From: an uncultured Cytophagia bacterium | Lineage (GTDB): Bacteria; Zhuqueibacterota; Zhuqueibacteria; Oceanimicrobiales; Oceanimicrobiaceae | DNA length: 64,000 bases | Assembly: GCA_964539665.1 (NCBI GenBank) | Contig: CAZIKB010000020.1 | Span: 526 to 64,525 of the forward strand | Reading direction: 5' to 3' | In this document: positions 1 to 64,000 of the stretch, in pieces | Numbering within the stretch: position 1 is the stretch's first letter | Layout of the letters: every line of letters starts with the position of its first letter | Notes under the pieces: model-generated | Seen by the model: the letters and a program-made list of their open reading frames with translations, nothing else | Told to the model about the DNA's origin: nothing | The model's database searches: none | Program-made: the position numbers and the translations under genes

Positions 1-88
1 CTACATAAATAACCATTTCAAACACCAATCATGTAATGCTTAAAGTTAACAGTTGCTATTATTGTCAATTGAGTATTAGCAAAGTGAT

Positions 89-1162
89 TTATGCATTGAT
101 GAAGTAGTTCGCTTTCTGTTCAAGATTATTCTGTTGAGTTAAGCCCAGTCTTTCCAGACGGTAGCGTAATTTTCCGCGGTTAATCTGTAATAGCCTGGCT
201 GCTTTACTAATATTGCCGTCGGTTTTTTTCAATGCACATAAAATTAGATTTTGTTCAATTTTTTCAAGTGAAATTCCTTCGTCAGGTATGTCAAATCTGG
301 AAAAATCTGGTATCACTTCGTTATCTTTTTGCTTCCTTTCTGGTGAATTCGAGACTTTCTTTCGTTCTGAATCAACCAGTAAATCCTCTGCTTCAATCCA
401 TTCGTCACATTCTACCAGTACTGCCCGCTCGATGGCATTTTTCAACTGGCGTATATTCCCCGGCCAGGAGTACTCCAATAAAAGGTGTTCTGCAGAAGGG
501 GCCAGCCCTTTTACCTGTCGATCATAATCGCTATTACAAAGCTCTATAAAATGTTTAGCCAAAATAAGCACATCAGTATCGCGACTCCGCAAAGGCGGAA
601 TGTTTATTTGACATACGTTTAATCGATAGTAAAGGTCTTCGCGAAATTTGCCAACATTTACAGCTTTTTTGAGATCAGCGTTGGTTGCGGCTATAATGCG
701 TGTTGATACGCGTATTTCTTCTGCTCCACTAATTCTCCGAAACCTTTTGTTTTCAACTGCTTTCAAAAGTTTAATTTGAAAGTTCGTTGTAATATTACCA
801 ATTTCATCTAAAAAAATAGTACCGCCATTGGCAAGTTCAAAAAGACCCTGTTTCCGTAAGTTCGCGCCGGTAAATGCGCCTTTCTCATAGCCAAACAATT
901 CGGATTCCAGTAAGGTTTCCGGAATCGCGCCACAATTGATATCGACAAATGGTTGATTCGCCGTGGTGCTTAAATTATGTACCAGCCGCGCTACCATTTC
1001 CTTGCCAGTGCCGCTTTCCCCAATAATAAGGGTGGTAATAGAAGAACTCTTAGCAATTTTTTTGGATGTTGCTATTACTTTTTTTATCTGAGGAGAAACT
1101 CCTATAATCTCTTCTTCAAATTTTGTAACGTCCTTTTTAAGTTTATCCATATCTGCAGTCAT
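89..1162 (-). CDS. sigma-54-dependent transcriptional activator (AAA+ sigma-54 interaction domain plus C-terminal Fis-type HTH, no receiver domain)
   Basis: Walker A GESGTGKE, GAFTGA sigma-54 contact motif, ESELFGYEKGAFTGA, C-terminal NISKAARLLQINRGKLRYRLERLGL HTH. The ORF track starts at a GTG at 1222; an internal ATG at 1162 (MTADMDKLK) is the more likely start. Confidence 0.8.
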   Translation of the reverse strand: MTADMDKLKKDVTKFEEEIIGVSPQIKKVIATSKKIAKSSSITTLIIGESGTGKEMVARLVHNLSTTANQPFVDINCGAIPETLLESELFGYEKGAFTGANLRKQGLFELANGGTIFLDEIGNITTNFQIKLLKAVENKRFRRISGAEEIRVSTRIIAATNADLKKAVNVGKFREDLYYRLNVCQINIPPLRSRDTDVLILAKHFIELCNSDYDRQVKGLAPSAEHLLLEYSWPGNIRQLKNAIERAVLVECDEWIEAEDLLVDSERKKVSNSPERKQKDNEVIPDFSRFDIPDEGISLEKIEQNLILCALKKTDGNISKAARLLQINRGKLRYRLERLGLTQQNNLEQKANYFINA

Positions 1163-1223
1163 TATAGTTTGTGTTATGGGCTGCGCAAAAATAAAATACC
1201 ATTCTTGAGTAGCAATTATCACA

Positions 1224-1276
1224 CTTCGACTCCGCTCAGTGTGAAGCTACGCACTTCATGCTGAGCGGAGTCGAAG
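1224..1276. repeat. perfect 16-bp inverted repeat (cttcgactccgctcag / ctgagcggagtcgaag) with a 21-nt loop; REP-like hairpin
   Basis: Read directly from the sequence. It lies just upstream of the sigma-54 activator start and shares the GAGCG/CGCTC flavour of the hairpins at 15.7 kb. Confidence 0.6.
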
Positions 1277-1410
1277 CATTATATTATTCCAAGTTATTTT
1301 TACGCAAGCGCTAAGCACCATTTGTAAATCTACGTTCGGCCTCGCTATTAATTATTATCGGCGAACACCCATTTAGCTTGAATGACCAGGCTACTTTATA
1401 ACAAAATGGC

Positions 1411-1656
1411 TTAATCTCTCGGACTGAGGCCATCATTGATATTATTTCCCCAGCTTGCCATGGGCGGTTGCACGCCAATGCTGATTATGAGTTGTAGAAT
1501 AAATACCACCGCAGTGAGTTGTAAAGTATTTGGGATGGCTTCTCCAAGAATTTCGCTTACCGGTCGTTGTTCTACCAGAGCTACCCCAAAGTTTCCAGTT
1601 GCAAAATCCTGAATCCAGAGTAGGTATTGCAGTGCCAGTGGCAGGTGCAGGCCCAT
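1411..1656 (-). pseudogene. fragment of an ABC peptide-transporter permease (DppB/OppB-like N-terminal region), truncated
   Basis: The translation ...LQYLLWIQDFATGNFGVALVEQRPVSEILGEAIPNTLQLTAVVFILQLIISIGV matches the conserved N-terminal periplasmic loop and TM2 of DppB/OppB. Only ~80 aa remain, with no start or rest of the protein. Confidence 0.4.
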
Positions 1657-1744
1657 TTGCCGGCGAATGTGAACTTAACATCTTCTGCCGTGATGGGCGC
1701 ACCGTCAGACCAACGGGCATTTTCGTGGAGATGATAGGTGAGCT

Positions 1745-2035
1745 TTAAGTAGTCATCCGAGCGGTTGCCAGCTCGGGCACGAATTCCGATTTTTCGTTGA
1801 GATCAGCCAGCCCCAATAGCAGGAGGTGAGTAATTTTCTGTGAAGTTGATGATTCGTTGAAAAGTGGATTAAACGTATCCACATCACCTGTAACACCGAC
1901 AATCAAAGTGCCGCCAAATGACGCTCGATCGCTTTTGATTAAATATTCTGTTCCAAAATTATCGTTGCTGAGAAATACGGTGTAGCCACAAAGTGCTATA
2001 CTAACAATAATTTGTGTTAACCATATTTTTTTCAT
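1745..2035 (-). pseudogene. N-terminal 96-aa fragment of a family-5 (OppA/DppA-like) solute-binding protein, truncated
   Basis: Signal peptide followed by GGTLIVGVTGDVDTFNPLFNESSTSQKITHLLLLGLADL, which is the conserved start of SBP_bac_5 proteins. The ORF stops after 96 aa, whereas intact proteins are ~500 aa. Confidence 0.45.
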
Positions 2036-2068
2036 AGCTAATCTCGAGTATTTTAAATTTTTGTTGAT

Positions 2069-2087
2069 ATTTGCATATATTGCAAAT
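2069..2087. promoter_or_regulatory. palindrome ATTTGCA-TATAT-TGCAAAT; candidate operator
   Basis: Perfect 7-bp arms read from the sequence, upstream of the decayed SBP gene. Its half-site relates to the ATGCAAATATTTGCAT palindrome at 9804. Confidence 0.3.
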
Positions 2088-2092
2088 TTAAA

Positions 2093-2518
2093 TTATTCAA
2101 TACTATTGTAATTCTCAAATCTCAGGATTGTGGAACCAAGTTTAACCACACTGCCATTAATTAATCGTTCTCGAGCGGAAATTTTATTGCCATTAACAAT
2201 TACTCCATTTTTACTATTGCGATCCTCAATCCAATAGTTTTCATCTTCATGAGTTATAATTGCGTGTTTGTTTGAAATTAGATCATCACCCAATACAATC
2301 AGATTCCCACAATCATGACCAATGGTGTTTCGTCCTTTTCTGATTAAAAAGAGCGCATCTTTCGGATCGCCGTAAAGAACACACAATCGCGGGTGCATTT
2401 GATTTTCAGATACCATTTTAGAACCACATCGTGTACAGAAAAAATTTTCGGAAGTGTTGTCATGATTGCAAGAGGAGCAAATCTTTTTATTCATACCTGA
2501 ATCCTCAGAACTATCCAA
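2093..2518 (-). CDS. FHA-domain protein with N-terminal zinc-ribbon
   Basis: CSSCNHDN...FFCTRCGSKM zinc ribbon, then an FHA core (RKGRNTIGHD...NKHAIITHEDENYWIEDRNSKNGVIVNGNKI...). Confidence 0.7.
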   Translation of the reverse strand: MDSSEDSGMNKKICSSCNHDNTSENFFCTRCGSKMVSENQMHPRLCVLYGDPKDALFLIRKGRNTIGHDCGNLIVLGDDLISNKHAIITHEDENYWIEDRNSKNGVIVNGNKISARERLINGSVVKLGSTILRFENYNSIE

Positions 2519-2548
2519 ATTAGTCTTTGAACTAAAATTAGTTTAAAA

Positions 2549-2585
2549 TGTCATTTCAATCCTGCAAAACGGATTAGAAATGACA
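2549..2585. repeat. 14-bp-stem hairpin (tgtcatttcaatcc ... ggattagaaatgaca) between two minus-strand genes; REP-like or terminator
   Basis: Inverted repeat with one bulge, read from the sequence. It contains a GTCATTTC/GAAATGAC motif related to the 15.7-kb elements. Confidence 0.45.
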
Positions 2586-2631
2586 ATATGGACTGTCTTT
2601 GTTCAAACACTTAATATGTTGTTGAATTATC

Positions 2632-2832
2632 TTAAGATGTATTGAGCGCTGAGCGTGCCCGCTCATACATATCAATAACTTGAAGATTGTCCGGGTTTTC
2701 TGTAAGTATTTTTTCGAATATTTCACTGGCTTGGGTAAATTTGCCATTTTTATAATAAAGGATACCCAGATTAAATTGTATATCGATGACTTTTATCGCC
2801 TGTTTGGTTACGAAATCACTATTGATTTGCAC
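2632..2832 (-). CDS. short TPR-repeat ORF (possibly a fragment)
   Basis: One or two TPR-like repeats (LGILYYKNGKFTQASEIFEKILTENPDN). Only 66 aa and no convincing start context. Confidence 0.3.
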   Translation of the reverse strand: MQINSDFVTKQAIKVIDIQFNLGILYYKNGKFTQASEIFEKILTENPDNLQVIDMYERARSALNTS

Positions 2833-3173
2833 AGTGAGATTATATCCACAAAACCTGTCTTCCGGGCGATGAGATTTACCACATCTGGGAAATTGTTCAT
2901 AATGACCTTCGTCTATTCTATGGATTTATTCTAACTCAGGTAGATAATCTTAATTGATTGCTGATTGATTCGTTAACTATGTTGGACGTTTAATATATAT
3001 TTTTTTGTTGTAGGTTTATTATTAACATCAATGTCCACTACTTTAATCTCTTCGGGTATAATTCCCCGAAGCTTGCTTCGAATTATAAAAAAGGCGAAGT
3101 TTAAAAATCTATGATTTTCAAACTCAACTACCTTACGATACCTCGGAGCTTGCTCCGAGGTAGTTCATTTGCT

Positions 3174-4481
3174 TCATGCTAATTGTTCTAAAGGTGTTTT
3201 TTCCTTTTTTGAGTTAATTCTGGCAACCTTTTTTTCGGCCTCGGATTCCAACATTTGTATATGGAGTTTTTTATATATTTCACGCGCTTTGGAATAGAAC
3301 TCTGCTGACTTATCAGCTCTATCGGTTTCCGCCAGCATTTGCCCATATTCCCGATAGCAATTGGCCAGACCAAGTGGAATACAAAATTCGTCGTACAAAG
3401 TCATACTTTGTTCATAGAACGCATCCGCGGTCTTTAAGTCTCCGGATTTCCAGAATATGCGTCCAAAAGTCATGTTGATTTTCGCAATACCAATTGGATT
3501 TTTAAGTCGCACGAGGTATTCCAAGGCGCGGGTACACATGTTAGCTGTCATGGGATAATCTCCAATAGTGCTGTAAAATTCAGCTTTGTTCGAATAAACG
3601 AAAGCTAATAGTGGGAAATTGCCAATTACCTGACAGAGCTGAAGGGATTTCTCAAAATAGTCAATTGCCTGGTCATATTCTTTCCGCTTTAAATGCACCA
3701 GACCCAGACTGTTCATACTCTCGGCCGTGCCTTGATGGTCCTGAATACTTTGAAACTCAATTAAGGCTTCCTGAAAGTGTATGTAAGCAAGATGATAATC
3801 TCCTTCCATACGTCGAATGATGCCCAGGTGATTACTTACGATTGCCCTGCTTCTAATGTCACTGATACCGTCAGCAGCTTCAAGCGCTTTTTCAAAACTT
3901 TCTTTAGCTTCCCGATAGGCTCCTCTTCGATAGGCGATTTTTGCTATTTCAATTTTTGCCAGGGCGGCGTCGATGTAATTACCCGTAGACTCCAGAACTG
4001 ATATGGATTCCGAAAGAAAATCCTGCGCCTGTTGCCAATCACCTCTTTCGGAATAGATTCGTGCCATTCGGTACTTTATTTGCCCTTCCATCGACTGGTT
4101 CTGCAAAGTCCTGGAAAGCTCCAGAGCCATTTTATAGTTTGTGAGGGCGGCGCCGTAATTACCTAAATTCTCATATGTCTGACTCAGAGCAAAGATGAAA
4201 TTGGCCTGTTGTTCATTATTTAACAATGGTCCGCGAATGTTCTGAAATGTTTTCAGAGCCAGGTCAACATAATAGCTGACTTTTTCCAGTGAATCACTTT
4301 CTAAATCCCGGGCTGTAATTAATTGATCAGGAAAATCCTGTGAGTCCAATTTTTTAATTGTCTTCACAATAGCGTAACTGCTACGGCTTTGGGTCAGATG
4401 CGACTTCGTGGCATTTTGTTTAATGATTTTGGACATTTTTGTCAGGTATGTCCGAATTGCTTTTCCACTATCTTTATTCAT
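3174..4481 (-). CDS. TPR-repeat protein (435 aa)
   Basis: Multiple TPR repeats throughout. Its start overlaps the stop of the upstream gene by ATGA (4474-4481), suggesting translational coupling. Confidence 0.7.
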   Translation of the reverse strand: MNKDSGKAIRTYLTKMSKIIKQNATKSHLTQSRSSYAIVKTIKKLDSQDFPDQLITARDLESDSLEKVSYYVDLALKTFQNIRGPLLNNEQQANFIFALSQTYENLGNYGAALTNYKMALELSRTLQNQSMEGQIKYRMARIYSERGDWQQAQDFLSESISVLESTGNYIDAALAKIEIAKIAYRRGAYREAKESFEKALEAADGISDIRSRAIVSNHLGIIRRMEGDYHLAYIHFQEALIEFQSIQDHQGTAESMNSLGLVHLKRKEYDQAIDYFEKSLQLCQVIGNFPLLAFVYSNKAEFYSTIGDYPMTANMCTRALEYLVRLKNPIGIAKINMTFGRIFWKSGDLKTADAFYEQSMTLYDEFCIPLGLANCYREYGQMLAETDRADKSAEFYSKAREIYKKLHIQMLESEAEKKVARINSKKEKTPLEQLA

Positions 4482-6927
4482 AGTCTACTTCTAATGCGTA
4501 AGATTTTTTGATAGATTGAGGTTTTACCGATTTCATCTGCTGCAGTTTGCTCTCAATCAATTTCACTTTTTCACTGATCTTTAGCTTGCGATAGCTGGTA
4601 AGAGCTTTGTTGAACCATAAAGTAGTATCTTCACCATCCTCCAAATCTAATGCCAGAAGCCCCAGCTCGTATTCAGTTTCAGCAGAGCCAAGTTTATTAC
4701 CTAAGTTCTCGAATTTCTGCAGGGCCTTCTGCAAATGTTTGCACGCTTCTGTCCAGTTAGCTTGTTTTCTTGTGATAACTCCTTGAATTTTATGATATTC
4801 CGCTATACCCAACCGATCTTTCAAACGAATTAATATTCGGTTGGCCTTAAAATTATATTCATTCGCATCGTCAAATTTTCGCAGATGAGCTAAAGCCAGA
4901 GCCCGGTTCAGGAATGTGATTGACTTAAGGGGCATGAGTCCCATAACATCTGATACCGCCAGGCTTTTTCCGTAAAATTCGTTTGCCTGTTCCCATTTGT
5001 TTTCATCTGCGTGAGTCATGCCAATGTTGTGGTAAACGCGTGCCAACCCAAAATCATCACCGATACTTTTATAGAGCGGAATGCTCTTGCTATATTGAGC
5101 AATAGCGCGCATGCGAAAACCCTGTACTCTCTCAACCGCGCCAAGATTGTTGATTATGTTAGCCATTAATTGTTTGGCATCTATCTCCTGAGCCTCATTC
5201 AGCGCTTCATCGTAATAGAGGAATGACTGCTCGAAATTTGCCAGCTCAAAATGTACGTTTCCCAGTCCATATTTGACCATGGCCTGATCAAATTGGCTCA
5301 AATTTTGTTTACTTCTCAAACATTGCTCAAAACATGCTTGGGCGCTTTGCCATTCATTAATCCGAAACAGGGTCAATCCATGTTGCAGTAATATTTGGTT
5401 TTTGATTTTAGGATCTGTTTCCTTTGTGGAAATTGCGAGAGCTGCCTCGCAATGCATCATGCTTTCATCCCAGTGTCCCAGAACCCGATCCAGCCAGGCG
5501 GCCCAGACCAGTAGTTGTAATATTCCAACTCTGTGTTTTTTTTCAGAAATTTTATCGCGTAATTTTAATGCTTTACCAATAAAATTTTTCGATTCAAGGA
5601 AAGCAAAATTTTCAAACGTCAGGTTGCCAGCCTGACAGAGGTATTCGAACGCCGATTCATAATCTTCGGTTTGACCGTAATGATGAGCCAAAAGATAGAT
5701 TTTCTCAGTAGGATCAATGTGTGCTCTGGTTTCGATGCCCGTGGCGATTTCTTGATGCACTGCAGGCTTTTCGTCATTTGGTATTTTATCCAGGATAGCA
5801 GACCGAATGGCTGTACGTTTGAACTGATAGTTCTCTTCCCCGATTTGCGTCAGGAATTTATTCTGTTTCAGAGCCAATAAATCTTTAAGTACCTGAATTT
5901 TTGGTTTTTTCATAATGGCCGCAAGCTGGTCATGATTGAAATGTCCATTCATTAGCGCGGCGTATTTCAGCAGCTCCAGATGGTTCGGGGATAATTCTTT
6001 TACCTGTTCAGAAACGAGCTCCATTTCGTGTTCATCACTAAAGATGTTTATAATTGCATCTTTTGTAATATTCTCCTGATTAAACCAAACATTGTTTTGT
6101 TGGAAAATAACACCTTCCTGCTGCATTTTTGCTAAAAATTTGACTATTTGCTCAGGTATACCTCCGGTTATTTCTTTCACATAAGGTATGAAATGGTTAG
6201 AGAAATCACTGCGCTGATATTTTTTGTTTAGGAGCCTCCTTATATTTTGTTGACCTAATCTGTTTAATTCAATTCTTTCGACCAATCCTTCACGGTTCAT
6301 TCGCTGTAACACATCCGCATATGCAGGTTTACAGGTTGGCTGTACTTCACGGCCATCTTGCCGTAATGTAGCGACTATCAGAATTTTATATTCGGAAATG
6401 CTTTCACACAAATAGTGAATAAATCTCCAGGCGGTGAGTGGGGCTAAATGGGCGTGCTCTATTGAAATTAGCAAGACATTTTGTCTTGAGGCCTCCAGCA
6501 AGGTGGATAATAATCGTTGTTGAGCAATGCCTTTTTCATTTTGTACGGAATAGAGGAATTCCATTTCTAATAGATCATTATATTTTGCTGAATTAGTATT
6601 CAGAACATCGAATTCCTTTTCAGTGGCGCCCATTCCAAAGGATTTTTGAATCATTGATGAGTCCAGCTTTTCAATGATTTGCAGGAAGGGCGCGTAGGGT
6701 TCAAATGATCGTACCCCATCAAAACTGGTTGAGATGATTGTGGTGTCGTCTGCTTCAGTTGCAAATTGACGAATGAGAGCAGATTTACCAATGCCAGCTT
6801 CGCCACTTATAATGATAAAACTACCGAAACCGTCCTTAGCTTTTTTCAAGCAGGAACGAAGTTTGTTGAGTTCTTGTGTCTGTCCTACAAACACATTTGC
6901 GAGATTAGAAGTGAAGTTTTTTTTCAA
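4474..6927 (-). CDS. STAND/AAA-type NTPase with a long C-terminal TPR array (817 aa), no recognisable effector domain
   Basis: N-terminal P-loop FIIISGEAGIGKSALIRQF and a Walker-B-like LLISIEHAH, followed by ~450 aa of TPR repeats. Confidence 0.75.
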   Translation of the reverse strand: MKKNFTSNLANVFVGQTQELNKLRSCLKKAKDGFGSFIIISGEAGIGKSALIRQFATEADDTTIISTSFDGVRSFEPYAPFLQIIEKLDSSMIQKSFGMGATEKEFDVLNTNSAKYNDLLEMEFLYSVQNEKGIAQQRLLSTLLEASRQNVLLISIEHAHLAPLTAWRFIHYLCESISEYKILIVATLRQDGREVQPTCKPAYADVLQRMNREGLVERIELNRLGQQNIRRLLNKKYQRSDFSNHFIPYVKEITGGIPEQIVKFLAKMQQEGVIFQQNNVWFNQENITKDAIINIFSDEHEMELVSEQVKELSPNHLELLKYAALMNGHFNHDQLAAIMKKPKIQVLKDLLALKQNKFLTQIGEENYQFKRTAIRSAILDKIPNDEKPAVHQEIATGIETRAHIDPTEKIYLLAHHYGQTEDYESAFEYLCQAGNLTFENFAFLESKNFIGKALKLRDKISEKKHRVGILQLLVWAAWLDRVLGHWDESMMHCEAALAISTKETDPKIKNQILLQHGLTLFRINEWQSAQACFEQCLRSKQNLSQFDQAMVKYGLGNVHFELANFEQSFLYYDEALNEAQEIDAKQLMANIINNLGAVERVQGFRMRAIAQYSKSIPLYKSIGDDFGLARVYHNIGMTHADENKWEQANEFYGKSLAVSDVMGLMPLKSITFLNRALALAHLRKFDDANEYNFKANRILIRLKDRLGIAEYHKIQGVITRKQANWTEACKHLQKALQKFENLGNKLGSAETEYELGLLALDLEDGEDTTLWFNKALTSYRKLKISEKVKLIESKLQQMKSVKPQSIKKSYALEVDYE

Positions 6928-7471
6928 TTTGTTCCCAGCACTTTTTAAAAGTTAACTTTTTAATTACTCCCTTCAATTGCCAGTTGTGTTAAATACCTTG
7001 CCTTTTTGATCACCTTAACTGTCGACAATCAAGATATTATCGTAATAATCTGGAAGAGTAATTAATACGGTATATAATTGAGAAACGGCCACGATCTTTT
7101 GAGACTGTTCTCTCTAACTAGAGGAATATTAATTTTACTAAGTATTGCCATATCTTTAATCCATCTTCTATATAGGCATCATAAAAATTTTACCACAGAG
7201 CACACAGAGTATTTATTCAGATTATTAGTAGCAAGTATTTCCGTCACTGTCTGTCAACTTCACAAGTCATATTCACTGTCAGTACCGTTTTTAACTTCAA
7301 AATGAACCGGTCTCGTTTTCTGTTTGTCATTGTCTTTATTCGCAGGATTTTCCATTTGAGAATTCAGAGTCGTTCTCCGTGCACTCTGTGGTTTTTTTTA
7401 GTTTGTTTCATTATTTATTTGCCAACTCTTTATCAGATTCTTATAAATAAATCATCTTTATTTATTGCTTA

Positions 7472-8086
7472 CTACTCAGCCGCAATGGCATATCGGGAGA
7501 AGTGGGGAAGCCTGGCATTTTGAATAATAATGCTGCCACTATTCGGATCAACCTCCAGGGCGTCACGCCGCATTTTTTCCCATAGACCTGTTTCCGGATT
7601 ATCATTATAAATATCAATTTCATCGGGATCATAGCCGCTCAGGTCTAAACCGGATGCCACAATCGTTAACAGGGCTGGTTGACTAAATGTAGTACCGTGG
7701 GGGCTGAAAACCAGGTCTAAACTTCCCTTAAATTGCTCGTCATCCAAAGTGAGCGATACTTCTGCGTCCTTGATCATTGTGCCAGGTAAAATGTAGAGAG
7801 CGCTGTTAACGCTTATGCCATTACCAGTATGATGCAAAAATAGAAACCCACCGCTTTGAACAGTGCTCCACTTTGAAACTGTCGTAACTTTCTTCAAGGA
7901 TGTTTCTTTAATGCCAAAATTCAGGATATTAATCTGTCCATTTTTAGATTGTACTAAATTTTCGGAGTTTTCTGGATTTTGTGGGGTCAAGGGGCTGTCG
8001 TCAGTACACCCGCTAAAGTTCAGTGCTAATCCGACTGTGAGAACAAAAATTGAAAACGCAGGAAGCATATTTTTGAATCTTTGCAT
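7472..8086 (-). CDS. hypothetical lipoprotein (204 aa)
   Basis: Signal peptide with lipobox LNFSGC and no recognisable domain. Its last ~40 codons are duplicated at 9446-9574. Confidence 0.6.
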   Translation of the reverse strand: MQRFKNMLPAFSIFVLTVGLALNFSGCTDDSPLTPQNPENSENLVQSKNGQINILNFGIKETSLKKVTTVSKWSTVQSGGFLFLHHTGNGISVNSALYILPGTMIKDAEVSLTLDDEQFKGSLDLVFSPHGTTFSQPALLTIVASGLDLSGYDPDEIDIYNDNPETGLWEKMRRDALEVDPNSGSIIIQNARLPHFSRYAIAAE

Positions 8087-8547
8087 TTTGGGAGCCCTTA
8101 TTTTTGTAAAATTATTATCTGCTAATTATTAAGTAATCCCTGAACAAGCAAAGGCAATGCCAGACTTTGGAACAATCCATTCATTCGTGGTAACCTATAC
8201 TTATAATTAACATGAAAACAAATAATTATCCCCTTAATAAATAAATTAAATTAGCAACAAATGTCGGATTTTTCAGCAGGGATGGATTTGCTGAAAGCAG
8301 CCAATGTTTGATGAATGTTGCCAATTGGCTGAAATGAGCAAAAACTCACACGGGAACTTGATCGTTCAGTATATTTATGCTGAACATGAGATATATCTGG
8401 ATATTTCATCCAGGATGAATATCCTGAACGATCAAAGTGTTCCACAGTACTAATGAGTAAATTATCGTAACAATACTATACCATTTGCTTCAGTAGCCGA
8501 ATGATAATAATAAAAAGCATATAATCACATCCACACCGTGTAAAAAA

Positions 8548-9372
8548 ATGTTGTTTTTCAAAAAGAACAAAAGACTGGAAATCAGCAACCATATCACTGC
8601 GATTGATGGCAGGGTTGTCGCGAGAAAAGGCGATGTGATTAACCAGAAATATGTGGAGCAACTGTATAACATAAAGCCCCCGGGTACCGAACATACACAG
8701 TTGTTTGGTGAGACCTATCATTTTACAAATATTGAAATCCTGCTAAAGGAGCTTAAGTATCAATTTATCTCACACGATAGTCAAAAAAAGACTCAGCTAT
8801 CAAAAAATCTGGCAGGGATAAGCTTAAACGAAATAAATTTCAATGAGTTGACCTGGATGGAGCGATATAAGTATCATTATGATCATGTTTTGGCTGTGAC
8901 AATACTTGTGGCTGCCATGACTTTAGATTGTTATCAGGATGAAGACAAAGCCAGAAAGGCTGCTTCATGCGCGCTTACCCATGATTTTGGCATTACGCGG
9001 GTGCCGGAACAGATTTTGACCAAAGTGTCTCCTCTGGAGGACGATGAAATGAAAATCGTACGAGAGCATCCCATTTATAGTTATATTCTCCTGACATATT
9101 ATGGTTTTGCACCTTCGCACCTCAATACCCGTGTCGGCTTTCAACACCATGAAAATCTGCTTGGCACCGGTTACCCGTGCAGTATCATTCAGGAAAATGA
9201 AATTGCCCAGTTTGTACAAATTAGTGATATTTTTGATGCCTTGATTTCGGCTCGACCTTTCCGGCCCGCGCTCAGCGCTGAAAAGGCTGTGTTAACAATT
9301 GCGGAAATGGTGGCTAAAGGACAGGTAGATACTGAGGTTTTCGCGCTTTTGAAATCTAGTGTGAGAGCTTAA
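8548..9372 (+). CDS. HD-GYP domain phosphohydrolase (putative c-di-GMP phosphodiesterase), no receiver domain
   Basis: HD motif (LTHDFGI), HHENLLGTGYP (HHExxDGxGYP-like) and a DIFDAL motif. Confidence 0.75.
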   Translation: MLFFKKNKRLEISNHITAIDGRVVARKGDVINQKYVEQLYNIKPPGTEHTQLFGETYHFTNIEILLKELKYQFISHDSQKKTQLSKNLAGISLNEINFNELTWMERYKYHYDHVLAVTILVAAMTLDCYQDEDKARKAASCALTHDFGITRVPEQILTKVSPLEDDEMKIVREHPIYSYILLTYYGFAPSHLNTRVGFQHHENLLGTGYPCSIIQENEIAQFVQISDIFDALISARPFRPALSAEKAVLTIAEMVAKGQVDTEVFALLKSSVRA

Positions 9373-9445
9373 TAATTAAAATCCTTGTACACGGGACAAG
9401 GGTTTTTTGATTCTTACCACGACACAAAAAATAAACCAGCAAAAC

Positions 9446-9574
9446 TTACTCAGCCGCAATCGCATAGCGGCAGAAGTGTGGCAGCCTTGCATTTTGAATA
9501 ATAATACTGCCACTGTTCGGATCAACAACCAGGGCGTCGCGCTGCATTTTTTCCCAAGTGCCTGTTTTGGTGCA
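9446..9574 (-). pseudogene. 3'-terminal remnant (about 42 codons) of a paralog of the 7472-8086 lipoprotein gene
   Basis: About 85% nucleotide identity over ~115 bp with 7472-7590. It translates in frame to ...TWEKMQRDALVVDPNSGSIIIQNARLPHFCRYAIAAE*, against ...LWEKMRRDALEVDPNSGSIIIQNARLPHFSRYAIAAE* in the intact gene. There is an in-frame stop just upstream. Confidence 0.5.
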
Positions 9575-9803
9575 TTATATTGCACCGTTGAACATCACTA
9601 ACCGTGTGACTGATCTGTGCTTCGGTTGTGTCTCGAAATCCGACACCATTACTTTTAAGCGCAATAAACAATGAACTTTATGACTTGTGATTCTATTTAA
9701 CGGATAATAATCCACCCGGTTTATTAGTTTAATGTGGTTTTTATGACTATGTATATAAATATTGTTTTGCTCAAGGCATTGTGCAATTATTTGCCGTTAA
9801 ATA

Positions 9804-9819
9804 ATGCAAATATTTGCAT
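9804..9819. promoter_or_regulatory. perfect 16-bp palindrome ATGCAAATATTTGCAT ~175 bp upstream of the SusC-like gene; candidate operator
   Basis: Read from the sequence. A TAAATTTG (TAnnTTTG-like -7 element) sits at 9904-9911. Confidence 0.3.
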
Positions 9820-9994
9820 ACGTGTTCTCTTTAGCCACTTGCTATAACTTCCGTTAACCTTTGTTTATTTAATGGTTAAAAGAAAGTACACTGAGTACGG
9901 CATTAAATTTGCACAAGAAATCACACTTACAAATAATTTTAATTCATCCAACTAATTCAGTTGAACATTACTCATACAAACGGAGGAGCAAGTT

Positions 9995-12900
9995 ATGAGA
10001 AAAATTTCTTTAATTCTTCTTTTCAGTTGTTGTTTAATCTTGATTCCATATTTACTTTTGGCACAGGACGGAGCAACTATCTCTGGAAAAGTGACGGATG
10101 TGGAAGGCGAGCCATTACCTGGCGCCAATGTCCTAATCCAATTAACCAATCTGGGTGCGGCTACTGACATTAATGGCGACTACAGTTTCACCGTACCTGC
10201 CAGTGCGGTCAGAGGCCAGGAAGTAAAACTCGAAGCCAGATTTATTGGCTATCGCACTAAAGTTGAAAAAATCACGTTATCACCCGGAGTCAACATTGTG
10301 GAGTTCGCACTCCCTATCGATGCACTGGAAATGGATGCTATCGTTGTTACGGGCGTGGTTGAAGAAACCCCTAGAGTGAAATTGGCTTTTTCGGTTGGAA
10401 TTGTTAGTGCAGAAGCTCTTGAACAGGTAACGGCAATCTCTGCTGAATCCGCTCTGCGTGGTAAAGTAGCGGGTGTGAAGATTGTTAGAGGAAGTGGTAA
10501 ACCGGGAACCGACGCTTCGGTATTGTTAAGAGCTGCCACCAGCATTAATGCTAACGATCGATCCCAGGATCCACTTTATATTGTCGATGGCGTCATTATT
10601 GATCCTTCAGTTTCTGGCAGCCCGCTGTCTGACATCAACACCGAGGATATCGCGAATATAGAAGTGGTCAAAGGCGCAGCCGGGGCTTCGTTGTATGGAT
10701 CTCGTGCAGCAAATGGCGTGGTCAATATCACCACGAATCGAGGCAAAGGCCTGGCTTTGAATCAAACCAGAATCAGAGTCCGTAATGAATATGGCTTTAA
10801 TAAACTCCGTAAAGACTATCCTTTGAGGAAGTCCCACCATTACAGGATTCATGAAGGCACCGGCAACTATACCGACGAAAACGGTATAACGGTTACCTCC
10901 GGCGACTTTATTGATGGTAAGGGCAACTTTGTCGATCCGCGGCAATCAGGCAAACGTGTTCTGGACCGGTATACAGATAACTGGGATCCAGATAATCCGG
11001 ACGAACAAAATATATCTCAAATGGCTTTCGCCGATAAGCCCTATAAGTGGGTTGCCACAGGAGACATCGTTCTGGTCGATGACCCGAACGACGCGCGCTA
11101 TCTTCTTCCCAAATTAGGTTCAAGCGGTCAACCTGTGGGTTTACAACTCCTGCCGGGCGGCGAGCCTCTCAACCAAATACAGCAGTTTCACGAGCCCGGC
11201 ACCTTCATGCTGAATTCAGTGTCCCTTAGCAGGAACATGGAAAACACCAATTTCAGCATTGCTTTAAGCAATCGCCGAGAGGACGGTGTCATCGCCGGGC
11301 TGAAGGGCTATGAGCGACAAACCATGCGTATCGCTGTAGACCATGCGTTTCGAAAAAACCTTAGCATCTCCATCAGCGGGTTCTTTAGCAACGTAGAACG
11401 GGACGATATTGAAGTCGGCGTGGGTTCCCCCTTCTTCGGTATGGTGTTTACAAGCGGGGACGTCGATCTGGGTGCGAGACATGTGGAAGCAGGAACGAAA
11501 ACGGTTTATTACAATCCCACCACCGGATACCCGGAAGGCATACCTTTAGACGTAGGAGGCGAGCTTTTCATCGTACCGGATCCAACTTCAGAAAGACAAA
11601 ATGCTATCTACGCTCCCCAGGAGCAGCTCCGGAAACGAGAACAAACCCGGCTCATGGGCGGCGTTTCCCTGGACTATCGACCCGTTGACTGGTTCAAAGT
11701 AGGCGGTAACTTCAGCTATGATCGTTCAAACCGAGAGTACAATCGTTTCTATCATGTAGGTTACCAGACTGCGTATGAATCCGAACTTATCCTGGGTAGA
11801 TATATAAAATACCCTGCATGGGATGAAGCCATAAACGCTAACGTCACGGCTTCTTTCCAAAAATCTTTCCTAAGCAACGAGCTCACCATAAGGTCGAAAG
11901 TGAGAGCCCTGATCGAGAGGGCGGATTTACAAAATACTTATGCAGAAGGTACCGACCTTGCCGTCCGCGGTGTCCAGGATTTGAACGTTGCTAATAGTAA
12001 TATGTTAGACATCAATTCCAATGTACAGGCAGTGCGGTCAGAAGGTTATTCCTTAATCACCGGCCTCGACTATAAGGATAGATATATTGCAGATTTCCTG
12101 GTACGTCGGGATGGCAGTTCGTTGTTCGGTCCTGACGAAAGATGGAAAACCTACTATCGTGTAAGCGGCGCTTACCGTCTGTCCCAGGAATCGTGGTGGT
12201 TCACCGATCAAATACAGGAATTTAAGCTTCGCGGTTCTTTTGGCACAGCGGGCGGTCGTCCCAGCTTTCTTGCTCGCTATGAAACCTGGAGTGTATCGGA
12301 TGGCGCTGTTTCAAAAAACAGGCTCGGTAACAAGGCGCTGAAACCCGAGTATGCCAAAGAGCTGGAACTTGGCGTGGATATGGCTTTTATGGATAAGTTT
12401 TCGTTAGAGCTTACCTACGCTAAAAGCGAAGTTGAGGATCAATTGCTTGATGTGCCTTTAGTTTCCTACTTTGGTTATTCATCTCAGTGGCAAAACGCCG
12501 GCACTTTGTCAACAAATACCTTCGAGCTCAACTTGCAGGCTGCACTCATCCGCAAGAGAGACACGGCTTTGTCATTAGGCTTTATCCTCGACCGGACTCG
12601 TCAAAAAGTGACCAAATTAGATTTGGCTCCTTACAACTGGGCCCCTAATGATTCGCAAGGAGCGAGCGTATTTCGGATCCAGGAAGGATTAGCATACGGC
12701 GCGCTGTGGGGAAGCTCAAGTGTCATGAACAATGAGGAATTGTTCGAACAAATCGACAATGAGGCCGAATCTCAATTTCCTATCGATGAGTTTCAGCACA
12801 ACGACCGTGGTTTTTTGGTTTGGGTTGGTACTGGCAACACCTGGAGAGACGGTATCACTAAGAAATTGTGGGGTACCGAGACCGAGCTTCTTGTCGGTTT

Positions 12901-13501
12901 TGATGAAACAACCGGAGACTCTCTTTTTGAAAAATTTGAGTGGGGTATGCCCATTAATTGGGAAGATGAAGACGGCATAACCTCGAAACAGATAGGCAGC
13001 ACCATACCCGATTTCAACTGGAGCGCTTTTGCCAACTTTGAATGGAAAGGTTTTAGCGTTTATGGTCTGCTAGACTCACAAGTTGGCGGCGACCTTTACA
13101 GCCGGACAATCCAATGGGGCTACTCCGTAGAAATGAACCAGGCCGGAGCAGATATGACTGGGGTCGCTGATGCGCACAAAAAGCCCACGGTTTACTGGAA
13201 TCGAGAAAGCCAAACAGCCAATTTTATCTATGACGCCAGCTATATTAAACTGCGCGAGTTGTCGGTTAAATACAGCTTTAAGCAGGATCAGCTAAAAGGA
13301 ATTTTCGGCGGCCTGTTTAAGAAAGTCAGTGTGGGTATTATAGGTCGTAACTTGCTTACTTTTGACAACTATGATGAAGGTTACGATCCCGAGGTCGGCA
13401 CAACGGGCGATCAAGGCGGCTCGGCTGTGGTAACAAAAATTGATGCTTTTCGTTATCCGAACTTTAGAAGCTTCACCGGTATTCTTGAGTTCGAGCTTTA
13501 A
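9995..13501 (+). CDS. SusC/RagA-family TonB-dependent outer-membrane receptor (1168 aa)
   Basis: Signal peptide; carboxypeptidase-regulatory-like domain (ISGKVTDVEGEPLPGANV...DINGDYSF); TonB plug region (ALRGKVAGVKIV...LYIVDGV, NIEVVKGAAGASLYGSRAANGVVNITT); long beta-barrel. Confidence 0.9.
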   Translation: MRKISLILLFSCCLILIPYLLLAQDGATISGKVTDVEGEPLPGANVLIQLTNLGAATDINGDYSFTVPASAVRGQEVKLEARFIGYRTKVEKITLSPGVNIVEFALPIDALEMDAIVVTGVVEETPRVKLAFSVGIVSAEALEQVTAISAESALRGKVAGVKIVRGSGKPGTDASVLLRAATSINANDRSQDPLYIVDGVIIDPSVSGSPLSDINTEDIANIEVVKGAAGASLYGSRAANGVVNITTNRGKGLALNQTRIRVRNEYGFNKLRKDYPLRKSHHYRIHEGTGNYTDENGITVTSGDFIDGKGNFVDPRQSGKRVLDRYTDNWDPDNPDEQNISQMAFADKPYKWVATGDIVLVDDPNDARYLLPKLGSSGQPVGLQLLPGGEPLNQIQQFHEPGTFMLNSVSLSRNMENTNFSIALSNRREDGVIAGLKGYERQTMRIAVDHAFRKNLSISISGFFSNVERDDIEVGVGSPFFGMVFTSGDVDLGARHVEAGTKTVYYNPTTGYPEGIPLDVGGELFIVPDPTSERQNAIYAPQEQLRKREQTRLMGGVSLDYRPVDWFKVGGNFSYDRSNREYNRFYHVGYQTAYESELILGRYIKYPAWDEAINANVTASFQKSFLSNELTIRSKVRALIERADLQNTYAEGTDLAVRGVQDLNVANSNMLDINSNVQAVRSEGYSLITGLDYKDRYIADFLVRRDGSSLFGPDERWKTYYRVSGAYRLSQESWWFTDQIQEFKLRGSFGTAGGRPSFLARYETWSVSDGAVSKNRLGNKALKPEYAKELELGVDMAFMDKFSLELTYAKSEVEDQLLDVPLVSYFGYSSQWQNAGTLSTNTFELNLQAALIRKRDTALSLGFILDRTRQKVTKLDLAPYNWAPNDSQGASVFRIQEGLAYGALWGSSSVMNNEELFEQIDNEAESQFPIDEFQHNDRGFLVWVGTGNTWRDGITKKLWGTETELLVGFDETTGDSLFEKFEWGMPINWEDEDGITSKQIGSTIPDFNWSAFANFEWKGFSVYGLLDSQVGGDLYSRTIQWGYSVEMNQAGADMTGVADAHKKPTVYWNRESQTANFIYDASYIKLRELSVKYSFKQDQLKGIFGGLFKKVSVGIIGRNLLTFDNYDEGYDPEVGTTGDQGGSAVVTKIDAFRYPNFRSFTGILEFEL

Positions 13502-13587
13502 AAGAAACAGTCTAATTCTATGATTGTGCGGGCCTTTGTTTTGGCCCTCACAATCCTGAATTTCAACTACCAAAATATGGAGGAAAT

Positions 13588-15180
13588 ATGAATAAGTTAT
13601 TAAAAAGCAGTCTGGCCGTTTTGCTCATTGTAGCTGCGGCGTTATTAGGCTGTCAGAATATGGATGTAGATAACCTGAACCAACCGGATGAGGCTCGCGC
13701 TCTCGCCACACCAAGCGACATCGAGTCCTTGATCCAGGGTTCGTTTTTAGGCTGGCATGATGGAATTTGTAACGGAACGCCTAATATGTCTTTGGCAGTA
13801 ATGTCGGATACCTATACTTGCTCCTGGGGTAACTACAGTATGGCCGCCTTATCTGAGGAGCCGCGGACTGAGTTCCAAAATAAAACAGACGCTGGCGAGT
13901 CCAGCGTGGCCAGAATGCCCTGGTTCGATCTATATGGGGCTATCTCCGCTGCCGCTGACGGCATACGAGCTATTGAGGCCGGTACAGTGACTTTGGGCGA
14001 AGACAACCAACGCGCTATCGCATTTGGAAAATTTGTGCAAGGAATATCACACGGCTGGCATGCGTGCATGTTTGACCAGGGCTTCATTCTGGATGAAGAC
14101 GTAGATCTCGCCTCCGGGACTTTGGATTTTTTCCCTTACACCGAGGTTTTGGCCGCGGGAATAGCACAATTAGAGGAGTGCATCCAGATTTGCAATGCCA
14201 ACGACTTCACCCTGCCAATTGACTGGATCAACGGGTATGTGCACACCAGCGCTCAGTTAGCGCAGGTTGCCCATTCTTTTATCGCGGTCTTTATGGCTTC
14301 GGTGGCGCGTTCACCAGCAGAACGACAGGCTGTCGACTGGAACACGGTTCTGAGCCATATAGACCAGGGGATTACTGAGGAGTGGGGACCCGATGGTAAT
14401 GGCGGTGGTCGTGGTGATCCGTGGTGGCACGCGGTACAATGGTATTCAGCCGAATCAAATACCTGGAACCGCGTCGACTATAAACTGATCGGTTATACGG
14501 ATCCAGGTACGCAATTCAGTGACTGGCTTGCCTTAGCTCCCCCGGATCGGGATGAATTCATCTTTGAATCAAGCGACTTGCGTATCTGGGACGGAACCTA
14601 TGCTTCTACTGGCGACCAAAATCCCGGCAGCCAATTCAAACAGGTCTCTGAAACTCCCTACCATCGTTCCGGTCAACCTTATCATAAGACACGCTATTCG
14701 CATTATATTTATGATGAATACCGCTACGAAACTTCGGCAGGAAGTCAAGCACCGTTGCTTCGCCCAAGACAGATGGATTTAATGAAAGCTGAGGCTTACT
14801 TACATCTTGGCAGAGCAGCTGAAGCGCCGGCTCTTATAGATAAAACCCACGTTGTCAATGGCGGCTACCCCTCTTCGGCAAGCGCGCCTGTGGGGAGTAT
14901 AACTGATGGTCTCGATTATATCAAGCCTGGCGTCAGTCTTTGGTCCATTTTACAATACGAAAAGCACATTGAGTGTTTAGGCACGCTTCCCGGACTGGAA
15001 TACTTTGACAGGAGGGGCTTTGGTACCCTCCTCAGCCTGACCTTGCTGCATTTTCCAGTTCCAGCATTGGATTTGGAAACCCTGCAGTTGGGTCTTTACT
15101 CACACGGCGGTGGCGTAGGGAATTCAGCTCCAAAACGGATTCACAATGCTGACGATGATAAACTAAGGCCTGGAAATTAA
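13588..15180 (+). CDS. SusD/RagB-like nutrient-binding outer-membrane lipoprotein (530 aa)
   Basis: Lipoprotein signal (LLGCQN) and its position immediately downstream of the SusC-like gene. N-terminal region resembles SusD-like starts. Confidence 0.7.
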   Translation: MNKLLKSSLAVLLIVAAALLGCQNMDVDNLNQPDEARALATPSDIESLIQGSFLGWHDGICNGTPNMSLAVMSDTYTCSWGNYSMAALSEEPRTEFQNKTDAGESSVARMPWFDLYGAISAAADGIRAIEAGTVTLGEDNQRAIAFGKFVQGISHGWHACMFDQGFILDEDVDLASGTLDFFPYTEVLAAGIAQLEECIQICNANDFTLPIDWINGYVHTSAQLAQVAHSFIAVFMASVARSPAERQAVDWNTVLSHIDQGITEEWGPDGNGGGRGDPWWHAVQWYSAESNTWNRVDYKLIGYTDPGTQFSDWLALAPPDRDEFIFESSDLRIWDGTYASTGDQNPGSQFKQVSETPYHRSGQPYHKTRYSHYIYDEYRYETSAGSQAPLLRPRQMDLMKAEAYLHLGRAAEAPALIDKTHVVNGGYPSSASAPVGSITDGLDYIKPGVSLWSILQYEKHIECLGTLPGLEYFDRRGFGTLLSLTLLHFPVPALDLETLQLGLYSHGGGVGNSAPKRIHNADDDKLRPGN

Positions 15181-15214
15181 CTGACCAGATTTATCGTTAG
15201 TTCGTATTTTTCAG

Positions 15215-15245
15215 AAAGGCCATCATATATTTATGATGGCCTTTT
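15215..15245 (+). terminator. rho-independent terminator after the SusD-like gene
   Basis: aaaggccatcata-tatt-tatgatggccttt hairpin followed by a T-rich tract. Confidence 0.6.
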
Positions 15246-15349
15246 CATATTAATCTTGATTGTTAAAGTATCTTTGTTAAATAGTGATTGTCATTCCAGC
15301 GATCTTTTGTGCAGGCCTGTCCCTGTCCCGAACTCGTTTCGCATTGGCG

Positions 15350-15605
15350 TCAACCTAAGGTACAGTCCCCCTTAGCAAAGGGGGATTTAGGGGGTTGTAT
15401 TTAATCTTTATAACGAAATTGTTAATAATTTGTGTAATCGTAGCTTAACAGTAAACCTGAGTAAATGAATTACTATTTTATATTAGGCTTTTACAACCCC
15501 CTGTGTCCCCCTTTTTTAAGGGGGAATTGTAAAATATTGCTTAAGTTGACGCTAATGCAAACTTGTTTCGGGGAATCTCCTCTTTTCAGGCAGGAGATTC
15601 CTACT
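15350..15605. repeat. cluster of hairpins: two copies of TCCCCCTT-N4/6-AAGGGGGA, an outer GGGGTTGTA...TACAACCCC inverted repeat, and GGAATCTCCT-N10-AGGAGATTCC
   Basis: Inverted repeats read directly from the sequence in a 730-bp intergenic region. Confidence 0.5.
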
Positions 15606-15754
15606 AAAAATATGCAGGAATAACAAGAAAGGGCTGTTTTCAGTCAATCACTAAATAAGCAGCCTTGTAATAATTCGTGGGAATAAACAACGTAAATAAA
15701 CAGTTTAAATAACAGTGTTACACCGTTATCCAGTTTACTCAGCATTTGGCTAAG

Positions 15755-15875
15755 ATTGTCATTCTGAGCGACTGGAAGGAGCGAAGAATCTCATGCCATC
15801 AAGCTTGGGAAAAAGAATAAAGGATAGTGGTCATAGATTCTTCACTCGCTCTGCTCGTTCAGAATGACATTTTTC
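15755..15875. repeat. MITE/REP-like element: ~40-bp imperfect terminal inverted repeats (tgtcattctgagcga...gcgaagaatct / agattcttcactcgc...tcagaatgaca) flanking ~40 bp
   Basis: Read from the sequence. The GTCATTCTGAGCG...GCGAAGAATC motif resembles REP-like repeats. Confidence 0.45.
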
Positions 15876-15913
15876 AGAGTTGAGTGGATAACCGCTAACA
15901 GTAGGAAAATACA

Positions 15914-16393
15914 ATGGTTAAATCAATATTATTTCGATGCGTACTTTTATTTTTTCTAATGTTTTACATCGGTTGCGCCGGCTCCGGTTCGGGAACAAAC
16001 GACACGGGTAGAAGAAGCTACCATACTCAAATAGGCACGACCTATTACAATGAATTTTTTGGGGTTTCGCGAATGGTTCTTGTTAACAAATACCAGTACA
16101 ACGTAGTTCGCTCCGAAGAAAGTACGATGGAGATTTACTTCGAAACGGCATGGAAAGACCGGCCGGTATTTGCGGATGAAGCTGCGATGCAAATAACAGC
16201 GGCTCAAACCAAATTTATTGTTAGGGCAAAACCTCGCGCTACAGGCCGATTTAACATTCATTTGTATGCGGAAAATCAGGTTCGTTATATGGGTAGTACT
16301 CGATGGGAACCAGCTCTGATAAGTGATATGCTTAAGAACTACTTAGATGAAATTTCCGGTGAGTTACGATATGAGTTTAAACAGCTTTATTAA
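15914..16393 (+). CDS. hypothetical lipoprotein (159 aa)
   Basis: Signal peptide with lipobox FYIGCAG. It sits 13 bp upstream of the first CRTAC1-like gene. Confidence 0.55.
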   Translation: MVKSILFRCVLLFFLMFYIGCAGSGSGTNDTGRRSYHTQIGTTYYNEFFGVSRMVLVNKYQYNVVRSEESTMEIYFETAWKDRPVFADEAAMQITAAQTKFIVRAKPRATGRFNIHLYAENQVRYMGSTRWEPALISDMLKNYLDEISGELRYEFKQLY

Positions 16394-16405
16394 CCGATAT
16401 GGAAT

Positions 16406-19400
16406 ATGAAAAAGGTTGCTCTCGTCACATTTTTTATACTGGTCGTTTTAGGTGCCATCTTTTTCTGGCCTCAAAAAACAATTTCATGGCATGAGGAAAA
16501 CGGATTCAGATGGGCAGAATTCTCCATTTCTTGGTTTGGCAGCCACGGCTTCAAGCAGCTTTCTGAGTCTGAAACAGGAATCACCTTTTCCAACAATCTG
16601 ACCAGGGAACAAATTACCAGCAATCGGCACCTTCTTAATGGTTCCGGTGTTGCAGCCGGCGATGTCGATGCTGATGGATTGACTGACGTTTATTTTTGCC
16701 GGCTTAATGGTTCAAATATTCTGTACAAAAATCTTGGAAACTGGAAATTTGAAGATATCACTGCCGCTGCGGGAGTTGCGTGCCCGGAGCAATTCTCCAC
16801 CAGCGCTGTGCTTGCTGACATTGACGGAGATAGAGATCTTGATCTTCTGGTCATGACGTTGGGAGGCTCTAATTCTTGTTTTGTAAATGATGGTACAGGA
16901 AAATTTACAGATATCACGAAATCGACCGAACTTAAGTCAAATACAGGCGCTACTACAATGGCCCTTGCCGATATAGATGGCGATGGCGATCTTGACCTGT
17001 ATATAGCCAATTACAAAAAAAGTACTGTTAAAGATCAATTCTTACCGCACGATATAAGATTCGAACGTATTGTAAAGAAAGTTGGCAAAAGCTATGAAGT
17101 TGTGCCGGAGTTTCAAAAACATTATACTGTTAAGAATTTTAATGATAACATTCTTATGCGGTATGAATACGCGGAACCTGATATGCTTTATCTCAATGAT
17201 GGCAGAGGACATTTCAAAATGGTTTCTTTTACAGAGGGAAGATTCTTGAATGAAGCAGGAAAACCTGTGTCCGAGCCGAAAGACTGGGGACTGACCGTCC
17301 GATTCCAGGATATCGATGCAGACGGCGACCCGGATATTTACGTATGCAATGATTTTGAAAGTCCGGACCGAATCTGGATGAATGATGGTACCGGTAATTT
17401 TAAGGCGATCCCCAAACTGATGATTCGTAATACGAGCTGGGCGACTATGGCGATAGACTTTTCAGATATTGATCGTGACGGTGACCTGGATTTTTTGCTA
17501 TTAGATATGCTCAGTAGAAATCATCAGCAACGTAAAACTCAAACGTTAAGTATGGCGCCAGCGCCATTTGCCATTGGTGAAATTAGTAACCGTCCCCAGA
17601 ATTCGCGTAATACCCTTTTCGTGAACCGGGGGGATATGACCTATGCGGAAATTGCCCAGTTCAGCGGCGTTCAGGCCTCGGGATGGTCCTGGTCACCCAG
17701 ATTTCTTGATGTTGATCTTGACGGTTATGAAGACATCCTTATTTTAACCGGACACTTTTATGACGCCCTGGACTCGGATACCCTGGCTCGTATTAAAGCC
17801 ATGAGTTATCGAAATTTAGAAACATGGCGCAGTAAAATCTATAAGTTTCCGAGTCTTAAAACTCCAAATACTGCCTTTCGCAATCGGGGTGATTTAACCT
17901 TTGAGGACGTGGGGGAAGAGTGGGGATTCGCTTCGACAGATATCAGCCATGGTTTGGCAACAGGAGATTTTGATAACGACGGAGACCTGGATATTGTCAG
18001 CAACCGACTCGATGCTCCTGCGGGAGTGTACCGCAATGAATCAACTGCCCCGCGTCTTGCAGTCCGCTTACGTGGTCTTCCGCCAAACACCCAGGGAATT
18101 GGTGCAAAAATACAGGTGTTAGGTGGTCCGGTACCTCAAAGTAAAGAAGTCATTTGTGGGGGTACTTATCTTTCAAGTTCTGATCCTTTATATGTTTTTG
18201 CAGCAGGAAAAGTGAAAGATAACCTGCTCATTAAAGTAAAATGGCGTAATGGTCAGAGTAGTGTTATCGAAAATGTTAAAACCAACCGAATCTATGAAAT
18301 TTATGAAACTGGCGCTAATACAAATGACCATGCCCAACCGATCCCTGACTCTACTTCTAAACCATATTTTGAGGATGTTAGCTATTTAATCAAACATGTT
18401 CACCACGAGGACAAATATGATGATTTTCGAGTTCAACCTTTACTGCCAAAGAGATTAAGTCAGTTAGGCCCCGGAATCGCCTGGTACGATCTCGATGATG
18501 ATGGCGATGATGATTTAGTCATCGCCAGTGGCAAGGGGGGTACATTGGCCTGCTTTCGAAATAATGGCCAGGCTGGATTTCACCAAATTCAAGATCCCCT
18601 GTTGAATCCAAAAGCACAATACGATCAAACCACTGTGTTAGGCTGGACACCGGAAGATGGAGTAAGTTCCCTGTTAGTGGGGTGCTCCAATCTTGAAAAC
18701 TCCAGGCCAGGTGACTCATTTGTTCTGCGTTATGATTTTAAGCATGGCCTTGCCAGGACGAGCAAACAAATTGTGGGAGACATATCCAGTACCGGGCCTA
18801 TGTCAATGGCAGATTATGATGGCGATGGAGACCTGGATTTGTTCGTCGGCGGCCGCAGCATACCGGCGCGATATCCAGAACCAGCGTCATCAAAACTATA
18901 TTACAACGAGGACGGTGTTCTCAAACTTGATTCACTTAACAGTGTACAATTTAAAGAGCTTGGTTTAGTATCGGGAGCGGTATTTAGTGATTTTGATGGG
19001 GATGGTGATGCGGATCTTATACTGGCTGTCGAATGGGGGCCGGTGACGGTCTTTCGTAATGAAGATGGCGCTTTCGCCAATGCCACAACGGAGTTAGGCT
19101 TAGGTGAATATCAAGGCTGGTGGAGTGGTGTGACCACCGGTGACCTGAATGAGGATGGCAAACTCGATATCATCGCAACCAATTGGGGATTGAATAGTAA
19201 ATATCAAAATCGATATAATTATGAACACCCGTTGGAAATTTTCTACAGTGATTTTGATAATAACGGAACTGTTGATATGGTTGAAGCGTTCTTTGATAAT
19301 GACATGCAAAAATTGGTTCCAGAGCGCGGACTGCTTGGGATGTTAAAAGGAATGCCAAACATTCGCATACGTATGCCAAGCCACAATAAATACAGTAAAG

Positions 19401-20125
19401 CTAGTGTTCAGGAGATTATTGGGCCGAAGCTTTTACAAGCCGGAAACCTCAAAGCCAATACGCTCGCACACACTATCTTTTTAAATCGAGGCGAGCGATT
19501 CGAGGCTGTTGAAATGCCAGCAGAAGCACAGTTTTCAACGGCGTTTTATGTTGGCGTAGCTGATATTGATGGGGATGGTCACGAGGATGTTTTCATGAGT
19601 CAGAACTTTTTTGCTTTGCAGGTTGAGACGTCTCGGTCAGATGCAGGCAGGGGTCTTTGGTTAAAAGGAAATGGCAGTGGCAGCTTGACGCCAATTAGCG
19701 GGCAAGAATCCGGCATTGAGGTCTATGGGGAGCAGCGAGGAGCGGCGCTTGGCGATTATGACCGAGATGGCCGGGTTGATCTGGCTGTCTCCCAAAATGG
19801 CGCTTCAACAAAGCTCTATCATAATGTGGGCGCAAAACCGGGTTTGCGCATTCGACTTGCTGGCCCAAAAGGAAATCCCTTTGCTGTCGGAGCAACAATT
19901 CGGTTAGTCTATAAGGATGGTTATGGTCCTGCACGCGAGGTGCATTCAGGTTCCGGATACTGGTCGCAGGACTCCATGGTGCAAGTGATGGGATTTCGGG
20001 ATAATGCGAAAGGAGTCTGGGTACGCTGGCCTGGTGGAAAGATTACAAATGTCACGCTTCCTGAAGAAACAACCGATATAACAGTTGACTTTGAAGGCAG
20101 TTTAAAAGTCAATACTATAAAGTAA
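16406..20125 (+). CDS. CRTAC1-family secreted protein, double module (FG-GAP/VCBS repeats + ASPIC/UnbV, twice), 1239 aa, paralog 1
   Basis: Many Dx(D/N)GDGxxD calcium-binding FG-GAP motifs. Two ASPIC/UnbV segments (RLRGLPPNTQGIGAKIQVLGGPVPQSKEVICGGTYLSSSDP mid-protein and GLRIRLAGPKGNPFAVGATIRLVYKDGYGPAREVHSGSGYWSQDS at the C-terminus). Confidence 0.85.
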   Translation: MKKVALVTFFILVVLGAIFFWPQKTISWHEENGFRWAEFSISWFGSHGFKQLSESETGITFSNNLTREQITSNRHLLNGSGVAAGDVDADGLTDVYFCRLNGSNILYKNLGNWKFEDITAAAGVACPEQFSTSAVLADIDGDRDLDLLVMTLGGSNSCFVNDGTGKFTDITKSTELKSNTGATTMALADIDGDGDLDLYIANYKKSTVKDQFLPHDIRFERIVKKVGKSYEVVPEFQKHYTVKNFNDNILMRYEYAEPDMLYLNDGRGHFKMVSFTEGRFLNEAGKPVSEPKDWGLTVRFQDIDADGDPDIYVCNDFESPDRIWMNDGTGNFKAIPKLMIRNTSWATMAIDFSDIDRDGDLDFLLLDMLSRNHQQRKTQTLSMAPAPFAIGEISNRPQNSRNTLFVNRGDMTYAEIAQFSGVQASGWSWSPRFLDVDLDGYEDILILTGHFYDALDSDTLARIKAMSYRNLETWRSKIYKFPSLKTPNTAFRNRGDLTFEDVGEEWGFASTDISHGLATGDFDNDGDLDIVSNRLDAPAGVYRNESTAPRLAVRLRGLPPNTQGIGAKIQVLGGPVPQSKEVICGGTYLSSSDPLYVFAAGKVKDNLLIKVKWRNGQSSVIENVKTNRIYEIYETGANTNDHAQPIPDSTSKPYFEDVSYLIKHVHHEDKYDDFRVQPLLPKRLSQLGPGIAWYDLDDDGDDDLVIASGKGGTLACFRNNGQAGFHQIQDPLLNPKAQYDQTTVLGWTPEDGVSSLLVGCSNLENSRPGDSFVLRYDFKHGLARTSKQIVGDISSTGPMSMADYDGDGDLDLFVGGRSIPARYPEPASSKLYYNEDGVLKLDSLNSVQFKELGLVSGAVFSDFDGDGDADLILAVEWGPVTVFRNEDGAFANATTELGLGEYQGWWSGVTTGDLNEDGKLDIIATNWGLNSKYQNRYNYEHPLEIFYSDFDNNGTVDMVEAFFDNDMQKLVPERGLLGMLKGMPNIRIRMPSHNKYSKASVQEIIGPKLLQAGNLKANTLAHTIFLNRGERFEAVEMPAEAQFSTAFYVGVADIDGDGHEDVFMSQNFFALQVETSRSDAGRGLWLKGNGSGSLTPISGQESGIEVYGEQRGAALGDYDRDGRVDLAVSQNGASTKLYHNVGAKPGLRIRLAGPKGNPFAVGATIRLVYKDGYGPAREVHSGSGYWSQDSMVQVMGFRDNAKGVWVRWPGGKITNVTLPEETTDITVDFEGSLKVNTIK

Positions 20126-20164
20126 TATAAAAAATAGTAATAAAAGAAATAAGGAGATATAAAC

Positions 20165-20558
20165 ATGAAAAGTAACCTTTCCGTACAAATTTCAAGATTG
20201 CTGATTATAGGTCTCGCCCTATTGCTGTTGTCCACATTCATTTCCTGCATGGATGATCTTGTTGCACCTAGACTCGATCAGGAGGACAAGGATAAAAATA
20301 AAGACGACGAAGAGCCGGACATAGAGCCGGATCCACCTGCCATGAGCAGCCAAAGATTAAGATTGTCTGCATTTTTGGTATAGGTTCAAACCGATAATAA
20401 ATCCTGAGAAGTCTATCAAATGGTATGAGGAAGCCGGATATTTTTGGGCCGAGCTTCCTCAGTCTAAATCAGTACAGACAGACTTTACACTATTGTCAAA
20501 TTTACAAACATCACTCAAATTTTCTAAAAGTATGGCAGTAGGTTCAACTGAGGCTTAA
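20165..20558 (+). pseudogene. degraded remnant of a fourth CRTAC1-like paralog (lipoprotein signal + acidic linker, frameshift, conserved N-terminal block, premature stop)
   Basis: ORF 20165-20383 has a strong SD (aaggagat) and encodes a signal peptide with Cys plus a D/E-rich linker. In another frame (20361-20558) the sequence reads ...SIKWYEEAGYFWAELPQ..., matching ISWHEENGFRWAEFS, LKWNDEEGYKWAELS and SIKWHEEPEYRWAELP of paralogs 1-3, and then terminates. Confidence 0.5.
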
Positions 20559-20590
20559 AACTCCTCGATCAGAAACCGATCGGAGACAGA

Positions 20591-23500
20591 ATGATTAAGA
20601 AGATTTCGTTAACCAGCAGATTGGTATTGGCCCTGTTTATTCTCACTCAGAGCTGCGCCACTGACAACACGCTTAAATGGAATGATGAAGAAGGATATAA
20701 ATGGGCAGAGCTTTCAGTACCATATTTTGGGGGTACTGGCTTCAAGCAACTCTCAGAATCTGAAACAGGAATCACTTTTACCAATAATCTTACCAAGCAT
20801 CAACTTGACAGCAATCAAGTTATACTGAATGGATCCGGCGTGGCTGTGGGAGATGTAGACGGCGATGGATTAGCCGACCTGTATTTTTGTCGACTTAATG
20901 GTTCCAATGTTCTTTACAAAAACCTTGGTAACTGGAAATTCGAAGATGTCACCGATTTTGCCGGTGTTGGCTGCCCTAAGCAATTTTCTACTGGAACGGC
21001 CTTCGCTGATCTCGATGGCGACGCTGATCTTGATCTCCTGGTAACAGCCATAGGGGGCCCGAATGCTTGTTTTCTCAATGATGGCACAGGCAAATTCACA
21101 GATGTTACAGATGCTGCTGGTATTTCTTCGCAGACTGGCGCCTCAACCATGGCTTTGGCCGATATCGATGGAGACGATGATTTAGATTTATATATTGCGA
21201 ATTACAAGCGGATCCGAGCAAAAGACATCTTTCTGCCTGGTGAATTAACCTTTGAAAGCCTTGTAGAGCAAATTGGAGATTCCTATCGCATTGCTGCCAA
21301 ATATCAAGAACACTATATACTGGATCTTGCAGGTGGATGGATCTTGTGGTTCGAGACGGGTGAGCCTGACATGCTATTTCTGAATGATGGTAAAGGGCGT
21401 TTCGCAAAAGTATCATTCACTGACGGCAGATTTCTAAATGAGGATGGAGAGCCAGTATCAGAGCTAAAAGATTGGGGGTTGACTGCCAGATTTCAGGATA
21501 TAGATGATGATGGCGATCCAGATATCTATGTTTGTAACGATTTTGAAAGCCCCGACCGTATTTGGATCAATGACGGAAAGGGGTATTTTCAGGCAATACC
21601 CAAATTAGCCATTCGCAACACCAGCAATTCAGCTATGGCGGTTGATTTTTCGGATATTGACAGAGACGGAGATTTGGATTTTTTAGTTACAGATATGTTG
21701 AGTCTGCATCATAGATTCCGTATGACACAGAAGCCTACTATGGTTCCATTGCCACATGCAATTGGTGCGATAGACAATCGGCCGCAACACATGCGCAATA
21801 CGCTTTTTCTTAACCGAGGCGATAAAACTTATGCCGAAATTGCACAATATAGCGGCGTTCAGGCCTCAGACTGGTCGTGGTCGCCATTATTTATGGACGT
21901 TGATCTTGATGGATACGAAGACATATTGATTGCTACTGGCCACTATTATGACGCCCTGGATTATGATACGATTAGAAAAGCCAAGAAACGTGAGAAGTTT
22001 GATGTAATGATGCCAAATAATCCGGAAGTTCGCTCGGACACGGATAAGCTAAATACTATTTTTTTATATCCGAGATTAGCATTACCGAACATTGCCTTTC
22101 GTAATCGCGGTGATCTTACATTTGAAGAAGTAGGAAAGAAATGGGGATTCACCTCCGTCGATATCAGCCATGGGATGGCCCTGGGCGACCTGGATAATGA
22201 CGGTGATCTGGATGTGGTTATGAACAGATTGGAAGATACGGCTGCCATATACACCAATGAATCGGCCGCCGCAAGAATCGCGGTGCGTCTGCGAGGGCTT
22301 CCACCAAACACCCAGGGAATTGGGGCAAAGATCCAGGTTCTGGGCGGACCGGTACCACAAAGCAAGGAAGTCATTTGCGCCGGCGCCTATCTATCGAGCT
22401 CTGATGCCACGTATGCATTTGCCGCATCTGACGCTAAAAGCCTTACCATTGAAGTTAAATGGCGGAATGGAAATATCAGTACAATCAATGATGCGAAACC
22501 TAACCGCATTTATCAAATCTATGAACCCGAGATTCATTTAGCCGACAACTCAGAGGCCAGTTCAGACTCAAACCCTCAACCGTTTTTTGAAGATGTAAGC
22601 CATTTAATCAAACACAAGCATCACGAAGATACATTTGATGATTTCAAAGGCCAACCCCTGTTGCCAAAGCGAATCAGCCAGTTAGGCCCGGGCGTCTCCT
22701 GGAACGATCTGGATGGCGATGGTGATGATGATCTTGTCATCGGCAGCGGCAAAGGTGGTCAACTTGCCTGTTTTAAAAATGATGGTGAAGCTGGATTTCG
22801 CCAGATTAAAAATCCCGTGTTTACAGCCAAAACACAGTTTGAGCAAACCACCGTACTTGGGTTCACAAACGAAGACGGGTCGACCTCTTTGCTGGTCGGG
22901 AGCTCCAATTATGAAAACCCTGATACAAATGATTCATTTGTTTCGCGCTATGATTTCAACCGTAACCAGGCAATTACAACCGCCCAGATATCGGGGGACA
23001 AATCGAGCATAGGTCCAATGTCTATGGCGGATTATGACGGTGATGGAGACCTGGATCTCTTCGTCGGAGGCAGGAGCCTGCCTGCGCATTACCCTGAACC
23101 TGCTTCTTCAAGATTATACAGTAACGATGGGGGTAACTTCGTGCTTGATTCATTGAATACCGAACAGTTTGAAAAACTTGGTCTGGTATCGGGAGCGGTA
23201 TTTAGTGATTTTGATGGAGATGGAGATCCGGATATTATTTTAGCGGTCGAGTGGGGCCCTGTTATGGTTTTTCGTAATATTGGGGGCCGTTTCAGCGATG
23301 CAACGCAAGAGTTAGGATTAAGTGGGTATAATGGTTGGTGGCAGGGTGTAACGACAGGTGACCTTAACGAGGATGGTAAACTGGATATTATCGTGACCAA
23401 TTGGGGGTTAAACAGCAAATATCAGCATCGTTATGATGATGAGCATCCGTTGCAGATTTTCTATAGTGATTTTGATAATAATGGCACTCTGGACATTGTG

Positions 23501-24352
23501 GAAGCTTACTTTGACAGTGAGACGCAAAGACTGGTCCCTGAGCGTAGTCGTATTTGGATGCTCCGAGCTATGCCTAATATCATGATGTGGATGTTTGACA
23601 ATAATAAGTATAGCCGCTCGAGTGTTCATGAGGTCATCGGTTCTAAACTTAAGAAAGCTGGCAAGTTACAGGCAAATAAACTTGCGCATACGGTATTCTT
23701 TAATCGTGGTGACCGATTTGAAGCAGTTGAAATGCCTCGGGAGGCACAATTTTCACCGGCGTTCTATGTTGGTGTAGCGGACTTTGATGGTGACGGGCAT
23801 GACGATGTTTTCATGAGTCAGAATTTTTTTGCTTTGCAGGTTGAGACACCTCGCTCTGATGCAGGTCGGGGGCTTTGGTTGAAAGGCGACGGCAGAGGCA
23901 ATTTGGCAGCGATACCAGGACAGGAGTCAGGTATTAAGGTGTACGGTGAGCAGCGCGGTGCCGGGCTGAGTGATTATGACCGCGATGGTCGGGTTGATCT
24001 GGTTGTATCCCAGAATGCTGCATCGACAAAACTCTATCACAATGTGGGTGCAAAACCAGGTATACGCATTCGATTATCTGGACCTGAAGCCAATCCATTT
24101 GCAGTTGGAGCAACAATTCGGTTAGGTTATGAAGATGGGTATGGTCCTGCTCGCGAGGTTCAGTCAGGTTCCGGATACTGGTCGCAAAATTCGATGGTGC
24201 AGGTCATGGGAGTTCGGGATAAAGTGAAGGGAGTCTGGGTGCGCTGGCCTGGTGGTCATGTGACCGAATCAGAACTCCCTGATGATACTCATGAAATCAC
24301 CATTAACCTGAATGGAGACATTAAAGAACCGCGGGAGTCACAAGTAAACTAA
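20591..24352 (+). CDS. CRTAC1-family double-module protein, paralog 2 (1253 aa, lipoprotein signal LTQSC)
   Basis: Same architecture as 16406-20125, with ~70-80% local nucleotide identity in conserved blocks. Confidence 0.85.
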   Translation: MIKKISLTSRLVLALFILTQSCATDNTLKWNDEEGYKWAELSVPYFGGTGFKQLSESETGITFTNNLTKHQLDSNQVILNGSGVAVGDVDGDGLADLYFCRLNGSNVLYKNLGNWKFEDVTDFAGVGCPKQFSTGTAFADLDGDADLDLLVTAIGGPNACFLNDGTGKFTDVTDAAGISSQTGASTMALADIDGDDDLDLYIANYKRIRAKDIFLPGELTFESLVEQIGDSYRIAAKYQEHYILDLAGGWILWFETGEPDMLFLNDGKGRFAKVSFTDGRFLNEDGEPVSELKDWGLTARFQDIDDDGDPDIYVCNDFESPDRIWINDGKGYFQAIPKLAIRNTSNSAMAVDFSDIDRDGDLDFLVTDMLSLHHRFRMTQKPTMVPLPHAIGAIDNRPQHMRNTLFLNRGDKTYAEIAQYSGVQASDWSWSPLFMDVDLDGYEDILIATGHYYDALDYDTIRKAKKREKFDVMMPNNPEVRSDTDKLNTIFLYPRLALPNIAFRNRGDLTFEEVGKKWGFTSVDISHGMALGDLDNDGDLDVVMNRLEDTAAIYTNESAAARIAVRLRGLPPNTQGIGAKIQVLGGPVPQSKEVICAGAYLSSSDATYAFAASDAKSLTIEVKWRNGNISTINDAKPNRIYQIYEPEIHLADNSEASSDSNPQPFFEDVSHLIKHKHHEDTFDDFKGQPLLPKRISQLGPGVSWNDLDGDGDDDLVIGSGKGGQLACFKNDGEAGFRQIKNPVFTAKTQFEQTTVLGFTNEDGSTSLLVGSSNYENPDTNDSFVSRYDFNRNQAITTAQISGDKSSIGPMSMADYDGDGDLDLFVGGRSLPAHYPEPASSRLYSNDGGNFVLDSLNTEQFEKLGLVSGAVFSDFDGDGDPDIILAVEWGPVMVFRNIGGRFSDATQELGLSGYNGWWQGVTTGDLNEDGKLDIIVTNWGLNSKYQHRYDDEHPLQIFYSDFDNNGTLDIVEAYFDSETQRLVPERSRIWMLRAMPNIMMWMFDNNKYSRSSVHEVIGSKLKKAGKLQANKLAHTVFFNRGDRFEAVEMPREAQFSPAFYVGVADFDGDGHDDVFMSQNFFALQVETPRSDAGRGLWLKGDGRGNLAAIPGQESGIKVYGEQRGAGLSDYDRDGRVDLVVSQNAASTKLYHNVGAKPGIRIRLSGPEANPFAVGATIRLGYEDGYGPAREVQSGSGYWSQNSMVQVMGVRDKVKGVWVRWPGGHVTESELPDDTHEITINLNGDIKEPRESQVN

Positions 24353-24968
24353 TCGTCAATTGAAAAGAAGAAACCTGGCGTGGAGCGAGGCAGTAAATTC
24401 TTATGACGTTTTTCTTCTCGCAGTTTTCGTAGTGCTGTAATTAAGACAGTTTAGTCTTTCTATTATCAATAAGGAGAGTTGAAGTATGACCTGATGACGA
24501 TTCCCGAAGCTGGTTTCATCGTCATTGGGCTATTACTTAAAAATAAAATTCACTCTACGTTTCGGCCGTTAAAGTAGAAGTGACAAATAAATTTGCGCTA
24601 TATTTGAATTGCGTCGCCCTCCTCAACATGTGTACTGGATTTCTATGATGTAAAGTACTGCTAAACAAATCCACCGGATAAGATTTTGCTCAAGTTCAAA
24701 TTCAGTCCCACCGGAATCTGGATTCGGGAGTAGAATTTCCAGGGCCTCCCACAGCACGCCAACTGACGAGCCCTATTGATCTAAGCAATTCCAACATCTA
24801 TGTGAAACGTTTTAGCTTCATTTTACGGGACCTAATAGCAGATAATTATGATTATTAATCTTGATTTTTAAAGCATTTATTGTTATTTTTAATTTAAATT
24901 TGGAACTGCAATGTGTTTTGGATTTGTAAATCAAAGTGTGATATTTCTGGAGTTAGAGTATCTAATCT

Positions 24969-27900
24969 ATGATTAAAGGCAACAATAAGAATATTATTAT
25001 AAAGACCGGTTTTATAGCGAGCGTCCTGATAGCGGCTTATCTGGTAATTCAATATTGGCCCGGACATTCCATCAAATGGCACGAAGAACCTGAATACCGC
25101 TGGGCAGAACTTCCTTCTCCTGAGTTTGGTAAACCTGGCTTTGAATTATTGCCGACTTCAGAAACGGGAATCACTTTTACTAACAGTCTGACGCCGGATC
25201 AAATCGGAGACAATCAGTTTCTGCTGGGCGGCTCTGGTGTGGCCACCGGCGACATTGACGGCGATGGGCTGACAGATGTATATTTTAGCTGTCTTGACGG
25301 CTCGAATGTCCTGTATAAGAATTTAGGCAATTGGAAGTTCAGAGATATAACCAGGCAAGCGGGGGTCGCGTGCTCCAATCGTTTTTCAACTGGGACTACG
25401 TTTGCGGACATTGACGGTGATTATGATCTGGATCTATTAGTTACATCTCTGGGTGGGGCCAACGCATGCTTCCTAAACGATGGTTCCGGAAATTTTACCG
25501 AAGTTACCGATTCGGCAGGCCTCAAATCGAACAACGGAAGCACTTCAATGGCGCTGGCTGATATTGATGGAGATGGTGACCTTGACCTTTACATGACAAA
25601 TTTTAAGAAGACGTCTGTCGAAAACATTTATTCTCCTCGTGAAAGAGAACACGGTCGTGTTGCCAGGAAGGTTGGCAGCACCTACGAGATCCTGCCTCAG
25701 TTTAAAGAACATTATAGAATTGAGATGATTTGTGACCAGCCCTTTCTATATGAAAATGCTGAGCCCGATTTTCTATATTTAAATGATGGCAAAGGGCATT
25801 TCAATCTGGCTTCCTTCACCGATGGCCGATTTCTCGATGAAGAGGGGAATCCTGTATCGGAGCAAAAAGATTGGGGACTAATGCCCAGATTGCAGGACAT
25901 GGACAATGACGGAGATCCGGATATTTATGTTTGTAATGACTACTGGAGCCCTGATCGAATCTGGATGAACGATGGCACAGGGCATTTCCAGGCTATAAGT
26001 AAGACTGCAATTCGCCACACCAGCAAGTTTACCATGGCAATGGATTTTTCTGACATCGACAGGGATGGAGACCTTGATTTTTTTCTTATAGATATGTTAG
26101 CTCAGGATCATCCACGGCGTATGCAGCAGATGGGTACTAACACAGCATTGCCAACTGCAATTGGGCAATTCGACAACAGGCCGCAGATAAAGCGCAATAC
26201 TCTGTTCTTAAATCGCGGCGATCGTACATATGCCGAGATTGCTCATTTTAGCGGTGTGCACGCTACTGAGTGGACATGGTCTGTCCGGTTTTTTGATGTT
26301 GATCTTGATGGATATGAAGATATAATTGCGACAAACGGCCAGACGCATGACTTTGAGGACACCGATACCAACGATCGCGTTCAAAGGCTCTCAGTGTATG
26401 GATATGATCGTCGCAAGCTCACATCATTATTTCCCAGTTACCTGACATCTAACATAGCTTTTCGAAATAACGGAGATTTGACCTTTGAAAATGTTAGTGC
26501 GGAATGGGGATTTACCGTACCTGATATGTCCTGGGGTATGGCGTTCGCGGATTTTGATAATGATGGAGATTTGGATATTGCCACGAACAGACTCGATGCA
26601 TCAGCAGGCATTTACCGCAATGAAACAGCCGCTCCACGGATTGCTGTGCGCCTGAAAGGACTTCCAGCAAATACTCAGGGTATTGGTGCAAAAATTCGAG
26701 TTTTGGGCGGACCCGTACCACAGGATAAAGAACTTATTTGCGGTGGAACCTATCTTTCTGGTTCAGATCCAATGGTCACCTTTGCTGCGGATACTACTGA
26801 AAATAGTCTAACGATAGAAGTCGTTTGGCGAAGCGGAAAAATTAGTCGAATAAATAATGTAATACCAAATCGAATCTATGAAATATTTGAGACAGATACC
26901 GGGACAGAAATTCTTTCAAAGTCTGATTCCTCAGTTACAACGAACCATTTCTTTGAGGATGTAAGTTACCTTATCAATCATAAGCACCACGAGGACGTTT
27001 TTGATGACTTTAAACGACAACCCTTGTTACCAAATCGACTAAGCCAGGCAGGTCCGGGTTTAGCCTGGCACGATATCGACGGCGATGGTTATGACGATTT
27101 ATTTATTGCCAGCGGAAAAGGTGGACAACTCGCCTGTTATCTCAATAACAGGAAGCAAGGATTTTCTCGAATGCAGGGCGGGTCTTTAGCTGAAAATTTA
27201 AAATTTGAACAAGGCTCCATAGTAGGTTGGGCAAAACAAGATGGTTCAGCATCCATTTTAGTTGGTTGTTCAAATTATGAGAATTTACCAACCGGTAATG
27301 CTTTTGTTATGCGCTACGATTTTAAGAATGGGGCTGTTGAGAAATCAAATTCAATATCAGGAGACACATCCAGTACAGGCCCAATTTGCGTAGCCGATTA
27401 CGACGGAGATGGAGATTTGGATTTATTTGTGGGCGGGCGAACTATACCAGGTTACTATCCCCAGCCAGCGTCTTCAAGATTGTATAGAAATGAAAAAGGC
27501 ACATTCAGGATTGATAAAACTAATTCAGAACAATTCAAAAAAATGGGGATGGTTTCGGGGGCGGTTTTTAGTGACATCGATGGAGATGGGGATCCAGATC
27601 TGATACTGGCTGTGGAATGGGGCACTGTGATGGTTTTTCGTAACAACAATGGAAATTTTACCGATGCCACAAATGCTCTGGGATTAGATGAATATAAAGG
27701 CAGGTGGAATGGAGTGACCACCGGTGATCTAAATGAAGATGGCAAGCTGGATATTATCGCGACAAATTGGGGAGTTAATAACGAACACACCGCCAGTAAT
27801 GAAAATCCATTACGAATCTATTATGACGATTTCGACGGCAATGGTACCCTGGACATTATTGAAGCACACTTTGACCAGGATGTGAACAAACTTGTTCCGG

Positions 27901-28685
27901 AACGTGGACTGAATCCATTGTCCCAGGCAATCCCCTATATCCGTTCCCGAACGCCAACTTACAAACAATTTGGCGAAGCTGGTGTTGAGGAAATCATTGG
28001 GAAATCTTTGACTCAAATACCAGGGCTATTTGCCACTACACTGGAGCATTTGATTTTTTTAAATCGTGATAATGGATTTGAAGCTGTTGCATTTCCTGTT
28101 GAGGCACAATTTGCACCGGCCTTTTATGCGGGAGTCGCCGACTTTGACGGCGATGGTCATGATGATGTGTTTATCAGTCAAAATTTCTTTGCTACTCATT
28201 TGATGAAGCCACGCTCAGACGCCGGCCGTGGTCTATGGCTGAAAGGCGATGGTACTGGTAATTTGCAACCAGTTCCTGGTCAAAAGTCTGGTGTCAACAT
28301 CTATGGCGATCAACGCGGTGCAGCCTTAGGCGATTATGATTGCGACGGCCGTGTGGATCTGGTCGTTTCACAAAACGGCAACGCAACTGTGCTTTACAGA
28401 AACGTTGGCGCGAAAAAAGGCCTGCGTATTCGATTAGCAGGTCCAAAGGGTAATCCGGCAGGAGTTGGTGCAACCATCCGAATACATTATGAGGACAGGT
28501 ATGGTCCGGCTCGTGAAGTTCATTCAGGATCAGGATACTGGTCTCAGGACTCTTTAGTACAAATCATGGGAGTACAGGATAATCCGAAGGGCGTTTGGGT
28601 GCGTTGGCCGGGGGGGGAAATTAGCAATGTAGATATTCCTGAAGGAGCATCTGAGCTTACTATAAATTTCAATAGTAAAAAATGA
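24969..28685 (+). CDS. CRTAC1-family double-module protein, paralog 3 (1238 aa)
   Basis: Same architecture: FG-GAP motifs, two ASPIC/UnbV segments and the conserved N-terminal SIKWHEEPEYRWAELP block. Confidence 0.85.
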   Translation: MIKGNNKNIIIKTGFIASVLIAAYLVIQYWPGHSIKWHEEPEYRWAELPSPEFGKPGFELLPTSETGITFTNSLTPDQIGDNQFLLGGSGVATGDIDGDGLTDVYFSCLDGSNVLYKNLGNWKFRDITRQAGVACSNRFSTGTTFADIDGDYDLDLLVTSLGGANACFLNDGSGNFTEVTDSAGLKSNNGSTSMALADIDGDGDLDLYMTNFKKTSVENIYSPREREHGRVARKVGSTYEILPQFKEHYRIEMICDQPFLYENAEPDFLYLNDGKGHFNLASFTDGRFLDEEGNPVSEQKDWGLMPRLQDMDNDGDPDIYVCNDYWSPDRIWMNDGTGHFQAISKTAIRHTSKFTMAMDFSDIDRDGDLDFFLIDMLAQDHPRRMQQMGTNTALPTAIGQFDNRPQIKRNTLFLNRGDRTYAEIAHFSGVHATEWTWSVRFFDVDLDGYEDIIATNGQTHDFEDTDTNDRVQRLSVYGYDRRKLTSLFPSYLTSNIAFRNNGDLTFENVSAEWGFTVPDMSWGMAFADFDNDGDLDIATNRLDASAGIYRNETAAPRIAVRLKGLPANTQGIGAKIRVLGGPVPQDKELICGGTYLSGSDPMVTFAADTTENSLTIEVVWRSGKISRINNVIPNRIYEIFETDTGTEILSKSDSSVTTNHFFEDVSYLINHKHHEDVFDDFKRQPLLPNRLSQAGPGLAWHDIDGDGYDDLFIASGKGGQLACYLNNRKQGFSRMQGGSLAENLKFEQGSIVGWAKQDGSASILVGCSNYENLPTGNAFVMRYDFKNGAVEKSNSISGDTSSTGPICVADYDGDGDLDLFVGGRTIPGYYPQPASSRLYRNEKGTFRIDKTNSEQFKKMGMVSGAVFSDIDGDGDPDLILAVEWGTVMVFRNNNGNFTDATNALGLDEYKGRWNGVTTGDLNEDGKLDIIATNWGVNNEHTASNENPLRIYYDDFDGNGTLDIIEAHFDQDVNKLVPERGLNPLSQAIPYIRSRTPTYKQFGEAGVEEIIGKSLTQIPGLFATTLEHLIFLNRDNGFEAVAFPVEAQFAPAFYAGVADFDGDGHDDVFISQNFFATHLMKPRSDAGRGLWLKGDGTGNLQPVPGQKSGVNIYGDQRGAALGDYDCDGRVDLVVSQNGNATVLYRNVGAKKGLRIRLAGPKGNPAGVGATIRIHYEDRYGPAREVHSGSGYWSQDSLVQIMGVQDNPKGVWVRWPGGEISNVDIPEGASELTINFNSKK

Positions 28686-28856
28686 TTTATCGAAAAATCT
28701 AATTACTTTACATAAAACTGAGTTCACAAATACGTTAAAAAATCAACTAAATTCTCAACCCCTTTATTCAAATTTACTGTACTTAAAATCAGTCATTTTG
28801 AAAATGGGTAAATTTGGTTCAAATAAAGTCAGGTTGAATTAATATATATTAGGAGA

Positions 28857-30947
28857 TTGGAAACCATGAATGACCAACAAAATCAAATCCAAAAATCTGC
28901 TGAGTGGCAGCAGAAATTGCTCTATTTTGTTATGGGGTTTTTATTTTTTGAAACGTTAACCGGCCTTTCCATTTATTTACTTCCTTTCAGTGTTCCAAAC
29001 CAAATAATGGTGCTGCTGCATACAGTCATTGGGCTGATTTTCATCATTCCTTTTACATGGTATCAAATCCGACACTGGCTCATTTACCGCTCGATGACTA
29101 TTAACCATTTCAAACTGACCGGCTATTTCTCTTTGATTGTAACATTGGTGGCTGCTGTATCAGGTTTGGTTTTAACATTTCAGGCAATTTTCCAGACTCG
29201 AATCAGCTATGTCTGGGACCTGTTACATATCGTTTCAACCTTTGCATTGATCGCCGCTTTGGTGCCACACATCGTTGTCATTATGATTCGTGATTTCAAA
29301 GCAAGCAAACAGGAATCATTACAGCCAGTCCTTGCTGCCGAAAAGAAGTTTAGTTTGAACACCCTTCTTATCACGATAATACTTTTTGCGGTAGCAGCCC
29401 TTTTTGTGTATGCCTATGAACCGGTGACTCTGGAGAATAAGTTTCCCGAGGACTATAGCTACCTCTATGGAGCTGAAAGGCCTTTTGCACCAAGCCTGGC
29501 AACTACTTCGACTGGTGGAGCTTTTGACTCTAAATCTTTAGGTGGTTCTCAGAGTTGTGGAACCTCCGGCTGCCACGAACAGATTCTCCAAGAATGGCAA
29601 GTCAGCGCTCACCGATATTCGGCAATGGATGCAGCTTTTCAATTAGTCCAAAAGGTTATGGCCGAACAAAATGGGCCGGAGTCTACTCGCTATTGTGGCG
29701 GGTGTCACGATCCAATATCACTATTCTCAGGTACAAAGAATATTTTCAATGATGATTTGACCAATCTCACAGGTTATCAGGAAGGCGTATCGTGCATTGC
29801 GTGTCATGCTATCAAAGAAACCGACGTCAAAGGCAATGCCAAATATGTTATCACTCAGCCCGGTCGCTATATGTTCGAATTACACGAAGGAGAAACATTC
29901 AGGTTATTAAGAGATTTTCTAATTCGGGCATATCCCCAATATCATGTTGAAAGTTTACAACACCGTATGTTTAAAAGTCCGGAATTCTGCGCAGCCTGCC
30001 ACAAACAGTTTATAGATGAAGAGGTTAATAATGTTGGCTGGGTTCAACTTCAGAATCAATATGACAACTGGCGCAAAAGCCGATGGAATCATCCGGGCGA
30101 TCCAACAAAAACCGTCGAATGTCGTGAATGTCACATGCCGCTTAATGAATCGTCAGATCCTGCAAGTGGCGATCCTCTGGATTATAATCGTTCCACAACA
30201 GATAAAAAACACCGCAGTCACCGGTTTATCGCAGCCAATCAATTTATGCCCGGACTACTGAAGCTTACCGGTGCTGACGAACAGATAGCATTAACAGAAA
30301 AGTGGCTTCAGGGTAAATTCGAAATTCCAGAAATTGCAGATAAGTGGCAACCGGGTCCGGCGGTACCCATTGAATTAAAGGTACCGGAAAACGTAGTGCC
30401 TGGCCAGGAAGTGAAGATTCAAGTACTCATTGCCAATAATAAAGTCGGTCACGATTTCCCAACCGGACCACTTGACATCATCCAGGCATGGGTAGAATTG
30501 ATAGTAAAGGATCAGGATGGAAATATGGTATTTACTTCTGGTACAATAGATGAACAAAATTTTATTAAACCAGGGTCTTTCATTTTTAAAGCAGAAGCTG
30601 TTGACCAAAATGGCAATCTGATTGACCGCCATAATCTCTGGGAAATGGTCGGTGTGCGGTATCGCCGCGCTCTTTTTCCCGGTTTTTCCGATAAAGCAGA
30701 ATTTGCTTTTCCATGTCCGGCCAGCATGACGATTGCAGAAGGGCCGATGATGCCGACAAAAGAAGATTTTAAATTTCAGGTACCTGGTCAACGAGTGACA
30801 CAGTTAAAGGTAGACGCCAAGCTAATGTACCGAAAAATTGATCAATACTTGCTGAATTTTCTTCTTGGAAAAGATTCCGGGATCACCGCCCCGGTAACAA
30901 TCATCTCTGAAGATGAAAAAGAAATAGAAGTTAAGAATAATTTATAA
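28857..30947 (+). CDS. membrane-anchored multiheme cytochrome c (5 predicted N-terminal TM helices with conserved His, then a periplasmic domain with 4 CXXCH and 1 CX4CH)
   Basis: TM segments at ~aa 20-190 carrying His residues (HTVIGLIF, HIVSTFALIAALVPHIVV). Heme motifs CGGCH, CIACH, CAACH, CRECH plus CGTSGCH. TAAATTTG sits at 28809-28816 upstream. Confidence 0.7.
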   Translation: METMNDQQNQIQKSAEWQQKLLYFVMGFLFFETLTGLSIYLLPFSVPNQIMVLLHTVIGLIFIIPFTWYQIRHWLIYRSMTINHFKLTGYFSLIVTLVAAVSGLVLTFQAIFQTRISYVWDLLHIVSTFALIAALVPHIVVIMIRDFKASKQESLQPVLAAEKKFSLNTLLITIILFAVAALFVYAYEPVTLENKFPEDYSYLYGAERPFAPSLATTSTGGAFDSKSLGGSQSCGTSGCHEQILQEWQVSAHRYSAMDAAFQLVQKVMAEQNGPESTRYCGGCHDPISLFSGTKNIFNDDLTNLTGYQEGVSCIACHAIKETDVKGNAKYVITQPGRYMFELHEGETFRLLRDFLIRAYPQYHVESLQHRMFKSPEFCAACHKQFIDEEVNNVGWVQLQNQYDNWRKSRWNHPGDPTKTVECRECHMPLNESSDPASGDPLDYNRSTTDKKHRSHRFIAANQFMPGLLKLTGADEQIALTEKWLQGKFEIPEIADKWQPGPAVPIELKVPENVVPGQEVKIQVLIANNKVGHDFPTGPLDIIQAWVELIVKDQDGNMVFTSGTIDEQNFIKPGSFIFKAEAVDQNGNLIDRHNLWEMVGVRYRRALFPGFSDKAEFAFPCPASMTIAEGPMMPTKEDFKFQVPGQRVTQLKVDAKLMYRKIDQYLLNFLLGKDSGITAPVTIISEDEKEIEVKNNL

Positions 30948-30951
30948 GCTC

Positions 30952-32760
30952 ATGCTTGAAAATCTTTCTCGGCGAAAAAGACATCTCCTCGTTACAGTTT
31001 CTATTGGATTTTTATTTATTGTGGCGATGGCTGTTATTTTTTGGATTGTTTTAAAACCTGCTCAACCCTATCGCCCAGGCGAAAATATTGAAGGGCTGAC
31101 AGCAGAACTTTCACGCTCCATGCCAATGGATTACCCCAAAATCACCTTTGTGGATGCCACAAAAGAAGCCGGTATCTTTTTCCAACATTTTTCTGGAAAA
31201 CGCTCATCCCAACTTCCCGAAGATATGGGCTCTGGCGCTGCCTGGGGTGACTATGATAATGACGGCTGGCAGGATCTTTTTATTGTCAATCAAATTGGCC
31301 CTTTGAACATGAGCCGCGAGGAAATTAATCAATCGCCTGCACATTGTGCCCTATACCATAATAATGGCGACGGAACGTTTAGCGAAGTGAGTGTCCCGGC
31401 GGGAGTTGATTATCGTGGTTGGGGTATTGCAGCAGCCTGGGGTGATTACAACAACGATGGTTGGCCCGATCTTTTCATCACCAATTTTGGTGAAAACGTG
31501 CTTTACTATAACAACGGTGATGGCACATTTATCGATAAATCCAGGCAAGCAGGAATTGGCGGGCAAAAAGGATTCTGGGCTGGAGTCTCGTGGGCAGATT
31601 TCAATCGTGATGGTTTTCTCGATCTCTATGTTTGTGGCTATGTTAAGTATTCCTTCCAGGAGGAGCAATTGACAACTTTGCAATACGATGTCGAAGTTCC
31701 CGTCAGCATCAATCCGTCCGCGTTTGAACCAGAACGGAATCTTCTCTACCGAAACAATGGCGATGGCACATTCAGTGAAATTGCCATTCGAGCCGGAGTC
31801 GCCGATCCCAATGGACGAAGTCTCTCGTCTGCCTGGTGTGATTTCGATGACGATGGCTGGCCTGATTTGTACGTTGCCAATGATGTATCGGATAATGTTT
31901 TGTTCCGTAATTTGGGCAACGAGTTATTTGAAGACATAAGTCATGCTGCATGGGTAGCCGACTACCGGGGAGCCATGGGAATTGCAGTTGGCGACTGGGA
32001 TAGAGACGCTGATATGGATATGTTTATCACACACTGGATAGCTCAGGAAAACGCGCTTTACAACAATAAATACCAGCAATTCAGATCAAACAATTCAGCT
32101 TCGAAAGTGCTGCGGTTTATGGATGAAGCAGATCGTTACGGATTAGGGCAAATTGCTCTCGACTTTATAGGTTTCGGAACTTCATTTTTTGATTATGACA
32201 ATGACACTAATTTAGACATTTTCGTAGCAAACGGGAGTACATTTCAGCAGAGAGAAAATCCTCAGCTACTAATCCCAATGACAGACCAGCTTTTCAGGAA
32301 CTATGGAACAGAGGAAGGTTTTTATGATATATCGATTGTAAGTGGGGATTATTTTACTCGTAAGTATGTTGGACGCGGCGCTGCGTTTGGCGATTATGAC
32401 AACGATGGAGATGTGGATATTTTTGTCGTTAATAACGACGGACCTGGTATCCTGCTAAAAAATGATGGTGGTAACCAAAACCCATGGCTTCAGGTTAAAC
32501 TTGAGGGTAACAAAAGTAACCGTCAGGCAATTGGAGCAAAATTAAGGCTCGTCACAGGGAATACAGTTCAAAGCCGGCAGGTTGGAGCACAGAGTTCGTA
32601 TTGCTCACAAAATAGCCTCATCCAACATTTCGGTCTCGGTAGTTACACATCGGTTGATACACTAGAAATTACCTGGCCAAATGGTTCAAGGCAATCTTTG
32701 CAAAATATCCCTGCCAATCACACTTTACGAGTGCTTGAGGGAGAAAATAACCATCGATAG
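30952..32760 (+). CDS. CRTAC1-family protein, single module (FG-GAP repeats + ASPIC/UnbV), 602 aa
   Basis: GDYDNDGWxDLF-type repeats and C-terminal ASPIC (NPWLQVKLEGNKSNRQAIGAKLRLVTGN...SQNSLIQHFGLG). Starts 5 bp after the cytochrome stop. Confidence 0.85.
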   Translation: MLENLSRRKRHLLVTVSIGFLFIVAMAVIFWIVLKPAQPYRPGENIEGLTAELSRSMPMDYPKITFVDATKEAGIFFQHFSGKRSSQLPEDMGSGAAWGDYDNDGWQDLFIVNQIGPLNMSREEINQSPAHCALYHNNGDGTFSEVSVPAGVDYRGWGIAAAWGDYNNDGWPDLFITNFGENVLYYNNGDGTFIDKSRQAGIGGQKGFWAGVSWADFNRDGFLDLYVCGYVKYSFQEEQLTTLQYDVEVPVSINPSAFEPERNLLYRNNGDGTFSEIAIRAGVADPNGRSLSSAWCDFDDDGWPDLYVANDVSDNVLFRNLGNELFEDISHAAWVADYRGAMGIAVGDWDRDADMDMFITHWIAQENALYNNKYQQFRSNNSASKVLRFMDEADRYGLGQIALDFIGFGTSFFDYDNDTNLDIFVANGSTFQQRENPQLLIPMTDQLFRNYGTEEGFYDISIVSGDYFTRKYVGRGAAFGDYDNDGDVDIFVVNNDGPGILLKNDGGNQNPWLQVKLEGNKSNRQAIGAKLRLVTGNTVQSRQVGAQSSYCSQNSLIQHFGLGSYTSVDTLEITWPNGSRQSLQNIPANHTLRVLEGENNHR

Positions 32761-32813
32761 AAATGAAATTTAATTTGAGCGGCCTTTTGAATAATTAGTC
32801 CCGAATTATAATT

Positions 32814-33686
32814 ATGAAAAACACTGTTTTATTAGCTCTGTCCGGCCTGCTGCTGCTTTTTTTGGCAATCACTTTTCTAAAGGATCATTCTTCAGAGGTC
32901 GGCTCACAAAATGACTCTACTAAAGAAGATTCAGCTGACAAAAACAAAATTCAACGATTCTGGCAGATTCATCGGCAAGCGACTACACATCGAATTGCCG
33001 GACGAACTCAGCCGGCCATTGAAGCATATTGCACAACTCTCGAACTTAACGATCAACATGAGAACACCCTTTATTATCTGGGCAGCTTATACTTCGAATC
33101 TGGTGAATTTAAAAAAGCAGAAAATCTTTGGATACAATTGGTGAAAGTCAATCCCAACAGCGCTCGTGCACATGCTCAGTTAGGCAGACTTTATCTAAAA
33201 TCAGGTCAGGAAGAGTTTTACAACTTGGAATCCGCCAGGATTGAATTTCAAAAAGCCATGGCGCTGAACAAAGAGGAAACCGGCCCGCTGCTTCACCTTG
33301 GTCAGATTGCGCTAATTGAGGGCAATTTTACCGAAGCAGCTCATTACTTTAGTGCCGTGACCGGCTCCAACTTTAAAAGCGTTGAAGCCCATTATTTAAG
33401 TGGTTTTGTCTGGTGGAAACAGGGGCATTCACAAAAGGCGCTGCTCTCACTGAAAAAGGCCCTGAAATATCTGCTGCCTGAGAAACCGATACATGGACTT
33501 CCGGGCGAAGGCGATACTAAAACCGGCGAATCACTGGGAAAGTCAACTCAGCAAATTCTTTTTCCGATGAATTTACACAATCTCATTGGACTTGATGATA
33601 TTGAGCTTGCAAAACAAATGGAAACCAGGTTTCAAAAATTAGAATCGTTTCTTGAGCAAATCAGAAAAGAGAGACCATTAAAATAA
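32814..33686 (+). CDS. secreted TPR-repeat protein (290 aa)
   Basis: Signal peptide and TPR repeats (YYLGSLYFESGEFKKAENLW..., AHAQLGRLYLKSGQ...). Confidence 0.6.
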   Translation: MKNTVLLALSGLLLLFLAITFLKDHSSEVGSQNDSTKEDSADKNKIQRFWQIHRQATTHRIAGRTQPAIEAYCTTLELNDQHENTLYYLGSLYFESGEFKKAENLWIQLVKVNPNSARAHAQLGRLYLKSGQEEFYNLESARIEFQKAMALNKEETGPLLHLGQIALIEGNFTEAAHYFSAVTGSNFKSVEAHYLSGFVWWKQGHSQKALLSLKKALKYLLPEKPIHGLPGEGDTKTGESLGKSTQQILFPMNLHNLIGLDDIELAKQMETRFQKLESFLEQIRKERPLK

Positions 33687-33762
33687 AATGCGAAACAGCA
33701 ACCATTCCCACGAAAGTATTCAATCATTCATTAATAGCCATGATGTTGGTAAAAATATATAA

Positions 33763-35619
33763 TTGGTTAGCAAAATCGTGAAATCTAATAAAAATATATT
33801 CCGCTTTTTCAAATTCTTTTTGCACAAATATTTATTGGGAGCTGTCATTCTAACGTTTCTCATAACATTTGTCATGTATAAAATTGGAAAAACTAACTTT
33901 ATCTCTGCCAGAGAGGCTTTATCTGTTTCTCTCGCAAAAAGAATGGGCTCAGAATTCTATAATAATAGCCTGAAAGTCTTTTCAGAATCGCTGGAAGAGT
34001 TTGATTGGCAAAAGCCGGATAATATTGCTCAATTGGATAAAATAGTAAAAACGAACACTGAACATTTTGATGTATTAAAATTAAATATAATTAATCGGGC
34101 AAAACGAATTGTTTATAGTACAGATTCTAATAATATTGGCAGCCTTCAGAACAATCAAAAGCTGGTCAAATCCTTTGAAGGTGCGCAGGTTTCCAGTTTA
34201 ATACTAAACAGTGAAAAGCTTGATACCGAAAACGCGCTACTCGAATCTTTCATCCCATTTCGTGTCTCTGACGATAATTTTGACGGCGGTAATGAAATTA
34301 TCGGAGTCTTTGTAATCTACCAAGGCGCAGCGACGCTTAATCAACAGATATTAACATTGCGCAATACTATTTTCGTTGCCGCTTTTGCAATGTTAGTTCT
34401 TGTTATCCTTTGTTTCAGGTATGTGGTCGCGCGTGCAGATCAGACACAAATGAAGTTGAGAAGAGAGATTGAAAATTACGCTGAGAATTTAGAACAAATG
34501 GTCACAGATCGTACCAAAGAGTTGAGCGAAGAAAAAATCAAACTCCAGGTAATTTTAAACCATGTACCAAGCGCTTTTGTACTTGTGGACAAAAACTTTC
34601 GTATAAAAAGTGCCAGCACAGCCCTTCGGGAATTTACGGATAAAAGTCTCGAAGAAGTTGAGAATCAACACTGTTACCAGGTGATTTGTAATAAGAAACC
34701 AAGTGGAATTTGCCCGACTACAAAAGCGCTTAAAAGTAATCATGTCGAAAATAGAATTTTAACCTTAAAACAAAAAGATGGTAAAGAGAGGTGTTTAGAG
34801 CATGTAGCGGTTCCTATTTCAAACAATGGGAAAATCGAATCGATACTTGAAATCTTTACCGATATCACCGAAAAGAAAAAGATGCAGGACTTAATTATTC
34901 AAGCAGAAAGAGTTTCCGCTATGGGGCAAATCGCGGCGACAATTTCTCATGAAATTCGGAACGGCCTGACATCTGTTAAATTAATTTTGCAGCATTTAGC
35001 AGTTTCTCTATCCCAGGATAAAAAGAAAGCAGCCAATGTTGCCCTGCAGTCGATTAATGATATGGAAAATGTAGTCAGGCAATTGTTAGATTTCGCCCGA
35101 CCTACGCCAATATCTTTCAAAACAACAGATATAAATAAATTATTAAAGCACAGTATGGATTTTTGTAAACAACAATTAGAATTGAAGTATCTTAAACTGC
35201 AGGAAGATTATGGAGATAACATCCCCAAGCGCCGTTTAGACGCTGAACATATAAGACAAGCGGTGATTAATCTAATTTTGAATGCTATTCAGGCTTCAAA
35301 AGAAAATGAAACGCTTGGCATTAAAACCACGGTCTCTCCATTGGAAATGAACATGAGCGACTATTTTATAGAAAAAAAAGCATCTATACATTTAAAAAAG
35401 AACCAGCGAGTGGTGAAGATTGATATATCAGATAAAGGCTGCGGAATTCCGCCTGAAAATTTAAATCGTATTTTTGACCCCTTTTTCACTACAAAAATTG
35501 ACGGCTCTGGCCTGGGTCTGCCGGTGACACAACGTACTGTTCATGAACATGGAGGAATCATTACAGTAAATAGTAAACCTGGCCTTGGAAGCACATTCAC
35601 AATAATTTTACCTGTTTAG
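33763..35619 (+). CDS. sensor histidine kinase (2 TM, periplasmic sensor, Cys-containing PAS, HisKA, HATPase_c)
   Basis: TM helices near aa 25-45 and 200-222, H-box ATISHEIRNGL, and G-boxes (DKGCGIPPEN, GSGLGLPV, GLGSTFTIILP). Confidence 0.8.
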   Translation: MVSKIVKSNKNIFRFFKFFLHKYLLGAVILTFLITFVMYKIGKTNFISAREALSVSLAKRMGSEFYNNSLKVFSESLEEFDWQKPDNIAQLDKIVKTNTEHFDVLKLNIINRAKRIVYSTDSNNIGSLQNNQKLVKSFEGAQVSSLILNSEKLDTENALLESFIPFRVSDDNFDGGNEIIGVFVIYQGAATLNQQILTLRNTIFVAAFAMLVLVILCFRYVVARADQTQMKLRREIENYAENLEQMVTDRTKELSEEKIKLQVILNHVPSAFVLVDKNFRIKSASTALREFTDKSLEEVENQHCYQVICNKKPSGICPTTKALKSNHVENRILTLKQKDGKERCLEHVAVPISNNGKIESILEIFTDITEKKKMQDLIIQAERVSAMGQIAATISHEIRNGLTSVKLILQHLAVSLSQDKKKAANVALQSINDMENVVRQLLDFARPTPISFKTTDINKLLKHSMDFCKQQLELKYLKLQEDYGDNIPKRRLDAEHIRQAVINLILNAIQASKENETLGIKTTVSPLEMNMSDYFIEKKASIHLKKNQRVVKIDISDKGCGIPPENLNRIFDPFFTTKIDGSGLGLPVTQRTVHEHGGIITVNSKPGLGSTFTIILPV

Positions 35620-35726
35620 GGGATTGGAGAAAATGACATTCTCATATATTTTTTATATTCACATACTAATAAAATTAACAGAAAAATCAATTACGTAATT
35701 TATATATCCAGCCCCCTTAATTGACT

Positions 35727-37151
35727 ATGAAAAAAAAGCATCCCAAAATCTTAATCATTGATGATGATGATAAAATTGTTTTCGCTATTCAACTGATTTT
35801 AGAAAGCGATGGATTTACAATTCTAACCGCTCAAAATGGCAAAGATGGCTGGGAAATGATAAAAAAAGAAGCGCCGGACATTACTATTCTTGACATTCAA
35901 ATGCCCGGGATGAGTGGACTGGAAGTGCTTGAAAAAATAGGCGAAGATAAAATAGACACTTCGGTAATAGTTATCACAGGTTTTGGAACCATGGACACAG
36001 CAATTCGATCCATGCAATTAGATGCCTTTGACTACCTTACCAAACCTTTAGACATGGAAAAAGTTAAAATATTGTGTCGAAGAGCTTTGGAAATACGTAA
36101 TTTAAAAAAAGAGATTCATGGATTACGGGCTCAGTTGGATGTTAGTTATGAAGAGGATACATTAGTCGGTAATTCTGGAACCATGCAGGAGATTTACAAA
36201 ACCATCGGCAGCATCACATCAACTCCAAACGATAGTTCCATTCTAATTCAAGGCGAAAGCGGTACAGGAAAAGAACTGGTTGCCAAGGCGATTCACAGAA
36301 ATTGCCACCGTTCTTCATTTCCTTTTATCGTAGTCAATTGTACTGTTTTAGTGGAAAACCTTTTGGAAAGCGACCTTTTTGGACATGAAAAAGGCGCCTT
36401 TACCGGAGCCCATGAACGAAAGATCGGTAGATTAGAATTAGGGAATAAGGGCACTATTTTTTTTGATGAGATTGGTGATTTGAGTATGAATCTCCAACAA
36501 AAGCTGCTTAGATTACTACAAGAACGCGAATTCGAAAGGGTAGGAGGCACTGAAACTCTTAAAGTGGACGCCCTGCTTATTTTTGCCACTCATCGGGATT
36601 TAGAAAAAGAAGTGGAATCTGGTAATTTCAGAGAAGACCTTTATTTCCGCATGAATGTCATTCCCATTAATCTTCCTCCGTTACGGGAGCGAAAAGAAGA
36701 TATTCCGATTTTAATCATCAATTTCCTGGCGAAGTACAACAGAAAGCTGGGCAAACCAGTGACGGCTGTATCAAAAGAAGCGATGCAGGCATTAGAAGCT
36801 TACGACTATCCCGGGAATGTCCGGGAATTGAGTAATCTCGTCGAACGAGCAATTGCCCTGAATCAAAAATCGGTGCTTACATTAGGATGCCTTCCAAACA
36901 TTCTTCAGCGTGAGGATGAACAGACCGATTTTAACATTCCAATCAAAGAGCTTAATTATATAAAGGCAAGAAAAGACATATTAAGGGCGTTTGAAAAAAA
37001 ATTCCTTTCCAAGCTTCTCAGGATCTACCATGGTAATGTGGCAAATGCTGCAAAACAAGCTGGAATGGAGCGACAAAGCTTCTATCGCCTTCTTAAAAAA
37101 CACGAAATTAATCCAAAACAATATTATCAATCGTCGTCACCGTCCGGGTGA
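35727..37151 (+). CDS. sigma-54-dependent NtrC-family response regulator (REC + AAA+ + Fis HTH)
   Basis: Receiver (ILIIDDDD...DITILDIQMPGMSG...KP), GESGTGKE, GAFTGA, and a C-terminal HTH (NVANAAKQAGMERQSFYRLLKKH). Confidence 0.85.
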   Translation: MKKKHPKILIIDDDDKIVFAIQLILESDGFTILTAQNGKDGWEMIKKEAPDITILDIQMPGMSGLEVLEKIGEDKIDTSVIVITGFGTMDTAIRSMQLDAFDYLTKPLDMEKVKILCRRALEIRNLKKEIHGLRAQLDVSYEEDTLVGNSGTMQEIYKTIGSITSTPNDSSILIQGESGTGKELVAKAIHRNCHRSSFPFIVVNCTVLVENLLESDLFGHEKGAFTGAHERKIGRLELGNKGTIFFDEIGDLSMNLQQKLLRLLQEREFERVGGTETLKVDALLIFATHRDLEKEVESGNFREDLYFRMNVIPINLPPLRERKEDIPILIINFLAKYNRKLGKPVTAVSKEAMQALEAYDYPGNVRELSNLVERAIALNQKSVLTLGCLPNILQREDEQTDFNIPIKELNYIKARKDILRAFEKKFLSKLLRIYHGNVANAAKQAGMERQSFYRLLKKHEINPKQYYQSSSPSG

Positions 37152-37361
37152 CAAAAAGTAACCTTGAATGAAAACATGTCCTAAGAGCTACATCGTTTTA
37201 CATTTCCTCGTAGTCGACATAAGCTGTTTTATTTTAGTAACTTAACTTTAATCCCAAAAGCATATTATTCTAACTCGGTTCTGGCGCAATACTTGCATGT
37301 TACTTATTTGAAACAATATCTTTACAAACAGTTTTTCCCTTCATCGATGGGAATCCATGCC

Positions 37362-37826
37362 ATGTCAAAAGAACTAAATTTTAGTGAGTCAATTAAGGAC
37401 AAGAACAGACCTGCCATGTGTAAGAACACAATTTTGTTGGTAGACGAGGATCCGAAGGTTGGCGCAGCTTTTCAAGAATTTTTCCAGGATTTTATTACAG
37501 ATGGAAAATATCGGATGATACAAGCAACGACCCTGTCTGACGCACTAAAGCACCTGAAAGAAAACAGAATTGACCTCATCATCACGGACCTGAGATTGTC
37601 ACAATACTCTGGACTCAGTCTCTTGATTCGTGTGCGAGCTACGCCAAATAAGGTGCCGGTTATCGTTATGAGCGCTTACACCGATTTCATGTCAGTAGAA
37701 GACTGGAAACTTCTGGGAGCTACGGAATTTATTTCCAAGCCGCCAGACTTGAACCTTCTGCAGGAAGTTATTTCCAAACTTTTGACGAACAGTAATGATA
37801 AAATGCAATCTCAACATGACCAGTAA
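37362..37826 (+). CDS. stand-alone CheY-like receiver-domain protein
   Basis: ILLVDEDP...DLIITDLRLSQYSG...VIVMSAY...FISKP. Start chosen at an internal Met; the ORF is open from 37293. Confidence 0.65.
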   Translation: MSKELNFSESIKDKNRPAMCKNTILLVDEDPKVGAAFQEFFQDFITDGKYRMIQATTLSDALKHLKENRIDLIITDLRLSQYSGLSLLIRVRATPNKVPVIVMSAYTDFMSVEDWKLLGATEFISKPPDLNLLQEVISKLLTNSNDKMQSQHDQ

Positions 37827-37900
37827 GATTTATGCTAACACACAATAACTAAAATAGTATTTTATTTTAAAAGTATTCACAGTTTAGGAGGCACAAAAAT

Positions 37901-38503
37901 ATGATTGAAGACGCGGGTACGACTAATGAACAAATAATCGACGAAACTCAGTTATCGAAAAATGAGCGTGAGGAAATAATTCAACTTGGACTGTTATCAC
38001 AAGACGGACAGGTACAACCCTCACCAATACATCCATCGGAGCGACCTCCAATCCCAAAACGAGATGTCAATGCAACAGAAGTGCTCAATGAGGCTTATAA
38101 ATACTTACCCAGGCCTTCTTCATTTTCGCGGGGTTTATGCCTCGACATAGGTGATTATAAAATTTTACTGATTTCCGGTACAGCAAGTGTAGATGATAGT
38201 GGCCGGACTGTCCATGTGGGAGATTTTCGGGCTCAGTGCTGGAGAACGTACCGCAATATTACCTCGCTTCTCGAATCTGAAGGTATGACCTGGCATGATA
38301 TCATTCGAACCTCTTGTTATTTGAGAGATATTGAACGGGATTATAATGATTTTAATGAGGTACGCACTGCATTTTTTGATTGGTTAAAACTTGATCCTCT
38401 GCCTGCCAGCACTGGTATACAGGCACGCATTTGCCGTGAGGATTTGTTGGTGGAGATCGAAGCAATTGCGGTTTGTCCATCAAATTCAAACAGTGTATCA
38501 TAA
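37901..38503 (+). CDS. RidA/YjgF (Rid) family protein with an ~75-aa N-terminal extension
   Basis: The C-terminal 120 aa match the Rid-family pattern ([11 protein letters not shown]...[10 protein letters not shown]...[20 protein letters not shown]...[10 protein letters not shown]...VEIEAIAV). Confidence 0.65.
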
Positions 38504-38525
38504 AAACGTAGTGAAGGATAAAAGG

Positions 38526-39425
38526 ATGGAGAGAGGAAAAAACAATAAGCAGGTAATTTCAAAACCTCCCGTTGGCAATCTGGTCGATCGGGAGGCAAAG
38601 CCTGAAGGAACTATCGTAAATGTAAGGGGGATTCCAATTGGCGGTTCAGAGGTAGTGGTTATGGCAGGGCCATGTGCAGTAGAGAGTCAGAAGCAATTGT
38701 TGACGATTGCTCAAACCGTACAGGCCAGCGGAGCCAGCATCCTGCGAGGAGGCGCGTTTAAACCTCGAACCTCGCCGTATAGTTTCAAGGGATTGAAAGA
38801 GGAAGGATTGAAATTACTTGCCATGGTTCGACAACAGACAGGTCTGCCAGTTGTTACAGAGGTCATGGACACACGCCTTGTCGAAATGGTATGCCAATAT
38901 GCTGATATACTGCAGGTCGGTTCCCGGAACATGCAAAGTTTTGCTCTCCTGGAAGAAGTGGGTTTGTGCCGCAAACCAATATTGTTAAAACGCGGCATGT
39001 CCGCTACCATTAAAGAGTTTCTGTTCGCTGCTGAGTATATCCTTAATCAGGGCAACGAGCAAGTCATCCTCTGCGAACGTGGAATTCGTACTTTCGATAC
39101 TGCCACACGAAACACCCTGGACTTAAACGCCGTGCCGGTATTAAAGAAGTTCAGCCACCTCCCGGTCGTCGTGGATCCGAGCCATGGAACAGGTCACTGG
39201 TGGATGGTTCCCTCGATGGCTAAAGCAGCAGTCGCGGTTGGTGCGGATGGTCTTTTGGTTGAAGTTCATTGCAATCCAAGTGAATCTGTGAGTGATGGCG
39301 CTCAATCCCTGCGCCCTGATAAATTTGATTTGATGATGAAAGAAATTAAACAAGTTGCCCAGGCTGTGGGGAGGGAAATATTTATTCCAGAATCCATCCA
39401 TAAACTGAGCAATCCAACCGTTTAG
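38526..39425 (+). CDS. 3-deoxy-7-phosphoheptulonate (DAHP) synthase, type I-beta (stand-alone catalytic domain)
   Basis: [78 protein letters not shown]. Start set at the ATG at 38526 with an upstream AGGA; the track ORF begins earlier at 38391. Confidence 0.85.
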
Positions 39426-39561
39426 GGATAGTAAGGAATCAACAACAATACTCAAGCTTAATAATTTCTTAAACGCAGATATTTAAATTTATTAAAAATG
39501 AAAATGTATGCATACTGCGAGTAGTACGTGTTCCAGCGTCAAGACTTTACGAGCGAAATTG

Positions 39562-41532
39562 ATGCTGTTCTTGACAATCAGTTCTTTTGTTCTTTTTTTT
39601 ATAGGATTTAATGCTTCTATTTATGCCCAATCTTTGCCGGTTCTTACTTTCGTGCAAATTCCTGCACAGGCAAAACCGGATATTCAGGCTGGAAAAACTA
39701 TCTACACCCCTGAAGACAGGTATGCAGACGGCGCACGGATAGTAATTCTTCGTCCATCTTTTGCTGAGCCGGTGAATCTCACGCCGAAATTTACCGCTGC
39801 CTGCGATCCTGATGTCTCCTTTGATGGAGAATCCATAATATTCGCTGGCAAAAGAAATCCGGACGATACCTGGCAAATCTGGAGAATGAACAAAGATGGC
39901 TCTCAGAAGGTACAAATCACCCACAACCCGGGCGACTGTATCGCTCCAGTGCACGCTGGAAACCGCTTCTATCTGAATGATCCACAGCCCACACCACAGA
40001 TAATTTATGGTAGTAATATGCACGATTGGGAAAACGAGCAAAATGCAGGACCGGCTTTTGCTTTATACGGCACAGATGCGGAGGGCAAGACAATCCATCG
40101 GCTGACGTTTAATCTCAGTAACGATTTTTCGCCTGATATTTTGCCAAACGGTCGCATAGTCTTCACCAGTTGGCAAAATTACGGAGATCGATACCAGCCA
40201 GACGGTATATTGGCGTTAATGGCTATTAACAATGACGGTACTGATTTCATGCCATTTTATGGAAATCATGAAATGCCGCGGTATAAGGACATGGCTCATG
40301 TTTCTGATTTCGACAGCCGGGTTTACTTTGTTGAATCAGATCACACCACCTGGCTGGGGGGCGGTGATATTGCCTATGTTTCCAGAAGTCGGCCGCTGCA
40401 TTCCTATCATCGATTGAGCCATACACGCAATGGAATATTTCACAGTCCCTGTCCACTTCCTGGCGGCGGTCTAATCGCATCATATCGTACTAACTCCCGG
40501 AATGCAATGTTCGGCATTCACCGTATTAATCCTGAAACCGGAAAACGGTTGCAGCAAATATTTGCAGAACCAGGCTGGCATTCCATAGATGCTCAGGTAC
40601 TCAGAGCGCACCCGAAAGTAAAAGGCCGTTCCAACTGGCTCATACCCGGATCAACTACTGGAGTATTCTATTGTCTGAATAGTTACAGAACAAACCTGTC
40701 TGAGGGGAATAATATCGCTCCCGGAACGATTAAACACGTACGGGTAGTGGAAGGGATACCGCTCAGGCAAAAAAATATTTTTCCAAAAAATCAGACTGAT
40801 GTCACAAATAATCCAGACCGAGAAACTTATTCAGCAACGGCTTTCGGCCCGCGGCGAATTCTGGGAGTGGCTCCAGTTGAGAAAGACGGGTCATTTCATG
40901 TCCGGGTGCCTGCAGAAATCCCGATTACGTTTCAGTTGCTGGATGAAAACTATCTGGCTCTTAGCCAGCAAAAAGCCTGGACCTGGGTGATGGGGAACGA
41001 AAATAGAGGTTGTATCGGATGTCATGAAGATCGGGAGATGTCTCCTCCCAACAAAATGGTTCAGGCGATTATTAAGCCCCCGGTAGAACTAACACTTCCA
41101 CCGGCAAAACGTCGAACTGTCGATTTTCGCTATCAAATTGCGCCACTTATCGAATCAAAGTGCGCTACTGCCGGGTGCCATATCTCCGGGCAGACAGCGC
41201 CGAATCTCGAATCAACTCAAAGAACATCGCCTGATGCAGTATTCAGTCAGGTGTATGAAACCCTTATACGTCCAATTCAAGGAAAAAATAATGAACGGTA
41301 TGTCAAGCCCGGAAATGCGATGGAGAGTCCCCTTATTTGGAATTTGTTTGGCAAACGAATGGGTTCAGCAAAAACGCCTTACACCGGCCAAATCACGCAA
41401 ATGCCTCCCCGGAATGTGTTAAGTCTCCGGGAACGCATTTTATTTATAGAATGGATTGATTTAGGCGCACAATGGGATTCGCGTGCCGCGATAGTATCGG
41501 AATCCCAATCAAACGAAGATAATATTAAGTAA
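39562..41532 (+). CDS. secreted PD40/TolB-like beta-propeller protein with C-terminal cytochrome-c-like region (one CXXCH and one CX4CH)
   Basis: Signal peptide; PD40-like repeats (DVSFDGESIIFAGKR...WQIWRMNKDGSQKVQITHNP, DFSPDILPNGRIVFTSWQ); CIGCHEDRE and KCATAGCHISGQ motifs. Confidence 0.6.
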   Translation: MLFLTISSFVLFFIGFNASIYAQSLPVLTFVQIPAQAKPDIQAGKTIYTPEDRYADGARIVILRPSFAEPVNLTPKFTAACDPDVSFDGESIIFAGKRNPDDTWQIWRMNKDGSQKVQITHNPGDCIAPVHAGNRFYLNDPQPTPQIIYGSNMHDWENEQNAGPAFALYGTDAEGKTIHRLTFNLSNDFSPDILPNGRIVFTSWQNYGDRYQPDGILALMAINNDGTDFMPFYGNHEMPRYKDMAHVSDFDSRVYFVESDHTTWLGGGDIAYVSRSRPLHSYHRLSHTRNGIFHSPCPLPGGGLIASYRTNSRNAMFGIHRINPETGKRLQQIFAEPGWHSIDAQVLRAHPKVKGRSNWLIPGSTTGVFYCLNSYRTNLSEGNNIAPGTIKHVRVVEGIPLRQKNIFPKNQTDVTNNPDRETYSATAFGPRRILGVAPVEKDGSFHVRVPAEIPITFQLLDENYLALSQQKAWTWVMGNENRGCIGCHEDREMSPPNKMVQAIIKPPVELTLPPAKRRTVDFRYQIAPLIESKCATAGCHISGQTAPNLESTQRTSPDAVFSQVYETLIRPIQGKNNERYVKPGNAMESPLIWNLFGKRMGSAKTPYTGQITQMPPRNVLSLRERILFIEWIDLGAQWDSRAAIVSESQSNEDNIK

Positions 41533-41546
41533 ATTCAGGAGTTCCA

Positions 41547-43190
41547 ATGTATAAAAAATATTGGTATCGATTCATTATTACTATTGGATACCTCAGTTTC
41601 TTTGCAGTTACTCAGCAGTTACATTCACAACAAGACCTGCCCAGACTGGTTGATGTAACCCAAAAAACCGGGATTACTTTTGTTCATAATCTCGGTGATG
41701 ATGAAATGAGTAACCTCATCGAATCAAACGCCGCCGGCTGCGCTTTTTTTGACTATAACGGAGACGGTAACCTGGATATTTATCTGGTCAATGGCGCCTA
41801 TATTGATAAAATCAGCGATATCCGCTGGCGTAAAAATAAAGGCAAACTCACTAATGCCCTGTATCGAAATAACGGCGATGGTACCTTTACTGATGTGACA
41901 ACAAAAGCCGGTGTTGGTCACAAAGGAATGGGGATGGCTGTAGCAACCGCTGATTTTGATAACGATGGGGATCAGGATATATTTATTACAAATTGGGGAC
42001 CCAATGTCTTTTACCTGAACAACGGTGACGGCACGTTTACGGATATTACCAAAAAAGCGAAAGTGATGAATGATCTATGTGGGCTTGGGATAACGTTTCT
42101 GGATTATGATCTGGATGGATATCTGGATTTATACGTCGGTAACTACGTCGAATACGATCCTGACTATCAATTTTTCTATGCCGCGAATAAATTCCCAGGG
42201 CCCCTGGCCTATCCTGGACAACCTGACATTCTTTACCATAATAACCGCAACGGTACTTTTACTGATGTGACTAAGAAGGCCGGCGTTTATAATCCGGAAG
42301 GCAGAGCTATGGGGGTGACCTCCTGTGATATCGATAATGACGGCGACTGGGACATTTTCGTAGCTAATGATGCCATGGAAAACTACCTCTACCGCAATAA
42401 CGGCGACGGAACATTTACCAATGTTGCGATACAGACTGCAGCCGGTTTTGGACAAAACGGTGAAGTCACCTCGGCCATGAGCGGGGAATTTGGTGATATC
42501 GATCTGGATGGTTTCGTGGACATTATCGTGCCCGATATGGCTTATGGCTGTATTTATAAGAATACCGGCACCGGCTTTTTCGAAGAAATGAGCGCCCGCA
42601 TGGGGCTGGCCACTGCCTGCGGACAATACACAAGCTGGTCCGGCAATTTTTTCGATCTTGATCATGATGGTTATGGGGATCTGTTTATTACCAATGGACA
42701 CCCGCACCGATTAATAGGAGAGGAAGATTTGATGCTGTTAAATAAATCCGGTATGCGATTTATTAATGTATCAAATGAAATGGGGCCGGATTTTCAAGAC
42801 AAATTTGTCGGCCGCGGCTCTGCGGTCGGAGATTTCGATAATGACGGTGATTTAGATTTACTGGTAGCCAACCTGAATGCTCGCCCCCGCTTGCTCCGTA
42901 ATGATGGCGGTAATAAGAAAAACTGGATTATGATTCATCTGATTGGAACCAAGAGCAACCGCGATGCCATTGGCAGCCGGATTCGATTAACCGCCGGCAA
43001 TATAACGCAAACCAAATGGCGGTCAGGCAATTCAGGCTACCTGTCGCAAAGTGATTATCGAATGCATTTTGGCATAGGCGATAATACCTACATAGACAAG
43101 ATCGAGGTACGCTGGCCAACTGGAAAAATCCAAATTCTCGAAAAAATTAAAGCAAATCAGGTGTTAACTGTTAAAGAACCAAAATTTTAA
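41547..43190 (+). CDS. CRTAC1-family protein, single module (FG-GAP + ASPIC/UnbV), 547 aa, secreted
   Basis: FFDYNGDGNLDIYL, DFDNDGDQDIF, DIDNDGDWDIF, DFDNDGDLDLL, and C-terminal ASPIC (NWIMIHLIGTKSNRDAIGSRIRLTAGN...SGNSGYLSQSDYRMHFGIG). Confidence 0.85.
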   Translation: MYKKYWYRFIITIGYLSFFAVTQQLHSQQDLPRLVDVTQKTGITFVHNLGDDEMSNLIESNAAGCAFFDYNGDGNLDIYLVNGAYIDKISDIRWRKNKGKLTNALYRNNGDGTFTDVTTKAGVGHKGMGMAVATADFDNDGDQDIFITNWGPNVFYLNNGDGTFTDITKKAKVMNDLCGLGITFLDYDLDGYLDLYVGNYVEYDPDYQFFYAANKFPGPLAYPGQPDILYHNNRNGTFTDVTKKAGVYNPEGRAMGVTSCDIDNDGDWDIFVANDAMENYLYRNNGDGTFTNVAIQTAAGFGQNGEVTSAMSGEFGDIDLDGFVDIIVPDMAYGCIYKNTGTGFFEEMSARMGLATACGQYTSWSGNFFDLDHDGYGDLFITNGHPHRLIGEEDLMLLNKSGMRFINVSNEMGPDFQDKFVGRGSAVGDFDNDGDLDLLVANLNARPRLLRNDGGNKKNWIMIHLIGTKSNRDAIGSRIRLTAGNITQTKWRSGNSGYLSQSDYRMHFGIGDNTYIDKIEVRWPTGKIQILEKIKANQVLTVKEPKF

Positions 43191-43205
43191 AAGAGAGTGA
43201 GAAAA

Positions 43206-46097
43206 ATGAGGAGATTTGCAGTTTTACTGTTTCTTCTAATCAGTATAACACTGACCTCAGGATGGAATTTATTCGGGCAGAAATCCAAAGACCGAATATA
43301 TTTGGGCGAGAAAGCCTGTCGTCCGTGTCATCATCTTGCAGGAAAACGAGATCAGTTCAATCCCTGGTGGCTGGCTAAACATTCCAAAGCTTATGCTGCA
43401 TTGGCGCTGCCGGAATCCAAACAGATTGCAAAGTTGTCAGGCGTTGATGTCGATCCTTACAAAAGTCCCATCTGCCTGGGATGTCATACTACCGCTTATA
43501 ACGTAGAAGCCTGGGAACGTGATGACACTTTTCATTTTGAAGATGGCGTACAATGTGAACTTTGCCATGGACCTGGCAGCGAATATATAGACGCCAGTAT
43601 TATGCTGGACCGGGAGAAATCCTTAGCGGCCGGTTTAAAAATACCGGTCGAACGAGACTGCATGGTTTGTCATAAGGAAAAAGGCTCCCACGTGGCGGTC
43701 CTGGATGTCAAAAAATTCAATTATAAGGAAGCGCTTAAGGAAATCGCCCACCCTGGGCACGGTGGATTCCTTAAAGAATTCTTTTTTCAAGTACAGCGAA
43801 TTCTCTATGAATGGTTCCCAAAAGATGAATTGCCTGTTGAGTCTCTGCTTGGTCCGAAATATGTTGGCGCTCTGGCATGTGGTAAATGTCATGGTATTAC
43901 ATCCGTTGGTCATCAATTTAGTAAATGGCGTTTCTCCAAACACGCCCGTACCTATGCCATCCTTAATACTGAGCGAGCAGCAGAAATTGCCAGTGAGATG
44001 GGATTGTCCGGCAATCCACAAAAGTTGGGAAAATGCCTGCAATGCCATACCACAGGCGCCGGAGAGCCTGCTGGTCGGTTCTCTGAAAGTTTCGATCCAT
44101 TCCAGGGAGTACAGTGTGAAAGCTGTCACGGCCCTGGAAGCGAATATATGGCAGACGCCATTATGCTGGATCCGGTAGCAGCCGCAGATGCCGGATTAAG
44201 AGACGTGAATAAGGAAATTTGTGTTAAATGTCACACCGAAGGTATTCATGGTCACTCTTTCGATTTTGAAACCATGTGGCCTGAGATCGATCACTCGAAA
44301 TGGCAAGAAGAATATTCTAATGTGGAATATAAAACTCCACTAAACCTGGCAATTACTCAGGATGGAAAGCGGTTATTTATCGCATGTGAAGCCTCTAACA
44401 GCCTTATTGTTGTGAATGCGGAATCTGAAAAAATACTGGCAGAAGTGGAAATCGGTACCCAACCGCACTTTGTTTGCTTTTCCCCGGATGAAACCCGCGC
44501 CTATGTAAGTAATCGCGGTTCCGACAATGTTTCAGTTGTTGATGCAAATACTTATCTGGTGCTATCGACAATTACAGTCGGGGATGAACCGCACGAGATG
44601 GCAACGAATAAAGCAGGAAATATTTTGTACATAGCCAATGCAGGCACCTACGACGTCTCCGTGGTCGATCTGGAAAAAGGCCAGGAAATTAAACGTCTGG
44701 CAGCATCCAGAGGTCCATGGGGTGTGGCCCGTTCGCCTGATGGCCAGTTTGTCTATGTTAGCAATAATTTACCCAGACATGGTAAATTCCGCACTCCAAC
44801 CGCATCTGAAGTGACTGTTATTGAAACAGACCGTTCAATTGTCAAACATCGATATACCGTGCCGGCGGCCAATTTAATCCAGGGAATTGCAATAGCGCCA
44901 AACGGTGAATTTGCGCTCACGACTTTAATCCGCACCAAAAACCTGGTTCCTATGACACGCAATATCCAGGGCTGGATTATTACCAACGGCATCGGTATTC
45001 TCTGGAAGGATGGTCGTGTGGATCAATTGCTGCTGGACAACGTGAGTGACTTTTTTGCGGATCCCACTGATGTCGTCTTTTCAAAAGACGGCCGGTACGC
45101 TTTTGTTAGCGGCGGTGGGGTCCAGGAAATCGCCATGATTGACATCAAGAAAATGAAACAGATTCTGGAACAGGCCACGGATAGCGAACTTATGGAAGTG
45201 CTGCCCAACCACCTTGGCATGAGCACGCAATATATTCTAAAACGGATTCCGGTTGGACAAAGTCCGCGAGGGATGGCGGTCGCTCCGGACAATAAATACC
45301 TGTACGTTGCCGACGGATTAGATGACGCCATTTCTGTTATTGATATCAAAAAACGGCAGCGAGTCAAAGTCATCGAACTCGGAGGCCCGCAAGAAATTAC
45401 CCAGACACGGTACGGCGAGCGTATCTTTCACAGCGCGGGGAACACCTTTACCCGACAGTTTTCATGCCATTCATGCCATCCGGATGGCGGCGTCGATGGA
45501 ATAACTTATGACATAGAACCGGATGGCCTGGGCTACAATCCTGTGGATAACCGCACATTGAGAGGTGTGAACGACACTGCTCCCTTTAAGTGGACCGGCA
45601 AAAATCCCACATTAAGACGCCAGTGTGGACCCAGACTGGCTGCATTTTTCACACGTATCGATCCGTTCACAGCAGAGCAATCCGCGGCGTTGGAACATTA
45701 CATCGTAACTATTCCCAGACCGCCAAACCGCTACCGAACCGGAGAAGAACTCACCCCAACTCAAAGACGGGGCAAACGGCTTTTCGAAAGGAAATACGAC
45801 AATTCCGGCAATGAAATTCCATTGAGTAATCGCTGCGATACTTGCCATTCACCGCCCTATTATACCAACCGGGAAATAGCCGACGTAGGTTCTGCATCCT
45901 GGCTGGATACAAATAGTAAATTCGACATCCCTCATCTCAACAACATTTATGCGACGCCACCCTATCTTCATGATGGACGAGCAAAATCATTGGAGGAAAT
46001 CTGGACGATTTATAACCCAAATGACACTCATGGTCTTTCAAATGATTTAACAAAAGACCAGCTCAATGATCTTATTGAATATTTGAAAACACTTTAA
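43206..46097 (+). CDS. ~10-heme cytochrome c fusion: two tandem tetraheme modules, a YVTN-type beta-propeller and a C-terminal di-heme CCP/MauG-like domain
   Basis: Eight CXXCH in two repeated sets (CRPCH, CLGCHTT, CELCHGPGSEY, CMVCH; CGKCH, CLQCHTT, CESCHGPGSEY, CVKCH). Propeller repeats (AYVSNRGSDNVSVVD, LYIANAGTYDVSVVD, VYVSNN..., LYVADGLDDAISVID). C-terminal CHSCHPDGG and CDTCHSPP. Confidence 0.75.
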   Translation: MRRFAVLLFLLISITLTSGWNLFGQKSKDRIYLGEKACRPCHHLAGKRDQFNPWWLAKHSKAYAALALPESKQIAKLSGVDVDPYKSPICLGCHTTAYNVEAWERDDTFHFEDGVQCELCHGPGSEYIDASIMLDREKSLAAGLKIPVERDCMVCHKEKGSHVAVLDVKKFNYKEALKEIAHPGHGGFLKEFFFQVQRILYEWFPKDELPVESLLGPKYVGALACGKCHGITSVGHQFSKWRFSKHARTYAILNTERAAEIASEMGLSGNPQKLGKCLQCHTTGAGEPAGRFSESFDPFQGVQCESCHGPGSEYMADAIMLDPVAAADAGLRDVNKEICVKCHTEGIHGHSFDFETMWPEIDHSKWQEEYSNVEYKTPLNLAITQDGKRLFIACEASNSLIVVNAESEKILAEVEIGTQPHFVCFSPDETRAYVSNRGSDNVSVVDANTYLVLSTITVGDEPHEMATNKAGNILYIANAGTYDVSVVDLEKGQEIKRLAASRGPWGVARSPDGQFVYVSNNLPRHGKFRTPTASEVTVIETDRSIVKHRYTVPAANLIQGIAIAPNGEFALTTLIRTKNLVPMTRNIQGWIITNGIGILWKDGRVDQLLLDNVSDFFADPTDVVFSKDGRYAFVSGGGVQEIAMIDIKKMKQILEQATDSELMEVLPNHLGMSTQYILKRIPVGQSPRGMAVAPDNKYLYVADGLDDAISVIDIKKRQRVKVIELGGPQEITQTRYGERIFHSAGNTFTRQFSCHSCHPDGGVDGITYDIEPDGLGYNPVDNRTLRGVNDTAPFKWTGKNPTLRRQCGPRLAAFFTRIDPFTAEQSAALEHYIVTIPRPPNRYRTGEELTPTQRRGKRLFERKYDNSGNEIPLSNRCDTCHSPPYYTNREIADVGSASWLDTNSKFDIPHLNNIYATPPYLHDGRAKSLEEIWTIYNPNDTHGLSNDLTKDQLNDLIEYLKTL

Positions 46098-46112
46098 AAA
46101 GGAAATATCAGA

Positions 46113-47291
46113 ATGAATCGAATATTTATTATCCTGACAACATTCATTTTCCTTGCACCTCACGGCTGGTGTCAATCAGATACTAACATCACCATGGCGG
46201 GTGAGCCCTACGTTTATTCTAAATGGGAGACATTCACAAGCGAATCAACACATGATGGTCTAATCAGCGACCATATCTTTTTTCTGGAAGCAGATGGTAA
46301 TAGTTTATGGATTGGCACCGAAGGTGGATTGGTGCTATATGAGAAAGGCGCCTGGAAAAGTTGGACGGAGAAGGACGGCCTGCCGTGGAATGTGGTAATG
46401 GGAATCGCAAAAGATCCAAAAACCGGGGAATTGTGGCTGGCGCTATTTGGAGAAGGTATCGCCCGATTTAGCGGAGGCTACTTTCAACACTACACCCAAA
46501 TGAACAGCGGCTTAATAAATGATGTGGTGTATGGCATAGATATTCAAGGGGATTACGTGTGGGTTGCTACCACGGCTGGCATCAGCCGGTATAATCAGGT
46601 GTCCGGAGAATGGACCTTGTTCAATGAGAAACATGCTCCAATGGAGGAAGTTTGGACTTATAATGTAGACGCTGCAGAAGACAAAGTCTATTTTGCCGTC
46701 TGGGGTGGCGGTATTCTTGAGTGGGATGTGGCCACTGAAAGCTGGAATGTTTATCATGATCCTGATGGAGAAATGGAAATTGATTTATACCGGGATGACG
46801 GCCTAATTCATGTTATTACCACCGCTGCATCTTACATCGATGGTGTGCTCTGGGCTGCAACATACTTTGGATTGAGCCGATACGATGGCCGCAACTGGCG
46901 TGGGTATATGGATCATGACAGCGGCCTTCCCAGCAATTTCATAAATTTTACGGTAGGCCGAAACGGTACTTCAAGCTATAGCTGCACAGATAAAGGACTG
47001 GGAGTGTTAGTAGATTATAAAACCGATACCTGGGTCACATATCAGCGGGATGAGGAAGACGCCGAAACATGGACCGCCCATGTGATGGTTGGAAAAAAAG
47101 AAATTAAAACCGTGCCCACTAATCTGGATTTACCAAATCATTTCACCTTAGCTCTGGAATTTATGGGAAACGATTTATGGGTTGGCACCGGACATGGACT
47201 GGCCCGAGGCATTGGCATAGGTTATTACACAGGATTGCAAGCTAAAAATACTAATTCTGGAAAGATTAAAACCTCTGATTCTCAAAATTAG
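46113..47291 (+). CDS. secreted beta-propeller protein made of Reg_prop (two-component-regulator propeller) repeats, no output domain
   Basis: Repeats such as LWIGTEGGLVLYEKGAWKSWT, VWVATTAGISRYNQVSGEWTLF, LWAATYFGLSRYDGRNWRGY, LWVGTGHGLARG. Confidence 0.65.
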   Translation: MNRIFIILTTFIFLAPHGWCQSDTNITMAGEPYVYSKWETFTSESTHDGLISDHIFFLEADGNSLWIGTEGGLVLYEKGAWKSWTEKDGLPWNVVMGIAKDPKTGELWLALFGEGIARFSGGYFQHYTQMNSGLINDVVYGIDIQGDYVWVATTAGISRYNQVSGEWTLFNEKHAPMEEVWTYNVDAAEDKVYFAVWGGGILEWDVATESWNVYHDPDGEMEIDLYRDDGLIHVITTAASYIDGVLWAATYFGLSRYDGRNWRGYMDHDSGLPSNFINFTVGRNGTSSYSCTDKGLGVLVDYKTDTWVTYQRDEEDAETWTAHVMVGKKEIKTVPTNLDLPNHFTLALEFMGNDLWVGTGHGLARGIGIGYYTGLQAKNTNSGKIKTSDSQN

Positions 47292-47350
47292 AAAATCATA
47301 TTTAATAGTACAATATTTTGTATTTCAATATCTGCAGGAAGAAAAGAACC

Positions 47351-48763
47351 ATGAACAGATTACATATTTTATTTGCAATTATAGTTGTCGGGTGTACTTT
47401 CATATTCTGTTCTAATGTGAGTGCGCAGACCAGTGAATCGGTTTCTGCTACAAAATCCGACACAACATCATACGGCAAAACACCCATTGAATATGAACCT
47501 TATAGCCGTTTCGAAAAGCCATATAAAAGATTTTTCATCGACACCCTGGTATATCCCGGCTATGGGCGGCATATCCCAGTACCCGAACAAATTGACACGG
47601 TTAAAATAGGTTTTATCGGTCCCATTATTGGCTCTGTTTCTGAGTCTGCGGGAGGCCCGGATGAAATAAAATTAAAGGTGAACCAGCGAGTCGTGCGTTG
47701 GGATGGCTATCGGGCTTCTCATCTGGCGCCGATTGGGATTAAAATGTTTCAGGGTGCCCAACTTGCAATTGAACATGCAAATACAAACGGTGGCTATAAA
47801 GGAAAAGTACCCTATAAGCTGATTGTTCGTAACGACAACGGTAACTGGCGTTCTTCCGGAAGAGAGGTCATTACGCTTGCATATAAAGATAGCGTTTGGG
47901 CTATCCTTGGGACAGTGGATGGGGCAAATAGCCATATTGCCATACGCGCTGCTCTAAAAGCTGAAATTCCAGTTATGAATACTGCGGATACTGATCCCAC
48001 ATTTGTGGAAACCAGAATTCCCTGGGTGTTCCGATGCATCACAGACGACCGGCAGATGTGCTATCTACTGGCGGATTTCGCCTTTAAAAAATTGGGGCTC
48101 AAACGCATAGCTGCACTTCGTGCAACCAACCGCTACGGGCGCATGAGTATTGACGAGTTCCGGGACGCGGCCACGCGTCTTGGGTATCCCTTCAAGATCG
48201 AACTGCAATATCAAGAGGGCGATACGGATTTCAGCAGTCAGTTAAAGAGGATTCAAGCAATGAAGGCGGATGGTGTAATCACTTACGGCAACGCAATCGA
48301 ATCTGCTTTGATACTCAAACAAATGCGGGAAATGGGCATGGAGCAGTGGTTCTTCGGCAGCGATCGCATGGTTACACCTGAATTTCTTGAAATCGTCGAA
48401 GAGAATCATGGACGTGTAGCAGCAGGCTATCCGTATGATCCTACCAGTGAAGATGCTGAGTATCTGCAATTTGTAGAAGATTTTCAGAACCAGTATGGAG
48501 ATGCACCAGAAACATACGCCGCACATGCTTATGACGGCATGAATATGATTATTGCGGCCATTGAAAAAGCCGGATTGAATCGAGCACTCATTAGAGATCA
48601 ACTGGTTGCTATGTCCCAATATAAGGGTGTAACTGGCAGAAAAGAATTCGATGCGGTCTACAGCGATAGAAGTCCTGCTTTTTTAGCAATCTTTAAAAAC
48701 GGCAAATTCGAATATTATACCAAGGAAGAAATTTTCTCGGATAAAATTGATCTACCTCGGTAA
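47351..48763 (+). CDS. periplasmic solute-binding protein, Peripla_BP_6 / LivK-like family (orphan)
   Basis: Signal peptide, then KIGFIGPIIGS...GAQLAIEHANTNGGYKG...YKLIVRNDNGNW...LGTVDGANSHIA...IPVMNTADTDPT. Start set at the ATG at 47351 with an upstream GGAAG. Confidence 0.75.
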   Translation: MNRLHILFAIIVVGCTFIFCSNVSAQTSESVSATKSDTTSYGKTPIEYEPYSRFEKPYKRFFIDTLVYPGYGRHIPVPEQIDTVKIGFIGPIIGSVSESAGGPDEIKLKVNQRVVRWDGYRASHLAPIGIKMFQGAQLAIEHANTNGGYKGKVPYKLIVRNDNGNWRSSGREVITLAYKDSVWAILGTVDGANSHIAIRAALKAEIPVMNTADTDPTFVETRIPWVFRCITDDRQMCYLLADFAFKKLGLKRIAALRATNRYGRMSIDEFRDAATRLGYPFKIELQYQEGDTDFSSQLKRIQAMKADGVITYGNAIESALILKQMREMGMEQWFFGSDRMVTPEFLEIVEENHGRVAAGYPYDPTSEDAEYLQFVEDFQNQYGDAPETYAAHAYDGMNMIIAAIEKAGLNRALIRDQLVAMSQYKGVTGRKEFDAVYSDRSPAFLAIFKNGKFEYYTKEEIFSDKIDLPR

Positions 48764-48780
48764 TTGAACTTCTAGGTGAT

Positions 48781-50016
48781 ATGAAAACCCATCGATTGCT
48801 CTGGATTTTGTGGTTAGTTTTCTTCTGGACAGTCCAGATACAGAGTCAAACCAAAACCTCTGCTCAAACTGCTCACCAAAGAAAGCCACCAGGTGTTCTG
48901 GATTCACCTGTGAATTTTTCAGGATGGATAGGAACCAGCAGGAGTCCTGATCAGCTAAAAGAAATTCGTATTGGTTTTTTCGCACCGGTGGACCCGGATG
49001 ATCTGGTGGGCGCTTCTATGCTTAATGCTGCTGTGTTGGCGGTAGAAGAAGCAAATGCTGCGGGAGGATTCCAGGGCGTACCGTTCAGACTGGTTAAACG
49101 CTGGGCACACAAACCCTGGGGCGCTGGCTCCAAAGAAATGATTAAGCTGGTGTATCAGGACAGTGTGTGGGCAGTGATTGGATCTTTGAACGGAAGTGCA
49201 ACGCATGTCGCGGAACAGGTTGTAACCAAAGCGTGGGTACCTCTGCTCTCGCCAGTCTCGGCTGATCCGACGCTTACTTATATTCGCATTCCATGGATGT
49301 TCCGGCTACCTCCCGATGACCAGAAACAGGCGGAAGCTATTGTACACAAAGGAATTCAGGCGTTATCTCTGAATAATATTGGTCTCATCACTTCTACTGA
49401 TCACGACGGCCGTATATTTGCAAAGGAAACGCTCGCCACAATGAATGATGCACAGACTCCGCCAGTATTTCATTTTCAGTTGCCTCTGCCCGGGATTGAT
49501 TTTAATGATATCGTCCAACGAGTGCTGTCATTCAATCCTGATGGAGTCATTGTACGCCTGCCGTGGGGTGAAACTCTTGAATTGCTGAATCATTTTCAAC
49601 ACAGTGATTTTGATGTCCCCGTATTCATTCCCTGGATTCCGGGTTTGCAGGAGGCAGATTTGACAAATCAATACGATGGAGATATTTTCTTTGTGCAACC
49701 GTTTTCTGGAACGGGAAATCCAGTATATACCGCCTTCGCTCAAATTTATCGAGAGCGCTATGAAGCGAGCCCCACGCCTGGCGCCACCTACACCTATGAT
49801 GCTGTAAATATTCTGATCCAATCACTACAAAAAAGCGGATTAAACCGGGCCAGACTTCGGGATGCTATTGCCGGGATCGGCGATTTTCATGGCGCCACCG
49901 GTAAAATTTCCTGGGATAACGGCGGCGGAAATGTAGCAGAACCTGTTCTTCGGATTCTATCTGGAAAAGCACCGACCGTGAAAGGGAAAATGCAAAAAAT
50001 CAATATTTTGCATTGA
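48781..50016 (+). CDS. second Peripla_BP_6 / LivK-like solute-binding protein (paralog, orphan)
   Basis: Signal peptide, then IRIGFFAPVDPDD...LNAAVLAVEEANAAGGFQG...IGSLNGSATHVAEQV...VPLLSPVSADPTLT. Confidence 0.75.
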   Translation: MKTHRLLWILWLVFFWTVQIQSQTKTSAQTAHQRKPPGVLDSPVNFSGWIGTSRSPDQLKEIRIGFFAPVDPDDLVGASMLNAAVLAVEEANAAGGFQGVPFRLVKRWAHKPWGAGSKEMIKLVYQDSVWAVIGSLNGSATHVAEQVVTKAWVPLLSPVSADPTLTYIRIPWMFRLPPDDQKQAEAIVHKGIQALSLNNIGLITSTDHDGRIFAKETLATMNDAQTPPVFHFQLPLPGIDFNDIVQRVLSFNPDGVIVRLPWGETLELLNHFQHSDFDVPVFIPWIPGLQEADLTNQYDGDIFFVQPFSGTGNPVYTAFAQIYRERYEASPTPGATYTYDAVNILIQSLQKSGLNRARLRDAIAGIGDFHGATGKISWDNGGGNVAEPVLRILSGKAPTVKGKMQKINILH

Positions 50017-50097
50017 AGGAATTAGCTCATCAGGGTCTTCAGCCTTTTCAGCCAGATTTGTAACTAACATTTTTAAGCAAAAAAAGGAGACAATTTA

Positions 50098-51426
50098 ATG
50101 TATAACACTCAATCTATTCAACGGGTTATCGATTTAACGGATCCTTCTAAAAACATTATTTATAATATGACAGTAGAAAAAGCCAGAGAGCTTGTTGCGT
50201 GTGGTAATCCAGAGAAAGTTCGCACCATTGACGGTCAATTCGCTATTGTAGCAAAGAAAGGCAAAAAAGTACGCCTGGCGCGCTCTATAGGAAGACCACT
50301 GCGTTATTTTATTGCCAAAAAAGCGGATGGCCCAAATCTTATCGTAGCAGACCGAATCGATACTATTTTCAATTATTTAAACAAAGAGAAAATTGACGAC
50401 CAATTTCATCCTTCATATACGCGTATGGCGCCAGCACATTACGTCACTGAAGTTGACCTTGTTGGTTGCCCGGATCCAAATCCGACTTATCAGAGATTTT
50501 TCACACCCTTAAGAAACACCCAAAAGCTGGATGTTGTTGATATTGGCTGCCTTTATATGCAGACCCTGTACGATGAAATTGTCAAATGGCTGCAAAACAG
50601 AGCCACAGAAGGTCCCATAGGAGTATGTTTTTCAGGCGGGATTGACAGCGGTTCGATTTTCCTGCTAACCTATAATGCGATGCTTAAACTTGGATTATCT
50701 CCGGCACGGCTTAAGGCTTTTACGCTTGCTGTTGAAGGCGGCGGTGATGATTTGGCTCAAGCAAAATGTTTCCTCGATAAACTTGATCTCTCTATGTTTC
50801 TGGAACCGATTGAAGTCTCAAAAGATGATGTGAATTGGCGGGATACGATTCGTGTAGTCGAGGATTACAAGCCTCTCGACATCCAGGCTGCAGCCATGAC
50901 TCTTGCCTTATATCGTGGTATTAGAAAGCGTTATCCGGAATGGCGCTTCTTTATTGACGGGGACGGCGGAGATGAAAACCTGAAAGATTATCCCATTGAA
51001 GAAAATCCTGAACTCACTATTCGCAGTGTCTTAAATAATTTAATGCTTTATCATGAAGGCTGGGGTGTGGACTCAATCAAGCATTCCCTGACCTATTCCG
51101 GTGGACTCAGTCGAGGTTACACACGCACCTACGCTACCGCAAGCCTGTTTGGCTTTGATAACTATAGCCCTTACACACTTCCAAACGTGATTGAGGTTGC
51201 GGAATCCATACCGTACGTGGCTTTAACAGAATGGAACCATGAGAAGTTGTATCGATTAAAAGGCGAGATTGTCTCCAAAGGTATAAAATCCATAACAGGT
51301 ATGGATATGCCTGTATTTCCAAAACGCAGGTTTCAGCATGGCGCTGCAACACATAGTGAGTTTGACAATTTGTTTCCCAAAAAACCTGCTGAGTACCGAC
51401 GAACTTTCTACAGTGTCTATGAATGA
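50098..51426 (+). CDS. asparagine-synthase-like PP-loop ATP-pyrophosphatase lacking the N-terminal Cys2 glutaminase nucleophile (442 aa)
   Basis: PP-loop GVCFSGGIDSGS. An AsnB-like N-terminal remnant (IDGQFAIVAKKGKKVRLARSIGRPLRYFIAK) with no Cys at position 2. Its stop overlaps the next gene's start. Confidence 0.6.
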   Translation: MYNTQSIQRVIDLTDPSKNIIYNMTVEKARELVACGNPEKVRTIDGQFAIVAKKGKKVRLARSIGRPLRYFIAKKADGPNLIVADRIDTIFNYLNKEKIDDQFHPSYTRMAPAHYVTEVDLVGCPDPNPTYQRFFTPLRNTQKLDVVDIGCLYMQTLYDEIVKWLQNRATEGPIGVCFSGGIDSGSIFLLTYNAMLKLGLSPARLKAFTLAVEGGGDDLAQAKCFLDKLDLSMFLEPIEVSKDDVNWRDTIRVVEDYKPLDIQAAAMTLALYRGIRKRYPEWRFFIDGDGGDENLKDYPIEENPELTIRSVLNNLMLYHEGWGVDSIKHSLTYSGGLSRGYTRTYATASLFGFDNYSPYTLPNVIEVAESIPYVALTEWNHEKLYRLKGEIVSKGIKSITGMDMPVFPKRRFQHGAATHSEFDNLFPKKPAEYRRTFYSVYE

Positions 51427-52366
51427 GGCTTCACCTGTTCAGCCTGATGATCGGTGGATATTAGCACAACGCCCATCGAAAAATTCTGTGAACGCCTGGC
51501 AGCCTTATGCTTATCTCGCAGAAAAAGAACGAATGCAAAACGGTGTGGTCGAAAATGTGGCAACCATATTTCTGACAAATCGTGAATGCCCATTCCGCTG
51601 CCTGATGTGTGATCTCTGGAAGAATACAACGGAACACCGAGTGCCTGAGGGAGCAATCCCAACACAAATTCAATACGCTTTGGAGCAGCTCCCACCAGCC
51701 TCACAAATCAAGCTGTACAATAGCGGTAATTTTTTCGATGATCAAGCGATTCCACCTGTCGATATCCCAGAGATCGCGAAGCTGATAGAGTCATTCGAAT
51801 CAGTCATTGTCGAATGCCATCCTCGGCTGGTGAGTAATCGCTGTCTGGCCTTTCGGGATTTATTACGATCTGAGCTGCAAATAGCAATGGGTTTAGAAAC
51901 CGTCCATCCTGATGTGCTCAAGAAATTAAACAAGCGCATGACGCTGAAAGATTTTGAGCATGCCGCGAATTTTCTCATAAATAATGACCTGTCAGTTCGA
52001 GCTTTTATACTGCTTGGCGCTCCCTATCTGAACGAAGCAGAATCAGTAATTTGGGCCAGGCGCTCAATAGATTTTGCCTTCGATGTCGGGGTAGAATGTT
52101 GTGTGATCATTCCAACGAGGAGTGGAAATGGTGCAATAGAACGGCTGCATAAACTCGGGTTATATGGCCCACCGAAAATTGCATCCCTGGAAGAAGTGCT
52201 TGAATACGGAATTCAGTTACAGCAAGGACGTGTGTTTGCCGACCTCTGGGATGTTGAGAAATTCGCAAATTGTAATCAATGCAGTGCACAGCGAATTCAC
52301 AGGATGGGCCAGATGAATTTCACACAAATGATAGCGTCAGTTATACATTGTAACTTTTGTTTTTAA
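51419..52366 (+). CDS. radical SAM enzyme (CX3CX2C), translationally coupled to the AsnB-like gene
   Basis: CPFRCLMCDLW motif. The ATG at 51419 overlaps the upstream TGA at 51424-51426. Extra C-terminal Cys residues (CNQCS, HCNFCF). Confidence 0.7.
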   Translation: MNEASPVQPDDRWILAQRPSKNSVNAWQPYAYLAEKERMQNGVVENVATIFLTNRECPFRCLMCDLWKNTTEHRVPEGAIPTQIQYALEQLPPASQIKLYNSGNFFDDQAIPPVDIPEIAKLIESFESVIVECHPRLVSNRCLAFRDLLRSELQIAMGLETVHPDVLKKLNKRMTLKDFEHAANFLINNDLSVRAFILLGAPYLNEAESVIWARRSIDFAFDVGVECCVIIPTRSGNGAIERLHKLGLYGPPKIASLEEVLEYGIQLQQGRVFADLWDVEKFANCNQCSAQRIHRMGQMNFTQMIASVIHCNFCF

Positions 52367-52388
52367 GGTTATAATTCTGAGGTGAGTG

Positions 52389-54053
52389 TTACTCTCGAAT
52401 ACCAACGCCCTGTTCAATTGTCAGATAGCGGTCAGCTTCAAGTTCTTGAAAAACCTCTGTAGTACCGTCCGTCCAACGAATCTCCAGCCGATCAACCTGC
52501 TTATAATCACCGAGACCGAAGTGCATTCGAGGATCATTATAGGAGAGGTAACTGGTTGCCCACTGGTTGATCCTGACTTGTTTTTTCATGCCTGCCTGTA
52601 TCGTCACTCTGGCTCCAATTGCAGAAGCGGTTCCTTTTTTCCCAACCAGAGTTACTCCCAGCCAGTGATTTCGATTGCCCCCCTCGTTTTGAAGAAGCGT
52701 TGCTGTGGCGCGCAGGTCCACATGAGAGACAATAATGTCTAAATCTCCATCATTGTCAAAATCCCAAACCGCAGCTCCCCGTCCGGAACGCTTATCTTTA
52801 AAATAGGTGCTTCGCTCTGGTCCTACATTGTGAAAATGTCCGGTTCCATCGTTTTCCAACAAGAGTGGTGGTTGCTCGACAAGTTCTTCTGCTAATCCAT
52901 TTGCCGAGAAGAGGTCTAAGTCGCCATCGTTATCAAAATCGAAAAGAGCGGCTGCCCATACACCCAAACCTGCAAATGCGCTGCTAAGGCCGCTCCACTC
53001 TGTAATATCTTCAAAAATACCATCCCCGAGATTACGGTAAAGCGCTCCATATCGAAGGTCTACAACCAGCAAATCAATTAATCCATCCCCATCAATATCT
53101 CCGATTGAGCCGTGCATGGAGCCAGTTGGCATCCCCCGATCGTTGACAGTTACGCCTGAAGCTTGAGCAACTTCCTTGAATTTACCGTTTCCATCGTTTC
53201 GAAACAGAAAATTCATCTGGTGATCATTCCCCTGGAATATATCTAAATCTCCATCGTCATCGTAGTCAAAAACGGTCAATCCCATACATTTCGACTCAGG
53301 GTAGTGTAATCCCAGCTCCTTTGTAATATCGGTAAAGCTGCCATCGGTTTCCTGACGGTAAAACATGGAGGCCTGCCCGTGGTACTCGGACGGATGCGGC
53401 ATCATATCTGGTGTGGTTGGAGATACATAAGATGGATCAAATGCCAGGAAATTACATACCATCAAATCCAGCGCCTCGTCACCATTGTAATCCCAGAAGG
53501 CTACTCCAGCGCTCCACTTGGTATGCCCGTTCAGTTTTTCTGGCCCCCTGAGTCCCAATGAGTCAGTAACATCTGTGAAAGTGCCATCTCCATTATTAAG
53601 GTAAAAAACATTGGGGCCGTAATTCAAAAGATAAATATCAACATCACCATCGTCGTCATAGTCTATTGCCCCGGCAGCCATACTCCATTGGCGATCATCA
53701 ACTCCGGCTTTCTCAGAAACTTCTGTAAACGATCCATCACCGTTATTACGATAAAGTCGATTCGGCGTATCTTTAAACACTAATCCTGCCGGGTCGCTGA
53801 CACCTTCCAGATATGTTCCATTTAGCATATATAAATCAAGATCTCCGTCACCGTCATAATCAAACACCGTAATTCCGGAACCGCTGCTCTCCAGAATATT
53901 TTCGTAAGTATAGTCACCGAATGTATATTTAAAATCAATTCCTGCCTGCTCAGTTATATCAGTGAAAGTTACATCTGGCGTCTGGGCCCATGAGGTCACA
54001 GTGATAGCTATTAAAGGTAGAGAACAAATATTACGTAATAATTTCAATCTCAC
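52389..54053 (-). CDS. CRTAC1-family protein, single module (FG-GAP + ASPIC/UnbV), 554 aa, secreted
   Basis: FDYDGDGDLDLY, IDYDDDGDVDIY, FDYDDDGDLDIF, FDFDNDGDLDLF, and C-terminal ASPIC (NHWLGVTLVGKKGTASAIGARVTIQAG...ATSYLSYNDPRMHFGLG). Confidence 0.85.
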   Translation of the reverse strand: MRLKLLRNICSLPLIAITVTSWAQTPDVTFTDITEQAGIDFKYTFGDYTYENILESSGSGITVFDYDGDGDLDLYMLNGTYLEGVSDPAGLVFKDTPNRLYRNNGDGSFTEVSEKAGVDDRQWSMAAGAIDYDDDGDVDIYLLNYGPNVFYLNNGDGTFTDVTDSLGLRGPEKLNGHTKWSAGVAFWDYNGDEALDLMVCNFLAFDPSYVSPTTPDMMPHPSEYHGQASMFYRQETDGSFTDITKELGLHYPESKCMGLTVFDYDDDGDLDIFQGNDHQMNFLFRNDGNGKFKEVAQASGVTVNDRGMPTGSMHGSIGDIDGDGLIDLLVVDLRYGALYRNLGDGIFEDITEWSGLSSAFAGLGVWAAALFDFDNDGDLDLFSANGLAEELVEQPPLLLENDGTGHFHNVGPERSTYFKDKRSGRGAAVWDFDNDGDLDIIVSHVDLRATATLLQNEGGNRNHWLGVTLVGKKGTASAIGARVTIQAGMKKQVRINQWATSYLSYNDPRMHFGLGDYKQVDRLEIRWTDGTTEVFQELEADRYLTIEQGVGIRE

Positions 54054-54399
54054 TTATCAACTCAAGTTAAATATTCATGAAAAATTTAATAATCATTTTC
54101 TATCAAAAACATTATCAGGATTTCAATAAAATTCAGATTTTCAATATATTTAAACCTGTTTCAAAATGCAACCTATATTTATTTTAAGTGGTCACATGTC
54201 AGTTATGGTGGGGATTATGCAAAATCATGGGTATCCTCTTTGTATGTTTTTCTTGATTTTTAAGAGGAATTTATATACTTTAAATTAAATTATCAGTGTT
54301 AAAGCTTTCCTAAATTGGACGGCTAACACAACAAATATTCCTCAGATAATAATGAGTAATGGTCATAAAATTATAATTTAAATATGAGTTGAATCTTCG

Positions 54400-57300
54400 A
54401 TGAAATTAAAAATGAATTTCGTAATTATTATTAGCGTTGTAAGTGTTTTAGTTCTGTTCTTCGCCGGATGCGAGAAAAAAGAAGAAACAGACAAAAGGAA
54501 ATCGCTGGATATGGTCACCGTTCGCACTTTGGGCCTGGCCTTTTTGGAAGAGAATAAACTCCAGGAAGCAGAGGAGCAATTCCAAAAACTTATAGAATTG
54601 GCTCCGGAAGAGGTCCTGGGGTACGCTAACCTTGGCCTGGTTTATATGCGAATGGGCCAATATGAACAGGCGGAAGAACAATTGAAAAAGGCACTGGAAG
54701 TCGTGCCAGACGATCCTGATATCCGTTTAAACCTCGCAGAAGTTTATGAACTGGAATATGAACTGGAAGAATCCATCGCCTTGCTTGAACACACGATCAA
54801 AACTACGCCAGATCACATTAAGTCGCTTTTTAAGCTTGCCAGGTTCTACAATAAATCTGCAGATCAACAAATGAAATTGCGAAGCGAGGACCTTCTTAAC
54901 AGAGTTGTGGAGATTCGTCCAGCTAACATTACAGCAAGGCTGCACCTTATTGAAACCTGTCTTAAAAATGGCAAGGCTGATACAGCAAGAATGCATCTGG
55001 AACAATTAAGACAACAAATGTCTGAATTACCAAAAGAATCTGGTGAGTATTTTGATAAAAGTCTTGCTTTCCTAACATCATCCGAAGTGGAACAAGCGCT
55101 TACTCCTACCATGATATTTCATAATTTCATGAAAGTCACACCCTTGTATCAAGCGAGCATTCTTGAGCTGAAAGGCTTAGGCGGACCTTTACTGGGTACT
55201 CCGCTCCTGACTTTTAGTCGCGATATTACCCTTCAGACGCAAGGTTCAGAATCCACATTGGATATGATTCGCTTCACAGACGCTACTACTGCAGCCGGAC
55301 TGGATGTGGCCAACCTTCTCCCGCAAGCCCCAACTAATTCCAATGAATCGAATTCCATTATTGCCGTTTCCGATTTCGATAGCGATGACGATCAGGATAT
55401 CTACGTGTCAATCTGGCATCCCAACACGAATCAAAGTGAACAGTTCTTTTTCAGGAACGAATTCGGACAATTTAAAGATATATCTTCTGAAGCCGGCATA
55501 AAACACCCCGGCAAAGATTTGGCCGCCGTTTTTGCCGATTACAATAACGACGGTTTCCTGGACCTCTTCATCGCAAATTCAGTTGCCAATCTATTGTACA
55601 ACAACGCAGAAGAAGGCAAGTTTCAGGATGTCGGAGTATCTGCTGGTATTGCAGTATCGGCTTTTGGTCTAAACGCTGTTTTTGCCGATTTTGACCATGA
55701 AGGCGACCTGGATTTATACCTTGCTAATGCCGAAGAAAATCAGTTTTATCGTAACAATTTAGACGGTACCTTTACTGAGCTTTCAGGCAAAGCGGGTATT
55801 TCCGCCGGGAAAACACGATCCCGTGATCTGGCCATTGGGGATTTCGATGAAGACGGCGACCTTGATTTTTTTGTAGCGAACGAAGGCGCCAGCAATATTC
55901 TCTACACAAATCTACGGCAGGGGAGCTTTCAAGACATCACAGAAACTGCTGGTCTTAAAAGCGATGGCAATTCCGGCGCAGTCACAGCAGGTGACTATAA
56001 CAATGATGGTTTTTTAGACCTTTTTGTTACCGGGCTCCAGGGTGGGAGCTATAGTCTGTATAAAAATAAAGGAAATGGCTCCTTTGATAAAGATAACCGT
56101 TCAAGTGAAATGTTTGACGAGCTGAGTAATTTCATCGGCCTTGACGCAAAATTCTTTGACTTTGATAACGACGGATTCATTGACCTGTTAGTTGCCGGAA
56201 GACCATCCGAAAAAATGGAAAAAAGCAGCGGCCTGCTACTTTTCCATAATGATGGCACCGGCAAATTTGAAAAGAGCAGCTTACTTTTTCCTGAAGAAAT
56301 TCCACCCGTAAGTAAAATAGCCGTAGCTGATTATAATGAAGACGGGGATATGGATATTTACTTTGCAAAGCTGAATGGCGGTATCGGGTTGCTTCGTAAC
56401 GATGGCGGAAATGTTAACAAATATCTCAAAGTACGTTTAGTCGGTCTCAGAACAGGCAGCGGAAAGAATAACCACTTTGGCATAGGTTCAAAACTGGAAG
56501 TCAGGGCTGGCGACCTTTATCAAATGCGTGTAATTTCAGAACCAGTGACGCACTTTGGACTTGGTCAACGATTAAAAGCTGATGTGGTGCGCATTTTATG
56601 GCCCAATGGCGTTCCTCAAAATTTGTTTTATCCTGGCTCCGATCAAGACCTTGTTGAAGAGCAAATATTAAAGGGTTCCTGCGCATTTCTATATACATGG
56701 AACGGCCAAAATTATACCTTTGTCACAGACATCTTGTGGAGAAGCGCCATCGGTATGCCTCTGGGAATAATGGGCGGTTCCACTGCTTATGCTTTTCCTA
56801 ATTCCTCACAGGATTATTTCAGAATTCCAGGTCAAATGCTTAAAGCTAAGAATGGGATGTATTCTATTCAATTAACCGAAGAATTATGGGAAACGGCCTA
56901 TTTTGATCAGATTAAACTTATTGCTGTTGATCACCCTGATACGGTAGATATTTATATTGATGAACGTTTCCTGCCTCCGCCTATTCCACCTCTTCAAATA
57001 TACAGGGTCACAAAGAAACATTATCCAAAATCTGCCATTGACAACCACGGCAATGATCTTCTCCCATTACTTCGCGAACAAGATGATATTTACGTATCGA
57101 ATCTCACTCCGGAGAAGTACCAGGGCATGACCAAATTGCACGACCTTATTTTAGACTTAGGCAACTTGTCGAGCGCTACGAAAATTTCGTTGTTTTTAAA
57201 CGGATGGATTTTTCCTACTGACGCCAGTATTAATATGGCGCTTTCACAATCCGAGCAATTGAAAGTCATCCCACCTTATTTGCAAGTGTTGGACAACAAC

Positions 57301-57993
57301 GGCCATTGGCGGACTGTTATTGAGAATTTGAGTTTTCCGATGGGTAAAAACAAAGTAGTTATCGCTGACCTGACTGACAAGTTCATATCAAATGACTTCA
57401 GAGTACGCATACGAACTAATATGCAGCTTTATTGGGATTATGTTTTCTTCGCAATCGATGCTGAGGAGGTTCCAGTTATTGAGACATCCCTTCAACCTGT
57501 TTCAGCGGATATCCATTATCGCGGATTCTCACGCGTGTACCGTAAAGGCGGACGATATGGACCGCATTGGTTTGATTACAGTGATGTTTCTCGTGAGCCT
57601 AAATGGCGTGATTTAGAAGGGTATTATACGCGCTACGGCGACGTGCAGCCGCTTTTTTTAGAATCCGATAATAAATATGTTATCATCAACGCCGGTGATG
57701 AAGTTACATTAGAATTCGATGCAAGCCAGACACCTGAGCTTAAACCCGGATGGTCGCGTGATTTCATTATCTACAGTGACGGCTGGCTAAAAGACGGCGA
57801 CCTGAACACTGCTCATGGGAATACAGTTTCGCCTCTTCCATTTCACGGCATGTCTCGTTATCCGTACGGATCAGATGAATACTATCCCACAGAGGAAGAA
57901 TTTCAACAATATCAAAAAAAGTACAATACAAGGAAAGTGACTACTGATAAATTTCGCAGGTTGATGATGGACTTACCACAGGGTGAAAGATAA
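54400..57993 (+). CDS. lipoprotein: N-terminal TPR region + FG-GAP repeats + ASPIC/UnbV + ~450-aa C-terminal extension of unknown type (1197 aa)
   Basis: Lipobox FFAGCEKK; TPR repeats in aa 40-230; FG-GAP motifs (DFDSDDDQDIY, DYNNDGFLDLF, DFDEDGDLDFF, DFDNDGFIDLL, DYNEDGDMDIY); ASPIC (NKYLKVRLVGLRTGSGKNNHFGIGSKLEVRAG...). The remaining ~450 aa have no motif I recognise. Confidence 0.8.
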   Translation: MKLKMNFVIIISVVSVLVLFFAGCEKKEETDKRKSLDMVTVRTLGLAFLEENKLQEAEEQFQKLIELAPEEVLGYANLGLVYMRMGQYEQAEEQLKKALEVVPDDPDIRLNLAEVYELEYELEESIALLEHTIKTTPDHIKSLFKLARFYNKSADQQMKLRSEDLLNRVVEIRPANITARLHLIETCLKNGKADTARMHLEQLRQQMSELPKESGEYFDKSLAFLTSSEVEQALTPTMIFHNFMKVTPLYQASILELKGLGGPLLGTPLLTFSRDITLQTQGSESTLDMIRFTDATTAAGLDVANLLPQAPTNSNESNSIIAVSDFDSDDDQDIYVSIWHPNTNQSEQFFFRNEFGQFKDISSEAGIKHPGKDLAAVFADYNNDGFLDLFIANSVANLLYNNAEEGKFQDVGVSAGIAVSAFGLNAVFADFDHEGDLDLYLANAEENQFYRNNLDGTFTELSGKAGISAGKTRSRDLAIGDFDEDGDLDFFVANEGASNILYTNLRQGSFQDITETAGLKSDGNSGAVTAGDYNNDGFLDLFVTGLQGGSYSLYKNKGNGSFDKDNRSSEMFDELSNFIGLDAKFFDFDNDGFIDLLVAGRPSEKMEKSSGLLLFHNDGTGKFEKSSLLFPEEIPPVSKIAVADYNEDGDMDIYFAKLNGGIGLLRNDGGNVNKYLKVRLVGLRTGSGKNNHFGIGSKLEVRAGDLYQMRVISEPVTHFGLGQRLKADVVRILWPNGVPQNLFYPGSDQDLVEEQILKGSCAFLYTWNGQNYTFVTDILWRSAIGMPLGIMGGSTAYAFPNSSQDYFRIPGQMLKAKNGMYSIQLTEELWETAYFDQIKLIAVDHPDTVDIYIDERFLPPPIPPLQIYRVTKKHYPKSAIDNHGNDLLPLLREQDDIYVSNLTPEKYQGMTKLHDLILDLGNLSSATKISLFLNGWIFPTDASINMALSQSEQLKVIPPYLQVLDNNGHWRTVIENLSFPMGKNKVVIADLTDKFISNDFRVRIRTNMQLYWDYVFFAIDAEEVPVIETSLQPVSADIHYRGFSRVYRKGGRYGPHWFDYSDVSREPKWRDLEGYYTRYGDVQPLFLESDNKYVIINAGDEVTLEFDASQTPELKPGWSRDFIIYSDGWLKDGDLNTAHGNTVSPLPFHGMSRYPYGSDEYYPTEEEFQQYQKKYNTRKVTTDKFRRLMMDLPQGER

Positions 57994-58073
57994 ATATATT
58001 TTTATATGTGGGTTTCCGATTAATTCTGTCCTTTTCTAACAGAGACAGACCATTACTTTCTAATACTGGGGTG

Positions 58074-60164
58074 TTACGTTAACTCAATGCTTTTATATTG
58101 TTCACCAAATTGTGCGCCTTTTTCATCAAACAGGGCACGAATATTATCATCCATGGTAAAGTAAATAATTTGCCAGCCGTTTTGGGCCAGTTCGGCTACT
58201 TTATCTGTAAGCAATATTCTACGTTCCCAATCTGAATATTGAAAAGCATCATCGAGAACTAAAAACAGGCAATCTTTACCGGTCATCATCGTGCTAAATC
58301 CTATACGAAGCGCAAGTAAAACCTGTTCTTGTCCACCTGTGCTGATCTCGGAAAGGTCAAAGGTATTAAATGGATCAGACACAACCAGTTTATCGCCATC
58401 GACGTAAAGACCATTATAACGATTGGTAATTTGAAACAGCGGTTCCAGGACAGACTTCGATTTTAAGCCGGCAATAATTTTACCGTCTTCCGCTTTTCTT
58501 AGCTCAGATATTACCTGGTTAACAGCCATTTTACCAATAATCTCTGCGGTTTTTTGCTTAAATTTTACTATAACCTGCTCGCGTTTTTCCTGGAGGTTTC
58601 TCAATACGATTTCCCAGCTTGTCGAAATGTTATCGTCAGTTTGCTGGCAAATCAATTGCTTGAGATTGGTCAATTTTTGAGTTTCTTCATCCACTTGCTG
58701 TTGGATTAATTGCAAACTTTTTTCAAATTCATCAAGCGTCTGGTTACTATACGGCACTTCGGTTTTTTGCGTTAAAAAGTCTGATGGATCTACCCCAAGC
58801 TTTGCCAGGTATAATTCCTTTTCACGAATCTGGTTTTCCAGTTTTTGAAACTCTTTTTCCAAATCCCTGAGTACTGCATCCCAGGTTTTCGAATCATGAT
58901 TCACACCAGTCAAATCTTCCAGCAGCTCTGACAGCTTCAGTTTTAGAGTATACAAACTGTTTAGGTCCTCTGTCAACTGTTTTTTTAACAAACGAGCCGT
59001 ATTATAATCTTCCTCCATCCTATGTAATAATTCCTTGACAATCGGCAGGCCGGTCAATTCTCGCTGAAAATGTTTTTTGAATTCTCTTTTTAAATTCTTA
59101 ATCTCCAGATTTTCAACGGCCCGTTCTGCAATGATCCGGTACTGTCGGACATGCAGCATGCCAAAAACGATAATCCCCGCCAGAGCAATAATTGCAAAAA
59201 TGGGCATTTTCATCACAGCAAAAACACCAGCGATAACTACCATTGCAATGGCCAATATTAGAAAAACAGGTTTAGGGCTCGCAAATTCCTGCTTCAAGAT
59301 ATTTTCATAAACTTCGAGTGCACTTTTTAACCATTCATAATGTTTGCTCTTAAATTCAGCATCTTTTTGTTCGTCTTTCTTTTTTTTATATTCGGCGACT
59401 TTCTGTTTGTTTATATTCAGTCCACTTTTAAATTTATGAATTTTATCAGCTGCAATTTTGTGTTTACTAACTTTTAATTTTTTTAATTCTTTGTCAGTTG
59501 TATAAGCAATATATTTTTTTGCATTTACCTGTTGATTGATTTGAGCCTTTAATTGTTCTTTTTTGTCTGCAAGCGTTTTTCTGGTTCCCCCTGAAAAACC
59601 TTTGTCAACCTGTTCAAACAATTGATTAAGTTTCTTTAATTGCTCGCTTAATTCAAGCCTTATGTTGATTTCTCCTCTCTTTGGCCCGGTTATGATATTA
59701 TTTTCAATTTGACATTCTTGAATGGTTTTAGAAATATTCGCCTCGATTTTATCGAGAATTTCTCTGCTTGATAGAAATCGTTTCAAAATTACCCTGTCCG
59801 CGCCCCCTTCGACATTAGCTATTTCCACTTCTGCTCCTTTCACCACCAAAAGCTTTGAGAAATCAGGCGGTAATCCCACGTTAGATTCCTCCCAAAAATC
59901 TTCAAGTTTTTTAGCTGAATTGGGATGAAAATCAATCAATCCTCCATTTGTGAGTCCCTCAACGACAACCTTCCCTTTACCCTTTTGGCTTCTCAGCGGC
60001 CACAAACGAGTCTTTCGGAATAGAGAGCGAATCACAAACTCAACCAGATAAGTTTTGCCTTTTTCATTGCGGCCGTATATTAAATTGAATCGCGCAAGCT
60101 CCAATGAGATTTCAGAAAGAGGGCCAAGATTTTGTACATTTATTTCTTTGATATTAAGTGACAT
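58074..60164 (-). CDS. SMC/Rad50/SbcC-superfamily ATPase with central two-helix transmembrane hairpin (696 aa)
   Basis: N-terminal Walker A GRNEKGKT; long coiled-coil-like K/E-rich arms; central hydrophobic pair (FLILAIAMVVIAGVFAVM, IFAIIALAGIIVFGML); C-terminal Walker B and D-loop (CLFLVLDDAFQYSD). Confidence 0.7.
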   Translation of the reverse strand: MSLNIKEINVQNLGPLSEISLELARFNLIYGRNEKGKTYLVEFVIRSLFRKTRLWPLRSQKGKGKVVVEGLTNGGLIDFHPNSAKKLEDFWEESNVGLPPDFSKLLVVKGAEVEIANVEGGADRVILKRFLSSREILDKIEANISKTIQECQIENNIITGPKRGEINIRLELSEQLKKLNQLFEQVDKGFSGGTRKTLADKKEQLKAQINQQVNAKKYIAYTTDKELKKLKVSKHKIAADKIHKFKSGLNINKQKVAEYKKKKDEQKDAEFKSKHYEWLKSALEVYENILKQEFASPKPVFLILAIAMVVIAGVFAVMKMPIFAIIALAGIIVFGMLHVRQYRIIAERAVENLEIKNLKREFKKHFQRELTGLPIVKELLHRMEEDYNTARLLKKQLTEDLNSLYTLKLKLSELLEDLTGVNHDSKTWDAVLRDLEKEFQKLENQIREKELYLAKLGVDPSDFLTQKTEVPYSNQTLDEFEKSLQLIQQQVDEETQKLTNLKQLICQQTDDNISTSWEIVLRNLQEKREQVIVKFKQKTAEIIGKMAVNQVISELRKAEDGKIIAGLKSKSVLEPLFQITNRYNGLYVDGDKLVVSDPFNTFDLSEISTGGQEQVLLALRIGFSTMMTGKDCLFLVLDDAFQYSDWERRILLTDKVAELAQNGWQIIYFTMDDNIRALFDEKGAQFGEQYKSIELT

Positions 60165-60166
60165 GT

Positions 60167-61270
60167 TTAATTCTCATAAATTAAATGTAATGCAGAAAGT
60201 AAAATTTGATCTTTATCAGGTTGCTCCAGGTCTGAATCCCAGTGTAAGTTTTCAATCCAGGCTGAAACTTGTTTGGCAATTTCTGCGCGGTTAATATCAT
60301 CAGCGACAGACACATTTGAAAGATCAGGTCCTCGATCCTTATAAAAAGTAAATCCCTGAAAGCATTCTTCAATCGTTTTATGCAAAGCCCTTTTGTTTAA
60401 CGTATAACCGTGTGCCTTAACCTGGACTCTAACCCGGGCTATTTCATCCTTCTGTAAATTCCACTGCTTAATTATTTCTGCTATTTTATATTTAATATAC
60501 TTTTCTTCATCCCGAATTGGTAGACTAATGAGTTTTTCGTTGAAGTAAATATAGTCAGAATCAACGGTTTGCGGTTTGATGGCGCCAGTATCTGCGTCCA
60601 TTATTAAAAATCTTCTACGACCGGTCTCAGTAATATCCAGGCCACAAGGAGAACCTGAATAATGAATTCTTGGCCGGTCCAAAGCTTTGTGAATGTGCCC
60701 TAAAACAACAGTAACAGGTTTATAATTATCGATATCAATGCGAGTTAAAGGCATATACACACCTGGTTCAAATGGATTAGGCTCGCTCAGTCCTTCAGCC
60801 CAATCACCATGACCAACTAGTACCCAATCATTTGCGGACAATTCAGCGGTCTTGTCTGCAATAAATTCTCCCATGGTTTTATCTGGCATATATGGTAAAA
60901 AAAAGAATTTTAAACCGCCGGTATTGAACGTTCTAATAGTTGGTGCAGCCACGATTTCAATATTTTCAGCGGTCAGCGCATCAATATTCAGCCGCACATC
61001 ATGATTCCCCGGTAGGATGAGAAAATTAATATCCTTGTGTTTTGGCGCTTGACAAAATTTATCGAACTCAGAATAGTTACGACTTGATACATCAAAGAGA
61101 TCCCCAGCAATAATGAGCTTATTGACACCTGCTGTTAACATCTGTTCAAGAATATTTTCAAGAGCATGATAACGTTCCGGATGTTCTTTTTGCGTTGTTA
61201 AATGAATATCTGCAGTTATGGCTATTTTCAAAATGTACTCCTTCAGGAATGTGTCTTTAAAATAATTCAA
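60167..61270 (-). CDS. calcineurin-like metallophosphoesterase, SbcD/Mre11-like (367 aa)
   Basis: DIH, GDLFD, GNHD, GHGD, GHIH motifs. Directly upstream of the ATPase gene with a 2-bp spacer. Confidence 0.75.
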   Translation of the reverse strand: MNYFKDTFLKEYILKIAITADIHLTTQKEHPERYHALENILEQMLTAGVNKLIIAGDLFDVSSRNYSEFDKFCQAPKHKDINFLILPGNHDVRLNIDALTAENIEIVAAPTIRTFNTGGLKFFFLPYMPDKTMGEFIADKTAELSANDWVLVGHGDWAEGLSEPNPFEPGVYMPLTRIDIDNYKPVTVVLGHIHKALDRPRIHYSGSPCGLDITETGRRRFLIMDADTGAIKPQTVDSDYIYFNEKLISLPIRDEEKYIKYKIAEIIKQWNLQKDEIARVRVQVKAHGYTLNKRALHKTIEECFQGFTFYKDRGPDLSNVSVADDINRAEIAKQVSAWIENLHWDSDLEQPDKDQILLSALHLIYEN

Positions 61271-61402
61271 TTAGGATAAAAATGCAAGCATGTTTTCCAA
61301 TTTCCCTCAGGACAAAACACTATTTTTCTTGATTTCTCATAAATTCTTAACTATGTTAATAAATACTTATAACAATTTCAATCATTAATTTGAGAGGAAA
61401 TT

Positions 61403-61792
61403 ATGCCTTTTGAAAAGCAACTTTCTGTGTTTGTGCAAAATAAAGTCGGAAGTTTAGCAAAACTTTGTTCTGAACTTGCTGAAGCTAATGTCAACATAAA
61501 ATCCTTAACCATTGCAGATGATTTAGATTGGGGGATCGTCAGATTAATTGTTGATAATCCTGACAAGGCCAAAGAAATATTGCATCAATTGAATTTTATG
61601 TACGGTGAAGGCAATGTTTTGACCACAGAAATCAAGAATCATCCAGGAGCTATAGCGGTGTTGGCCAACAAATTAACAAAAATGAAAATTAACATTGAAC
61701 ATATGTTTACCACCACTACTGGCGAAAACTGTCTGCTGGTTCTGACAACTACAGATGATAAAAAGGCCAATACAATTTTAATGCAAGAATAA
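61403..61792 (+). CDS. tandem ACT-domain protein (129 aa)
   Basis: Two ACT-like halves (LSVFVQNKVGSLAKLCSELAEANVNIKSL and NVLTTEIKNHPGAIAVLANKLTKMKINIEHM). Confidence 0.6.
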   Translation: MPFEKQLSVFVQNKVGSLAKLCSELAEANVNIKSLTIADDLDWGIVRLIVDNPDKAKEILHQLNFMYGEGNVLTTEIKNHPGAIAVLANKLTKMKINIEHMFTTTTGENCLLVLTTTDDKKANTILMQE

Positions 61793-61937
61793 AAATGGCA
61801 GATGAGAAATTAAAAGTTCCCCGGCTCTTCGATGATCAGAAGTGGTATTAATTATCTGTAGAAATTTTAGAACAAGTTGAATTGGTATCCCCTCAATAAA
61901 CAATGGGTACTCAGCTTTGCTAAATTTTGAAGGTTTA

Positions 61938-63986
61938 TTAATGCACAAGTAATGCAAACATCTCATCAACAGGCACAGGCCGACTAAAATAAAAACCCTG
62001 CATTTCATCACATTTTAATGATTGTAAACAGGCAAGTTGATTTTCATTTTCGACCCCTTCTGCTAATACTTTCAGTTTAAGTTCATGCGCCAAGTTTACT
62101 ATTGTAGATACTATCGTCCAATCCTGGTCGTGTTCATGAAGCCCTTTCACAAAAGAGCGATCAATTTTTAAACTATCAAACGGGAATCGTTTTAAGTAAT
62201 TCAGGGAAGCATAACCGGTACCAAAATCATCAATTGCTATGTGAATTCCCGAATCCTTCAACATATTGAGCGTTGATATGGTGTAATCGACATTCTGCAT
62301 AGCGTTGCTTTCGGTAATTTCCAGCGTAAGACAATTGTGGTTTAATCCAGTTTCTTCTAATATTTGATTAACACTTTCCTTTAGCTTCATGACGTGAAAT
62401 TGTCGGGCAGAAAGGTTGACGGCGACTCGAATATCGCGAAAGCCAGCATCTTGCCAGGCTTTATTCTGTTTACATGCTGTATTCAGAACCCATTCACCAA
62501 TAGGTACTATTTGCCCGGTTTCTTCTGCCAGTGGAATAAATCTATGAGGGGGTAACAAACCAAGCTCCGGATGCTGCCAGCGAACCAAAGCTTCTACACC
62601 AGTAATTTCATTTGTTTGTAAATTTACTTGTGGTTGGTAATGAAGCACCAGTTCATTGCTTTCAACAGCCTTTCTCAGATCGTTTTCCAGTCCACAACGT
62701 TCAAATACTTCAGTGTCTATCGATGAATTGTAATAGTGATATTGGGTGGCGTCATCAATTTTTGCCCGATACATGGCGATGGCAGCTTTTTTTACAAGAT
62801 TGTCGACATCCAATCCATCATTTGGGTAAAGGCTTATGCCAATGCTTGCTGAAATTTTTAGATGATTTCCATCAATAAAAATGGGTCTGGTGAATTCCTC
62901 GATAATTTTTTGCGCTACTTTTGCAGCATCCTCAAGCTGTACTATCTTTTCCAGCATAATTGTAAATTCATCTCCACCCAGCCGTGCAACTGAATCGTTT
63001 TCGCGTATGCACTCTTTTAGCCGCTTAGCGATTGACCTCAAAAGTGTGTCTCCAGTACTATTCCCCAGGGAATCATTTTCAGGATTAAATCGATCTAAAT
63101 CCACATAGAGAACAGCTACTTTATACTGGTAACGTTTTGCCTGCATAAGAGAGTGACGTAGCCGGTCATAAAATAATTGTCGGTTAGGCAAATCTGTATA
63201 TGCATCGTGATATGCCAAATATCGGTCCAGCTTTCTGGATTTCTCCAATGCAGCCTGCATTCTCCTTCGTTCTGTGACATCCCTCAAAGTGGCCAGGTTA
63301 GCATTTTCACCATCCCACTTGATCTTTGCAACACGAATTTCAGCAACACTTGCATTGCCATCTGCACGAGTTATTTCAATCTCAGAAATTTCCCCTTCCA
63401 CAACCGGGTGACCAAACACTTCACCGAGCAGCTCATGAGAAGTACGCCCGAAAAGCTTTTCCGAAGCGGGATTAACAAATCGTATCTTTCCATGTCTATT
63501 CAAAATAATCATGCCATCTGTATTTCTTTCAATGACACCGCGAAGCTGTAATTCGTTGTCCTTTATTTGTTGTGTTTTGGCCTCTAATTTAATAAGTACT
63601 TTTGAACGTTCAATAGAGTAAAGTATCGATTTTATCAATAGATTCGCTTTTAGATGCTTTTTTACTAAATAATCGTATGCACCATCCTCGATAGATTTCA
63701 TAGCGATGGGAAGGTTATCCTGTTCGGAAATAATTACAATTGGGATTTCCTTAACTTGCGCTTTTAATTTGTAAAATGCTTCAAGCCCACGCGCATCAGG
63801 TAAAGGCAAATCCAATAATATCAGATCAATAGTGTCGCCTGACAGATATTTTTTTGCAGCAGATGGCCGAGCTACTCGTTTCAAATTAAATTGAGCAAGA
63901 TCCGTATGGATTAATGTATTTTTTATTAAACTGAAATCCGCTGGATCATCCTCAATTAACAGTATTTTGATAAGTTGATGATTCAT
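61938..63986 (-). CDS. response-regulator receiver + PAS + GGDEF + EAL protein (c-di-GMP turnover)
   Basis: REC (ILLIEDDPAD...LILLDLPLPDARG), PAS, RLGGDEF, EALVRW, and DDFGTGYASL. Confidence 0.85.
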   Translation of the reverse strand: MNHQLIKILLIEDDPADFSLIKNTLIHTDLAQFNLKRVARPSAAKKYLSGDTIDLILLDLPLPDARGLEAFYKLKAQVKEIPIVIISEQDNLPIAMKSIEDGAYDYLVKKHLKANLLIKSILYSIERSKVLIKLEAKTQQIKDNELQLRGVIERNTDGMIILNRHGKIRFVNPASEKLFGRTSHELLGEVFGHPVVEGEISEIEITRADGNASVAEIRVAKIKWDGENANLATLRDVTERRRMQAALEKSRKLDRYLAYHDAYTDLPNRQLFYDRLRHSLMQAKRYQYKVAVLYVDLDRFNPENDSLGNSTGDTLLRSIAKRLKECIRENDSVARLGGDEFTIMLEKIVQLEDAAKVAQKIIEEFTRPIFIDGNHLKISASIGISLYPNDGLDVDNLVKKAAIAMYRAKIDDATQYHYYNSSIDTEVFERCGLENDLRKAVESNELVLHYQPQVNLQTNEITGVEALVRWQHPELGLLPPHRFIPLAEETGQIVPIGEWVLNTACKQNKAWQDAGFRDIRVAVNLSARQFHVMKLKESVNQILEETGLNHNCLTLEITESNAMQNVDYTISTLNMLKDSGIHIAIDDFGTGYASLNYLKRFPFDSLKIDRSFVKGLHEHDQDWTIVSTIVNLAHELKLKVLAEGVENENQLACLQSLKCDEMQGFYFSRPVPVDEMFALLVH

Positions 63987-64000
63987 ACTTTTCCCGAAAT

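Follow-up and report, generated by a model that had tools for sequence, protein, structure and literature searches.

The window, i.e., the whole stretch of 64,000 nucleotides analyzed here, carries two overlapping genes that encode an AsnB-like protein and a radical-SAM protein. We propose that their products act as a two-enzyme complex in which a carboxylate is adenylated, a C-N bond is formed without glutamine, and a radical step is carried out, probably on a chorismate-derived small molecule; we assign this reading a probability of about 40%. Pfam, NCBIfam, the sequences of solved structures, and the literature searched contained no description of a glutaminase-dead AS-like ligase paired with a RaSEA-like radical-SAM enzyme. 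It is this pairing that is new; both enzyme superfamilies are already well known. The pair offers a cytoplasmic, biochemically tractable way into a large exported-protein family currently without a function (i.e., bacterial CRTAC1-like propellers and non-anammox hydrazine-synthase homologs), the origin and role of which are actively discussed.

Two coupled enzymes

The preliminary description placed two open reading frames at positions 50098 to 52366, and both are present there (Table 1). The AsnB adenylating domain that it reported in the first product is retained: Pfam Asn_synthase (PF00733) matches residues 170 to 304 only (E = 7e-12; 46.1 bits against a cutoff of 21), and the PP-loop SGGIDS (residues 179 to 184, including S179, D183, and S184) is kept in 22 homologs, some of which show the variant SAGIDS. 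The PP-loop and the DGDGGDE part of the motif DGDGGDEN (residues 287 to 294) align with S234-S239 and 345-352 of AsnB. The N-terminal Cys nucleophile is missing, as had also been stated; the protein begins with MYNTQS, and position 2, which varies in the family, is Cys in 0 of 22 homologs. A longer start is ruled out by an in-frame TAA (50074 to 50076) located 7 codons 5' of the gene with no start codon in between. AGGAG lies 8 nt 5' of the ATG, and the homologs (441 to 448 aa) all share this start. The in-frame stop and the lack of Cys2 exclude a housekeeping AsnB whose glutaminase domain had been overlooked, which had been named as a counter-explanation. Together with scores far below the cutoffs of the glutamine-hydrolyzing AsnB profiles (TIGR01536, 36.3 bits versus 267.1; PRK09431, 15.2 versus 499), they led us to reject a canonical glutamine-hydrolyzing AsnB.

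The N-terminal domain (approximately 160 aa) contains many invariant residues in the homolog alignment despite the absent nucleophile. An AF2 model of the protein (pLDDT, 75, falling below 50 over the invariant segment 291 to 345) matched beta-lactam synthetase, human ASNS, carbapenam synthetase, E. coli AsnB, and TsnB9 over the full length in Foldseek (1mbz, 8sue, 1q19, 1ct9, and 7ylz; E = 1e-11 to 1e-8; identity, 12 to 17%), so the N-terminal domain is of the Ntn type without its nucleophile. The SGGxDS motif, the PF00733 match above cutoff, and the two-domain AsnB-type fold place the product in the AS-like superfamily and, judging from sequence and predicted model, it is a glutaminase-dead AsnB-superfamily adenylating enzyme. 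A phmmer search against PDB sequences gave no match at E <= 1, and E. coli AsnB (E = 0.007) was the sole sequence-level match of the family in a profile search against the PDB. By such comparisons, the protein forms an isolated clade outside the lasso cyclases, the beta-lactam synthetases, and canonical AsnB. Of the earlier comparison with lasso, beta-lactam, and carbapenam enzymes, the structural part holds (i.e., beta-lactam and carbapenam synthetases are among the best structural matches), while membership in any of these groups does not. For the beta-lactam and carbapenam synthetases, there is no sequence-level relationship and no clavam or carbapenem context among the neighboring genes.

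The CX3CX2C motif reported for the second product corresponds to C57-PFR-C61-LM-C64, and its cysteines are invariant across 20 homologs. Further invariant cysteines are C142, C227-C228, C285-x2-C288, and C311. Pfam Radical_SAM scores 25 bits, under its cutoff of 29.5, while the RaSEA profile TIGR01210 matches at an E value of 5e-32 over profile positions 4 to 288 of 313. The TIGR01210 score (111 bits) compares with an equivalog cutoff of 212.15, and values of about 110 bits were obtained for 20 of 20 family members. As far as sequence profiles can tell, the nearest family is thus the archaeosine enzyme RaSEA, a likeness that the preliminary description had not anticipated. RaSEA and MnmL/YtqA are the closest curated families, Elp3 is among the best full-length fold matches, and all three are tRNA enzymes. 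Assignment to the RaSEA equivalog proper was rejected on the basis of the halved score, the AsnB-like partner, the bacterial carriers, and the lack of a TGT/PUA protein in the window. The 50 best Foldseek matches to solved structures did not include a RaSEA structure and consisted of generic radical-SAM folds (such as PFL-AE, Elp3, and LipA). A SPASM/twitch peptide maturase was likewise rejected: Pfam gave no SPASM match at E <= 0.1, and a different C-terminal Cys pattern (C285-x2-C288 and C311) is kept.

The genes overlap at ATGAATGA, in which the radical-SAM ATG (51419 to 51421) precedes the AsnB-like stop codon (51424 to 51426); a second ATG, at 51423, does not share the reading frame of the radical-SAM gene. 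Coupling by a start/stop overlap is therefore as first described, with a length of 8 nt instead of the 4 nt given at that time. Independent gene calls likewise yielded a 315-aa radical-SAM product and an 8-nt overlap. The arrangement is conserved: among 75 related loci with room for a downstream gene, a radical-SAM gene adjoins the AsnB-like gene on the same strand in 66, and its ATG lies at exactly -8 in 54 of the 75. No radical-SAM homolog was found 3' of the AsnB-like gene in 7 of the 75 loci (downstream stretch of up to 10 kb). A putative AsnB-like/radical-SAM fusion (P0287; 761 aa) proved to be a frameshifted low-complexity translation without a real radical-SAM part.

Table 1. Positions in the window of the gene pair and its neighbors
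Feature	Position	Strand	Basis or remark
RidA/chorismatase-like protein	37901-38503	+	Recurs with the pair in Bacteroidota (60-65% identity), with DAHP synthase
DAHP synthase	38391-39425	+	NF006421, 454 bits versus cutoff of 335; later true start probable
Hydrazine-synthase alpha homolog	39508-41532	+	HZS_alpha
CRTAC1-like FG-GAP/UnbV_ASPIC protein	41547-43190	+	Domain matches
Hydrazine-synthase beta-gamma homolog	43197-46097	+	Two c554 domains (Cytochrome_C554 x2) and propeller
Exported Reg_prop-type beta-propeller protein	46113-47291	+	Conserved neighbor, 21/80 loci
Two exported Peripla_BP_6 solute-binding proteins	47318-50016	+	Signal peptides; directly 5' of the pair
AsnB-superfamily adenylating enzyme gene	50098-51426	+	442 aa; ORF list, Pfam, motifs, fold
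Start/stop overlap ATGAATGA, 8 nt	51419-51426	+	Translational coupling
Radical-SAM enzyme gene, TIGR01210 (RaSEA)-like	51419-52366	+	315 aa; motif and profile match
CRTAC1-like FG-GAP/UnbV_ASPIC propeller, 554 aa	52389-54053	-	3' of the pair
TPR and FG-GAP/UnbV_ASPIC protein, 1197 aa	54400-57993	+	Recurs in L081, L082, and L086

Distribution and neighborhood of the pair

At least 598 genomic matches were confirmed among species-representative genomes (one genome per species). Identity within the AsnB-like clade is 60 to 80% over seven or more phyla, and the top matches of both proteins fall in the same range in FCB, PVC, and Acidobacteriota as well as in further phyla. The pair is a very widely conserved module and not a sporadic secondary-metabolite cluster. 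Its synteny with exported proteins extends over at least five phyla, and some genomes carry the pair without recognizable conserved neighbors. Divergent archaeal relatives of the AsnB-like protein adjoin AsnC/Lrp-type regulators and lack a radical-SAM partner, and another divergent member is located behind a complete Liv-type ABC importer. With an hhalign probability of 2%, the 782-aa partner of a divergent "Berkelbacteria" homolog is not a radical-SAM protein; on visual inspection, it resembles a sensor kinase, and a sigma-54 activator adjoins it.

The secreted binding proteins and the DAHP synthase noted earlier upstream of the pair were both recovered by domain and profile matches. Of 80 related loci, 29 encode homologs of the Peripla_BP_6 proteins. 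The two in the window score best against branched-chain amino-acid binders and weakly against the urea-binding protein UrtA, whereas a binder beside a divergent family member (L087) most resembles UrtA; all of these scores are far under cutoff. In 53 of 80 loci, a member of the subfamily of the 554-aa CRTAC1-like protein is encoded no more than 10 kb from the pair (median identity, 65%), and in 41 of 70 loci the gene directly 5' of the pair is CRTAC1-like and has the same orientation. Hydrazine-synthase homologs accompany the pair in only 8 to 9 of 80 loci. In the window's lineage, the pair ends an operon of the alpha homolog, a CRTAC1-like protein, the beta-gamma homolog, and two solute binders, and the closest relative (L091) shows an identical order of these hydrazine-synthase, CRTAC1-like, and solute-binder genes.

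The suggestion of a shikimate-derived precursor gains support from recurrence in other phyla. Of 80 loci, 18 carry DAHP synthase with the pair (65% identity) and 23 carry the RidA/chorismatase-like protein (60% identity); in four loci, a full FkbO/Hyg5-type chorismatase stands in place of the short RidA-like protein, and the two never occur together. In Planctomycetota and certain other lineages, an FAD enzyme is encoded 3' of the pair; PVC-type loci have it in place of DAHP synthase and the chorismatase-like protein, both of which they lack. This enzyme weakly resembles QhpG, LodB, and GoxB and, equally, the halogenase CmlS, with all matches far under the cutoffs.

Neither a product exporter nor an ABC permease was evident in the window, which also contained no tRNA, no Rfam match at the gathering thresholds, and no PADLOC defense system. 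Matches to the sigma-54 consensus (6 versus 4.3 expected) were not significant, and scans for sigma-70 promoters and terminators gave counts at or under shuffle expectation. A hopanoid link, raised by one Pirellulales locus (L083) in which the pair lies between hpnCDE-like and hpnG, hpnH, and shc-like genes, was rejected as coincidence because tblastn found none of these genes in the other 87 loci.

Proposed reaction and competing explanations

The two genes would constitute a dedicated module with products that are probably made in equal amounts and probably complexed. The AsnB-like enzyme is predicted to adenylate a carboxylate with ATP and then to form a C-N bond with a nucleophile that would not come from glutamine, because the glutaminase nucleophile is absent; candidates are the amine of an amino acid (e.g., lysine), free ammonia, and a species resembling ammonia. 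The RaSEA-like partner would subsequently perform a 5'-deoxyadenosyl-radical step on the adduct, which, by analogy with ArcS-RaSEA, could cleave the C-N bond of the donor and leave the nitrogen on the product. A small molecule is the likeliest substrate, ahead of a peptide or tRNA. In FCB-type loci, including the window, it is probably a hydroxy-aromatic or cyclohexadiene carboxylic acid made from chorismate, for which the DAHP synthase and the chorismatase-like protein of the cluster would be the source. The exported machinery of the locus (i.e., solute-binding proteins, CRTAC1-like propellers, hydrazine-synthase homologs, and multiheme cytochromes) probably makes use of the product or handles it. 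If the ArcS-RaSEA analogy is true, radical-assisted, glutamine-independent nitrogen transfer would reach from archaeal tRNA to bacterial metabolism.

Several findings argue for this small-molecule reading: the intact adenylation motifs, the missing Cys2, the predicted full-length AsnB/beta-lactam-synthetase fold, the RaSEA match, the precedent of the ArcS-RaSEA complex, the conserved coupling, the chorismate-type neighbors, the lack of a precursor ORF, the solute binders directly 5' of the pair, the Liv-type importer beside a divergent member, and the variety of nitrogen nucleophiles that AS-like enzymes accept. Against it, DAHP synthase and the chorismatase-like protein are limited to roughly one in four loci of the sample, the nearest relatives of the radical-SAM protein all act on tRNA, 60 to 80% cross-phylum identity is unusual in secondary metabolism, some loci lack a detected radical-SAM homolog, and no exporter is evident. 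More speculatively, and we consider this rather improbable, the pair may be the biosynthetic core of a previously undescribed small-molecule cofactor or redox mediator for the widespread exported CRTAC1-like beta-propeller and hydrazine-synthase-like heme enzymes, much as PQQ serves its propeller quinoproteins. Synthesis would be assisted by the dedicated DAHP synthase together with the chorismatase-like protein, or by the putative FAD hydroxylase of Planctomycetota and other lineages, and nitrogen would enter by a glutamine-independent, radical-assisted transfer of the ArcS-RaSEA type.

A peptide substrate had been considered alongside a small molecule in the preliminary description, and this side of the proposal fared poorly, since the RiPP hallmarks (precursor, RRE, leader peptidase, and SPASM) are absent. 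Clustering revealed no conserved short ORF of 25 to 130 aa in 91 related loci and the window, in agreement with the earlier inspection by eye; the only clusters were shadow ORFs within conserved genes. The pair is flanked by gaps (medians, 81 nt on the 5' side and 40 nt on the 3' side) that leave no room for a precursor gene. No leader peptidase, transglutaminase-core, or RRE (PqqD-like) domain was present in the Pfam results obtained for neighboring genes. A lasso-peptide cyclase was rejected for the lack of a precursor ORF (of 25 aa or more), a leader peptidase (B protein), and an RRE near the pair. These results weigh against the broader idea that a ribosomal peptide or one of the exported proteins of the locus is matured by the pair (i.e., in a system of the RiPP-like or protein-derived-cofactor type), with the AsnB-like enzyme forming an amide or lactam at a side chain or the C-terminus and its radical-SAM partner cross-linking or modifying a residue before export, as modeled on the cofactor systems of quinohemoprotein amine dehydrogenase and methylamine dehydrogenase. 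AS-like enzymes with peptide substrates do exist (lasso cyclases, TsrC, PesC, and FzmA), and the 22-aa FzmZ precursor long went undetected (PMC13622209, PMC13060819); our screen covered lengths of 25 to 130 aa. The frequent CRTAC1-like gene directly 5' of the pair, the resemblance of the FAD enzyme to the cofactor maturases QhpG, LodB, and GoxB, and the MauG-like diheme end of the beta-gamma homolog, with a MauG-type tryptophan (PMC12758564), also fit. However, the FAD enzyme is equally similar to CmlS, and the dedicated DAHP synthase and chorismatase-like protein indicate a small molecule; we judge maturation to be unlikely.

The tRNA-related ancestry of the radical-SAM protein invites another explanation, i.e., a housekeeping RNA-modification system in which a bacterial analog of ArcS-RaSEA would modify a nucleoside of tRNA or rRNA with an amide- or amidine-type group, the synteny being incidental. 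A tRNA or cofactor housekeeping role had been foreseen as a challenge to the original proposal; the RaSEA-like, tRNA-modification lineage leaves room for it, but the synteny with exported proteins argues against it. The high cross-phylum identity of both proteins and the genomes in which the pair lacks recognizable neighbors would suit such a system, but the CRTAC1-like, DAHP synthase, and RidA-like neighbors are equally conserved (60 to 65%), so high identity is a property of the whole module and no sign of RNA. Moreover, the TIGR01210 scores reach only half of the equivalog cutoff in every member scored, no TGT, ArcS, PUA, THUMP, or Que genes were found in the window or among the neighbors examined, and neither protein is basic (pI, 7.05 and 5.7; family medians, 5.9 and 7.5). 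This explanation seems quite doubtful.

The operon in the window raises the idea that the AsnB-like enzyme fixes a reactive nitrogen species (hydroxylamine, hydrazine, or an amine), made or handled by the periplasmic hydrazine-synthase homologs and delivered through the solute-binding proteins, onto a carboxylate to give a hydroxamate, hydrazide, or amide that the radical-SAM enzyme then processes. The loss of the glutaminase site implies a requirement for a free nitrogen nucleophile, TsnB9 and FzmA transfer hydroxylamine and hydrazine, the pair terminates the hydrazine-synthase-homolog operon in this lineage (PMC12758564), and the L087 binder is most UrtA-like. Nevertheless, such nitrogen capture is very improbable, given the rarity of the hydrazine-synthase homologs beside the pair, the nonconservation in them of the residues for hydrazine synthesis (PMC12758564), the dependence of TsnB9 and FzmA on glutamyl-linked donors and a working glutaminase domain, and the lack of an ABC permease in the window.

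Finally, the intact synthetase-domain motifs, the archaeal relatives beside AsnC/Lrp-type regulators, and the bacterial loci without an adjoining radical-SAM gene could be reconciled with an ammonia-dependent asparagine synthetase or similar primary-metabolism amidotransferase next to a functionally unrelated radical-SAM gene, but this is extremely improbable in view of the low AsnB profile scores, the otherwise unexplained 8-nt coupling, the many invariant N-terminal residues, and the location in an operon with exported proteins.

Comparison with known systems

A close parallel to the proposed small-molecule module is ArcS-RaSEA of Euryarchaeota, in which a C-N bond-forming enzyme is also paired with a TIGR01210-type radical-SAM enzyme. 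ArcS, which is active only when complexed with RaSEA, makes an amine (lysine) adduct, and RaSEA then cleaves this adduct (preQ0-Lys) to archaeosine (PMC11298593). Nitrogen is thus introduced without glutamine through an amine adduct processed by a radical enzyme, as would likewise be the case for the pair. ArcS is of the TGT/PUA type, whereas an ATP-dependent adenylating enzyme of the AsnB fold takes its place in the pair, and the pair is bacterial and syntenic with exported proteins, with no tRNA-guanine transglycosylase or preQ0 genes nearby.

Hydrazine-synthase homolog clusters have been divided into clades I to III (Genome Biol Evol 2025; PMC12758564). Positions 39508 to 50016 of the window follow the clade I order (i.e., alpha, CRTAC1 FG-GAP, beta-gamma with two c554 domains, and two binders), and the authors mention neither the AsnB-like gene nor the radical-SAM gene immediately 3' of this cluster (text and supplementary files searched). 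The pair is far more widespread than these homologs, in which the essential residues for hydrazine synthesis are not conserved and the beta-gamma protein has a CCP/MauG-like diheme end (PMC12758564).

Lasso cyclases, TsrC, PesC, FzmA, and TsnB9 belong to the same superfamily as the AsnB-like protein. AS-like enzymes convert carboxylates into amides, lactams, nitriles, hydrazides, and hydroxamates, and they accept ammonia, hydroxylamine, hydrazine, and intramolecular amines as nucleophiles (PMC13622209, PMC13060819). FzmA and TsnB9 differ in using glutamyl-linked nitrogen donors, for which they need the hydrolytic glutaminase site that the AsnB-like protein lacks. The beta-lactam and carbapenam synthetases, its best full-length structural matches (Foldseek E = 1e-11 to 3e-9), share an Ntn-like N-terminal domain without the catalytic Cys and an ATP/PP-loop acyl-adenylation followed by amine attack. 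In contrast to them, the AsnB-like protein has a shorter N-terminal domain and is coupled to a radical-SAM enzyme; identity is only 12 to 16%, and no clavulanate or carbapenem genes lie near the pair.

In pyrrolysine biosynthesis (PylB, PylC, and PylD), a small molecule derived from an amino acid is processed jointly by an oxidoreductase, a radical-SAM enzyme, and an amide ligase that depends on ATP. The folds are unrelated to those of the pair, since PylC is of the ATP-grasp type and PylB belongs to another radical-SAM family. We claim no homology; it is in logic only that the AsnB-like, radical-SAM, and FAD enzymes of Planctomycetota resemble this trio.

Properties of the two proteins

In the ORF listing of the window, positions 50098 to 52366 are filled by two forward-strand ORFs that encode an AsnB-like protein and a radical-SAM protein. 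The AsnB-like protein matches the Pfam family Asn_synthase at residues 170 to 304 only (E = 7e-12), and its scores against the equivalog models of asparagine synthetase are low (TIGR01536, 36 bits versus a cut-off of 267; PRK09431, 15 versus 499). It carries the PP-loop SGGIDS (residues 179 to 184) and an acidic motif (DGDGGDEN; residues 287 to 294) that aligns with residues 345 to 352 of E. coli AsnB, and its N-terminal motifs FHPSYTRMAPAHY and GCPDPNP are invariant. The preliminary description had reported the PP-loop and the lack of Cys2, and both observations hold: the N terminus reads MYNTQS, residue 2 varies and is Cys in none of 22 homologues from several phyla, and a longer start is impossible because an in-frame TAA lies at 50074 to 50076 with no start codon between it and the ATG. 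AGGAG is located 8 nt 5' of this ATG, and the homologues are uniform in length (441 to 448 aa).

A single-sequence search of solved structures gave no match to the AsnB-like protein, and a 22-sequence profile matched E. coli AsnB only, in the PP-loop region (E = 0.007). The AF2 model (mean pLDDT, 75) gave full-length fold matches, all at 12 to 17% identity, including beta-lactam synthetase (E = 1e-11), human ASNS (1e-11), carbapenam synthetase (3e-9), E. coli AsnB (4e-9), and the hydroxyamidotransferase TsnB9 (8e-9). Since these matches are full length, the protein is modeled as having both AsnB domains, with an N-terminal Ntn-type domain that is shortened and lacks the nucleophile; it is about equally far from each characterized branch. 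Residues 291 to 345 (about 50968 to 51132 of the window; GDENLKDYPIEENPELTIRSVLNNLMLYHEGWGVDSIKHSLTYSGGLSRGY) are near-invariant across phyla, yet their pLDDT is below 50; this segment may be an interface or lid that becomes ordered only with a partner or substrate.

Against 1.84 billion cluster representatives, the AsnB-like profile recovered only 960 proteins at E ≤ 1e-3 (mostly fragments of the same family), and the family is thus an isolated clade. Full-length divergent relatives came from a "Berkelbacteria" MAG and from archaea; those in three related stretches (L087, 8001 to 13654; L088; L092) lack a radical-SAM partner. The "Berkelbacteria" gene immediately follows the genes for a complete Liv-type ABC importer with its binding protein and is overlapped by 8 nt by a gene for a 782-aa protein that resembles a sensor kinase by eye, with a sigma-54 activator beside it. 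The relatives on two archaeal contigs adjoin regulators with two HTH_AsnC domains.

The radical-SAM protein contains the CX3CX2C motif noted previously (CPFRCLMC), conserved without exception in 20 homologues. Among family models, only TIGR01210 (i.e., the archaeosine enzyme RaSEA; E = 5e-32; profile positions 4 to 288 of 313) gave an informative match, at 111 bits versus a cut-off of 212, and 20 of 20 family members tested gave the same result; the protein is related to RaSEA but is not RaSEA itself. Neither a SPASM nor a twitch domain was detected in it, a PDB search gave no sequence match, and its model (pLDDT, 94) resembled only generic radical-SAM folds (e.g., PFL-AE, Elp3, and LipA). Further invariant cysteines (C142, C227-C228, C285-x2-C288, and C311), which are possible ligands of zinc or of a second Fe-S cluster, include a C-terminal CxxC...C(xxC) group (residues 285 to 288 and 311 to 314).

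The coupling of the two genes by overlap, proposed in the preliminary description, was confirmed, but the overlap spans 8 nt instead of 4 nt (radical-SAM ATG at 51419, AsnB-like stop at 51424 to 51426; ATGAATGA). Independent gene calls on public contigs give the same overlap and a 315-aa product. Of 75 related loci drawn from different phyla, 54 have an ATG at exactly the -8 position (ATGAATGA, ATGAGTAA, and similar sequences). The strongest indication that the two proteins are coproduced and cooperate is the conservation of this translational coupling.

Distribution and conserved surroundings

Each protein of the pair has at least 8,000 database relatives. The 120 best matches (58 to 100% identity, those at 100% being the window's own proteins) derive from Calditrichota, Anaerolineales, the FCB group, Pirellulales, Gemmataceae, "Deferribacteres," and Bacteroidota. 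Among the matching genomic stretches listed (one genome per species), 598 of 600 were verified as encoding an AsnB-like relative, a figure that represents at least 598 genomic matches and not a species count. The 80 best matches include Candidatus Neomarinimicrobiota (74% identity; probably the phylum of the window itself), Calditrichota, many Bacteroidota (e.g., Lutibacter citreus), Chlorobiota, Verrucomicrobiales, Acidobacteriota, and Planctomycetota (Gemmata, Pirellula, Maioricimonas, and Phycisphaerae). Where there was room downstream (75 loci), the radical-SAM gene was present in 68 and was adjacent on the same strand in 66.

The main new result is a conserved locus around the pair, revealed by clustering all ORFs of the 80 loci and by tblastn with the window's proteins. 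Because the 80 loci were the top scorers among at least 598 matches, the frequencies given here are only indicative.

Features of the window and occurrence of their counterparts in the 80 related loci
Feature	Position (nt)	Strand	Remarks	Loci (median identity)
Second sigma-54 activator	89-1222	-		
TonB-dependent receptor	9995-13501			
530-aa ORF	13588-15180		No Pfam match	
Three tandem ~1,240-aa paralogues	16406-28685		Two FG-GAP/UnbV_ASPIC units each	
PAS histidine kinase, NtrC-type sigma-54 activator, single-domain response regulator	33763-37826		5' of RidA-like and DAHP synthase genes	
RidA/chorismatase-like protein	37901	+		23/80 (60%)
DAHP synthase	38391	+	454 bits vs curated cut-off 335	18/80 (65%)
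Hydrazine-synthase alpha homologue	39508	+	HZS_alpha	9/80 (26%)
CRTAC1-like protein	41547	+	FG-GAP	
Multihaem propeller protein	43197	+	966 aa; two c554 domains, dihaem end	
Reg_prop propeller	46113	+		21/80 (44%)
Two solute binders	47318 and 48781	+	Peripla_BP_6	29/80 (42% and 29%)
AsnB-like ORF	50098-51426	+	442 aa	
Radical-SAM ORF	51419-52366	+	315 aa	
CRTAC1-like propeller of the type at this position	52389-54053		FG-GAP/UnbV_ASPIC; counted within 10 kb	53/80 (65%)
Hydrazine-synthase beta-gamma homologue (the protein at 43197)				8/80 (42%)

In the window, the pair ends a run of forward-strand genes, and the same order is found in the closest relative (81% identity). By eye, all non-enzymatic neighbors have signal peptides, and the AsnB-like, radical-SAM, DAHP synthase, and RidA-like proteins have none. 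As listed, the RidA/chorismatase-like and DAHP synthase ORFs (37901 to 39425) overlap by 113 nt, the latter with a TTG start; because homologues of the DAHP synthase are about 292 aa long, its actual start codon probably lies more 3'.

More widely, positions 9995 to 57993 constitute one locus of about 48 kb, which also carries a TonB-dependent receptor, the three tandem ~1,240-aa proteins (each a double CRTAC1-like protein), additional cytochromes and TPR proteins, and a sigma-54 two-component system. Its first part (9995 to 33686) is a PUL-like array that additionally holds a 696-aa c554-like protein, another CRTAC1-like protein, and a TPR protein, a trio that recurs directly 3' of the pair in one related locus (L086). 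A sigma-54-like motif (TGGCGC-N5-TTGC) is located at 37282 to 37296; such motifs are not enriched in the window (6 matches versus 4.3 expected). Outside this locus, 1223 to 3173 (about 2 kb) contains no ORF of at least 150 aa; its reverse strand has a 141-aa ORF (2093 to 2518; zinc-ribbon plus FHA-like by eye) and a 96-aa fragment (1745 to 2035) that resembles the N terminus of a solute-binding protein by eye and may be a pseudogene.

In 41 of 70 loci, the gene directly upstream of the pair encodes a CRTAC1-like propeller and has the same orientation. The usual order in Bacteroidota is Reg_prop, RidA-like, solute binder, DAHP synthase, solute binder, CRTAC1, CRTAC1, AsnB-like, and radical-SAM. 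The short RidA-like protein scores 50 bits against both the Rid family and the C-terminal part of chorismatases; four loci have a full FkbO/Hyg5-type chorismatase (409 aa) in its place, and the two never co-occur. An FAD enzyme weakly similar to the CmlS halogenase and to the cofactor maturases QhpG, LodB, and GoxB is encoded 3' of the pair in 21 loci (Planctomycetota, Acidobacteriota, and a "Deferribacteres" MAG), never together with solute binder, DAHP synthase, or RidA-like genes; the window does not encode this enzyme. In a Pirellulales MAG (L083, 1 to 21332), and in no other locus, the AsnB-like/radical-SAM/FAD trio is embedded among genes with hopanoid-pathway Pfam families, i.e., two SQS_PSY and an amine oxidase (hpnC/D/E-like), PNP_UDP_1 (hpnG-like), Radical_SAM plus DUF3463 (hpnH-like), and a squalene-hopene cyclase.

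Possible functions of the pair

The AsnB-like protein is predicted from its sequence to be an adenylation-competent AS-like enzyme that is unable to use glutamine. Its partner is a RaSEA-like radical-SAM enzyme with conserved translational coupling, and the pair shows conserved synteny with DAHP synthase, a chorismatase-type protein, solute binders, and exported propeller and haem proteins. We tentatively propose (probability, roughly 0.4) a carboxylate-activating, C-N bond-forming complex with radical processing, acting on a chorismate-derived acid in FCB-type loci. The two proteins would form a complex in which the AsnB-like enzyme activates a carboxylate and joins it to a nucleophile other than glutamine-derived ammonia; the radical-SAM enzyme would then process the adduct. 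The only characterized relative of the radical-SAM protein works in this manner (ArcS-RaSEA). A chorismate-derived carboxylic acid would be the most economical substrate in FCB-type loci, because short and long chorismatase-like proteins alternate beside a dedicated DAHP synthase; in PVC-type loci, a similar hydroxylated acid might be provided by the FAD enzyme. The presence of solute binders and exported proteins hints at a product with a role outside the cytoplasm or at a precursor that comes from there.

Alternatively, the pair may mature a peptide or protein, given that AS-like enzymes amidate, nitrilate, hydrazinylate, or cyclize peptides, that the 22-aa precursor of fosfazinomycin biosynthesis was long overlooked, that the FAD enzyme has weak similarity to QhpG and LodB, and that the beta-gamma homologue has a MauG-like end. 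However, no conserved precursor ORF of 25 to 130 aa was found near the pair, and the median flanking gaps are only 81 and 40 nt, which argues against a precursor peptide; an RRE, a peptidase, and a SPASM domain were likewise not found, and this reading leaves the DAHP synthase and chorismatase-like genes without an explanation. We consider maturation unlikely. Modification of tRNA or other RNA fits the radical-SAM lineage and the high conservation, but the neighbors are equally conserved, RNA-binding and deazaguanine genes are absent, the two proteins are not basic, and synteny with exported proteins is seen across phyla, making this role somewhat less likely still. The pair might also capture hydroxylamine, hydrazine, or an amine in connection with the hydrazine-synthase homologues, a role with attractive precedents in TsnB9 and FzmA; it is improbable, as these homologues occur with the pair in only about one-tenth of the loci and lack the catalytic residues. 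A plain ammonia-dependent asparagine synthetase, contradicted by both the HMM scores and the coupling to a radical-SAM gene, is very improbable.

Relationship to known systems

By genomic context, the pair belongs to a published gene cluster. A study of non-anammox hydrazine-synthase homologues (December 2025; PMC12758564) described an alpha homologue, a CRTAC1 FG-GAP protein, a beta-gamma homologue, and two ABC substrate-binding proteins, and its authors concluded that the residues required to make hydrazine are not conserved. The gene order at 39508 to 50016 of the window is that of their clade I cluster, but the window carries extra genes beyond those discussed there; the text and the supplements consulted do not mention an asparagine synthase or radical-SAM gene. 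By logic, the closest system is ArcS-RaSEA, in which ArcS joins lysine to preQ0 and is active only in complex with RaSEA, which then removes the lysine skeleton while the nitrogen stays (PMC11298593). In its fold, the AsnB-like protein comes nearest to the beta-lactam and carbapenam synthetases. The pair falls outside canonical AsnB, the beta-lactam/carbapenam synthetases, lasso cyclases, RaSEA proper, and SPASM maturases, and shares membership only at the superfamily level and in its gene-cluster arrangement. Within a large, functionally uncharacterized system of exported proteins, it is the sole cytoplasmic part that is obviously amenable to assay, and it comprises isolated, very widespread, uncharacterized enzymes whose folds are familiar but whose combination and setting are not.

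Follow-up and report, generated by a model that had tools for sequence, protein, structure and literature searches.

The 64,000-nucleotide stretch of DNA analysed here (the window) carries a nuclease gene and an ATPase gene whose products, as we consider fairly probable, form a membrane-anchored Mre11/Rad50-type complex, a compact, non-Firmicute branch of the SbcEF type that would process DNA ends at the membrane. The family to which the pair belongs is an undescribed, widespread relative of the little-studied Bacillus SbcEF (YhaO/YhaN) repair proteins. The Rad50/SMC field assumes that the apex of the coiled coil is a hook or hinge by which two arms are joined in solution; in this family, and apparently also in Firmicute SbcE, it is a conserved hairpin predicted to lie in the membrane.

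The nuclease gene and the ATPase gene

Both ORFs of the original prediction are present on the minus strand, between positions 58074 and 61270, and the ATPase ATG lies 2 nt past the nuclease stop codon on that strand. The features of the nuclease gene are:

60167..61231, minus strand: Mre11/SbcD-type nuclease gene, 354 aa, TTG start (the mechanical ORF reaches 61270)
61238..61243, minus strand: Shine-Dalgarno sequence AAGGAG, seen in the sequence itself, 6 nt ahead of the TTG at 61231
61202..61210, minus strand: motif I (D-I-H; D8, H10), invariant in 24 homologues
61100-61105, minus strand: motif II (GD), invariant column of the nuclease alignment
60998..61009, minus strand: motif III (GNHD, residues 75-78), invariant column of the same alignment
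60809-60811, minus strand: motif IV (H141), likewise an invariant column
60689-60700, minus strand: motif V (GHIH), likewise an invariant column
60176..60214, minus strand: conserved C-terminal helix (KDQILLSALHLIY), candidate ATPase-binding helix

The nuclease gene is real, but the 367-aa ORF first listed for it (to 61270) begins 13 codons too early. The start is most likely the TTG at 61231, because AAGGAG stands 6 nt upstream of it and the resulting 354 aa match both homologues and public gene calls; the public call P0378 has exactly this 354-aa sequence. A scan for promoters and terminators gave counts not above those of shuffled sequence.

Sequence and model together show that nothing is missing from the Mre11/SbcD two-metal active site of the nuclease and that its fold is that of Mre11 throughout. 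It matches Pfam Metallophos at 7e-14, and its closest NCBIfam and PDB relatives are SbcD/Mre11. With the AF2 model (pLDDT 90.6), the top 50 matches of a Foldseek search of the PDB were without exception Mre11/SbcD, with alignments that span the full length, the capping domain and the C-terminal helices included. The proposed Mre11/SbcD-like nature of the phosphoesterase paired with the ATPase is borne out by five invariant motifs as well as by the fold. Unlike SbcD, the protein scores far below the curated SbcD models (41.1 vs a cut-off of 450 bits for PRK10966 and 35.5 vs 77.65 for TIGR00619). Its C-terminal helix comprises residues 340-352 in the AF2 model, with A347, L348, I351 and Y352 invariant in the 24-homologue alignment, and by analogy with the C-terminal Rad50-binding helices of Mre11 we infer that it docks on the ATPase.

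The ATPase gene has the following features outside the apex of its coiled coil:

58074..60164, minus strand: Rad50/SMC-fold ATPase gene, 696 aa (ORF, AF2 model, Foldseek, profile match)
60051..60074, minus strand: Walker A (GRNEKGKT, residues 31-38), of the form NE.GK[ST] in 256/256 family members
59298..59675, minus strand: N-terminal helical arm, residues 164-289 (AF2 helices 164-189, 193-235, 239-272 and 276-289)
58464..59144, minus strand: C-terminal helical arm, residues 341-567 (AF2 helices, conservation)
58323..58349, minus strand: ABC signature motif (EISTGGQEQ), with S608, G610, E613 and Q614 invariant
58230..58265, minus strand: Walker B Asp-Asp (FLVLDD) and D-loop (YSD), with D638, D639 and D645 invariant
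58146..58166, minus strand: H-loop position (IYFTMDD), with Met opposite the Rad50 H-loop His

The motifs and the AF2 model (pLDDT 84.7) show a Rad50-like split ABC head, formed by N- and C-terminal lobes, and long antiparallel helical arms, in agreement with the earlier description of a 696-aa SMC-like ATPase with Walker A, arms, Walker B and D-loop. The best PDB fold matches in Foldseek are Rad50, MukB and SMC (top Rad50 7zr1, 3.9e-11), and the family profile matches Rad50 heads in the PDB, Rad50 being the best match there in both sequence and fold. A check against SMC_N had also been proposed: its Pfam gathering score was missed (21 vs 40 bits), as was that of AAA_27 (13.5 vs 22 bits), whose match spans residues 5-44 only. 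The C-terminal arm is ~100 residues longer than the N-terminal arm (about 227 vs 126 residues) and contains a conserved loop, VDPSDF...VPYS; the module formed by this arm is duplicated in ~870-aa variants of the family. The signature EISTGGQEQ aligns to the Rad50 signature region and to LSTGTKDQ of YhaN.

Both the canonical Walker B Asp-Glu and the H-loop His are absent from the ATPase. Walker B and D-loop read FLVLDDAFQYSD, and the Asp-Asp pair, present in the window protein as LDDAF, occurs in 243/256 family members and Asp-Glu in 0/256. Alignment to P. furiosus Rad50 sets a Met against the H-loop His, within a TMD-type motif that 249 of the 256 members carry at this position. RecF has an SMC-like ABC head with an Asp-Asp Walker B and weak ATPase activity; the comparison concerns the ATPase motif only, and RecF is not known to have a long coiled coil, a membrane segment or a nuclease partner. 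Because Asp replaces Glu in Walker B and the H-loop His is missing, slow, switch-like hydrolysis is predicted, and the ATPase could be a sensor or scaffold and not a motor.

The hydrophobic hairpin at the coiled-coil apex

Between the two arms, where Rad50 and SbcC carry a zinc hook, the original prediction had placed two hydrophobic helices instead of a CXXC hook, and the closer analysis confirms this arrangement:

59148..59270, minus strand: predicted transmembrane helical hairpin, residues 299-339 (hydropathy, AF2, family conservation, K/R-rich flanks)
59211-59270, minus strand: TM1, residues 299-318 (PVFLILAIAMVVIAGVFAVM), from hydropathy
59148-59204, minus strand: TM2, residues 321-339 (PIFAIIALAGIIVFGMLHV), from hydropathy

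TM1 and TM2 are joined by a K-M(-P) turn, and the AF2 helices at the hairpin comprise residues 300-317 and 321-347. Only 1 residue in 41 (299-339) is charged, in an ATPase that is 30% charged as a whole, and the highest 19-residue Kyte-Doolittle mean in the protein is 3.07. On the Hessa scale TM1 sums to about -4.1 kcal/mol and no ATPase window outside the hairpin falls below +8 kcal/mol; TM2 alone is marginal at about +0.9 kcal/mol for a 19-residue window (a hand sum, not tool output). A CxxC motif is absent from the window ATPase, as its only cysteines are at 151, 506 and 632.

Conservation of the hairpin across the family is far beyond chance. A central hydrophobic span, always at mid-length, is found in 255/256 homologues and likewise in 82/82 loci, and CxxC occurs, incidentally, in only 3/256. 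The span has a median length of 45 residues, and per 12 residues there are 2.6 and 3.0 K/R in its flanks vs 0.45 inside the ~45-residue span. Its hydrophobicity is conserved and its sequence is not. From sequence and model we predict that this hairpin is inserted in the membrane.

Alternatively, the ATPase could be a soluble SMC-like protein whose hydrophobic segment lies buried at the apex as a dimerisation or hinge domain, which we regard as improbable. SbcE-YFP forms foci on nucleoids during growth, and the 2010 paper on SbcEF called the region a 'central domain' (PMC2811018); the marginal, hand-summed value of TM2 would also suit such a domain. However, a nearly uncharged span of ~45 residues in so highly charged a protein, which keeps its hydrophobicity while its sequence drifts, argues against it, as do a length that fits two membrane crossings with a tight Pro turn, the positive-inside flanks and the complete insolubility of the isolated SbcE/YhaN central domain (PMC2811018). 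Rather than a buried coiled-coil core with a hook motif, the apex thus presents a non-amphipathic span, and the hook is absent.

The membrane-fusion GTPases atlastin and mitofusin tether or remodel membranes by head dimerisation, and the combination of a nucleotide-binding domain, helical arms and a tight, predicted transmembrane hairpin would resemble them. The pair might accordingly act on membranes and not on DNA, with ATP-driven head dimerisation tethering or remodelling membranes and a non-DNA substrate for the phosphoesterase. This reading is less probable still: the phosphoesterase is specifically Mre11/SbcD in sequence and in its full-length fold, down to the capping domain and C-terminal helices, Rad50 is the nearest relative of the ATPase head, and DNA-repair genes adjoin the family loci in one clade.

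Kinship with SbcEF and a model for the complex

The suggested resemblance to SbcEF/YhaNO proved well founded. Against the family profile, Firmicute YhaN/SbcE reaches 61.0 bits (E 5.9e-16) in a collinear match through N-terminal head, hairpin and C-terminal head; with the database size kept equal, the best solved Rad50 reaches 26.2 bits. For the family against YhaN, hhalign gives 97.4% probability. Sequence similarity between the ATPase and YhaN is clear only in the C-terminal head (24% over 94 columns), and the nuclease matches YhaO at 1e-10 with 24% identity. A Pro-turn hydrophobic hairpin without CxxC is present in 16/16 Enterococcaceae YhaN sequences, and many members of the family are named 'YhaN' by JGI.

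As in SbcEF, the nuclease gene stands immediately upstream of the ATPase gene, and the ATPase is a Rad50-like protein without CxxC that has a central Pro-turn hydrophobic hairpin at the coiled-coil apex, a Walker A of the form NE.GK[ST], the signature STG, an Asp-Asp Walker B and no H-loop His. The two systems differ in that the window ATPase has 696 aa vs 875-963 aa in YhaN, and therefore shorter arms, and in that it fails the Pfam AAA_27 gathering score, whereas Enterococcus YhaN reaches 74.6 bits on that model. The nuclease, at 354 aa, is shorter than YhaO (406 aa), and no yhaM exoribonuclease gene lies downstream in the window (the Enterococcus order is yhaO-yhaN-yhaM-prsA). The window family also lies outside the Firmicutes.

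SbcE lacks CxxC and has a hydrophobic central domain with a conserved proline; B. subtilis SbcEF has roles in double-strand-break repair and transformation, and SbcE is polar in competent cells (PMC2811018). The function of SbcE is poorly defined in the literature. No such membrane anchor was described in the literature searched on SbcEF, COG4717/AAA_27, Rv1277/Rv1278 and membrane-anchored Rad50-/Mre11-like proteins, and there the hydrophobic central domain of SbcE was never called a membrane anchor.

In common with SbcCD/Mre11-Rad50 in general, the pair is encoded as an operon of two subunits, nuclease and ATPase, and has an Mre11 fold that carries the five phosphoesterase motifs as well as a split ABC head with antiparallel helical arms; Mre11-Rad50 provides the nearest solved structures for both proteins. 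It departs from Rad50/SbcC in the predicted transmembrane hairpin that replaces the zinc hook, in its much shorter arms, and in the changes of the catalytic Walker B Glu to Asp and of the H-loop His to Met.

For the membrane-anchored Mre11/Rad50-type complex that we favour, we envisage that the hairpin inserts in the cytoplasmic membrane with both ends cytoplasmic, so that head and nuclease would be suspended beneath it at a distance of at most about 15-20 nm. The hairpins of two ATPase subunits would associate in the bilayer, replacing hook-mediated apex dimerisation, and the nuclease, like Mre11, would dock with its C-terminal helix at the base of the coiled coil. Engagement of the heads, driven by ATP, may then clamp DNA ends or hairpins and license the nuclease. 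Membrane-located DNA ends, from a broken chromosome or from incoming linear DNA, would be processed for recombinational repair, a role proposed by analogy because of the phenotypes reported for B. subtilis SbcEF.

A wider generalisation, which we advance only tentatively and would not expect to hold, is that these proteins are an unrecognised, widespread class of membrane-embedded Mre11-Rad50, in which the transmembrane hairpin is both apex dimeriser and localiser and the slow Asp-Asp ATPase is a switch. With the hairpin as apex and localiser, DNA ends would be recognised only at the membrane's inner face, and such a complex could gate DNA that crosses the envelope (uptake, conjugation, phage injection) or tether broken chromosome ends. 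If an Mre11-Rad50-type nuclease were shown to be restricted to the membrane, this would add a new mode of positioning DNA-end processing in the cell. It would also open to experiment the old question of what a second SbcCD-like system is for in those bacteria that retain one, and of the part played by SbcEF at the competence pole. The compact form (about 700 + 354 aa) may suit biochemistry and cryo-EM better than the insoluble B. subtilis SbcEF.

Distribution, gene neighbourhood and the question of defence

With at least 536 clusters at 50% identity the family is a sizeable one, and its phyla are mostly uncultured. Of 185,579 species genomes, at least 331 carry it; they are dispersed among several bacterial phyla and include two archaeal MAGs, with hosts in KSB1/Calditrichota, Chloroflexota, Actinomycetota, Spirochaetes, Zixibacteria and some archaeal MAGs, not in Firmicutes. 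Nuclease and ATPase genes invariably adjoin each other and are translationally coupled: in 80/80 loci with upstream DNA the nuclease gene immediately precedes the ATPase gene on the same strand, with gaps mostly within a few tens of bases, the larger ones being ORF-start or assembly artefacts. For the neighbourhood analysis, all ORFs of 86 loci were clustered and 144 neighbour families were scanned against PADLOC and Pfam; a third conserved gene was sought among the neighbours of the family loci, and only the two genes are kept. In 82 loci each clade has its own housekeeping genes as neighbours, and synteny holds within clades down to 41% ATPase identity. In 15-16 Actinomycetota loci, genes for PolX and an HhH-GPD (EndoIII-like) glycosylase precede the pair on its own strand. 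A small gene upstream in some KSB1 loci, not present in the window, is by eye a stress-responsive barrel (Dabb-like).

The pair had also been suggested to be a defence module, and it is conceivable, though we think it unlikely, that a membrane-tethered Rad50-like sensor finds entering linear DNA ends, which the Mre11-like nuclease then destroys against phages or plasmids. Patchiness across distant phyla, archaea included, suggests horizontal transfer and is typical of accessory or defence genes too, the two genes make a self-contained module, one archaeal locus of the family adjoins an integrase and a transposase, and the membrane would be the entry site of foreign DNA. Lamassu defence uses Rad50-like sensors with variant Walker B, and there were weak PADLOC matches to LmuB (4.6e-8, partial) and PDC-S10 (1.3e-7). 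LmuB is, like the window ATPase, a short Rad50-like ATPase whose variant Walker B is expected to slow hydrolysis, and Foldseek gave a fold match to 9uxh. LmuB nevertheless has a zinc hook and acts together with LmuA and LmuC, whereas the window pair is without hook, LmuA and LmuC, its partner is, judging from its motifs, a catalytically complete Mre11-type nuclease, and the genomic context of the family is not of the defence type.

On a wider view, too, the defence suggestion found no support. None of the PADLOC 2.0 and NCBIfam defence models matched convincingly (DS8 and DS9 at E 0.005-0.012), and the clade-conserved neighbours, as described above, are housekeeping genes. SbcEF, the nearest characterised relative, has repair and transformation phenotypes (PMC2811018). 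The relatives had been proposed as a place to look for defence islands. The 144 neighbour families came from 82 loci; none of defence type recurs in more than two, and defence genes are not enriched; matches were sporadic (a UvrD-like helicase on GajB models, two CARF proteins and one DRT-like protein), and because none recurred we rejected the idea of a defence island. Searches of 72,556 plasmids and 50,697 phage records gave no homologues, the matches in the phage collection being mislabelled Enterococcus chromosome fragments that carry a YhaN/YhaO/YhaM locus.

The operon and its Mre11-type nuclease

The pair consists of two minus-strand open reading frames (ORFs) that together fill the interval 58074-61270, bordered by a convergent TPR/FG-GAP gene on one side and a divergent ACT-domain gene on the other.

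Features of the nuclease-ATPase pair (window coordinates or residue numbers)
60167-61270, minus strand: nuclease ORF as called mechanically, upstream in the pair, calcineurin-like phosphoesterase
58074-60164, minus strand: ATPase ORF, downstream in the pair
58464-59144, minus strand: C-terminal arm, ATPase residues 341-567
ATPase residues 299-339: hydrophobic hairpin, PVFLILAIAMVVIAGVFAVM-KM-PIFAIIALAGIIVFGMLHV
ATPase Walker A: GRNEKGKT
ATPase signature region: EISTGGQEQ
ATPase Walker B and D-loop: FLVLDDAFQYSD
Nuclease motifs: D8/H10, GD43-44, GNHD75-78, H141 and GHIH178-181, invariant in the alignment with 24 homologues

The mechanical nuclease start, TTG 61270, adds 13 residues (window 61232-61270) that are absent from homologues. 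Direct reading of the DNA places an AAGGAG Shine-Dalgarno sequence 6 nt 5' of a second TTG at 61231, which is the likely start; the resulting protein of 354 aa has the typical length of its homologues (353-354 aa) and exactly matches P0378, the protein as recorded by public gene callers. The 367-aa form is present in one public record (P0498). Only 2 nt separate the nuclease stop from the ATPase ATG, so that the two genes are probably translationally coupled.

The nuclease matches Pfam Metallophos (7e-14), and SbcD and Mre11 are its closest curated or solved relatives. All five Mre11-type motifs are invariant in 24/24 homologues of 47-66% identity, in which residues A347, L348, I351 and Y352 of the C-terminal helix are also conserved. 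Its AlphaFold model is confident (pLDDT 90.6), and each of its best 50 PDB fold matches is an Mre11 or SbcD structure, with alignments covering practically the full length. Family members are labelled 'exonuclease SbcCD subunit D' by NCBI and JGI; the window nuclease itself falls well short of the curated SbcD cut-offs.

The Rad50-fold ATPase and its hydrophobic apex

In the AlphaFold model of the ATPase (pLDDT 84.7) long helices connect the N-terminal with the C-terminal lobe of the head. The top Foldseek match is Rad50 (7zr1, 3.9e-11), ahead of MukB, cohesin, Smc5/6, JetC and LmuB, and a family-profile search of solved structures returned Rad50 heads as the only meaningful relatives (2e-5). 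Two head positions depart from Rad50 in the profile alignment: a second Asp stands in for the catalytic Glu that follows the Walker B Asp, and Met occupies the place of the H-loop His. Both changes run through the whole family: Walker B reads DD in 243 of the 256 sequences and DE in not a single one, and TMD stands at the H-loop position in 249 of 256. This leads us to infer that the ATPase is slow and switch-like; for LmuB, the Rad50-like sensor of Lamassu, a similar change of Walker B (Glu to Gln) has been described.

The arms are unequal (~126 residues on the N-terminal and 227 on the C-terminal side), the C arm being ~100 residues longer and including a highly conserved loop (VDxSDY...(V/I)xYS) that connects two helices. 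Family lengths are mostly 690-715 aa; variants of ~870 aa (P0147, P0165 and P0184) have helical modules duplicated on both arms, i.e., the C-arm loop module and one N-arm module, and retain the hairpin. The 849-aa homologue P0224 has a Gln/Thr-rich low-complexity insert just ahead of a longer hydrophobic region and an additional Gly/Ser-rich insert in the N-terminal head.

The ATPase has no CxxC, and the hairpin reaches a maximal 19-residue Kyte-Doolittle mean of 3.07 with one charged residue in 41, compared with 30% charged residues in the whole protein. A simple Hessa-scale sum gives about -4.1 kcal/mol for its first helix and more than +8 for all windows outside the region, and AlphaFold places helices at residues 300-317 and 321-347. 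Among 26 aligned homologues the hairpin is free to vary in sequence, but its hydrophobicity and position are constant. The hydrophobic stretch is found in 82/82 full-length homologues from related loci, none of which has a second such segment elsewhere, and in 255 of 256 database homologues, the lone exception lying just below the threshold used. The median span measures 45 residues, and its flanks are rich in Lys/Arg (2.6 and 3.0 per 12 residues, as against 0.45 inside); length and flanks fit a helical hairpin with both ends on the cytoplasmic side. The hairpin is predicted to insert into the membrane. A buried coiled-coil core should be amphipathic and charged, and the span is almost uncharged; nor was the hook motif found that the original prediction had named, together with such a core, as evidence against itself. 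We consider a buried non-membrane domain at the apex very improbable. As judged from sequence and predicted fold, the pair couples a catalytically complete Mre11-type nuclease to a Rad50-fold ATPase whose apex is a conserved hydrophobic hairpin, which confirms the original observation and supports the main interpretation originally proposed, i.e., a hairpin in place of the CxxC hook.

Relation to SbcEF (YhaN/YhaO)

Weak matches led to two GenBank records labelled 'Listeria phage' LM 4-14-1 and 4-11-1 (UNVERIFIED_ORG; OR848140.1, our locus L086, and OR847466.1). We reject this label: the encoded ATPase is 95% identical to an E. faecium protein in NCBI/UniRef, and the records are Enterococcus chromosomal fragments with the gene order yhaO-yhaN-yhaM-prsA. 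Their YhaN (905 aa, AAA_27 1e-20) resembles the window family in lacking a CxxC and in having, at mid-length, a hydrophobic hairpin with a proline turn, as do 15 further Enterococcaceae YhaN sequences. Against YhaN the window-family profile scores 61 bits (E 6e-16, Z = 177,635), in a collinear alignment of N-head, hairpin region and C-head; the best solved Rad50 reaches 26 bits. For the C-terminal head the hhalign probability is 97%, and the nucleases match at 1e-10. Both ATPases share as derived features an NE.GK Walker A, an STG signature, an Asp-Asp Walker B and the lack of the H-loop His. The suggested likeness to SbcEF is thereby borne out. However, the window ATPase falls below the AAA_27 cut-off, is ~200-270 residues shorter, lacks an accompanying yhaM and occurs in other phyla; on these grounds its family is not a plain YhaN orthologue.

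For B. subtilis SbcE, a hydrophobic and insoluble 'unique central domain' with a conserved proline and no CxxC has been described, and the protein is reported to act in double-strand-break repair and transformation and to localize to the pole in competent cells (PMC2811018). That 2010 paper nowhere terms the domain a membrane anchor, and our literature searches found no paper that does. The pair belongs to the SbcEF-type MR complexes, which are known but poorly understood, and its architecture was anticipated by Firmicute YhaN.

Distribution, neighbourhood and possible function

A profile search of 1.84 billion representatives yielded 536 clusters (E <= 1e-30), and a pattern-seeded scan with a single genome for each species detected relatives in 331 genomes, a lower bound. 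The 80 loci kept from it are all MAGs, from KSB1/Calditrichota, Chloroflexota, Actinomycetota, Spirochaetes, Zixibacteria and two archaea (one Thermoplasmatales, one Euryarchaeota). The window's closest relatives, at 61-66% identity, derive from MAGs whose label is just 'bacterium' or candidate division KSB1; for relatives labelled Caldithrix the identity is ~55%. The archaeal ATPases, from Euryarchaeota archaeon UBA202 (loci L002/L003/L043) and the Thermoplasmatales MAG (L042), are 39-40% identical to that of the window, and the former pair adjoins Hel308-like helicase, CGI-121/KEOPS, integrase and transposase genes. The archaeal copies suggest inter-domain transfer.

All 80 loci with upstream DNA have the nuclease gene immediately before the ATPase gene in the same orientation, mostly within a few tens of bases, the few outliers being ORF-start or assembly artefacts. 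Clustering of 930 neighbouring ORFs revealed no third family-wide conserved gene; inside individual clades the gene order is stable. The divergent ACT-domain gene and a response-regulator-PAS-GGDEF-EAL gene beside the operon (window 61403-63986) recur in 10-14 KSB1-type loci at ATPase identities down to 41%, indicating long-standing synteny. PolX (polymerase beta thumb plus PHP domain) and HhH-GPD glycosylase genes lie upstream of the pair on the same strand in 15-16 Actinomycetota loci (L050, L053, L057, L060, L063 and L073 among them), directly adjacent in one case, and Rnf complex genes follow downstream; this arrangement may be a DNA-repair gene cluster.

The neighbourhoods do not look like defence islands: among 144 neighbour families compared with PADLOC, no defence family was present in over two members, Pfam assigns the neighbours to metabolism and signalling, and no homologues were found in plasmid and phage collections. 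Together with the stable clade synteny, this favours chromosomal maintenance over a mobile defence island. The patchy spread across phyla keeps the idea of a defence module alive, but we consider it unlikely in view of these neighbourhoods.

We lean towards a membrane-anchored, SbcEF-like MR-type complex that processes DNA ends near the membrane; within this reading, support is strongest for the membrane-anchored, MR-like architecture. The hairpin would anchor the complex and probably dimerize it inside the membrane, the C-terminal helix of the nuclease would dock on the base of the arms, and ATP-dependent head engagement would gate the cutting of DNA ends or hairpins close to the membrane, presumably to process ends for repair or recombination, the role reported for SbcEF. 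A function in membrane remodelling appears more improbable than any other reading considered. The pair matters as a widespread, uncharacterized and architecturally unusual complex.

Elsewhere in the window, CRTAC1-like repeat proteins are locally expanded: three tandem paralogous FG-GAP/ASPIC (UnbV) genes encode ~1240 aa each (16406-28685, plus strand), and two more lie directly downstream of the ATPase gene (52389-54053, minus strand; 54400-57993, plus strand), one with an N-terminal TPR region. Two genes, at 28857-30947 and 43197-46097 (plus strand), encode large proteins with cytochrome c554 or multihaem cytochrome domains, to which the latter adds domains of MtrC-like and beta-propeller type; this hints at a gene cluster for extracellular electron transfer or redox functions.
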